38,593 bases of DNA. It comes from Bacteriovoracaceae bacterium (GTDB lineage: Bacteria; Bdellovibrionota; Bacteriovoracia; Bacteriovoracales; Bacteriovoracaceae). Below the pieces are notes generated by a model. That model ran no database searches. It was not told the DNA's origin and was given only the letters and a program-made list of their open reading frames with translations. The stretch is from assembly GCA_049599895.1 (NCBI GenBank), contig JBMYPC010000010.1:1-38593 (forward strand), given 5' to 3'. This document shows, piece after piece, positions 1 through 38,593 of this stretch. Both the position numbers and the translations under genes were made by a program. The stretch's first letter is position 1; every line of letters starts with the position of its first letter.

Positions 1-852
1 CTAATTGATAAAATTAAAGACGCTTCAAAAAAAGAAATTCTTTCACCTCATTATCCCTATGAAACAAAACTTATTCGTGCTGAGTACGAAAAAGATAAAA
101 AAGACCTTCAGGTCGAACTTGTTAAACTTCAAAGATTTATCAAACAAGAGGATCAAAGACTTATTATGGTCTTTGAAGGTCGAGATGCCGCGGGAAAAGG
201 AGGAACAATAAAGCGTTTCACTGAACATATTAATCCGAGAGGTGCAAGAGTTGTCGCCTTAGAAAAACCCACGGAAATAGAAAAGGGCCAGTGGTACTTT
301 CAAAGATACATTCATCACTTCCCTAGCGAAGGGGAAATCGTCTTTTTTGATCGCTCTTGGTACAACCGTGCAGGAGTTGAGAAAGTGATGAACTTTTGTA
401 GTGAAGATGAATATAAAAGTTTTGTCGATCATGTTCCAGAGTTTGAGGAGATGATCATCACAAGTGGAATTAAACTGGTTAAGTTTTGGTTTTCAGTTTC
501 ACCTGAAGAACAGCTAAGAAGATTCATCGGGCGACTTCTCGATCCTCTGAAGCAATGGAAAATCTCTCCTATGGATATTCAGTCCCTAGGAAAGTGGACA
601 GATTACACAGAGGCAAAAGAAAGTATGTTCTTTTACACAGATACGCCTGAGAGTCCATGGATCGTAATCAAAAGTGACTGCAAAAAAAGAGCGAGACTCA
701 ACGCCATGAGATACATCCTTTCACTTTACGACTACAAAGATAAAGATGAATCAGTGGTCAAAGGAATTGATAGTAAAATTTTGGGACCAGCTGATTCGAT
801 CTATGAATCCGATGAACTTGCTCATCGTGAGGTCTTGAAGGTCAAAAAATAA
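1..852 (+). CDS. ppk2: Polyphosphate kinase 2, 5' end outside the window
   Basis: Motifs FEGRDAAGKGGTIKRF, GQWYFQRY, FDRSWYNRAGVE and WKISPMD. The frame is open from base 1 (LIDKIK...YEKDKKDLQVELVKLQ), so the ATG at 166 is internal. Confidence 0.95.
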   Translation, partial: LIDKIKDASKKEILSPHYPYETKLIRAEYEKDKKDLQVELVKLQRFIKQEDQRLIMVFEGRDAAGKGGTIKRFTEHINPRGARVVALEKPTEIEKGQWYFQRYIHHFPSEGEIVFFDRSWYNRAGVEKVMNFCSEDEYKSFVDHVPEFEEMIITSGIKLVKFWFSVSPEEQLRRFIGRLLDPLKQWKISPMDIQSLGKWTDYTEAKESMFFYTDTPESPWIVIKSDCKKRARLNAMRYILSLYDYKDKDESVVKGIDSKILGPADSIYESDELAHREVLKVKK

Positions 853-1008
853 CTCTTTCAAAGACTTAGTAGATGTACGGCATCCAGACAGCTCTTTCAT
901 GTTTTCATAAAGACTTGTTTTAAATCTTAAAGATGCCATAAAGGACTAAGGCCTCTTTTAAGAGAAAGCCAATCCCTAAACAAACAATAGCAAGGACGAT
1001 AATCTTTT

Positions 1009-1767
1009 TCACCTCAAGATTGTCCCTCTTAAGCTTGCTACCTCAAAGTTATTATAGACTCTACGGATACACTTAGTATCCGTGGTGCTTTTTAAGATTT
1101 TATTGAGCGTGGAACTTCCATTATAAACTTCAAACTGAAAAGGAATTGAGCGAGGCAACCAACCAAGTTTTGACCAATAGTCTTTTCCTTGCTTTCGCCA
1201 ATCATAGTGCACACTCATGTGAAGATGCCTGTTATTAAGACCTGTCCAGCCAGTATTGCCTTCAAGACCAATAAGTTGTCCCTCTTGAACAAATTCATTA
1301 TTCTTTACATAAACTTTTTCAAGATGAGCATAAAAAAGAACATAGCCTTTTTGATTTAGAATCTTCACTTGATTTCCAAAGCCAGCCCCACACTTTGAAT
1401 TGTGTTCACGACATTCACTATGAATGATCGCCACTCCGCTTAATCCAGCGTAGATTTTTCCAGGATCTTCAAGATCCTTTGTTCTTAAATCAAGAGCATT
1501 CATCGCATTTAACCAAGCATGAGAGTGTTTTTTCTCTCCAGGCATATGAGGACCTTGGTCACATGTGACGATCCGAGATGAACTAAAAGGAAAACTTATC
1601 TTTGGATAAGGTAAGAGATATTTTTCAAAACAAATTGGCTGAGTCGGATCATTGAGAAAAATACAACGTTCGTTCTCATTACAACCAACCTGTGTAAGGT
1701 AATCACAGGCCATTGTCGCTTGTACTGAAAAGAAAAATAAGAGAAAAGCTTTTTTCATAAACAACAC
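1009..1767 (-). CDS. Secreted M23-family metallopeptidase
   Basis: Signal peptide, HxxxxxxxALDL, GFGNQVKI, YAHL, GQLIGLEGNTG and the HLH zinc motif. Confidence 0.85.
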   Translation of the reverse strand: MLFMKKAFLLFFFSVQATMACDYLTQVGCNENERCIFLNDPTQPICFEKYLLPYPKISFPFSSSRIVTCDQGPHMPGEKKHSHAWLNAMNALDLRTKDLEDPGKIYAGLSGVAIIHSECREHNSKCGAGFGNQVKILNQKGYVLFYAHLEKVYVKNNEFVQEGQLIGLEGNTGWTGLNNRHLHMSVHYDWRKQGKDYWSKLGWLPRSIPFQFEVYNGSSTLNKILKSTTDTKCIRRVYNNFEVASLRGTILR

Positions 1768-1987
1768 TTCTTATACTTCTTCCCTGATCCATAGGGGCAC
1801 TGACTCATATGTTGATCCTTGACTTGTTCAAATTAAGACTAGTTGCGTTAACGCAATCTATCAAGAGCTCCTTGCTCAATATGAAGATTCTATAGGGTCG
1901 TTAGGAAAGTTATCGATTTCCTGTTAATTTTTTGGAAAATTGAGTGAAATTAAAACAAGCTCTGATAAAACGAAATAAAGCTCGTCT

Positions 1988-2317
1988 TTAACCACCTATC
2001 TTTTTAAATTTAAGGTTTCGCTTTTGAAGAAGCTCGATCACCTGATCAAGCTTCTCTCCGTGCACTTCAATAAAGTCCTTTTTATAGGCCCCACCAACAC
2101 CAAGCTTCTTTTTAAGCTCTGAAGCAAGCTTCTTACACCAAGCCTTGCTTGAAGGAAGATTAGAAAGTTCAATAATAACTCGACCTTTGCCAGAACTAAG
2201 CCTTCTGAGATGTATTTCAAGCCCATCTTCATTAACACTCTCAGACTTTCCTTGGTTTTTTTTGTTCTTTCGAAGATCACCACCCTCACTTGACCAAACT
2301 AAGTCGCTATCACTCAT
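1988..2317 (-). CDS. yciH: SUI1/YciH translation initiation factor family
   Basis: LASELKKKLGVGGAYK...IEVHGE and C-terminal KKIGG are typical of SUI1. Confidence 0.9.
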   Translation of the reverse strand: MSDSDLVWSSEGGDLRKNKKNQGKSESVNEDGLEIHLRRLSSGKGRVIIELSNLPSSKAWCKKLASELKKKLGVGGAYKKDFIEVHGEKLDQVIELLQKRNLKFKKIGG

Positions 2318-2329
2318 AAATTTCCCTCA

Positions 2330-2385
2330 AACTTAAGGTTTTAAACATTTTTTCAAAACTGAAAAAATGTTTAAAACCTTAAGTT
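2330..2385. repeat. Perfect 26-bp inverted repeat with a 4-nt loop
   Basis: AACTTAAGGTTTTAAACATTTTTTCA-AAAC-TGAAAAAATGTTTAAAACCTTAAGTT. Confidence 0.95.
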
Positions 2386-2439
2386 ATCGAAAGAAACTTC
2401 TCGTGAACAGAATTTTTTCTCGTAAACGGAAAAACTGCT

Positions 2440-2567
2440 GAGAGAATGAAAAAACCTTCGTATCTACTGAAGCAGATCTTATCGTCTTTCCAGAGTGCTC
2501 TCTTTCAGGCTTAGTTTTTCAGGGTCTGTGGGTAAGATCAAGCTGTATTCAACACTTCACTCTCTGA
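2440..2567 (+). pseudogene. Carbon-nitrogen hydrolase (nitrilase family) remnant
   Basis: One frame reads STEADLIVFPECSLSG, matching the nitrilase DLIVFPE catalytic-Glu motif. There is no intact ORF. Confidence 0.55.
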
Positions 2568-2627
2568 CTCTATAAGTTCTACACAGTGACCCGCATCTCA
2601 TTTCAAGATCAAGGAGTTTAAGATAGC

Positions 2628-3656
2628 TTGGCTACAATGATAAAATTATTAGCCATTCTCTTCCTCTTTCTATGCTTCCAAGGCCATGCAATCATGGTTG
2701 ACGACAATTACAAAGAGAACTTCAATGACTTGGTCATCCCTCACTTTCAATCAGGCGAGAGTCGATTCTTTTCCTATATTGATCAAAACAATGAACAGTC
2801 TCGTGAACAAATGCACTTTCATCATTTCCCTAATGCAAAAAAATCAATTCTTGTTATCGTTCCTGGTACGTCAGAGCCATCTTCAAACTATGCAGAATTA
2901 ATTTATGATCTTAGGACGGATTACGAAATTTATATTCTTGATCTTCCTGGACAAGGACTTTCTTACACAACGGATAATCAAAAAATTAATATTTCTGATT
3001 TTGAAACCTACACAAGAAACTTCAGACACTTCATCAATAATGTTGTGGCCTTTGAAAACAACTCTCAAAAAGACATCTTTATCCTTGCCCATAGCTTAGG
3101 TGGGCTTATCGCTGCCGATTACCTAAGCCTTAATAACCAAGTCATAAAAAAAGCAATTCTCACGGCCCCTATGATGAGAATCAAAAAGAGTTGGCACCAA
3201 GAACTGTATGACTTTATCGTGATCCCTCGCTTTGCAAAAACAAAAACCGATCAATATGCTTCGAAATGGAAAGAGTTTAATGCTGATCCAGACTTAGAAA
3301 TGCCAGGTCTTGGAACCTCTTCATCTGAGAGATGGTGGTCAAAAAGAACCTTTCTCTTAGAGAACCTTGAAACCACAAGGGGCGGGCCGACATGGGGCTG
3401 GGTTCATGGAATGTGGAAAGTCACTCAAAAGAAGGCGCTCAAAAAGCTTAAAACAGACACTCCTCACCTGCTTTTTCAAGCAGGTGATGAAAGGTATGTC
3501 GGAAATGCTGGTCAAAAGTATTTCTGTAATAAAGTGAACCCTGACAGCTGTACTTTTAAACAGTCAGAGTTCGAAGAAGCAAGACATGCTATTTTTCATG
3601 AATCAGATGAGTATAGAAACAAAGCAATCGAGATTCTTCTCGATTACTTTAAGTAG
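2628..3656 (+). CDS. Secreted alpha/beta hydrolase, lysophospholipase L2 (PldB)-like
   Basis: Signal peptide, DLPGQGLS, AHSLGG nucleophile elbow, GGPTWGWV, QAGDE and ARHAIFHE. Confidence 0.85.
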   Translation: MATMIKLLAILFLFLCFQGHAIMVDDNYKENFNDLVIPHFQSGESRFFSYIDQNNEQSREQMHFHHFPNAKKSILVIVPGTSEPSSNYAELIYDLRTDYEIYILDLPGQGLSYTTDNQKINISDFETYTRNFRHFINNVVAFENNSQKDIFILAHSLGGLIAADYLSLNNQVIKKAILTAPMMRIKKSWHQELYDFIVIPRFAKTKTDQYASKWKEFNADPDLEMPGLGTSSSERWWSKRTFLLENLETTRGGPTWGWVHGMWKVTQKKALKKLKTDTPHLLFQAGDERYVGNAGQKYFCNKVNPDSCTFKQSEFEEARHAIFHESDEYRNKAIEILLDYFK

Positions 3657-3662
3657 TTTTTT

Positions 3663-5639
3663 CTAGAACGCATCCGCAAAGAAAACGTCCGTCACATCAC
3701 CAATTTTCACATCTTTTGATTTATCAGAGCTAAAGTACTTAAACTTTGATTTACCTTGATGTTTCGCACGGTCTTTAATGGTGATACGAAAACTCTTATC
3801 AACGTTAAGTGAGATTTCAAAGATATTCTTCTCTCCTAACTTCATAAGCTCATCAGGAGAGCTATAACCATCACCATTTTTATCTTTCCAAAGAACAAGT
3901 CTTGAGAAGACCTCATCGTTTTTATTGATTACTCCGTCTTTGTTTCCATCATGTTCTTCAAGAATGTCAAAACCATCATAAGAAAGAACATTGTTTCCAA
4001 ATAATTGCTTTGCGTGAGTCACTCCTCTTTCTGGGTTCTCTTTATCGAGTTGGGCGAGGAAATAACCATGGTGGTTTGCTTCTGGCCAATAAGTCTTTAC
4101 TCCATCTTTATCACGTCTTAGAAAATCACTTCGATTAGAGTATTGAGGATGCTTGTAATCAAAGAAGAGCATTAATGGTGAATGATAACCACCACAGTAT
4201 CCATCTTGTCCTGGAAATGAAGCCGTAATTCTTACGAAATCTCCGTATTGGCTATCAGAATAGCTCACTCGCGACTTCACACTTTTCATCTGACCGTCAT
4301 AACCAATGTAACTTCTTGGAGATAAGCCTGTACCCGTTTGATCAAAGCGAAGAGAAACATTTCCACTCAAATCAAGAGAGTCTGAAAGTTTTGCTTTCAT
4401 CACACCTCTTTGACAAGCTGTCACGTTCGCTTTACTTCCATTTAATTCACACTCAGCGAGGGCCGGATCTGTTGAGTCAGGAGTCCATGCCATTTTCTCA
4501 ACTCCACCGCTTCTGGCACTGGCAATATTAGAACTGTTTGCAGCATCTGGAGAAATCCCTTTAGCAGCAAGAAGACACATTGATGTACATTGCTCAACAG
4601 GATTTGAATCACCGAAGATCGCAAGCTTCGCATTCAGTTTACTTTCATAGTTACAATTATTGATTGTGGTTAGAATTTGATTTCTAAGGTTACCTCCGAA
4701 ACGGTGGTAAATGTTCCAATATGAAGCATAGGAAGTCCCTTCAAGGCAGAGCTTACTCTTTGGGAAAATTCCTGAAACAAGTTTCTTTAAATAATCATTG
4801 CCTTGGCTGTTAGCAGGATTAATGTTTACAGAATCGATTTTTCTTCCTTGTAAGCCACAAGCAAATGTACAGTTTGCAACAGTTCGACACTGATGCCTTT
4901 CATTATCGTTGTTAACACCACCACAAACATTTTTTGCGAGTTGGTCAAAATGGTCTGAATACTGGGCCATATTACAACGAGCAGCTAAAGATCCCTTTTT
5001 TCTAAAAAGGTCGTCATAAAGATTATTAAGTTCAGTCTTATGGTGAGAATTCCACTTATCAGTCATTTTGTTTTCAGCGGTGGAGAATTGATTGATAAAT
5101 GAGAATGAACTTCCTTCAATAAAGTCGATTAGATTTGTGTTCTCAGCAATTTCATTTGAGAGAGAGTCTCCACTTCCTTTTGTAAAACTTGGAACTGAAA
5201 TACCAAGAGCAGCACATGAATCAAAAGAATCACATTGGGTATCACAGAGTTTTTTATGCTGAGCACTCAAGCTACAAAAATCATTACATGAAACTTGAAA
5301 GAATGGCTGAATTCTTTCATAGACAACATTATCATGTCTTCTTCCACGCATCGGAAATCTTCCAGGGAAAGAAGCGACAAAATTACTTCCGCCTACCGAA
5401 ATAGTGGTGTTTACTTTTCCATTTGGAGACAGTGGGTTTACGGTTCCTCTATTATTTTGACCAAAGCATTGAGCCTCATAAATAAGACCCGTCATATATG
5501 TAGGCATTGACCGTTCACTAGGTTGAATATCCCCTGCTCCAGATGAAACCCCTGATGGCATAACATTCGTCTCACCATAGGCTTCAAAACAAAGAAAGAG
5601 ACCAATCACAAGTAGTTTCGATAATCGCTTCATAAGCAT
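3663..5639 (-). CDS. Secreted Cys-rich protein with a C-terminal Ca-binding (DxNxDG) domain, putative pilus-associated adhesin
   Basis: Signal peptide, about 19 Cys, GGYHSPLMLFFD, and HDGNKDGVINKND...LWKDKNGDG. Last gene of the pilin operon. Confidence 0.6.
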   Translation of the reverse strand: MLMKRLSKLLVIGLFLCFEAYGETNVMPSGVSSGAGDIQPSERSMPTYMTGLIYEAQCFGQNNRGTVNPLSPNGKVNTTISVGGSNFVASFPGRFPMRGRRHDNVVYERIQPFFQVSCNDFCSLSAQHKKLCDTQCDSFDSCAALGISVPSFTKGSGDSLSNEIAENTNLIDFIEGSSFSFINQFSTAENKMTDKWNSHHKTELNNLYDDLFRKKGSLAARCNMAQYSDHFDQLAKNVCGGVNNDNERHQCRTVANCTFACGLQGRKIDSVNINPANSQGNDYLKKLVSGIFPKSKLCLEGTSYASYWNIYHRFGGNLRNQILTTINNCNYESKLNAKLAIFGDSNPVEQCTSMCLLAAKGISPDAANSSNIASARSGGVEKMAWTPDSTDPALAECELNGSKANVTACQRGVMKAKLSDSLDLSGNVSLRFDQTGTGLSPRSYIGYDGQMKSVKSRVSYSDSQYGDFVRITASFPGQDGYCGGYHSPLMLFFDYKHPQYSNRSDFLRRDKDGVKTYWPEANHHGYFLAQLDKENPERGVTHAKQLFGNNVLSYDGFDILEEHDGNKDGVINKNDEVFSRLVLWKDKNGDGYSSPDELMKLGEKNIFEISLNVDKSFRITIKDRAKHQGKSKFKYFSSDKSKDVKIGDVTDVFFADAF

Positions 5640-5666
5640 TCCTAAGATTAGGTTTAAGGCGTCTTT

Positions 5667-6716
5667 TTAATTTCTCATTCTATTTTCAACAGTTTTAAGA
5701 GTTACCGCAAAGGAAACAACGGCTTCGGAGCTTCTCTTTCTATAAAATCGTACACTTAGAACATTGTCGATAAGTCCCATCCGTCCCCAATTTGTGCCAT
5801 CTTTACTTGTCAGTCTGATTAATGTGAAGTTTTCTTTACCTTTTGAGTCTGTTCTTTTCTCAAGTTGATAACGAACAAGTCGAACGGGAGAAGTTTTGAC
5901 TCGAGGAAGCCCATGCCCTGGTAAGCACTGAAAAAACTCATTTATATTCGAAATCGATGGCATCGCTTGGCAATGATCAGTCATTGTTTCATAGATCCCT
6001 GTGTTATAAAGTGTGTCTGAATTGAGGTTATAGATCACCCCATAGTTTTTTAACTTGCCATCTTTATAGAGACTACTCGCAGATTGAAACTTATAAAGTC
6101 CATTCCCTTTCAGTCCGGCATTTTCGATCTCTGTGCTCAGTCGCGCTTTCTTAAAATCATTTGGCCCAACATCATAAAATTTAGCGGGATCAAGTATGTC
6201 CGAATCTTTCTCAGAGGACTTATCATAGATCAAAAATTCAAAATGATTGCCCTCATCACTAAGCTCGATCTCAACTCCTTGACAATAGTTTTTCCCAGTA
6301 AGAAACCAGAAGTCTAGTTCTGTCATTGCAGATGGAACCGGCACACAATAATCAAGTCTTTCAGAACGGCCTTTGATCTGTTCTTTTTCTTCATCAGTTA
6401 AGGAATCACCTTTAGTCTCTTCCGCTGCGGCATAGATCTTTTCAAGGTCATTTTCGAGTTCGTAAAACTTTCCTTTAGCATTCAAAAAGAAAAAGCTTGG
6501 TGAAGAGAGTCTCAAATCTTTAAAGACAATGGTTCTTCCAAGCATTTCTTCACTCAGCTGTTTTTGTTTTCCTGAAACGAAGTTGAGAAGCTTTGTATTA
6601 TCACCTACAACAAATAATGCCCCTCCAACAATGATAGAGGAAATAGCAGTTGCAATTAGCATCTCCATCAAGGAGAAGCCACGTTCAGTTTTTAATAGAC
6701 GAGTTATACTTTTCAT
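5667..6716 (-). CDS. Prepilin-type N-terminal cleavage/methylation protein (PilW/GspJ-like)
   Basis: ERG|FSLMEMLIA class III signal peptide with Glu5. Confidence 0.85.
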   Translation of the reverse strand: MKSITRLLKTERGFSLMEMLIATAISSIIVGGALFVVGDNTKLLNFVSGKQKQLSEEMLGRTIVFKDLRLSSPSFFFLNAKGKFYELENDLEKIYAAAEETKGDSLTDEEKEQIKGRSERLDYCVPVPSAMTELDFWFLTGKNYCQGVEIELSDEGNHFEFLIYDKSSEKDSDILDPAKFYDVGPNDFKKARLSTEIENAGLKGNGLYKFQSASSLYKDGKLKNYGVIYNLNSDTLYNTGIYETMTDHCQAMPSISNINEFFQCLPGHGLPRVKTSPVRLVRYQLEKRTDSKGKENFTLIRLTSKDGTNWGRMGLIDNVLSVRFYRKRSSEAVVSFAVTLKTVENRMRN

Positions 6717-6721
6717 TTGAA

Positions 6722-7183
6722 CTACTGACTCCCTACTATACGTGTATAGGATCGCATTTTGACTTCCCCTGGAAAATCAGGGTGATAAAATGTGACATAG
6801 AGGTAATAGATCCCCCCATGGCCTTCCACTGGTTTAAAAATGAAATCATAACGGCCTTTACACTCTGGACATTTATCGACGGTCGTATTTTGTCCCTCTT
6901 TATCCCAGGCCATAGCAAAGTTATTAGGATTGGCAAGATACTCCTGTGCATCCACGTTTGTGAGATCCACTTGGTAACGATCAGCATTTGAAACTAAAAC
7001 TCCAATGATACTTGAAGCAAGATTGACTCTCGCATCCTGAGTTTGAGCTTGATTAATATCTTTAAGAGCGACACCAATTCCCTTCGCTGCAAAAACCCCA
7101 ATAATCGATAAGATGACTGAAGCAATGATAACTTCAACGAGACTGAAACCTTCGCTATTAAGGATCTTTTTCACATCTTTCAT
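6722..7183 (-). CDS. Prepilin-type minor pilin (PilV/GspI-like)
   Basis: SEG|FSLVEVIIA leader, 153 aa, C-terminal Cys pair. Confidence 0.85.
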   Translation of the reverse strand: MKDVKKILNSEGFSLVEVIIASVILSIIGVFAAKGIGVALKDINQAQTQDARVNLASSIIGVLVSNADRYQVDLTNVDAQEYLANPNNFAMAWDKEGQNTTVDKCPECKGRYDFIFKPVEGHGGIYYLYVTFYHPDFPGEVKMRSYTRIVGSQ

Positions 7184-10017
7184 CGAGAAATCCTTTCACT
7201 AAGAACAGTTGAGTTGAAGGCCCTATAGAGTCCCTGAGGAGTACAATTATGAAGAGTCCCCACCGTTTCATCCTGACCACATTCAGGATAAAAGCTTGTC
7301 CAGCGAAATGGATCGGCAATTCGCATAAGATAACTTGGACTACATTCTTGCATTTTAATATACTGAGCACTATTAACAGCGGGGTTTGATCCATCACCAT
7401 AAACATGCCAAAAAGGTGATGAAGGATCGGCTTTACAGTCATTTCTTAAAATGTCGTTATTTCTTAAGTGCTCAATAGCACTGGGGTGAAGAATACTACT
7501 CCACTGAATTCCTGCTCGAATAGCCGACTCATCAATTTCAAGTTGATCAACAACAATAGTTCCAACGATTCTTAAAGGCTGGGTTCTTGGCTCAATCACA
7601 AATCGGCGACAAATAAGAAAACCAAAGACAGTTTCTGTTCCACTTTTAATAGAACATTTATCCACAACAGAATATGTATGAAAGAGGTTATCGTTGTGAC
7701 TATCAATAATCAGAATGTTTCCATATTTTGAATCACCAGAAGACTTTGAATAAAGAGTCTCATAACTTGAAAGAGATGATCCCGAAAATGGGTTGTATTG
7801 AAAATCATAACTTATAGGATTGAAGTTCCAAGAATGAAAAGCTTTATTTTGATAGTCAGTTCCCAGAGAAACAATTCGGTACTCATCAAGATCGATGGAA
7901 GGGCAATCTGTCGCTGAAGAAAATGATTCGTCAGATAAAAATTCTGATTCCCAGCTTGATAAGCTCACAATACTTGGACTATCAAGTCTTCCCCAATTAG
8001 CTGAGACAGTGCTGCTTCCCGATGATGTATAGTCTAAGAGATTATTATCAATAATTGTTACAGATGCATTCAAATCGTTAAAGTCTGATGTCTTAAGAGC
8101 AAACGTTCTCATTTCTTTTAGCGAAGGAGGAACCTCAATATTTGGACCTTTATCGGTAGGACAAGGTGTCGATGACCCACAAATATTGTCATAAACTTGA
8201 AACTGGAGTTTAAAGAGGGTCTGATCTGCACTTGGAGACCCTCCCCCAGCAGGAACAGTATAATCATTGGCAATGATCCAACGCCATTTAGATAGTGACC
8301 CACCAGATACATCAACTCGAGCAGTAACTTTTATTCTCGAAGGATGGGCATCCCCAGTTGATGGGATTGAAACCTCTTCAGTTTTAAGAACAAGGACCAC
8401 TTCAGGCTTAACCTGAACTCCTACGTGAGCATTCCCTGAAACTGAATTTGCTTCGAGTGTTGAAACCTCACTACTTTTAAGAGCAATAAGATCCGTTAAA
8501 CGAATTTGGACTTCTTCGTTTCGACTTAAACCAACGCTTTTCTCATTAAGATTTGAAAGATCAAAAGGAGCTTCAAAAAGACTCGGAGTAAGAGAAACAC
8601 TATTTGGCTCTTCAGCGGTCAGAAACTTAAAGACGATTGCATTTGATGAGTGTGGATTGACAGGCGTCTTAAGAACTTTTTCATTTGTTTTTGCAAGAGT
8701 TCCATCTAGAGGATCGTAAGGAGGAGAAGTTGGTGGGGACCCTGCTGCAGGTGGAGGATTGGCGGGAGTGAAAACGGCATCCAGTGCAGTGTTACCTGTA
8801 AACTCATTAATAGAAGATCCAGCGGCAATAGGATCAAACTTATTAAGCTCAGATAGGCCAATTTCAATTTGATTATTATGAATTTTTCGAGCGAGCACTC
8901 TTGAATTGGCATTACTTGAATCAAGCACTGATTTTTCTTCAAAAGCAGCACACTTTTTCAATTTGTCATTGGCAGGATCTGATACCGAACTTGCATCCAC
9001 TGGTTCAAACTGAAAAACATATTCAAGTGCAGATTGATAAGGAACAGACTTAAGTCCTCCTTTAAAACCTCTAAAACCAGAATAATCGGCAATAGAAAAC
9101 TTTCCTCTTTCAGCAGAAAGTGGGAAGGCCACACTACTTCCTGTTTTATAAGTTAATAATGATTTTCCATAAAGAACCGGGGCCTTAAAGACAACATCGA
9201 TTTCTCGAGGACTAGTAGAATCAGGAAAGTGTAGATTGCCATTAACCCAAACTGGTGAATGGAATGTTATTCCCGAATCTGCCGTAAAACTTGTTTCTTT
9301 GAGTTTATTTGTACTTCGCGTTCTATAATTGTTTTTATCAACTGAGTATTCTTCGTTACCGATGAGAAGATCTCGGTTCAGAACAAGCCCAAATGTATTG
9401 AGCATCTGTGGAGCAAAAAGAACTTTTGCCTCTCCTGAGATCACCTTTGAGTTTGAAAAATCATAAAGAGAAACAGAGACCTTCACGTGAAACTGATCAT
9501 CAATCAAAGCATCTGCAGGAACCTCATACTTAATCTTCGCCTTTTGAATTTTGACTTTTTCACTGTTCATAAGAACACGCATCGGATGCGTTTCAAGAAG
9601 AGGAGCCGAATTATTAAGAGTAAAACTTAGCTGGCTTAGTCTCACTGTTTGGTTCGTAACGGCAGAGCAACCAGGGCTTAAAGCACAATGAATGGCCTTC
9701 CCTGCATCAGGAGTAAGGAGCAGCCTGGCAAGATAACCATCATTCTCCCAGTCCTCCCCTGCCTCACACTCATCATTGATTGTTCCATTACTTAAATTGA
9801 TACATTTTCTTTTCTTTAAAAGATTTCCAGCATAGGCGAAAAATCCAGTCATCATCGACTCTGACATCACATTTTTTGTGGCAAAGGAAGCTGTCTTTTG
9901 ATTTTGGGTATTGGCCATAAAATAGGTAATGCCACCCATAATGACTGAGCCAAAAAGGACTGTGAAAAGTAAAGTTGAACCTGTATTTGAACGTATGTTT
10001 TCTCTAGTCACTGGCAC
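7180..10017 (-). CDS. Large PilX/GspK-like pilin with an extended extracellular domain
   Basis: NTG|STLLFTVLFG hydrophobic helix lacking Glu5, as in PilX/GspK. ATGA overlap with the next pilin gene. Confidence 0.65.
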   Translation of the reverse strand: MPVTRENIRSNTGSTLLFTVLFGSVIMGGITYFMANTQNQKTASFATKNVMSESMMTGFFAYAGNLLKKRKCINLSNGTINDECEAGEDWENDGYLARLLLTPDAGKAIHCALSPGCSAVTNQTVRLSQLSFTLNNSAPLLETHPMRVLMNSEKVKIQKAKIKYEVPADALIDDQFHVKVSVSLYDFSNSKVISGEAKVLFAPQMLNTFGLVLNRDLLIGNEEYSVDKNNYRTRSTNKLKETSFTADSGITFHSPVWVNGNLHFPDSTSPREIDVVFKAPVLYGKSLLTYKTGSSVAFPLSAERGKFSIADYSGFRGFKGGLKSVPYQSALEYVFQFEPVDASSVSDPANDKLKKCAAFEEKSVLDSSNANSRVLARKIHNNQIEIGLSELNKFDPIAAGSSINEFTGNTALDAVFTPANPPPAAGSPPTSPPYDPLDGTLAKTNEKVLKTPVNPHSSNAIVFKFLTAEEPNSVSLTPSLFEAPFDLSNLNEKSVGLSRNEEVQIRLTDLIALKSSEVSTLEANSVSGNAHVGVQVKPEVVLVLKTEEVSIPSTGDAHPSRIKVTARVDVSGGSLSKWRWIIANDYTVPAGGGSPSADQTLFKLQFQVYDNICGSSTPCPTDKGPNIEVPPSLKEMRTFALKTSDFNDLNASVTIIDNNLLDYTSSGSSTVSANWGRLDSPSIVSLSSWESEFLSDESFSSATDCPSIDLDEYRIVSLGTDYQNKAFHSWNFNPISYDFQYNPFSGSSLSSYETLYSKSSGDSKYGNILIIDSHNDNLFHTYSVVDKCSIKSGTETVFGFLICRRFVIEPRTQPLRIVGTIVVDQLEIDESAIRAGIQWSSILHPSAIEHLRNNDILRNDCKADPSSPFWHVYGDGSNPAVNSAQYIKMQECSPSYLMRIADPFRWTSFYPECGQDETVGTLHNCTPQGLYRAFNSTVLSERISR

Positions 10018-10226
10018 GTAAACCTTGGTTTTCTACATTTTGTCGCTATTTATTAATTGTAACTTCATCCCCTTAAATGACAACAACTTATTCATATTTC
10101 AGTGACTTAGATTAGTTGATAGCGGCATTTTCTTTTGCCAAAAACAAAGTATTCTCATCAAGCTTTTCAATTGAGATAGCTGTGATAGGATTCCCCTCTA
10201 AAAATCAATCAGAAAAAGGTGACTTA

Positions 10227-11648
10227 ATGGAACTGCAAAAGTTTTATATTGATGGAAAATGGATCACTCCCAATTCAAATGAAACCTTTAACGTTATTAA
10301 TCCTGCCAGCGAAGAAAAGGTTGGAGAAATTATTCTTGGAAATCATGAAGATGTTGATCTTGCTGTGATTGCAGCAAATAAGGCCTTCGCAGAATATTCG
10401 AGATTCTCAAAAGAAAAGAGAATTTCTCTTTTAGAAAATCTTCTCGAACAAACAAAAAGAAGAATTGATGATCTTGCTGTTGCCATGAGTACTGAGATGG
10501 GGGCCCCCATGACTTTAGCCAGAGAATCTCAAGCCGAAGTGGGAATTGGTCACCTTGAGGCAATCATTGAATCATTAAAAGAGCAAGATGAAGAGTTCAC
10601 TTTAAAAAACGGCGACACCGTCGTTAGAGAACCTATTGGTGTCTGCGGTCTCATCACTCCTTGGAACTGGCCAATAAATCAAATCGTTCTCAAAGTGGCA
10701 CCTGCTCTTGCTGCTGGATGCACTTGTATCTTAAAGCCTTCTGAGTACACTCCCCTTTCTGCTAACATCTATGCTCAAATGATTCATGATGCTGGCTTTC
10801 CTCCAGGAGTTTTTAACCTTATCCATGGAGAGGGACCTATTGTAGGAGCAGCTCTATCAAAACATTCCGATATTCAAATGATGTCTTTTACAGGTTCCAC
10901 TCGTGCGGGAAAGGCCATCACTTGTGACGCCTCTGAAACCATTAAAAAAGTCACTCTTGAACTTGGTGGAAAGTCTCCGAATATTGTTTTTGATGATAGT
11001 GATCTTGAAAAAGCTGTGACTAATGCCCTTGAAGTTTGTTTTTGTAATACTGGTCAATCCTGTGACGCTCCCACAAGACTTCTCGTACAAAGATCGTGCT
11101 ATGACCAAGTGATTGAACTTTGTAAAACGATCGGCAATCAAACGAAACTAGGAGACCCTTCAAAAGAAGGCGATTTCTTAGGTCCTCTTTTTAATAAGAT
11201 TCAATTTGACCGCGTTCAGACTCTCATTCAAATGGGAATCGATGAAGGGGCCAAAGTCCTTATTGGAGGAACGGGAAAACCTGAAGGTTTTGAAATCGGT
11301 CATTACGTAAAGCCCACAATCTTTTTTGATGTCTCAAATGAAATGCAAATCGCGAGACAAGAAATTTTTGGCCCTGTTCTTGTCATCATTCCTTTTGAAG
11401 ATGAAGCTGAGGCCATTGAAATTGCCAATGACACTCCTTATGGACTTGCAGCTTATGTGCAAACCAATGATCTTGATAAGGCCAAAAGAGTCGCGCGAGC
11501 ATTAAGGGCCGGTTCAATTTATATAAATGGCGGCGTCTTTAACTACGGCTCACCATTTGGAGGATTCAAGCAATCCGGAAATGGTCGTGAAGGCGGGGAA
11601 TTTGGTCTTGAGGATTATCAAGAACTCAAATCTCTTCACTTTGGCTAA
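10227..11648 (+). CDS. NAD(P)-dependent aldehyde dehydrogenase
   Basis: ITPWNWP, FTGSTRAG, LELGGKSP, catalytic Cys in NTGQSC, EIFGPV. The ATG at 10227 follows an AAGGTG RBS. Confidence 0.93.
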   Translation: MELQKFYIDGKWITPNSNETFNVINPASEEKVGEIILGNHEDVDLAVIAANKAFAEYSRFSKEKRISLLENLLEQTKRRIDDLAVAMSTEMGAPMTLARESQAEVGIGHLEAIIESLKEQDEEFTLKNGDTVVREPIGVCGLITPWNWPINQIVLKVAPALAAGCTCILKPSEYTPLSANIYAQMIHDAGFPPGVFNLIHGEGPIVGAALSKHSDIQMMSFTGSTRAGKAITCDASETIKKVTLELGGKSPNIVFDDSDLEKAVTNALEVCFCNTGQSCDAPTRLLVQRSCYDQVIELCKTIGNQTKLGDPSKEGDFLGPLFNKIQFDRVQTLIQMGIDEGAKVLIGGTGKPEGFEIGHYVKPTIFFDVSNEMQIARQEIFGPVLVIIPFEDEAEAIEIANDTPYGLAAYVQTNDLDKAKRVARALRAGSIYINGGVFNYGSPFGGFKQSGNGREGGEFGLEDYQELKSLHFG

Positions 11649-12895
11649 AGAATTTCTTTTAAAGCATTGATGATTTTTTCTGTATCTTCTTTTGAGTTAT
11701 AAGGAGCAAAACTCACGCGAAGAACACCTTCTTTAGTATCGACCCCTAACCTTTCCATCATTCGAACACAGTCAAAATGACTTGGGCTTGCGGCGACGCC
11801 TTTTTCAGCAAGCTTGTCCGCAAGTTCACCTGGAGTCATAGAGTCTGGAATAAAAGCAATGTTTGTTTCTCTATTTTCCATCTTAGTACGACCAATCACT
11901 CTTACCGGCATACTATTAAGTTCGTTTAAAAAATCTCCACATTGAGACTGTTCATAATCAAAAAGAATCTTTGAAACAAGACTTGCTTTTTCTTTTAAGC
12001 TTTTTTGATCTTCTCCAAAGTGATGAAGATAAAGCTCTTCAATAAAATCTTTAAGTCCCGCAAGAGCTGCCACACAAGCATGATCATGCCCAGAGGAGTT
12101 GAGTTTATAGGAAGGGTCGTCTTCATAAAAATAATGACATTGAACTTTAAGAAGATCCATAAAGTCTTCTTTTACATAAAGAACTCCTTGATGAGTTCCA
12201 TAAGTTTTATAGGTGCTAAAGCCATAAGCATCTATATTAAGATCTAAGATATCTGGCCAATTATGAGGGGCATAGGAAACTCCATCCACAACAACTTTGG
12301 CCCCAACCGTTTTGGCCACTTCAACAATTTCTTTTATAGGATTGATTGTCCCCACCACATTTGAACAATGAGTAAGCGAAATCACTTTGGTTTTTTCATT
12401 AATAAGACTCTTGAGAGTTTCAACTTCTAACTCTCCTGTTTTTGAGTTCACAGGCCAAAGTGTAAACTTCGCCTTTGCATTCATAGCAGCTCTTTCCCAG
12501 CCACCAATATTCGCTTCATGATCTTGTTCTGAAATAATGAACTCATCGCCTTCTTTAACGTAGCCCACACAAGCAGCAGCGAGAGTATTAAAATTTTGTG
12601 TACTCGAAGCCCCAAGGGTTAAAGTTTTCACCGGTACTCCGAGGATGTCGGCAATCACTTGCGTTCCTTCATAGAGTTGATCATGGGCAGCTCTCGCTAG
12701 AGCATTGTGAGCATAGGGTTGAACTTTATTTTCTCGATAGAAATGAACTAGGCGATCGATCACTTGCCTACAGGGAAATGAGCCTCCGGCATTATCAAAA
12801 AACGACCACTCTTTTGATTTCCCTGTTTCAAAAAATGGAAACTGCTTACGAAAAAATTCAAAGTCGAGCTGATATTTATCACTCTCTGTATTCAT
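11645..12895 (-). CDS. Class V PLP-dependent aminotransferase / cysteine desulfurase-like protein
   Basis: FFDNAGGS, DHEANIG, VDGVSYAPH, and STYK with the PLP lysine. The ATG at 12895 follows GGAG. Confidence 0.9.
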   Translation of the reverse strand: MNTESDKYQLDFEFFRKQFPFFETGKSKEWSFFDNAGGSFPCRQVIDRLVHFYRENKVQPYAHNALARAAHDQLYEGTQVIADILGVPVKTLTLGASSTQNFNTLAAACVGYVKEGDEFIISEQDHEANIGGWERAAMNAKAKFTLWPVNSKTGELEVETLKSLINEKTKVISLTHCSNVVGTINPIKEIVEVAKTVGAKVVVDGVSYAPHNWPDILDLNIDAYGFSTYKTYGTHQGVLYVKEDFMDLLKVQCHYFYEDDPSYKLNSSGHDHACVAALAGLKDFIEELYLHHFGEDQKSLKEKASLVSKILFDYEQSQCGDFLNELNSMPVRVIGRTKMENRETNIAFIPDSMTPGELADKLAEKGVAASPSHFDCVRMMERLGVDTKEGVLRVSFAPYNSKEDTEKIINALKEIL

Positions 12896-13030
12896 GGGGA
12901 TCTCCAAAAAGCGTAATTTTCAGATATTCAACCATAACGACTAGGGTTTTTGCAGCTTAAAGCCGTCATTTCTTTGAATTTTGAGAAAAAGTTCGATAGC
13001 GTAAATGAGTTCATTTTTAAGGAGCCAGCT

Positions 13031-13822
13031 ATGATCGCCTCAATTGACGAAGGACAAAAGTGTATCGAGACAGAGGGTTTTGTTGTCATTAAGGACCTTT
13101 GCCCTGAACAGATGAGAAACAACTTCCTCGAGGTCACTAAAACAAAGCTTGAAGAGTCACTCGCCGCACTTGAAGGAAAAGAAATTGGTATTGGCTCAGC
13201 TCAAGGTTATAAAGAAATCGTGCAGCGCTCCAGAGGACGTTGGGATGTCCCAATTGATCTAAAAGAATTTAATGTAGACGGCAAAAGTCTTCCTTGGTGG
13301 CCCGTTGTGGCCGATGTTTTAGGAGAAGATGCTGAAGTTGTCTTTCAAGGTGTCGTCTCATCTGAGCCCAGTAGCCCGGACCAAGAATGGCATATTGATT
13401 CTCCTCACACAGACTCCGAACACGGCCCAGCAAACATTTTAAATGTTCTTATTGCATTAGAAGATATCCCTCTTGAGATGGGGCCAACAGAACTTGCCAA
13501 AGGTTCACACTTTCACACCAACCATTTTAAGAACCCTAAAATCGTTGTGGATCATCTTGTCTATCAACACGTTGGAACGAATCCTAGTAGCTTGTTAACT
13601 GAAGAGAATAAAGATGAATCGCCTTCATGGACAACAGCAATGCCTGCAGGTGCAGTACTCATATTCGATGATCGGACTCTTCATCGAGGACGTGGAAATC
13701 ACTCAAATAAGTTTCGTCATGTTGCGTATTTTTCCTACAAAAGAAATGACTACGATGGAAACACTTATTTTGAGACTGAAAGATCCCTCTCATCACCGAA
13801 ATGGCCAATGACATTTCCTTGA
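13031..13822 (+). CDS. PhyH-family Fe(II)/2-oxoglutarate dioxygenase
   Basis: QEWHID (HxD), GPTELAKGSH and LHRGRGN. AAGGAG precedes the ATG at 13031. Confidence 0.85.
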   Translation: MIASIDEGQKCIETEGFVVIKDLCPEQMRNNFLEVTKTKLEESLAALEGKEIGIGSAQGYKEIVQRSRGRWDVPIDLKEFNVDGKSLPWWPVVADVLGEDAEVVFQGVVSSEPSSPDQEWHIDSPHTDSEHGPANILNVLIALEDIPLEMGPTELAKGSHFHTNHFKNPKIVVDHLVYQHVGTNPSSLLTEENKDESPSWTTAMPAGAVLIFDDRTLHRGRGNHSNKFRHVAYFSYKRNDYDGNTYFETERSLSSPKWPMTFP

Positions 13823-13858
13823 GAAGTTACGCTTAAAGTATTAGACTTTATGAAGGCG

Positions 13859-13990
13859 TATAATTCACACCTCCCCCCTTCAAAGGGAAAGCACTAGAGT
13901 GCAGAATTCGATTCAAAACAATCATCTAACCTTTAATAATGAGGATTAGCAGAAGAAGGGAATGTTTTTATCTCAGCTTGGAGGTATCAG
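13859..13990 (+). promoter_or_regulatory. -10 box and structured 5' leader with an anti-Shine-Dalgarno sequence
   Basis: TATAAT at 13859-13864. ACCTCC (13869-13874) is complementary to the RBS GGAGGT (13980-13985). Several internal stems. Confidence 0.5.
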
Positions 13991-14791
13991 ATGAAATTAT
14001 CATCACCAATTTATGTTTTAAAAAGTAAGGCAAAGGCCCTTAAAAAAACTGAAGGCATTACGATGGCAGCAGCTTTAGACCGAGTTGCAACTGAAGAGGG
14101 TTGCAATTCTTGGTCACTTTTAATGTCAAAAACAGAAGATCTTTTTCCTCAAAAATACAGTGAGCTTTTAGACTTTTTTAATGATGGTGATCTCGTGGTG
14201 GTTGGATCGAGGCCAGGCATAGGAAAAACGAGTTTCACCATAGGACTTTTTGTCCAAGCAATCGAAAGGAAAAGAGCTAAAAGTTTTTGTTTTACTCTCT
14301 CTGAGACTCATAAAGATATCGCGAGAAGAATCGCAAGCTATAATCAAGAAATAGGTCACAATGAGGAATTATTCAGTCTTAATTACTCAAACGATATCTG
14401 TGCAGATTACATCATTTCAGAGACTGAAAAGTACGTAAGCCCTGGTTCGGTTATCATTGTCGACTACTTACAACTACTTGATGAAAAAAGAGAGAACCCA
14501 TCACTTCAAGAACAGGTGCTTAAACTCAAAACTTTTTCAAAGAAAACGGGGACCATTATTCTCTTCTTATCTCAAATCGACAGAGAAATAGAGTATCGCT
14601 CAGACAAACGCCCCACGATTGAAGATTTACGTCTACCGAATCCTCTTGATCTTGGTTTATTCAATAAAGGTCTTTTCCTCTATAGAGAAAGCAAAGATTC
14701 AAAAGAGGTTGAAGTTAATATGAGTGGAAAGACGAAATGTTCTTTTCGGGTTGGCTGGAATTCAAAAGAAGTTAGTTTTTTTGATTTGTAA
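13991..14791 (+). CDS. Short DnaB-like helicase C-terminal domain ATPase
   Basis: Walker A GSRPGIGKT, VDYLQLLD, LSQIDR, RPTIEDLR. It has a short N-terminal MKLSSPIYVLK...SWSLL module and lacks the DnaB N-domain. Confidence 0.85.
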   Translation: MKLSSPIYVLKSKAKALKKTEGITMAAALDRVATEEGCNSWSLLMSKTEDLFPQKYSELLDFFNDGDLVVVGSRPGIGKTSFTIGLFVQAIERKRAKSFCFTLSETHKDIARRIASYNQEIGHNEELFSLNYSNDICADYIISETEKYVSPGSVIIVDYLQLLDEKRENPSLQEQVLKLKTFSKKTGTIILFLSQIDREIEYRSDKRPTIEDLRLPNPLDLGLFNKGLFLYRESKDSKEVEVNMSGKTKCSFRVGWNSKEVSFFDL

Positions 14792-14838
14792 AAATAAAAG
14801 GCAGTGAGAACTTTATTTTTCCAATGAAGCGCAATGAA

Positions 14839-14901
14839 GTACGTGGTTACCTTTGGGACAACATGCATCTAACGTGGTTAGTCCCATAAGTAACCACGTA
14901 C
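14839..14901. repeat. REP-like imperfect palindrome
   Basis: GTACGTGGTTAC-CTTTGGGAC ... GTCCCATAA-GTAACCACGTAC, with a third ACGTGGTTA copy in the loop. Confidence 0.8.
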
Positions 14902-14957
14902 CTAGTTTCCAATTAGACAACCTATGCGAGCTTGGGACTTCTTGATAAGTTATTATT

Positions 14958-15380
14958 ATGAACAGACACCAAAAGTTTTCATTTCTCCTCTGGCTCATTG
15001 CTGTGATCGCAACTCTTGGGAGCCTTTTTTTCAGCGAAGTTATGGAGTTTCCACCTTGCGCCCTTTGCTGGTACCAAAGAATTGCCATGTATCCCTTGGT
15101 GATTCTCTTTTTTGTTGGATCCTCAAAAGATCCTAGGATAACTTTTAGTTTTACGGCCCCCTTTGTGGCCATCGGTTGGCTTACTGCTCTTTATCACAAT
15201 CTTCTTCATTACGAGATCGTTCCTGAAAAAGCGTCTCCCTGTAGAGAAGGAATCTCATGTGCCACAGTTTATATTGATTGGTTTGGTTTTATCACTATTC
15301 CCATGCTCTCATTCATCGCCTTTACTCTCATGGCGATAATTTTGTTTTTCTTAAGAAAGGATTATTTAAATGAAAGATAA
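14958..15380 (+). CDS. dsbB: Disulfide bond formation protein B (BdbC-like)
   Basis: PCALCWYQRIAMYP, a second Cys pair and four TM helices. Confidence 0.92.
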   Translation: MNRHQKFSFLLWLIAVIATLGSLFFSEVMEFPPCALCWYQRIAMYPLVILFFVGSSKDPRITFSFTAPFVAIGWLTALYHNLLHYEIVPEKASPCREGISCATVYIDWFGFITIPMLSFIAFTLMAIILFFLRKDYLNER

Positions 15381-16026
15381 ACTCTATATCTATATCGGCT
15401 CCCTTGCACTTTTAGTTTCCTTTTTTATTATCGGCTCTCATTTTTATAAGAAGTCCCAAGGAGAACAATTTGAACAAGTTGTTGATGCTAACAAGAATGT
15501 CTTCGTTCGAGAACACTCTCCTCGATTTGGTGATCCAAAAGCTGAAGTGATTATTACTGAATTCCTTGATCCAGAATGTGAGAGTTGTCGAGCCGCATAT
15601 CCTGGAGTCAAAGAACTTTTAAAAGAATACGAAGGCAAGGTTCAACTAGTCGTAAGGTTCGCTCCTTTTCATGCAAACTCAAAGCATGCCATTAAAGTCT
15701 TAAATGCCACACGAAAACAAAATAAGTTTTGGGAATCTCTCGAACATCTCTTTTATTATCAAAAAGTCTGGGCCGATCACCATAACCCCAAACCAGAGAT
15801 GGTCTATAAGCTCCTTCCTAAAGTTGGCGTTGATATCGAAAAGCTCAAAGAAGATATGAAAGATCCTTCACTTGATAAACTTATTGAACAAGATCTTGAA
15901 GATTTAAGAATGCTCAACGTGAAGGCCACCCCTACATTTTTTGTTAACGGTAAGCCTCTTGAAGACTATGGACTTAAGTTTCTTCAGGATCTCGTCAAGG
16001 CTGAAGTTTCACGGATCTATAACTAA
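15370..16026 (+). CDS. dsbA: DsbA-family thiol-disulfide oxidoreductase (BdbD-like)
   Basis: N-terminal anchor, EFLDPECESC (CxxC) and ATPTFFVNG cis-Pro. Overlaps dsbB. Confidence 0.9.
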   Translation: MKDKLYIYIGSLALLVSFFIIGSHFYKKSQGEQFEQVVDANKNVFVREHSPRFGDPKAEVIITEFLDPECESCRAAYPGVKELLKEYEGKVQLVVRFAPFHANSKHAIKVLNATRKQNKFWESLEHLFYYQKVWADHHNPKPEMVYKLLPKVGVDIEKLKEDMKDPSLDKLIEQDLEDLRMLNVKATPTFFVNGKPLEDYGLKFLQDLVKAEVSRIYN

Positions 16027-16033
16027 TTCTTGT

Positions 16034-16474
16034 TCAATATAGCTCAATTTTAGAATAGCCAACAATAGGAGTTTTAACGGCTCGCCCTTTAACAATCTTC
16101 TCTTTAGTTGTAATAGCACCAATGGATTCGTAAAAATTGATAATTCTATTTAGATTTGCCGTATCTTTATCCATAATATTGGCCAGCTCATAGATTGAAT
16201 TAAGTCTAAACACCTGAATAGCAGTTAATACATCAATATGATTAATGAATTTTCGAAACTCTTTCATATCAGTAAAAGCGATCTCGTAATGAGAGGTTGC
16301 CTTTTTTTTGTTTTTCTTTACATCTTTAAAAGCCTTCTTTGCATCTGATAAAAGTGTAGATGTCGATTTTACTGAAATCACTAATTTTTTTCATCCAAAT
16401 GACATGAGGGTTTTTGGGGTAATGATTCTCCATTAATACTTTTCGATTAGTTTTAGTATCAATGAAAATGAGAG
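16034..16474 (-). pseudogene. Degraded duplicate of the DUF6516 toxin / HVO_A0114-like antitoxin pair
   Basis: Near-identical to 21013-21534. It has an internal deletion, one extra A after the antitoxin ATG, an altered C-terminus (KIELY vs KIELDLAA), and lacks the toxin 5' half. Confidence 0.88.
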
Positions 16475-16620
16475 TTAGTTTTCTAATAGTAGACTTTGCA
16501 GAAACTTTATTTTTTGTACTCATGGTGATTACCCTCCAAAAGTGTTAAATTGCTGATCTTGAAAGTATGCTGCAAAGGTGTACTCTTTTGAATTTATAGT
16601 TTCACAAAAAACACCCGTAT

Positions 16621-16706
16621 TTCCGCCATTATTCAAGTGGCGGGAATATGGCGGATATTGGTGAGCATATCCGCACATTGACAGTGGCGGATACTTGGCG
16701 GATAAT
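16621..16706 (+). promoter_or_regulatory. Sigma70 promoter embedded in TGGCGG(A) repeats
   Basis: TTGACA (16678-16683), 17-nt spacer, GATAAT (16701-16706). Six TGGCGG-type boxes in both orientations. Confidence 0.75.
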
Positions 16707-16725
16707 GAGTGCTCTAAGAAGTATT

Positions 16726-17748
16726 ATGAACTATAACACCTTAAATTTACAAGATATTCCATATAGCTTTGAATATACAGATGAGCTGGTTAAAAACCTA
16801 ATGAGAATTGCAGAGTGCAGACCATTTTTCTTGGATCATTTAAGAAACCTCTGCAGCTTACACTTCTAAGAAACGCGAAAGTTAGGGCCATTACATACTC
16901 TAAATGAAAAACAAGTTGCTGATTTAGTTTCTATAAAAAATAAAAAAATTAGTAGCGATGAGATGAGAGAGATTCATAATTATTCAGATGCTCTAGATTA
17001 CGCTGAAAAAATAGCTATCGATCAAAGACCTTTTAAAGTGAGTGACTTTTGTGACCTTCAAAGGCTTATTACAAATGGATTAATTCAGGAGGGCCAGCTT
17101 GGAAGACTTAGGACAATACCTGTCTCGATTGTTAATTCTTCAACTGGAGATATTATTGATATCTGCCCTGAGCCTCATTACTTAAAATCTGCTGTAGAGG
17201 AGTTATGGGAATGGCTAGATGATAGCAGGTCAATGAATCCATTTGTTCGAGCGTTTGCTTTTCATTTTATGGCCGTCGCTGTTCACCCTTTTGCTGATGG
17301 TAATGGGAGAAGTTGCAGACTCACGCAGCATTTACTTCTTTTAAATTCAGCAGAAGAGATTGCTAGGTATGTTCCTTCTGAAACAGTGATTATGAATAAT
17401 AGAGATGAGTATTACACTACTATTAGACAAACAAAAAAACTAGGAAAGCTTAATCCAATACTAGAGTAAACCTAAACGTTTCTTTCAAGATGTTTTGCTG
17501 AATCAGCTGAGACTATTACACAAGAAGCAAAGTTGATAATTAAAAATAGTGAACAATCACCGCGGGCACGTCAGAAAAGAATCTTAGAGTTGTTTAAAAT
17601 AAAAAAAGAAATAAAAACTTCTGACGTTGTAGGTGCTCTACCTGAAGTTTCTAGAAGAACTCTTGAAAGAGATTTAGAAAACTTATGTAAAGATAATCAA
17701 ATTATTGCGATTGGAGAAAAAAAGGCCCGAGTTTATAGGTTAAAATAG
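16726..17748 (+). pseudogene. fic: Fic-family protein with a C-terminal winged HTH, disrupted
   Basis: HPFADGNGRSCR Fic motif. The N-terminus is frameshifted near 16850-16905. In-frame stops at about 17467-17475 separate off the DeoR-like SRRTLERDLENL domain. Confidence 0.88.
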
Positions 17749-17900
17749 AACAGGAGAGCATTGATATGCCAAAAAAATTAACGAAAGTAGATAAGTGGAT
17801 TAAACGAGAAACAGATCACAAGCAGTAATAATAGCGAGGGTCATCCCACTCCATCTCATTAAAGCTATAGATAAATCTACTGATCGAGCAATTTCATCCA

Positions 17901-18212
17901 TCAAGCTGCGTCCTTTAATTTTTCAATTTTTTTAATTAAAGAGTTATAACCTTTCATAGCTTTAATCCCATTTGGAAAAAGTAAACTCTCAACCCTAGTT
18001 CCATATAACACAGAAAACTTTGCAGCTAATTCGACTCCAAGGTTACGTTTATCATTCTCAAGTGCTGAAAGATTTGACACTGAGATTCCAATAGCATTTG
18101 AAACATCTTTTTGAGTGTATCCAAAACGCATACGCATGGCCTTAAGTATTTTTCCGGATGTTAATTTTACTTTATCAATAGATCCCACAAAGACCTCCTT
18201 ATTCATAATCAT
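17901..18212 (-). CDS. XRE-family HTH antitoxin (HigA-like)
   Basis: LKAMRMRFGYTQKDVSNAIGISVSNLSALENDKR. Overlaps the upstream toxin gene. Confidence 0.82.
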   Translation of the reverse strand: MIMNKEVFVGSIDKVKLTSGKILKAMRMRFGYTQKDVSNAIGISVSNLSALENDKRNLGVELAAKFSVLYGTRVESLLFPNGIKAMKGYNSLIKKIEKLKDAA

Positions 18213-18510
18213 GATCTGGCGTAATCTTAATCACTTTCACCACAATCTTGTTCTTATAGTATTTATAAATTAGCCTTCCACCAGTTTGATTAAGCACTAT
18301 CGATCTTTCCCCTTGCCTTTTCCCTGAGAGTTTATGATCTTCGAGTGATCTAGCAAATGAAGATTCGATATATTCTTCATATCCAAGCTCTTGAATCTCA
18401 ATTTTCCAATAAGCAATTAAATCCCTAACTTCCTTGGCGAACCTCCCAGATTTAATATCTTTATCCAGTTGGGATTGAATAGCATCGTTAATTTCAACCT
18501 TGGTTATCAT
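18199..18510 (-). CDS. RelE/HigB-like mRNA interferase toxin
   Basis: DHKLSGKRQGERSIVLNQTGGRLIY...HDY and toxin-first order. The likely start is ATG 18510. Confidence 0.75.
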   Translation of the reverse strand: MITKVEINDAIQSQLDKDIKSGRFAKEVRDLIAYWKIEIQELGYEEYIESSFARSLEDHKLSGKRQGERSIVLNQTGGRLIYKYYKNKIVVKVIKITPDHDYE

Positions 18511-18517
18511 ACGCGAA

Positions 18518-18546
18518 AACTTATCACGAAAGATAACATGAGTCAA
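18518..18546 (-). promoter_or_regulatory. Sigma70 promoter with operator for the HigBA-like operon (leaderless)
   Basis: TTGACT-17-TAAGTT with extended TG, 7 nt before the ATG. TTATC-N6-GATAA palindrome at 18521-18536. Confidence 0.65.
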
Positions 18547-18607
18547 TCTATTTTTATATATAGTTGGCTCACACTTACCAGTGCCTTTATTCCTAAATTT
18601 GAGAAAA

Positions 18608-18661
18608 TCGGAATAATTCCGACCAATCGAACTTATCTAACCAAAGTCGGAACTTTTCCGA
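18608..18661. promoter_or_regulatory. Tandem palindromic operators TCGGAA-N3-TTCCGA
   Basis: TCGGAATAATTCCGA (18608-18622) and TCGGAACTTTTCCGA (18647-18661), just upstream of the HTH gene. Confidence 0.75.
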
Positions 18662-18671
18662 GAAAGAGGGC

Positions 18672-18965
18672 ATGGAATTAAGATTATCGAAAGTATTAAA
18701 AAGAGAGTAAAAAAACCTAAAGCTAAAAGAAGTTAGTGAGGCCACTGATATAAGTATTTCTCTTCTCTCCGACTGGAAAGAAGGACGTCTTCCTAATGGT
18801 AAAAATCTACCGAAACTTCAGCTTCTCGCTGACTATTTGGATTTAACTTTATCTCAGCTTTTATTCAGCAAAAAAGAACAAGACTCAACGGCAATAACGC
18901 TTCAATCGACCCAATTTCGTGACGGTGAAAACCAATATCGAATTATTATTGAAAAACTTAAATAA
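18672..18965 (+). pseudogene. XRE HTH regulator, copy 1, with an internal stop
   Basis: MELRLSKVLKRE*KNLKLKEVSEATDISISLLSDWKEGRLPNG...IEKLK, with TAA at 18708-18710. Paralogue of 21820-22101. Confidence 0.88.
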
Positions 18966-18974
18966 GGAGGACTC

Positions 18975-19363
18975 ATGGCTAAATATATAATTTTTTTGAT
19001 CACATTTTTATCTTTCTCTATCTTTGCAGAGGGTAACAAGACAAGATTCCCTGCACCTTTTGTAAAAATGGCAATCGATGGAATTAAAGACTACCCAGAA
19101 GTAGTAGATGCCGCCGTAAACCACAAGAGTAATGAGATTAACCTCGTCGTAGTTGTGAGAGAAGGGATTTCAACAGCAAAGGCTAAGGAGATGGGAGATA
19201 ACTTTCTTCGATGCTAATGGCCAACTCAATGGGCATCGAAAATTCTCCCAATAAACTAATCGGTCCAACCAAATTTTCCTATATAATTGGAGTATATGAT
19301 TCAAAAGAAAATAGGATCGCTATGGGAGCAAAGTCTGCTGTGGCAAGAAGTATAAAAAAGTAA
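18975..19363 (+). pseudogene. Secreted protein of unknown family, copy 1, frameshifted
   Basis: Homologous to 22111-22557. After GDNFLR a 1-nt shift restores LMANSMGIENSPNKLIGPTKFSYIIGVY...AMGAKSAVAR. Confidence 0.85.
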
Positions 19364-19645
19364 CCTAACTAACGTAGTACCAACAAGATCTTTATAATAC
19401 TCTTTCTTGTAAACCAAAACACAACCACTTCCCGGCAAGGGAGCAACACGTTCATCATCTGCACGAACATTATATAAATTTAAATTTTGGCTTATTTCCT
19501 GAATTTTATCCTGAACTTCTTGTAGTAGTCGAGTTCCTAAAGAAGCATGACCATGATAATTACCATAAACTTCTTTTTCTGCAGCTCGTTCCAAAAGGCG
19601 CTGGTATGAATCGCCTTCCCATTGAATATCATTAGCTCCTTCCAT
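19301..19645 (-). CDS. Possible RelE/ParE-like toxin, probably degenerate at the 3' end
   Basis: IQWEGDSYQRLLE...LGTRLLQEVQDKIQEISQNLNLY...CVLVYK resembles ParE. Lies downstream of a Phd-like gene. Confidence 0.45.
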   Translation of the reverse strand: MEGANDIQWEGDSYQRLLERAAEKEVYGNYHGHASLGTRLLQEVQDKIQEISQNLNLYNVRADDERVAPLPGSGCVLVYKKEYYKDLVGTTLVRLLFYTSCHSRLCSHSDPIFF

Positions 19646-19651
19646 GTTAAA

Positions 19652-19915
19652 CTAACCAACCTTTTCTTTGTTTTCAACCTTCCCAATAAGGTCATCCAGT
19701 TGCTTCATCTTAGAGCTAAAGTCTTCCATCATTTTCTCAGGACTATAAGATGTTCGCCTAGAGCTTCCCTCTGCTTTTTCCAAACGGGCCATAAGGCTGA
19801 AGAAATATTCTTGCGTCATCATTACTTTGACATCTTGTCCTCTATGAAAAATCTGAAAAATTTGTCCGTCTTCCATTTCCGAAACTAATGAAGGATCACT
19901 TTTTAAGTCACTGAA
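19652..19915 (-). pseudogene. Phd/YefM-like antitoxin, 5' truncated
   Basis: The frame extends upstream of ATG 19876 as FSDLKSDPSLVSEMEDGQIFQIFHRGQDVKVMMTQEYF (Phd pattern) and has no earlier start codon. Confidence 0.5.
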
Positions 19916-19971
19916 AATACATTTAAGTACATTTTAGTTCACAAGAAAAGTTCGTTTTAACGAATTTGAGT

Positions 19972-20615
19972 TTAACCAAGATTATTAAATTTAAAACGAT
20001 CTCTTTTAGATACAGGAGTTTCTTTGCCATGAATTGTTTTTACTGAATAATCGGGATAAAACCCTTGATTAATTTGGACAATAAACTCTTCCTTTGAAAG
20101 AACAATTTTTTTATCGACATCGTAAAAAGTTAAATTCTCACCGCTTTCGCTTTCCTCAACAACGAGAACAAGAGACTTCGGTTTCTTTTTTAAAAACTTG
20201 CTTCCTTTATAATCTCTCTCATCATCTGGAGAAATAATAAGCTCTTTTCGATTGAGAGCATCGTGAAGTAACTTCAATAAGTCTGCCCTTGTTTTGGCCT
20301 TCTTCCCATATTTTCTTCCAACAGCATTGTTCCATAAATCCATATTTTGGCTTCTGGGGTGAGATGATGATGTAGTGTCCGCAAATACAAGCTCATGAAG
20401 ACGTCCAAGATTCTCAGCAAGTCCTTCGCTAAACTCCATTGTATATGCTCCACTTACATAAGCATGTCTTAGAGCATCAACGTCATTATCATAGAATCTC
20501 CACTTATTTCATCAAAAGTGCCATCCTCTTTTCTAGGAAGTTTACGAATATTTTTATCAATATACTCATAGACTTCTAAACGGGCCTTAGATTTAAGATT
20601 GTATAGGTCTGACAT
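19972..20615 (-). pseudogene. DUF6973-like domain fused to a DUF3892-like C-terminus, one frameshift
   Basis: MSDLYNLKSKARLEVYEYID..., a frameshift near 20495, then DNDVDALRHAYVSG...MDLWNNAVGRKYG. C-terminus KEEFIVQINQG...TPVSKRD...NNLG. Confidence 0.6.
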
Positions 20616-20982
20616 ACTTTTTAGCTCGCAATAAAAATATTACTAAAATAAAAACAGCAAAGAATAAAAGAATTTTTCCAAGAATCTGTTGCCACATAAA
20701 ATTCATATCTATCTCGAAAACCAAGTAATTAGCAAAAATTCCTACAAATGCGATAAGTATTGTTGTCATTACTTGCTTATTTCCCCACCTTGTGAGGGAT
20801 ATAATAAAGCCCGAATTGGCCATAAGCCCTATCATTCCCCATTTTATATAAGTTAACAAACCTGAATGAGCATAGGCTTCAGCACCAGAGTATTTCATGG
20901 AAATGATGAAAAAAACTGTGTTGAAAAAAAGAAAAAGCAACACAAGCCGAGTAAAATGAATTTTTGTAATAAGATTCGTCAT
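20593..20982 (-). CDS. Four-TM membrane protein of unknown function
   Basis: Four hydrophobic segments and an AAGGA RBS. Starts 11 nt after the antitoxin stop. Confidence 0.75.
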   Translation of the reverse strand: MTNLITKIHFTRLVLLFLFFNTVFFIISMKYSGAEAYAHSGLLTYIKWGMIGLMANSGFIISLTRWGNKQVMTTILIAFVGIFANYLVFEIDMNFMWQQILGKILLFFAVFILVIFLLRAKKYVRPIQS

Positions 20983-20993
20983 TTAAATTCCTT

Positions 20994-21362
20994 TTAAGCA
21001 GCTAAATCCAATTCAATTTTAGAATAGCCTACAATAGGAGTTTTAACGGCTCGCCCCTTAACAATCTTCTCTTTGGTTGTGATAGCACCAATGGATTCGT
21101 AAAAATTGATAATTCTATTTAGATTTGCCGTATCTTTATCCATAATATTGGCCAGTTCATAGATCGAATTAGGTCTAAACATCTGAATAGCAGTTAATAC
21201 ATCAATATGATTAATGAATTTTCTAAACTCTTTCATATCAGTAAAAGCGATCTCGTAATGAGAGCCTGCCTTTTTCTTGTTTTTCTTTACATCTTTAAAA
21301 GCCTTCTTTGCATCTGATAAAAGTTTAGATGTCGATTTTACTGAAATCACTAATTTTTTCAT
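20994..21362 (-). CDS. HVO_A0114-like winged-HTH antitoxin (TumA-like)
   Basis: P-x-SIYELANIMDKDTANLNRII...G...K...P...Y.KIEL. ATGA overlap with the toxin gene. Confidence 0.78.
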   Translation of the reverse strand: MKKLVISVKSTSKLLSDAKKAFKDVKKNKKKAGSHYEIAFTDMKEFRKFINHIDVLTAIQMFRPNSIYELANIMDKDTANLNRIINFYESIGAITTKEKIVKGRAVKTPIVGYSKIELDLAA

Positions 21363-21646
21363 AACTTAACTCCAAAATGCTGTAGGACAAACTTTTCAAA
21401 GTCAGAAAAAAGTTTATCCTCTCCTTTGTACTCATAATCCATTTCTTTTTCATCTAAATGAACATGAGGGTTTTTGGGGTAATGATTATCCATTAATACT
21501 TTTCGACCAGTTTTAGTGTCAATGAAAATGAGAGAGTATTTAACTCTATCTGGGTAACGCTTATCATCCACGGCCCAAATCTTTACCTCTAAAACGTATT
21601 TACTGTGAACATACTGCTTAAAATGTTTTATTAATTCTGAACTCAC
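21359..21646 (-). CDS. DUF6516 / TumE-like toxin
   Basis: EVKIWAV...YPDRVKYSLIF...VLMDNHYPKNPHVH...Y.Y...KLFSDF. The likely start is GTG 21646. Confidence 0.78.
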   Translation of the reverse strand: MSSELIKHFKQYVHSKYVLEVKIWAVDDKRYPDRVKYSLIFIDTKTGRKVLMDNHYPKNPHVHLDEKEMDYEYKGEDKLFSDFEKFVLQHFGVKL

Positions 21647-21652
21647 TATTAT

Positions 21653-21690
21653 ACAGTACGACATATATATGTAAAAGTCAACATATATAA
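21653..21690 (-). promoter_or_regulatory. Sigma70 promoter with a palindromic operator for the DUF6516 TA operon
   Basis: TTGACT-17-TACTGT, 6 nt before the GTG. Palindrome ACATATATATGT (21661-21672) and a partial copy at 21681-21690. Confidence 0.55.
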
Positions 21691-21755
21691 TATTCAATAA
21701 GAATTACAAACACTTTTATGTGCTATCGTGCCTTGAAGCTAAAATTCTGGGAAAA

Positions 21756-21809
21756 TCGGAATTATTCCGACCAACCGAACTTATCTCACATGAGTCGGAA
21801 TAAAACCGA
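21756..21809. promoter_or_regulatory. Tandem TCGGAA-N3-TTCCGA operators, copy 2
   Basis: TCGGAATTATTCCGA (21756-21770) and TCGGAATAAAACCGA (21795-21809), with the same 39-bp spacing as copy 1. Confidence 0.72.
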
Positions 21810-21819
21810 GAATTGTTTT

Positions 21820-22101
21820 ATGGAATTACGACTATAAAAAGAATTAAGAAATCTAAAGTTAAAAGAAGTGAGCGAGGCCACAGGTATTAGTATTTCTCTC
21901 CTATCCGATTGGAAAGAAGGACGACTTCCGAATGGAAAGAACCTGCCTAAACTTCAGCTATTAGCCGATTACCTAGATTTAAGTTTATCTCAACTTCTAT
22001 TCAGTAAGAAAGAACAGAACTCGAGAGCAATCACACTCCAGTCAACTCAATTTAGAGATGGTGAGAATGAATATCGAATCATTATAGAAAAAATAAAATA
22101 A
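21820..22101 (+). pseudogene. XRE HTH regulator, copy 2, with an early stop
   Basis: MELRL*KELRNLKLKEVSEATGIS. A 12-bp deletion relative to copy 1 creates TAA at 21835-21837. Confidence 0.8.
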
Positions 22102-22110
22102 GGGGAACTT

Positions 22111-22557
22111 ATGAAAAAAATATTATGTACTTTGATGATTTTAATATCAACTAGTTTAATGGCCGAAAGTCAGAAGAAAAAAGAGAACCTTTGGGATAAT
22201 CTAACTGCTCCAGCTAAGAAAGAAGAGTCTAAACTAAGGTTCCCTAAACCATTTACCAAGTTAGCAATAGTTACAATTAAAGACTATCCAGAAGTTAAAG
22301 ATGCGACAATCAACCAAGATAAAGAGCAGATTAGTCTTGTTGTTATTGTTAGAAGAAGTGTGGGCAAAGAAAAAGCTAAAGAGATGGGAGATAATTTTCT
22401 AAGACTCCTAATGGCAAACTCAATGGGGACTGAGAACTCACCCAAAAAAGAAATAGGCCCAACCAAATACTCTTACCTTATTGGAGTATATTATCCTGAT
22501 GATTCAGAAGTTGCTCTTGGAGCTAAAGCACCTGCGGCGAGAAGGATTACATGGTAA
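22111..22557 (+). CDS. Secreted protein of unknown family (intact copy)
   Basis: Signal peptide MKKILCTLMILISTSLMA and an AAGGGG RBS. Conserved with the 18975 copy. Confidence 0.82.
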   Translation: MKKILCTLMILISTSLMAESQKKKENLWDNLTAPAKKEESKLRFPKPFTKLAIVTIKDYPEVKDATINQDKEQISLVVIVRRSVGKEKAKEMGDNFLRLLMANSMGTENSPKKEIGPTKYSYLIGVYYPDDSEVALGAKAPAARRITW

Positions 22558-23249
22558 AATACCTACTGATCTTAATTTCGGTTATTGGTTCATTAGCTAC
22601 CTATGCAGGCCAATCAAAATGCAAAAATGGAAATGATTATTTTCAGTGCGTTCAATATATTAGAAATTATGATGCTGACACGATTACATTTAAACTAGAT
22701 GGGATTCATCCCTTGCTAGGGGATAAAATACCGATAAGAGTTAGAGGTATTGATACTCCAGAACTTAGAACAAAGAACCAATGTGAGAAGAAAACTGGAT
22801 ATAAAGCAAAGGCTCTAGTGAACCAAAAAATCACTGCAGCCAAGCGTATAGATTTGGTTCGTTGTTCAAGAGGAAAGTATTTTCGTCTGGTTTGTTCAGT
22901 GCTATTAGACAGCAAGTTATTATCCGATATTTTAATCAAAAATAAGTATGCTTATAAATACGATGGAGGAACAAAAAGTAGAATAGATTGGTGTAATTAT
23001 CGAACCAAAAATATATTGGACAAATGTCCTTCGTCCGGTTCCATATCTGTACTTTTCCCTTCTATATCTCTTTCACAAATACCATCACCGTCTTTGAATT
23101 CATCTAAACCATCTAAAAGCTCATTCAATGTCTCCACCCTCTCGTGTAGATCATTCACTCCAATTATCCCGTACTCAAATTGTAATTTTGTAGTAAGGCT
23201 AAATGCTACTATCGAAGATTCTTCCATCAATTCTCCAAGAACTCATTGA
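22551..23249 (+). CDS. Secreted thermonuclease (SNase-like). The tail after ~22996 is probably spurious read-through
   Basis: YDADTI, IRVRGIDTPE, RGKYFRLV and YDGGTK...DWC, followed by Ser-rich antisense-like sequence. Confidence 0.85.
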   Translation: MVKYLLILISVIGSLATYAGQSKCKNGNDYFQCVQYIRNYDADTITFKLDGIHPLLGDKIPIRVRGIDTPELRTKNQCEKKTGYKAKALVNQKITAAKRIDLVRCSRGKYFRLVCSVLLDSKLLSDILIKNKYAYKYDGGTKSRIDWCNYRTKNILDKCPSSGSISVLFPSISLSQIPSPSLNSSKPSKSSFNVSTLSCRSFTPIIPYSNCNFVVRLNATIEDSSINSPRTH

Positions 23250-23350
23250 TCAAATGGAATCTATTTCTATACTCTTCATAATTTATTTGTTTATCGAAGA
23301 GATATTTATTTCGGTGTGGGTACAGATTTACGCTGTGGTGCTTGTTTCCT
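22997..23350 (-). pseudogene. Fragment of an unknown gene
   Basis: Acidic ORF 22997-23230 plus an upstream open stretch (YKIGNKHHSVNLYPHRNKYLFDKQINYEEYRNRF) in another frame. Confidence 0.4.
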
Positions 23351-23354
23351 ATCT

Positions 23355-24213
23355 TATAAGGGATAACGTAAAAAGCATCAAAACCGAGCAAAATAGTAGA
23401 GGTAGAGCAAAGAGATGTAACTTAGATAATGAGCTTAATCTTTTGACGACAATCTATAACTGGTATAAATCATCTGAATATTTTGAAAATGAAGTAATAG
23501 ACTTTAGGAATCCCGTAAGAACTCAACATAAAAAAATGGGCTTTATTCGTCCCAAACCAATAAAGAACCTAGGTATCAAACTCGATGATGCCTTAAAATT
23601 CTTCTCTTACTTAAAGCCTCTGTACCGAGATGTTGCACTTTTTCAGTTTTATACAGCAAGTAGGATTGGTGAGGTCGCTGGTCTTCAATGGAAGCGTGTT
23701 GATTTTGTGAACAAAAAAATTGTTATTATGGAAACTGCTCGATGGGATATGACGAATAAGGTGTTTATCTCTTTGAACGCTTTTCCAAAAAACCGTGAAC
23801 CTAGGACAATTTATCTTACTAAAGAACTAAATGAGATACTTCAAAGGCGACTTGAAAATAAAGATTCTGATAGTGACTATGTTTTTCATGTAGAAGGAGC
23901 ACCTCTAAACTATTGTACTATCCAAGTAAATTACAGAGGTGCACAAAGAAAAGCACAGATCCCATACAGTGGTACTCATATCCTAAGACATGGGATGGCC
24001 CAACTTGCTAGAAAGGTCGGAGGATGTCTAACAAGCGTTGTTGCGATGACAGGTCACAAAGACTTTAGACTTGCTGACCACTACAGTAAGCTAGATGAAT
24101 CTTTTCAAAAAGAGGTTTCCCTCAAGATAATGGATCACATCAGAGAGCATCAAAGCTTTAAAGCTCAAACAGAAGATGAAGTGATAAGACTTGCAAGGTT
24201 TGAAGGTGAATAG
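23355..24213 (+). pseudogene. Tyrosine recombinase/integrase, N-terminally truncated
   Basis: Catalytic set TASRIGE, K, HILRH, TGH and DHY. The first ~50 aa of the called ORF (from 23203) look like antisense of another gene. Confidence 0.8.
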
Positions 24214-24262
24214 CCCCATTCAAGTTATACTTACTGCCAAATCCCGATTTTTTTGATAATTT

Positions 24263-24282
24263 AGGTGCTATTGAGGTGCTAT
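24263..24282 (+). repeat. Tandem 9-bp direct repeat, candidate integrase arm-binding sites
   Basis: AGGTGCTAT-TG-AGGTGCTAT (11-bp period), between the integrase and mutM. Confidence 0.6.
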
Positions 24283-24332
24283 CAAGTGTTTTAACTTAAA
24301 ATTCCTCAATGATTTTAAGGAGATATACAGAA

Positions 24333-25142
24333 GTGCCAGAGTTACCAGAAGTCGAAACAGTCAAACGCGGCCTAGAAGAAATCCTAGGAACAAAAGCCGT
24401 CATCAAAAAGATCAAAGTTTTAAACCCAAAGCTTCGCTTTCCTGTCCCTTCTGAAGTCTCAAAGCTAATAAAAAATGCTCCCATTCAAAAACTCTCAAGA
24501 CGTGCAAAATACCTTTTCTTTGAACTTGATAAATATGTTCTAAGCTCTCACTTAGGAATGACCGGAACCTGGCGAATCTATGCGGATGATCGAAAGAAAC
24601 ATGACCATGTGGAAATTCATCTAGAAGATGGACGAGTTCTCGTTTATGCAGACCCGAGAAAATTTGGTCTCTTTGAGTTTTTTAAAAAGTCTGAAGACTA
24701 TCACCGCTTAGGGCATCTTGGGCCTGAGCCTTTGAGTGATGAATTTAATTCTGAGTATCTTTGGGAAAAGACTAGAAAGAAACAGGTGGCCATTAAAAAC
24801 TTAATCATGAATCAAGAGATTGTTGTTGGGGTTGGAAATATTTATGCTAGTGAAGCGCTGTTTTTAACGGGAGTGAGACCTACTCGAAAAAGTGGGAAGA
24901 TCACAAAAAAAGAATGTGAAGAGCTTGTGATTCATATTAAGTCTGTTCTTGACAAGGCCATTCAAGCTGGAGGCAGTACGATTTCAGACTTTAAAAAGGC
25001 CGGTGGCGATGCAGGTTACTTTCAACACAGCTTTAAAGTTTATGGGCGTGAGAAAGAAGCCTGCTCCGTTTGTTCTACCACTATAAAAAATACGACCATT
25101 GGAGGGAGAAGTTCTTTTTGGTGTCCCTCTTGTCAAAAATAG
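24333..25142 (+). CDS. mutM: Formamidopyrimidine-DNA glycosylase
   Basis: PELPEVET, HLGMTG, GVGNIYASEALF and a C-terminal zinc finger. The start must be GTG 24333 to expose the catalytic Pro2. Confidence 0.97.
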   Translation: MPELPEVETVKRGLEEILGTKAVIKKIKVLNPKLRFPVPSEVSKLIKNAPIQKLSRRAKYLFFELDKYVLSSHLGMTGTWRIYADDRKKHDHVEIHLEDGRVLVYADPRKFGLFEFFKKSEDYHRLGHLGPEPLSDEFNSEYLWEKTRKKQVAIKNLIMNQEIVVGVGNIYASEALFLTGVRPTRKSGKITKKECEELVIHIKSVLDKAIQAGGSTISDFKKAGGDAGYFQHSFKVYGREKEACSVCSTTIKNTTIGGRSSFWCPSCQK

Positions 25143-25148
25143 TTTTCT

Positions 25149-26516
25149 TTAAAAGTGCTCCACACAATAATTAAGACTTATTTTTTCTGCCTCTGTGTAT
25201 TCTCCTGCAAAGTTTATTTCTTTTTGTTCGTGATCGTAAGTAAACTCAATTGCGTTTCCATTTTCATCTTCAAGACTTAGTGAAGGTTCAAACAATCCTT
25301 CGACATCAAAGTCGATACTGTTGGTATTAAAACTAATGAGTTCTTCTTCATAACAAGTATACTTTTGATCCCTTTCGTCACTCCCACAAGGGTTGACAGA
25401 GAGCTTTCCTGGCAAAGTATAATTTGAAGATTTAAGAACCTCCCAGCCATTATCCTCGAGTTCTTGAAATGCTTGTTTCGGCTCAGAGGGAACTTTATTG
25501 AAATCAAAGAAATAGCTATTTCCTTTTTTCCCACAATGCTTCTCAAAAGGAATCTCACTTATCTCAACTTTTCTCCACATAAGCATTAAAGCAATATGGT
25601 AACGAGGTCCTTGAAAGTACCCCACATCAAAAGGAATCTCTTGACCACGCTCTAAGTAAACTGCTTGATTAGCACAGGCCATTCGAGTTGGAGTTTGGCG
25701 ATTATTATCAACAATCGTCTCAAACTCTCCATTTAAATTCAGATCAAGGATTGATCCATCGTCAGAGATAAGGGCCAACTGATAGTACCCTGGCTCCTGA
25801 TCATCTCTTAATCGAAGATTTCCTTTAAGGTTAAGAGCAAAGTATTCAAAAAGAGCACTTCCCTCTTCATTAGTGACTTTGCTCCCATTTGAAAGTTCAA
25901 AGCCCTCATCGAATTTTCGGGTCGGAGTATTTATATCATTTAAAAAGATCGCTGACTCTGATTGAACACCTTTATCAACGAAATCATAATAGTTTTTAAA
26001 CTTTTGCTTCTTTCCATCATAAAGAACACCAACAATTCCGTTTCGATCATCCCTTTGTTCATCTTCTGTATTATTAAAAGGATTACAAACAAACTTTTCT
26101 TCGACAACTGAACGCTTGACCCAATTATCAAATTCTTTTTCTTCTTCTGTTTGCTCGTCCTTCTCCTCTGAGGCCAAAAGATCATGATCTCCGATTCCAC
26201 AATGGTGTTCAATCTCTCCAATTTCTTCTTCATCTTCTTTATTTTGGTTCCCTGGAATCACTTGAGTCTCCCCAGCTTCCTCCTCAAGAAAATCATTCAT
26301 ATCTTTATCGTAAAGAGGATCTTCTGATTCCTCTTCAAGACCTTCAAACTCGTCTTCGTCAGGACTGCGATAAGAGTCATCAAGAATCTCAGAGTTTTGT
26401 TCTGCGATTCGATCGAGTTCGAGATCCTCAATGTCTTTTTTGTAAAAACCTTGTTCATTACAAGAGACAAGAAGAACAAGTCCAATAAGCCTGAGTGTTA
26501 AAAGAATCCGTATCAT
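25149..26516 (-). CDS. Lipoprotein with an acidic linker and a PA14-like domain
   Basis: Lipobox LVSC, a D/E-rich region, YQLALISDDGSIL and YFQGPRYHIAL. Confidence 0.75.
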   Translation of the reverse strand: MIRILLTLRLIGLVLLVSCNEQGFYKKDIEDLELDRIAEQNSEILDDSYRSPDEDEFEGLEEESEDPLYDKDMNDFLEEEAGETQVIPGNQNKEDEEEIGEIEHHCGIGDHDLLASEEKDEQTEEEKEFDNWVKRSVVEEKFVCNPFNNTEDEQRDDRNGIVGVLYDGKKQKFKNYYDFVDKGVQSESAIFLNDINTPTRKFDEGFELSNGSKVTNEEGSALFEYFALNLKGNLRLRDDQEPGYYQLALISDDGSILDLNLNGEFETIVDNNRQTPTRMACANQAVYLERGQEIPFDVGYFQGPRYHIALMLMWRKVEISEIPFEKHCGKKGNSYFFDFNKVPSEPKQAFQELEDNGWEVLKSSNYTLPGKLSVNPCGSDERDQKYTCYEEELISFNTNSIDFDVEGLFEPSLSLEDENGNAIEFTYDHEQKEINFAGEYTEAEKISLNYCVEHF

Positions 26517-26858
26517 GATTCCTCCTAATATGCTTTTGGGCCCTATTATTCAGAAAACGTACCGATTCAATTGGTGTGCCTTAATTTAACTCTAAGGGAA
26601 AATTGAATTTTTTGAAGAAATCGAATTTCTCATGACTTATCATTTTCAAAATTGAACAAAACAGACGCAAAACTCGGGCACACCTTCCTTAAACTCCTAA
26701 GATTCTTGAGAGCAACTCGATTGGATCTTTCATTGCATCTGCAAGCTTTTCGCCAGCAAAAAAGACGTTGAATAAGGCCTTTTCACGGTTACAGATCTAA
26801 CTACCTGAAACTACATCAGGTTTGTCTCATTTTTTTGTCATTTTTACGGATCTCAACT

Positions 26859-26886
26859 TCAAGCTTTAACCCCTAAATACCGATAA
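26859..26886 (+). promoter_or_regulatory. Putative sigma28 (FliA) promoter
   Basis: TCAAG-N15-ACCGATAA, about 50 nt upstream of the large adhesin gene. Confidence 0.5.
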
Positions 26887-26934
26887 TTATTAGAGATCAA
26901 AGGGGTAATCTTAAAGATTAATACAATAGAAGAT

Positions 26935-29900
26935 GTGATGGCAGTAAAACTTAAAATTCACAGTCTTTTCTTTTTAAGCATGATGCTTTTTTTGCAATCA
27001 TGTTTAGAGCTCAACACTGCCTCCGTTGAAGAGACAATCGAAGAAGGTGGGACAACAATTCCACTTCCTACCGTTTCCGCTCCGGCCCAAATCACAATTG
27101 ATGAAGATACAAATACGGGACCAGTAATTTTTAAAGTGAAAAACCTTTTCAGTAAAAGAACTCTTTGCTCTCCAAAAACAAAATACACTTTTGATAACAC
27201 AACCCTTCTTGAAAATGCCGGAATCTCCGTCTCTGGTTTTTTCCCAGACTGTCAGATACTGATCCAATCTCTCCCAGAGCAGTTTGGAAATGCTGTGATC
27301 AACTTTACTTTTTATAACTTTGAAGGAGAAGAAGTCACCCATCAGTTAAACCTCGTGGTTGATGAAGTGGATGACCCTCCAAGTTTAAGTGATACCGCTG
27401 ATCAAGTCGGAACTGAAGATCAGGATATAGGCCCAATTGATTTTACAATTGAAGATGACATTACTAACTTTAACTGTACCGACGTCATCCTCACCACAGG
27501 TAACTCAACAGTTCTTCCCACATCGAGAATCACAATTTCTGGTACCGCGCCTTATTGTAAGATTGCTTTTTCGCCAGTTCCCGACACCTATGGATCAAGC
27601 ACAGTGACCCTCAGATTCTTCGATGGAACTCATTTAGTCGAAGATACCATTGAGACCACATTTAATGAGTTCAATGATCCTCCAAGCTACACTACGGCCC
27701 CAGTCAATCAAGTTGGTAACGAAGACCAAACCATTTCTCATATTCCCGTTAAGATTGCGGATATTGATACAACTTTAGTCTGTACAAATGCTTTCAGTGT
27801 GAGTTCAAGTAATACCACCTTGCTTGAAGCAAGTGATTTTACTTTTTCGGGTACAGCACCTGATTGTCTTATTTCTTATACACCTAAAGCAGATGCCTTT
27901 GGTTCAAGTACAATAACACTGAGTCTTACTGATGGAACGAATACTATAACAGACACATTTCTAGTCACAGTAAACTCTGTTAACGACGCTCCTTCGATTT
28001 CAACTGTGATTGATCAAACAAGCTATGAAGACAATTCAACATCTGCTGTGAATTTTACAATCTCAGATACAGAAACAAACCTCAACTGTGTCACAGATAT
28101 TACAGCAACTTCAACGAACACAACTCTCTTACAAAACGCGAAGATAGCGATCACAGGAAGCGCCCCTAATTGTAGCTTCACTCTTACACCTGAAGCAAAC
28201 GAAAGTGGGACCAGTACTGTCACTCTAAGAGTAAGTGATGGGACTACAACCACAGATGAAACTTTCACTTATAATGTCACTGCCGTTGATGACCAGCCCA
28301 CACTCACTTTGCCTTCAGGACAAACAATCCTTGAAGATCAAAGTCTAGGCCCGGTGGTTTTCACAGCCTCTGACCAAGAAACTGTGGTTGATTGTACTAA
28401 CGATATTTCAGTATCCTCTGGAGACACCTCGCTTATTCAAAACTCTTCAATCACTCTTGGAGGAGCGGCTCCTAACTGTACTTTCTCTCTCACACCAGAA
28501 GCCGGGAAATTTGGCAACACTGCCCTTACCTTCACTCTGACTGATTCAGTCTCAAGTGTCTCTGTTCTTAAAGTCATTAATATTGAAGTCACTGCGGTTG
28601 AAGATTCTCCTGAGTTTACGATGCCAGCAATCCCTCTTGTTTATCGAAACGGTGAAACTGGAGAACTTGATTTCACCCTTAGAGATGATGAGCAAGCTCT
28701 GAATTGTGTGACTTCAATTACAGTAGCCTCAACCGATACCACTCTTATCCCAATAGCCAACGTTATCCTCTCTGGAACCGCTCCCAATTGTAAGATGAAC
28801 ATTATTCCCGCAGCAACGCTCTCAGGAACATCAACAATTACTCTTACAGCAACAGATGGAAGTGGCCTCTCAGTTGATACCGATGAAGCTTTTCTGGTTA
28901 CCGTCGACCCACAAGAAGAAGATCCTGTTGTTAGTGTGCTTACACCACTTGATGATGCAACCGGAGTCAGTGTGGATTCAAACCTCACCATTCAATTTGA
29001 TGAAGATATTGCCGCTGGAACAGGATTAATTCTGATTAAAAAAGATAGTGATGATTCAATTATTGAATCTATCGATATTACCTCAAGTGATGTTGACATC
29101 ACTGATGACACTCTTACCATTAACCCAACTCTTGATTTTCCAAGCCACACAGATCTCTACATTGAACTTCCAGCAGGAATTATTGTTGATGTAGATAAAG
29201 GCAATTCATTTGCAGGGATTCTTTTAAAAACAGACTGGAGCTTTGCAACCAAAGGAACTCCGTTTGATAATAACTTCAACTTCTCTATTGGCTCAGAATA
29301 CCTTTGTGAGTCAGGAGGCTGTAATTCAAACTATGTGATGGTGAGTTCAGGAAGTGCGAGTCTTCTTCCTCTTGATCTTACAGTTGATTCCACGAGTGAG
29401 TATACAAGTGGGAATTCCGCAGGAGTCTCAGAGTCAAGCTCAAATCTTCTTCTAGATTCCTCTTATAACCGAAATAGCTTTCACGAGTCGTGGGTTCCAA
29501 AGTTTTCAAATGTTGTGGCCTATTATTCATTTGATAATGATGTGAATGATGCATCAGGCTCGGCAAATACTCACAACGGAACAAACTCTGGTATGACATA
29601 TCTTACAACTTCAAAAGTTGGAACACATAGCGGTAGTTTCGATGGTGCAGATAGCGTGAGCATAAATGACCATACCGATTTTGATATTGGAGTTGGAGAC
29701 AAAGTCTCATTTTCTCTTTGGCTTAAGTCTACTTCTACCCCAGCTAACGCTTACATCATTTTTGATAAAAGAGAGAAAGTAGCAGCCGACTGGACAGGTT
29801 ACGGGTTGACCTATGTGAACTCAAACCGTTTACGTGTCATGCTTTATAGGTCATCGGGTACTTCGTCTACAACTCTCGATAGCTCTACAGTCTTTAATAC

Positions 29901-31683
29901 AGGGGAATGGTTTCATGTAGGAGTCACTATTGACCGTGACTCGACAATAAATTTATTTGTGAATGGGCGCTTAGAAAACACGACAAACATTTCGGCATAT
30001 TCAGCAAGTGACTTTAGTAACTCCTCTAACCTTGTGATTGGGGCCAAGTCTGAAGCAGCAAGTGCCTATATCCCATTTGTCGGAGAACTCGACGAGATGA
30101 TCGTTTGGAACGATAGCGTAAGTAGTGACCAAATGAAACAGATTTACCATCATCAAAAAGCGACTTACACGGGAGAGCACAAATCAAAAGTCTTCAATCT
30201 TGGAAAAAGTAGCTCTTGGCCAGGGATAAACTGGCAAGCAATGCACCCCTATCAAAAAGAACTTCCAGGTAGTTTAGGAAATGAATCTCAATCTGATTAT
30301 AATTCTCTTGTCACATCTATTGGAACCTATGGTGACAGTGACCTGAGTAATTCCTTAATCGGTCTTTGGCATTTCAACTCAAGCCACGATGACTTTAGTA
30401 ATAATAGCAATACGCTTACACCTGATGGAGCAACAATAAGTTCTTTTTCGATGTTTGGTGCAGGCTCTTTATTATTTGATGGAGTGAGTGACCATACCGA
30501 AGTAACTGATCCTGTCGATGGCTCCCTCGACGTTGACACAAGAGATTTCTCTATCTCTCTTTGGGTTTACTCTAGAGATTTTGCTGCCGCGACCAATGAT
30601 TTCCTTGTTCTCAAAGACGATGACGATGCAAGTTCGAATGGGTTTGGGCTCTATATCGAAGATGGTCATCTTAAAGGTTATGTTGATAATTCCGCAACTG
30701 AAGCCGTTGCCCTCTCGGTAGAGGAAATTCGAAGTAATGTTTGGAACCATATTGTCTATCGAGTTGATCGTGGGGTTCTTCAACAGCTTTTCATCAATGG
30801 TAAAGAAGTGACCTACACAACCCAAGATACTCCACATACAGAAGATCTCTCCAATACTCGTGCATTTATTATTGGTTCTGATGAAGCAGGGGTAAGCCCA
30901 TTTAGAGGTTACATTGACGAAGTTGCTATCTGGAATAGGGCCATCAATATCGGAGAAGTCCAAGAACTTTATCGAAGAGGGGCAAACAGAATCAAATTCC
31001 AAGTGAGAAGTTGTGCTGCTTCAGACTGTACAGATCAAGACGCCCTGAGTGGTGACGGCTGGATCGGTCCAGGTGGAGACAACCAGAGCTTTTTCAGTGA
31101 AGCGCAAAACTGCGTCTCAGTTGATGGAAGTGGTGATTGTAATGGTGATATCAACCTGAGTCGCCCCTATTTTGAATTCGCTGACTTTGTCACTGCCCCA
31201 ACAGATAATCAGTATTTTCAATGGCGAGCGATCTTTGAAAGTGATGATGAAAACGATGCTTGTTTTGGCTCAACCTGTATGCCAACTCTTAATAATGTAA
31301 GCCTCAATGCTAAAACGGGATCTCTTGTGACTGGATCAGATATTGAAAGATACTGGGGTGCCATTCCAAAGATTGAAAATAATCTCTCTTTATCTTTTAG
31401 TGATATCACTTCAATCACTTTAACTGAAACCGGAAGCTGTGCCATGAGATATCAAATTTCAAATGACGGCGGCGCGACTTATTACTATCACACAGGAGCA
31501 GCCTGGGCAGCTTCAGCAAACGAGACCACACATACCAACACAAAAGCTCAACTTGAAGCCAATATCACAAGTTTTGCTCCGTCAGCTCCTCCAAGTAGCG
31601 ATTTTAAATTTAAAGTTCTTATGGACTCTGATACAGATCAAACCTGCGGAATCGACAATATCAATATTGTTGGTGAAGACTAG
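26935..31683 (+). CDS. Large surface lipoprotein: six cadherin/Ig-like repeats, an Ig-like (Big_5-type) domain and two LamG domains
   Basis: Lipobox LQSC, V(N/D)DxP-linked ~100-aa repeats, TP.DDATGV..DSNLTIQFDE, and two LamG blocks (FSLW...WxH...FxGxxDE). Confidence 0.85.
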   Translation: MMAVKLKIHSLFFLSMMLFLQSCLELNTASVEETIEEGGTTIPLPTVSAPAQITIDEDTNTGPVIFKVKNLFSKRTLCSPKTKYTFDNTTLLENAGISVSGFFPDCQILIQSLPEQFGNAVINFTFYNFEGEEVTHQLNLVVDEVDDPPSLSDTADQVGTEDQDIGPIDFTIEDDITNFNCTDVILTTGNSTVLPTSRITISGTAPYCKIAFSPVPDTYGSSTVTLRFFDGTHLVEDTIETTFNEFNDPPSYTTAPVNQVGNEDQTISHIPVKIADIDTTLVCTNAFSVSSSNTTLLEASDFTFSGTAPDCLISYTPKADAFGSSTITLSLTDGTNTITDTFLVTVNSVNDAPSISTVIDQTSYEDNSTSAVNFTISDTETNLNCVTDITATSTNTTLLQNAKIAITGSAPNCSFTLTPEANESGTSTVTLRVSDGTTTTDETFTYNVTAVDDQPTLTLPSGQTILEDQSLGPVVFTASDQETVVDCTNDISVSSGDTSLIQNSSITLGGAAPNCTFSLTPEAGKFGNTALTFTLTDSVSSVSVLKVINIEVTAVEDSPEFTMPAIPLVYRNGETGELDFTLRDDEQALNCVTSITVASTDTTLIPIANVILSGTAPNCKMNIIPAATLSGTSTITLTATDGSGLSVDTDEAFLVTVDPQEEDPVVSVLTPLDDATGVSVDSNLTIQFDEDIAAGTGLILIKKDSDDSIIESIDITSSDVDITDDTLTINPTLDFPSHTDLYIELPAGIIVDVDKGNSFAGILLKTDWSFATKGTPFDNNFNFSIGSEYLCESGGCNSNYVMVSSGSASLLPLDLTVDSTSEYTSGNSAGVSESSSNLLLDSSYNRNSFHESWVPKFSNVVAYYSFDNDVNDASGSANTHNGTNSGMTYLTTSKVGTHSGSFDGADSVSINDHTDFDIGVGDKVSFSLWLKSTSTPANAYIIFDKREKVAADWTGYGLTYVNSNRLRVMLYRSSGTSSTTLDSSTVFNTGEWFHVGVTIDRDSTINLFVNGRLENTTNISAYSASDFSNSSNLVIGAKSEAASAYIPFVGELDEMIVWNDSVSSDQMKQIYHHQKATYTGEHKSKVFNLGKSSSWPGINWQAMHPYQKELPGSLGNESQSDYNSLVTSIGTYGDSDLSNSLIGLWHFNSSHDDFSNNSNTLTPDGATISSFSMFGAGSLLFDGVSDHTEVTDPVDGSLDVDTRDFSISLWVYSRDFAAATNDFLVLKDDDDASSNGFGLYIEDGHLKGYVDNSATEAVALSVEEIRSNVWNHIVYRVDRGVLQQLFINGKEVTYTTQDTPHTEDLSNTRAFIIGSDEAGVSPFRGYIDEVAIWNRAINIGEVQELYRRGANRIKFQVRSCAASDCTDQDALSGDGWIGPGGDNQSFFSEAQNCVSVDGSGDCNGDINLSRPYFEFADFVTAPTDNQYFQWRAIFESDDENDACFGSTCMPTLNNVSLNAKTGSLVTGSDIERYWGAIPKIENNLSLSFSDITSITLTETGSCAMRYQISNDGGATYYYHTGAAWAASANETTHTNTKAQLEANITSFAPSAPPSSDFKFKVLMDSDTDQTCGIDNINIVGED

Positions 31684-32369
31684 ATCAGGTTCTCAAGTTT
31701 TGTAAGCCCCATGGCGTACTTTGAAAAATAATCTCTTTTTATGGAATAGCTTTTTAAGATCTCTTTTAAGAAGTCTGGCAGGAATTGTTCTTCGTATTTA
31801 ATTTCCATCAAGATTCTTCGTCTTTGGGGCTCTTCAAAAAATTCTCTTCTTTGCTCAAATTTTTGTCCCAAAGGATAACTGGAAAGAACATGATCAAAAG
31901 TCACTCTCAGCTTCTTCGAGTCAAGATACTTCTCATAAGCTTCCCTTTCATAATAAACAAAGCAGCTCGGGCGAAGTTTTTGGGTTCGAAACTCACGAGA
32001 AACATCAGCATCATCAAAGTTTTTAAGAAAATCTTTATCAAAGATGTCTGTTCCCACTTTGAGAGGATTTCGACTTTTAAATTGTCGATCATCAATTTTA
32101 ATTTTTTGCTCTAACCAAATCTCATCTTTTTCAAGAGAAAAGCTTTTTGAATAAGTTCGAAATCTTAGCTTGTAATGGCGAAGCTCTCCATTAATCTTTT
32201 GATAGAAATACTCTTTATCAGGAGTATCAAAATAAAGACTTGTAATGGGATAGGCCCCTCCACACTTTGTCGTGTAGGTATCAGGCTTTAAAAGAAATCC
32301 CACTTGCCTTCGAAGAGCATAGTACTGATCAAAGTTTAAAAGATATTTTGATTCATATCGGACAGCCAT
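31680..32369 (-). CDS. VTC-domain polyphosphate polymerase family protein
   Basis: RYESKY, ITSLYFDTP, KLRFRTY, LEQKIK, YEREAY, RVTFD, MEIKY and FSKY. The likely start is ATG 32369. Confidence 0.9.
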   Translation of the reverse strand: MAVRYESKYLLNFDQYYALRRQVGFLLKPDTYTTKCGGAYPITSLYFDTPDKEYFYQKINGELRHYKLRFRTYSKSFSLEKDEIWLEQKIKIDDRQFKSRNPLKVGTDIFDKDFLKNFDDADVSREFRTQKLRPSCFVYYEREAYEKYLDSKKLRVTFDHVLSSYPLGQKFEQRREFFEEPQRRRILMEIKYEEQFLPDFLKEILKSYSIKRDYFSKYAMGLTKLENLI

Positions 32370-34059
32370 TGAACCCCACCAATCTCTTCTCTTTACCAAT
32401 CTTTTGCAATGGAATGGCCCTATTGCCTCCACCTTCAGTTACCCAAACAGGAACTTTTTCATTTTTCTTAGGATTTTTTGATCTTACTTGAATTTGGTAT
32501 TTTGAAAAATAGATCTTCATATGACCCACGGCCTTTCCGGTTTCACGGTCCACCTCGATCATATGATCCTGTTGATTAATACTCGCTGGATAATAAGCAA
32601 GGACATTTCGATTCCCCATCATGTAAGCACTTCCTCTATTGAAAATCTTAAGATAATGAGGGGGTTGATAATTCCAGACGACGACGGCCTTTCCCTTTTC
32701 TTTATCAAAACCATACACGACCACTCTGGAGCCTATATTATTGGGAGCGGGAGGAGAAGAATGATTATCCATCATAAGAACATAACCACTTGGAAGGATC
32801 TGTGCGTGATGCTGATGATAGAATGCATGTTGAAGATTTTTAGTTTGGTAAGTATCTTCAGGGTCGTTGCCAAGAGTCCAAACAAGATTAAATTTTTCAT
32901 CGAGAAGAACAACTTTTGAAAGATTTCTTAGGCTAATGAGATAACCTAGCCCTGGATAATATTCAAGAGTGTTAGCATGAGAAAAATCAATTTGAGCTTC
33001 CGGCTTATCAAACTCTGAAAAATGCCTGCCAAGATTCAACAACGCAAAGTTGGCATGGGCGGGCGTTCTCTCCCAATTAACGCCTTTTAAGATATTAAAG
33101 GAATCAATGGGATCCCATAAGATCTTGCTAGAATTCTTTCCAATATTAACCTCTTCTAAAGTTGTTGAAACCACTGTGGATGGAGGTGTAAAAAACTGAA
33201 GCCAGTGTTGAGTATCATCGATGAGAGGATAAATATTTCGAAGATAATGCAATTTATGGCCAAGGGTAAAGAGACGATTACTATGGTAAACAAAATCGTG
33301 ATGAATCACATAAGGGTTATCAGAAAGTTTAGGATTGATACTAAAGTCAATTTCCCCTTTTGAATTAAACTTTTCAAAGAAGCTGGATTTCTCACCATAA
33401 AGAACACCATAGAGGCCATCCCCTACAGGCTTAACCATAAGGTATCTTCTAAAATTGAGTTTTCCATGTTGAGTAAGATGGGCCCAAACAATTTCCCCAA
33501 AACGATTGATAATGACTGGAAAATAAGTTCTATCTCTGAGATTACCCGTTGTTGGAATAAATGCAGCACCTATAAGATAAAAAGGATCAGAAAACTCCCC
33601 TTCTTTTGTAATTCCAAAGTTTTCGAGAATGGGAACCTTCGGAGCTTCTAACTTTTTCGTTTGGACAGTTTTAAGATTGCCTTTCTTGTCTTCAACACAA
33701 AATTCAAGCTTAGAAAGATAAGTTGGAGGCAAATATTCGAAACCTGTCCCAATGGAATCTTTGAACTTATCTTTTGTTTTGAAATAACCAATCTCCGCGT
33801 TACCGTAGATAAGAGAATCAGACTCATCAGAAACATAGAGTTTTTTATGAAAAGACTTGGCAAGGTTTCCATGACCAAGAATGGCAATACGATTAAGGTT
33901 GGCCTTGTTGTTAATCTTAAGACGGTCCCTCATCTCTTTTAGGTTCTGAACTCTTTTAATAGGATTCAAGCTCGAAGGAATCAACGTGGCCACACAAATC
34001 AGTGAAGCACCGAAAATGAGAAGCTTTGTCATGTCCTTTTTATTAAAACGATTTGCCAT
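32353..34059 (-). CDS. Arylsulfotransferase (ASST)-like beta-propeller, exported or membrane-anchored
   Basis: N-terminal hydrophobic helix, IHHDF, DFSHANT, ISLRN, FYHQHHAQ and RGSAY. Confidence 0.8.
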   Translation of the reverse strand: MANRFNKKDMTKLLIFGASLICVATLIPSSLNPIKRVQNLKEMRDRLKINNKANLNRIAILGHGNLAKSFHKKLYVSDESDSLIYGNAEIGYFKTKDKFKDSIGTGFEYLPPTYLSKLEFCVEDKKGNLKTVQTKKLEAPKVPILENFGITKEGEFSDPFYLIGAAFIPTTGNLRDRTYFPVIINRFGEIVWAHLTQHGKLNFRRYLMVKPVGDGLYGVLYGEKSSFFEKFNSKGEIDFSINPKLSDNPYVIHHDFVYHSNRLFTLGHKLHYLRNIYPLIDDTQHWLQFFTPPSTVVSTTLEEVNIGKNSSKILWDPIDSFNILKGVNWERTPAHANFALLNLGRHFSEFDKPEAQIDFSHANTLEYYPGLGYLISLRNLSKVVLLDEKFNLVWTLGNDPEDTYQTKNLQHAFYHQHHAQILPSGYVLMMDNHSSPPAPNNIGSRVVVYGFDKEKGKAVVVWNYQPPHYLKIFNRGSAYMMGNRNVLAYYPASINQQDHMIEVDRETGKAVGHMKIYFSKYQIQVRSKNPKKNEKVPVWVTEGGGNRAIPLQKIGKEKRLVGFNGCPI

Positions 34060-34124
34060 TTACTTCATAATTTTAAGATAATTAGATTTGATCTGTCAGT
34101 TAAATATGATTGAGGTATAACCAC

Positions 34125-34826
34125 ATGGACATTAACCACCTGATTAAGTCAATTTTTATTTCCGATACCAATGCCCTTGGGGTGCTCGACATCTTTCTTG
34201 CCATCACTTTTCCTTTTATCCTTTGTCTTTTTATTGGCTATTTCTATAAAAGAACCAATTACCAGAATCATTACTCCATTAACTTCATTTTAGCGATTCC
34301 TCTGTTTGGTGCTCTCACCAGTATTATCACTCTTTTGATTGGCTCAAATATCGCAAGGGCCTTTGGTCTTGTTGGTGCTCTTTCTCTGATTCGTTTTCGT
34401 ACAGCAGTGAAAGACCCCATTGATTCAATCTATCTTTTTTGGGCATTAGGTGTGGGCATGGCCTGTGGAACCGGGTTTTATCTCGCTGCCATTGCCATTG
34501 TTCTTTTAGGAATTACCTATATGGCAATTCTCTATAAAATTAAGTTTGCTCAATCTGAACGAGTGAATCTTATCGTTAAGGCCTTCTTTTCAAAGTCTGC
34601 TGACGAATCACAAATAAAAAGCTTTGAAAAAGAATGTGAAAGCTATTTTTCAAGTGTTAATCCTCTGAATATCTATACATCATCTCAATCAGATGAGAAT
34701 GAGTTCGTTTACTCCTGTCAGCTTAAGAAGCGCATGGGAACCACGAGCTTAGTAGAAGAACTTAAAAAGAATAAAGATGTTAAAAAAGTTGAAGTTCTCT
34801 CTCAGGATTCGGCACTTTATCTTTAA
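34125..34826 (+). CDS. DUF4956 membrane protein
   Basis: IGSNIARAFGLVGALSLIRFRTAVKDP...GMACGTG and a C-terminal ACT-like domain. The ATG at 34125 follows GAGGT. Confidence 0.9.
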   Translation: MDINHLIKSIFISDTNALGVLDIFLAITFPFILCLFIGYFYKRTNYQNHYSINFILAIPLFGALTSIITLLIGSNIARAFGLVGALSLIRFRTAVKDPIDSIYLFWALGVGMACGTGFYLAAIAIVLLGITYMAILYKIKFAQSERVNLIVKAFFSKSADESQIKSFEKECESYFSSVNPLNIYTSSQSDENEFVYSCQLKKRMGTTSLVEELKKNKDVKKVEVLSQDSALYL

Positions 34827-34834
34827 AGAGGGCC

Positions 34835-35902
34835 ATGAAGCTTTTAATTCTTCTTTCCTTTTTATTGCCTTTCTTCGCTCTTTCAAAAGAAAAAAAGAAG
34901 CTCTATTTTGGAACTCCGAAAAGGCTCGAATTTGAATATAAGTTTGCTTCAACAATTAACCCTAAACAGAATCTCGATATTAAGGCCATTATTTCGCGAT
35001 TTAAAAGTGAGCTTGAACGTCTTATTAATAAAGAGGTCTTTCATTTTCCTAAGCTTTCTAAGAAGTCCTATTGGCAAGATCTTCAATTTACAAGTTTCGT
35101 TTTCCAAGATCATTATCTCGATACTGACAGTCTCGCTGTATTCAACGCTAACTCTGTTTATCGATTAAGACATCGCTGGGTTCACACGGAAAAGTTTTAT
35201 CGCCACCAGATACTTCCCTTTTTACGAGTGTTCTATCCAGATCGTTGTGAAATTCAATTTAAAAGTGGTTATATTCGAAATGAAGAAGATAAAACTGTTA
35301 AAGTCTTTGAAACCCGATTTGAGTTTCGAAAAGAGTCGGAACCTTTTTTATCTAACGGTGGAACACCTCCTCCACCATGGCCAGTTAAAGAATATCTTGA
35401 ATACGCTAAAAGTGGTGAATACAAAATTTTTCCTATGCTTCCCTTTTATGAACTCGAAGCAACAATTGGAAAAAATGAAGTGGCCCAAATAGCCCCGAAA
35501 CTAAAAGTCACAACCGAAAGGCATCGAACTCATCTTAATATGGATCATCTTTGGGGAGTTGGACCTAACCCTCAACACGTTTTTATTCTTACTCTCGATC
35601 TCTCGAGAGTCCAAAATCTCCAAACGGGCGAATCTCTGAAAGAGACATTTCTTGAACTTGAAATTGAAATTGATCGCAATACCTCAACTGAAATCAACCG
35701 AATTGCAGACCTTAAAGAATTTCGTTCAGCAATGGAGGAAAAGGCTTCTGAAACTTCAAAAGAAGCTCAAGGTCTTTTAAAGCTTGACCTTAAACTGCTT
35801 CGAAAGAGTTTTGAAAAGATCTTAAATGAAGAGTTTCAACTGACTCAAGACCCTACAAACAATAAGTATTCAAGATTTATCACACTGTTTAAAAAATCTT
35901 AG
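34835..35902 (+). CDS. Signal-peptide-bearing CYTH/triphosphate tunnel metalloenzyme-like protein
   Basis: N-terminal signal, EFEYK (ExExK), DHYLDT, YRLRHR, QFK, TERHR, LTLD, LELEIE and NKY. Confidence 0.7.
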   Translation: MKLLILLSFLLPFFALSKEKKKLYFGTPKRLEFEYKFASTINPKQNLDIKAIISRFKSELERLINKEVFHFPKLSKKSYWQDLQFTSFVFQDHYLDTDSLAVFNANSVYRLRHRWVHTEKFYRHQILPFLRVFYPDRCEIQFKSGYIRNEEDKTVKVFETRFEFRKESEPFLSNGGTPPPPWPVKEYLEYAKSGEYKIFPMLPFYELEATIGKNEVAQIAPKLKVTTERHRTHLNMDHLWGVGPNPQHVFILTLDLSRVQNLQTGESLKETFLELEIEIDRNTSTEINRIADLKEFRSAMEEKASETSKEAQGLLKLDLKLLRKSFEKILNEEFQLTQDPTNNKYSRFITLFKKS

Positions 35903-37256
35903 TGTAACCAAACGAAAAGAGATCATTGGCCCTATAGTCATACCAGTATGAACGAGTATCAGGACTTCGAAGAAGTTTTGCTCCAAAAGAAAAGAATGAA
36001 TCTTTGCTCCAGAGATACCTGGAATCTGCACTAATGAGCTGATCTTTAAGTCTTAGATCATAAAGATACTTAACGCGAAAACTCACTTTCGGAAGAACTT
36101 GGTTTTGGTATTCAGTTCCGATCCCTCTTCTCCAAAGAGGAGCAAAAGTGAGAAAGTCATCCCCAAAATTTTTATCACCTTCAAGCATGGCAATGGTTTT
36201 AATGGTTGCCGACTGTCTTTTGGCCACAGGGAGTTTGAGATCAAAAAACCAATAACTTTGCTTTTCATAGTTTGGATTGATCTTAATATATTCCGTTTCA
36301 AAAATTCTTCCGGTTCTCTCTTGTTCTATAGGATCAAGAATCACAAAATCATCAAACACATTTGAGTTTGGATCAATCACTTGAAAGCTATTTTTCACGA
36401 CGACTTTTTTATCTTTTGTATGAACCGATAGATCTGCTCCAAAAACAGAATGATGATTGACTATGGGAGCCGCTGTGGCCTGAATTCTTGCACTTGTATC
36501 AGGAAAGGCCTGAGCATTAATTCTAAGTTGGTTTTCAGGCTTATACAGTCCAAAAGCTGAGACAGAGACATTGGTCCAATCATAACCGATCTTTGCTCCA
36601 AAACTTTTTTTGAAAACCACATCACTGACATCAGGTCTTTCAACATTATAGTTGATATCTAATTGATTGCCTTCAACGACGACTGTTGAAGGAGGAGTTC
36701 TTCCCCAATAGGACTTTCGAACGATCTTTCCATCTTCTTCATCGATTCTAGGATTAAGAGAGGGAACATAAAAATAAGAAGCAAAAAGCTCTGTATGAAA
36801 TTTTTTATTTTCAGATTGAAACCTTGAGTGAACACCAAACTTTCCTTCTTGCCTCTCATCAAGAAAGTTTATGCCAACGGCCCCATTAATATTTGAAAGG
36901 TACCAAAAGCCTTCATCCGCAGACCAATCAAGACGCTTTCTCCCCACTCCCACTTCAATCACTCGATCAAATTGATGAGTGTAATAAAGTTCACTTAATG
37001 AGTAGGCCAAATGGGATTTCTCTTGGAAGTATTGAGAATGGGCCTCAACTTTAGTTTTGCCTTTAGAAAACTTCCTTTCATCAACAATACTGAGATCAAA
37101 AGAGTTATTCATTTGCTGATCAATATTTGCGTTAGAAAAGTTTTGGGATTGAATCCCAAGGGAAAGATCACTTTTCAGCTCTGCAGCATTCAAAAGATGC
37201 AAAGAAGTTGTAAGTACTAAAAATGACGTGAGCATGTGTCTAATCATATTTGACAC
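35889..37256 (-). CDS. Outer-membrane beta-barrel protein of unknown function
   Basis: Signal peptide, amphipathic strands, SELYY..VGRKRLDWS and a terminal Phe (FSFGYTKIF). Confidence 0.7.
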   Translation of the reverse strand: MSNMIRHMLTSFLVLTTSLHLLNAAELKSDLSLGIQSQNFSNANIDQQMNNSFDLSIVDERKFSKGKTKVEAHSQYFQEKSHLAYSLSELYYTHQFDRVIEVGVGRKRLDWSADEGFWYLSNINGAVGINFLDERQEGKFGVHSRFQSENKKFHTELFASYFYVPSLNPRIDEEDGKIVRKSYWGRTPPSTVVVEGNQLDINYNVERPDVSDVVFKKSFGAKIGYDWTNVSVSAFGLYKPENQLRINAQAFPDTSARIQATAAPIVNHHSVFGADLSVHTKDKKVVVKNSFQVIDPNSNVFDDFVILDPIEQERTGRIFETEYIKINPNYEKQSYWFFDLKLPVAKRQSATIKTIAMLEGDKNFGDDFLTFAPLWRRGIGTEYQNQVLPKVSFRVKYLYDLRLKDQLISADSRYLWSKDSFFSFGAKLLRSPDTRSYWYDYRANDLFSFGYTKIF

Positions 37257-37401
37257 ATTAGCAGCATTTGTCGATATATGGCCAAATTTCCTCTGAAAGT
37301 TTGTAAAAAATAGGCACAGTGCAAAGAGTTTTATTCAAATTGTTTCATTATGATTAGGCTGCATAAATCATGACCTTTTTACATGGTCTTTTAGGTGGCG
37401 C

Positions 37402-38571
37402 ATGAAAATAATTCTCAACTTAATCCTCATTATCAGTCTCAGCACAAGCTGTGGTTGGTTAAATGAAGATGTCGAAGAAAAACCATTTGAAACAAATCAG
37501 GTCACAGGCCTTTGTGAGATGAAAACCGACGATCTTAGTAAGATCACGGATCAAATCATCACTGACTCTCTGCGCTGTATTCAATCCAATCTTGAAAAGT
37601 TTGCAAAGCTCGTTAAAAGAGAAAATCAAAAAAACATTAAGCAAAATGAACTTTCTCAGTTCGTCCAAGCACTCTTTGGTCAAAAGGCCAAAGGCTATAT
37701 TGATGGCATCATTATTATGTTCCAAATCAATGCCATTTTTCTCCAGGACAAACATAAAGAACTTCAAGTCAAAAATATTAAACCTTTATTTGATTCATTA
37801 GTAGTTCTTAATGAGCTTCTTGTGGAGATCTCTTCTGCTTTTTTTGATGTTCAAAGCTTCAATTATGAACAAAAACGAAAGACTCTAAAAACAAACACTG
37901 AAAAGCTTATTACTCGCCTGATCGATATTATAGGAACCGACGGCCGAGATGATCGCTATATAGACATCTATGATCTTGTCGAACGACTTAAAAATGAAAT
38001 TGGAGATCAAGATGAAGACAATAATGGCGGTGACTTCTTTGAGAAGATCACATCGTTTCTCAAGCTAAAAATGATCCTAGTTGGTGGAGATGCTAAGAAT
38101 GTCACCGCCAAAGAATTCCGTACATTCCTTGATATGTTCCCAGAATTCTCTCTCATTATTTATGATCTCATCGCTCTTCCCACAGATGAAGATCAATCAG
38201 AGTCTGAGCAAGTTGAGTTAATCACTAATATCATAAAGAGCTTCGATAAACTCACAGACAATAATGGAGTCAATCATTCAACTCATGTTTTAAATCGATC
38301 TGATCTTGAAGAGATTGCGAATAAAAACGACCTTGATGAGTATTATCAAAAGTTCTCCAATACCATTGATCAATTTCGAGAACACTTTCTTCTAACCACC
38401 GCTGAAGAAATTACTTTCTATGAGTTTAAATCAACTCTTACAATCCTTCAGTTCATCCTGCCTCTATTTAGTACTTACTATCAAATACAGCCCTTTCCTG
38501 AAGACTTCAAAAACCTAGACTTTCAGACCAGGCTCGATTTTTTCAATAAAATTAATAATGGGAGTGGATGA
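37402..38571 (+). CDS. Hypothetical lipoprotein, possibly cut short at the 3' end
   Basis: Lipobox-like STSC and a helical body. The stop codon lies within an abrupt G-rich terminal stretch. Confidence 0.7.
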   Translation: MKIILNLILIISLSTSCGWLNEDVEEKPFETNQVTGLCEMKTDDLSKITDQIITDSLRCIQSNLEKFAKLVKRENQKNIKQNELSQFVQALFGQKAKGYIDGIIIMFQINAIFLQDKHKELQVKNIKPLFDSLVVLNELLVEISSAFFDVQSFNYEQKRKTLKTNTEKLITRLIDIIGTDGRDDRYIDIYDLVERLKNEIGDQDEDNNGGDFFEKITSFLKLKMILVGGDAKNVTAKEFRTFLDMFPEFSLIIYDLIALPTDEDQSESEQVELITNIIKSFDKLTDNNGVNHSTHVLNRSDLEEIANKNDLDEYYQKFSNTIDQFREHFLLTTAEEITFYEFKSTLTILQFILPLFSTYYQIQPFPEDFKNLDFQTRLDFFNKINNGSG

Positions 38572-38593
38572 GGCAACGGGAACGGGCGGGGTT

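Follow-up and report, generated by a model that had tools for sequence, protein, structure and literature searches.

Why should a protein with the fold of the arylsulfotransferases (ASSTs) be encoded beside a membrane protein of the DUF4956 family and a VTC domain, the type of enzyme that makes polyphosphate (polyP) in yeast, at the position usually taken by the kinase CotH? The question is raised by four genes in the 38,593-nucleotide stretch of Bacteriovoracaceae DNA analysed here (the window). The VTC-DUF4956-CotH triad is already in print; what is new is an ASST standing in for CotH. In the reports on the Gram-positive pel loci (cotH-VTC-DUF4956; bioRxiv 10.1101/768473; PMC12345266), the VTC and DUF4956 core and an exported group-transfer enzyme are features in common with the window, and NELoc-2 of C. 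perfringens (PMC2879425) has the same type of core. Unlike these triads, the window locus has an ASST-fold protein instead of CotH and an added exported tunnel enzyme, and it lies outside a polysaccharide cluster, unlike the pel-locus genes. Deletion of DUF4956 or CotH lowered aggregation in S. intermedius according to PMC12345266, which reports no such drop for the VTC gene.

Organisation of the locus

The initial annotation described two divergent gene pairs sharing a 65 bp spacer, and both the four open reading frames and this arrangement were borne out. On the reverse strand, the VTC gene (31680..32369, −; PF09359) encodes a predicted cytoplasmic, Vtc4-like triphosphate-tunnel enzyme of 229 aa, and the ASST gene (32353..34059, −; PF05935) a 568 aa beta-propeller with one N-terminal membrane anchor. 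The two overlap by 17 nt, taking ATG 32369 as the VTC start; an alternative in-frame GTG at 32432, given by the ORF finder, falls within the ASST gene. On the forward strand, the DUF4956 gene (34125..34826, +; PF16316) encodes a 233 aa inner-membrane protein and is followed after 8 bp by a gene (34835..35902, +) for a 355 aa enzyme with a Sec-type signal peptide, assigned by its fold to the CYTH/TTM group and referred to here as the tunnel enzyme. With DUF4956 starting at ATG 34125, which is preceded by a GAGG site, the divergent spacer (34060..34124) is exactly 65 bp. Back-to-back sigma-70-like sites are found there at 34053-34082 (+) and 34070-34099 (−), scoring 10/12 each, with three sites against 1.1 ± 0.9 expected being a weak excess. 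NCBIfam gave no name for any of the four genes, the GC content showed no sign of recent transfer and there were no RNA runs among the matches listed in the sequencing-run search. The barrel gene downstream (35889-37256), which has no homologue among the ORFs of related loci, and the upstream adhesin, which clustered with none, were excluded from the module.

The VTC and DUF4956 core

The VTC product matches PF09359 (E 1e-29, Pfam). A PDB search with the single sequence gave no match, whereas its profile (A3) matched yeast Vtc4 (3g3q) with an E-value of 1.6e-25. In this alignment K8, R69, R71, K89, E189 and K217 fall on Vtc4 K200, R264, R266, K281, E426 and K458, and these Vtc4-type residues are invariant across 68 sequences. 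The lysines K200, K281 and K458 we take to belong to the catalytic set of Vtc4; R264, R266 and E426 are given as catalytic in PMC9911596. None of 87 VTCs has an N-terminal hydrophobic segment, and the enzyme is predicted to be cytoplasmic, without an export signal.

DUF4956 matches PF16316 (E 4e-13, Pfam) and, weakly, MgtC. It has three hydrophobic segments above threshold, and in an alignment of 68 sequences R90-F-R92 is invariant and K96 nearly so. Across the phylum an HlyD-type adaptor is encoded in 38 of 60 DUF4956 loci, and the core is frequently found within surface-polysaccharide clusters. In having a tunnel domain with these catalytic residues next to a small membrane protein whose basic residues are invariant, the locus resembles the yeast VTC complex (Vtc4/Vtc3/Vtc1; 3g3q, 8i6v; PMC9911596), a likeness that implies no kinship between Vtc1 and DUF4956. 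Unlike yeast Vtc4, the window VTC is a stand-alone domain without SPX or membrane part, and its tie to DUF4956 is one of gene linkage.

The ASST-fold protein

The ASST product matches PF05935 (E 2e-14, Pfam), and its model (pLDDT 88) was compared with the PDB using VIA-align. The best matches were to Cpz4 (9kf6) and E. coli AssT (3elq), with Z of 33.9 and 29.8 respectively, against 20.6 for the next unrelated entry. Hydropathy places the membrane anchor at residues 13-31. The His-relay set of AssT (His252, His356, Asn358, Arg374 and His436) is intact, with H361, N363, R378 and H417 aligned to 3elq and H254 assigned by the conserved HHD motif only. In the A5 profile alignment to 3elq, His417 (32809..32811, −) corresponds to the carrier His436 and Arg475 (32635..32637, −) to Thr501, a sulfate-binding position. 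Two reports (10.64898/2026.10.08.757629;.757636) give Thr, Val or Ile at this position in characterised sulfotransferases; the small or aliphatic residue of the three enzymes compared is absent from the window protein. Since the position is variable within the family, Arg475 marks a difference rather than an exclusion from it. The window protein shares its beta-propeller, His-relay residues and extracytoplasmic location with E. coli AssT, Cpz4 and the D. hafniense and S. Typhimurium ASSTs, and differs from them in the arginine at the Thr501/Val473/Ile417 position, the single membrane anchor, the lack of an adjoining dsbL/dsbI pair and the tie to a phosphate-type module.

An arginine at the Thr501 position was found in 13 of 15 DNA-verified ASSTs linked to the core, the exceptions being L009 (Gln) and the second gene of L056 (Cys), versus 1 of 65 unlinked ones. 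It also occurs in 61 of 144 relatives collected without regard to context, using a search profile that favours Arg, so that, taken with the one unlinked control, part of the pattern may simply follow the clade; with only four independent pairs the association is not significant (sign test, p 0.25). In quick trees a single origin was rejected both for the linked Arg-bearing ASSTs (p-AU 1e-6) and for the tunnel enzymes of ASST-type loci (p-AU 2e-6), which indicates that the ASST was probably recruited into the module separately at least twice. The Dehalococcoidia copies have Asn for His356 and Lys for Arg374. No fusions to VTC, DUF4956, tunnel or CotH domains were seen in the 144 relatives.

The exported tunnel enzyme

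The fourth gene product falls below the Pfam cut-off, and its CYTH/TTM identity comes from its fold, an Atlas structure search and precomputed PF01928 assignments on 4 of 23 homologues. Its model (pLDDT 93.5), compared with the PDB in the same way, is closest to E. coli YgiF (5a61; Z 16.6, rmsd 3.0 over 201 residues), followed by putative cyclases (Z 14 to 15) and Vtc4 (Z 10.2), a ranking that does not fix the substrate class. The tunnel fold, the ExExK motif and the basic tunnel residues are shared with the triphosphatase YgiF, and ExExK and the tunnel Arg, Glu and Lys are conserved in the family. Unlike YgiF, it has a signal peptide or lipoprotein signal (42 of the 45 family members have the hydrophobic N-terminus of an exported protein), conserved inserts and, in 9 loci, a fusion to CotH. 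It is not particular to the ASST version of the module: CotH is its commoner companion and one ASST locus lacks it, which would make it an accessory component.

ASST and CotH alternate beside the core

The initial annotation had suggested surveying these neighbourhoods for ASST versus CotH partners. Among 42 non-redundant tunnel-enzyme loci, 13 have an ASST (11 of them with VTC and DUF4956), 23 have CotH and none has both; in the 52 raw loci the numbers are 14, 28 and 0. In these loci the two partners alternate and do not occur together, in agreement with the implied placing of the ASST in the CotH slot. The complete four-gene set of the 11 loci spans several bacterial lineages, in gene orders that vary, L023 and L027 having the same divergent layout as the window. 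The absence of co-occurrence in other genomes that would have told against the annotation is thus not what is seen. In a prospective test, a strong match to the ASST profile A5 was found in 6 of 131 genomes and was linked in all 6. The three new ASSTs, picked out purely by sequence, all adjoin VTC and DUF4956 and carry Arg at the Thr501 position; two adjoin the tunnel enzyme and none adjoins CotH. The four genes are a conserved module.

The link of ASST to the core is not general. In the Planctomycetota no DUF4956 match has an ASST in the 10 kb around it (43 and 44 of 181 genomes), and in the class of G409 that genome is the only linked case (16 and 38 of 201). As first noted, Pfam finds no CotH gene in the window; the only CotH match in the genome is on contig C126, in a distinct locus that reads DUF4956-CotH-VTC. 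Of 10 further genomes with an ASST-type locus, 8 gave no CotH match genome-wide, in assemblies that are incomplete and with Pfam missing divergent CotH, and a need of the ASST version for CotH in trans is unsupported.

A possible polyphosphate-fed phosphotransferase

The reading that we favour, while placing it a little short of probable, is that polyP is made and exported and that the ASST-fold protein, in the place of CotH, transfers phosphate by way of its His relay. The cytoplasmic VTC would polymerise the gamma-phosphate of ATP into polyP, as Vtc4 does, and DUF4956 would pass it over the inner membrane along a path lined by the basic R-F-R...K motif. The tunnel enzyme might cut the chains down to a short donor, or else recycle those left over. 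From His417 the phosphoryl group would then pass to a hydroxyl of some envelope component, whether protein, glycan or lipid, with Arg475 offsetting the extra negative charge of the phosphoanhydride donor. Since the ASST occupies the usual CotH position, it would seem likely to move phosphate, not sulfate, outside the cytoplasm. The initial proposal, in which exported polyP serves periplasmic enzymes in modifying surface glycans or proteins, is in part upheld: the co-occurrence, the VTC catalytic residues and predicted location, the export signals on both partner enzymes (the ASST anchor and the tunnel-enzyme signal peptide) and the CotH slot all agree with it. No feature of the ASST-type loci favours glycans over proteins as the acceptor. 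In favour of the reading that we prefer are the alternation with CotH, the prospective test, the rejection of a single origin, the arginine of the linked ASSTs, the absence of a CotH match from most other ASST-type genomes, the scarcity of APS kinase matches described below, the intact Vtc4 residues and the fusions of CotH to the tunnel enzyme. Counting against it, the tunnel enzyme is closest in fold to a hydrolase, PPK1 and PPK2 are already encoded in the genome, and every characterised ASST transfers sulfate from aryl donors (PMC13426309). The S. intermedius deletions, the small number of independent pairs, the Arg-bearing relatives and control, the two linked ASSTs that lack the arginine and the changed relay residues of the Dehalococcoidia copies count against it too.

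It is unlikely, though not without basis, that the ASST is a true sulfotransferase placing sulfate on the envelope where CotH versions use phosphate, with VTC, DUF4956 and the tunnel enzyme supplying or recycling a nucleotide or phosphosulfate co-substrate. The retained fold and complete His-relay set would suit this, as would the sulfation of sugar hydroxyls by Cpz4, the best structural match, and the use of PAPS by HocST, a putative AST (both PMC13426309). APS kinase is present in 3 of 3 Dehalococcoidia genomes, but the window's own genome, 97% complete, has no match, and 10 other ASST-type genomes divide into 4 with a strong match, 4 with none and 2 with weak cross-hits. No PAPS-dependent sulfotransferase was found among the selected neighbour ORFs scanned against Pfam, the arginine at the Thr501 position argues against sulfate, and a single core serving a kinase and a sulfotransferase alike is hard to envisage.

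We also doubt that the role of the exported enzymes is to break down or bind (poly)phosphate and not to transfer it, for periplasmic polyP turnover or for scavenging of external polyP or triphosphate, with DUF4956 and VTC working inward. The exported enzyme does match the triphosphatase YgiF best, ASSTs without an acceptor slowly hydrolyse their donor (10.64898/2026.10.08.757629), phytase-like or phosphoesterase genes adjoin a few other core loci, and the DNA is of seawater origin by the sequencing-run search, where the main match may be the source sample. The HlyD-type adaptors, however, are typical of export, CotH, which takes the place of the ASST elsewhere, is a kinase, and the core is frequently found in surface-polysaccharide clusters.

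Quite improbable is a regulatory circuit in which a nucleotide signal, produced or cleaved by VTC, is sensed by DUF4956 through an MgtC-like membrane part and an ACT domain; the exported enzymes would serve as outputs and no polymer would cross the membrane. The weak MgtC match, the fold shared with class IV adenylyl cyclases and the S. intermedius orthologue, which has an ACT domain and whose deletion alters Pel levels (PMC12345266), would fit, but the VTC profile gives E 1e-25 with Vtc4 and only E 0.06 with YgiF, and the HlyD-type adaptors and exported tunnel enzyme are left unexplained. That the four genes are chance neighbours, as the rarity of the module (within the order, 2 of 151 genomes have the tunnel enzyme) and the many unlinked ASSTs might suggest, is refuted by the recurrence of the set in several gene orders, including the window's own, and by the prospective test (3/3).

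We know of no settled source of the phosphoryl group for exported kinases such as CotH. According to PMC13426309, the natural donors of the ASSTs have not been settled in 40 years. Both questions are touched by an ASST and CotH exchanging places on a polyP-type core. It is conceivable, though we would put it as rather doubtful, that the ASST propeller has turned more than once into a polyP-fed, ATP-independent phosphotransferase acting via phospho-His, with an arginine gained at the anion site, and that a split prokaryotic VTC synthase-exporter has either this enzyme or CotH as its output. If true, extracytoplasmic phosphorylation would have a donor, and the ASST fold its first chemistry not based on sulfur. 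The arginine at the Thr501 position also aids in predicting which unassigned ASST-like genes belong to the module.

Organisation of the locus

As the initial annotation proposed, the four genes of the module form two tightly coupled divergent pairs separated by a 65-bp spacer, and all four were found as open reading frames with ATG starts. VTC (31680–32369) and the ASST gene (32353–34059) lie on the reverse strand and overlap by 17 nt, and DUF4956 (34125–34826) and the tunnel-enzyme gene (34835–35902) lie 8 bp apart on the forward strand. The first three have Pfam matches; the Pfam search gave no family name for the fourth. The closest named relatives are from Bdellovibrionota.

The gene for a DUF1302-like outer-membrane β-barrel (35889–37256, reverse strand) is convergent with the tunnel-enzyme gene, with a 14-bp overlap; no homologue of it was found in the related loci. 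Overlapping the VTC stop codon is the gene (26935–31683, forward strand) for a 1582-residue surface protein that combines cadherin-like, Ig-like and LamG domains; the same genome encodes five or more long paralogues of it. As large surface proteins likewise flank loci L020, L023 and L027, such proteins are candidate acceptors. Elsewhere in the window, the stretch 13991–24213 has a lower GC content and many short ORFs besides DnaB-like, Fic, nuclease and integrase genes, which suggests a small integrated element, and a PPK2 gene occupies the contig start (1–852), ~31 kb from the module.

Structural features of the four proteins

A profile built from 68 VTCs matched yeast Vtc4 with an E-value of 1.6e-25. 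Lys8, Arg69, Arg71, Lys89, Glu189 and Lys217 of the window VTC are invariant among the 68 and align with Lys200, Arg264, Arg266, Lys281, Glu426 and Lys458 of Vtc4, the lysines too having roles in the Vtc4-type tunnel domain. Mutations described as inactivating Vtc4 are those of Arg264, Arg266 and Glu426 (PMC9911596). The DUF4956 family has an invariant R-F-R with a lysine nearby. The model of the fourth protein (pLDDT 93.5) best matches E. coli YgiF (Z 16.6, rmsd 3.0 over 201 residues), with Vtc4 reaching only Z 10.2. As judged by a hydropathy rule rather than a signal-peptide predictor, an N-terminal hydrophobic segment is present in 42/45 tunnel enzymes, 12/15 ASSTs and 28/34 CotH proteins and in none of 87 VTCs.

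The ASST model (pLDDT 88) matches Cpz4 (Z 33.9) and E. coli AssT (Z 29.8), other propellers scoring well below. His361, Asn363, Arg378 and His417 align with His356, Asn358, Arg374 and the carrier His436 of AssT, and Arg475 aligns with Thr501. In AssT, Thr501 is reported to coordinate the sulfuryl group (PMC13426309); the Salmonella enzyme is described with Val473 at this position (10.64898/2026.10.08.757629), and in the Desulfitobacterium enzyme the sulfate is described as contacted by the backbone of Ile417 (10.64898/2026.10.08.757636), probably the equivalent residue. Arginine is found here in 10 of the 12 ASSTs linked to module partners for which DNA was checked, and in all three found prospectively (see below), as against 1/35 and 0/30 unlinked controls, in most of which the residue is Ile, Val, Cys or Leu. 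Neither this count nor the ASST tree includes one duplicate, four controls that were partial or aligned poorly, or two linked proteins, one of them truncated and the other degenerate; the count also omits seven further Arg-bearing proteins of the tree, available as protein sequence only. Since only four independent pairs relate the trait to linkage (p 0.25), and since the arginine occurs in 61/144 ASST relatives taken regardless of gene context (24/30 among the top relatives), it may be partly inherited.

ASST alternates with CotH

A tunnel-enzyme family of 23 proteins gave 49 loci, which with two from genome G104 and the window made 52, many of them ending at contig ends; partner genes were called by Pfam and then by profiles made from those matches. 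CotH is present in 28 and ASST in 14, with none having both. Collapsed at 90% identity to 42 groups, 13 have ASST, 23 CotH and 6 neither; 11 of the 13 also have VTC and DUF4956, so that the predicted co-occurrence of the four genes in other genomes is borne out. The divergent layout recurs in L023 and L027, other loci being co-oriented with several gene orders. Nine loci (L014, L032–L035, L043, L046, L047 and L049) have a CotH–tunnel-enzyme fusion, and six of these show no VTC or DUF4956 in the available DNA. L013 contains a degenerate window-type ASST without catalytic motifs and an unrelated, intact 390-residue ASST with the arginine (1007–2461 and 5172–6344 for the two), as if replacement were in progress.

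In a prospective search of 131 genomes from the phylum of G413 with an ASST profile, six reached the E 1e-30 threshold, three being previously known as linked. All three new ASSTs adjoin VTC and DUF4956, two also adjoin the tunnel enzyme and none has CotH beside it. In one (L216:7244–8769), whose tunnel-enzyme, DUF4956 and VTC neighbours are intact, the ASST gene is spread over two frames, either because it is truly broken or because of an error in the assembly.

In the tunnel-enzyme tree, Dehalococcoidia ASST-type genes are nested within CotH-type genes with 99% support. On 35 rows, excluding near-duplicates and loci of unknown partner, a single ASST-type clade was rejected (p-AU 2e-6), giving at least two changes. 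Linked genes fall in three lineages of the ASST tree, and a single clade of linked Arg-bearing ASSTs, a group defined after the trait was seen, was also rejected (p-AU 1e-6). Both are quick trees with long branches.

Distribution and other partners

Modules with ASST are rare. Within the order, 2/151 genomes were found to have the tunnel enzyme. Across the 351 genomes of the phylum, ASST matches occur in 14, linked in the window's own genome and G405 only, and DUF4956 matches in 61. Of 64 DUF4956 places above the cut-off outside the own genome, 60 were retrieved: 38 have an HlyD-type adaptor and 16 CotH (one with both), six have none of these partners, and one, on the same contig as L023, has ASST with the tunnel enzyme. 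Of 201 genomes from the class of G409, only G409 itself has a linked ASST, and a search of 181 genomes from the planctomycete phylum revealed none. A Cthe_2159 carbohydrate-binding β-helix adjoins DUF4956 in L138, L139 and L141, from the class of G409 (with VTC also in L139 and L141), and is a further partner type. In L069 (4692–8393), a single run of genes comprises VTC, DUF4956, one for a UbiA prenyltransferase and one that weakly matches CYTH.

The own genome (97% complete) also encodes PPK1, PPK2 and a second, canonical DUF4956–CotH–VTC set (contig C126, 1083–5016; L002–L004) amid genes that, from their translations, appear to be for surface polysaccharide. Its DUF4956 is 28% identical to that of the window.

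Possible function

The cotH–polymerase–DUF4956 set is in print as uncharacterised accessory genes (10.1101/768473; PMC12345266; PMC2879425). DUF4956 also appears in PMC13454231, and the accessible part of PMC10657179 concerns the VTC of eukaryotes only. A search for literature joining ASST, CYTH, VTC, CotH and polyphosphate, mostly outside subscription journals, yielded neither an ASST partner nor an ASST-fold phosphotransferase; a phylogeny of ASSTs that is cited as being in preparation may be relevant here. The ASST-bearing module is a real, conserved and new variant of the putative VTC–DUF4956 system.

A dependence of the ASST on CotH is weakened by the lack of a Pfam CotH match in 8/10 other ASST-type genomes. 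A sulfur role is likewise weakened: the own genome gave no match for APS kinase, and of the ten others four gave a strong one. Because the ASST replaces a kinase on the VTC–DUF4956 core, retains a relay of histidines that would fit a tetrahedral anion and has acquired a positive charge at the anion-binding position, it would most likely be a phosphotransferase. In S. intermedius in sputum medium, deletion of DUF4956 or CotH is reported to have halved aggregation; no drop is reported there for deletion of VTC, which counts against the mechanism proposed here (PMC12345266). The simplest reading would be that a VTC–DUF4956 core makes a phosphoanhydride polymer in the cytoplasm and presents it outside, where its outputs would be exchangeable: an export adaptor, a CotH kinase or an ASST-fold enzyme.
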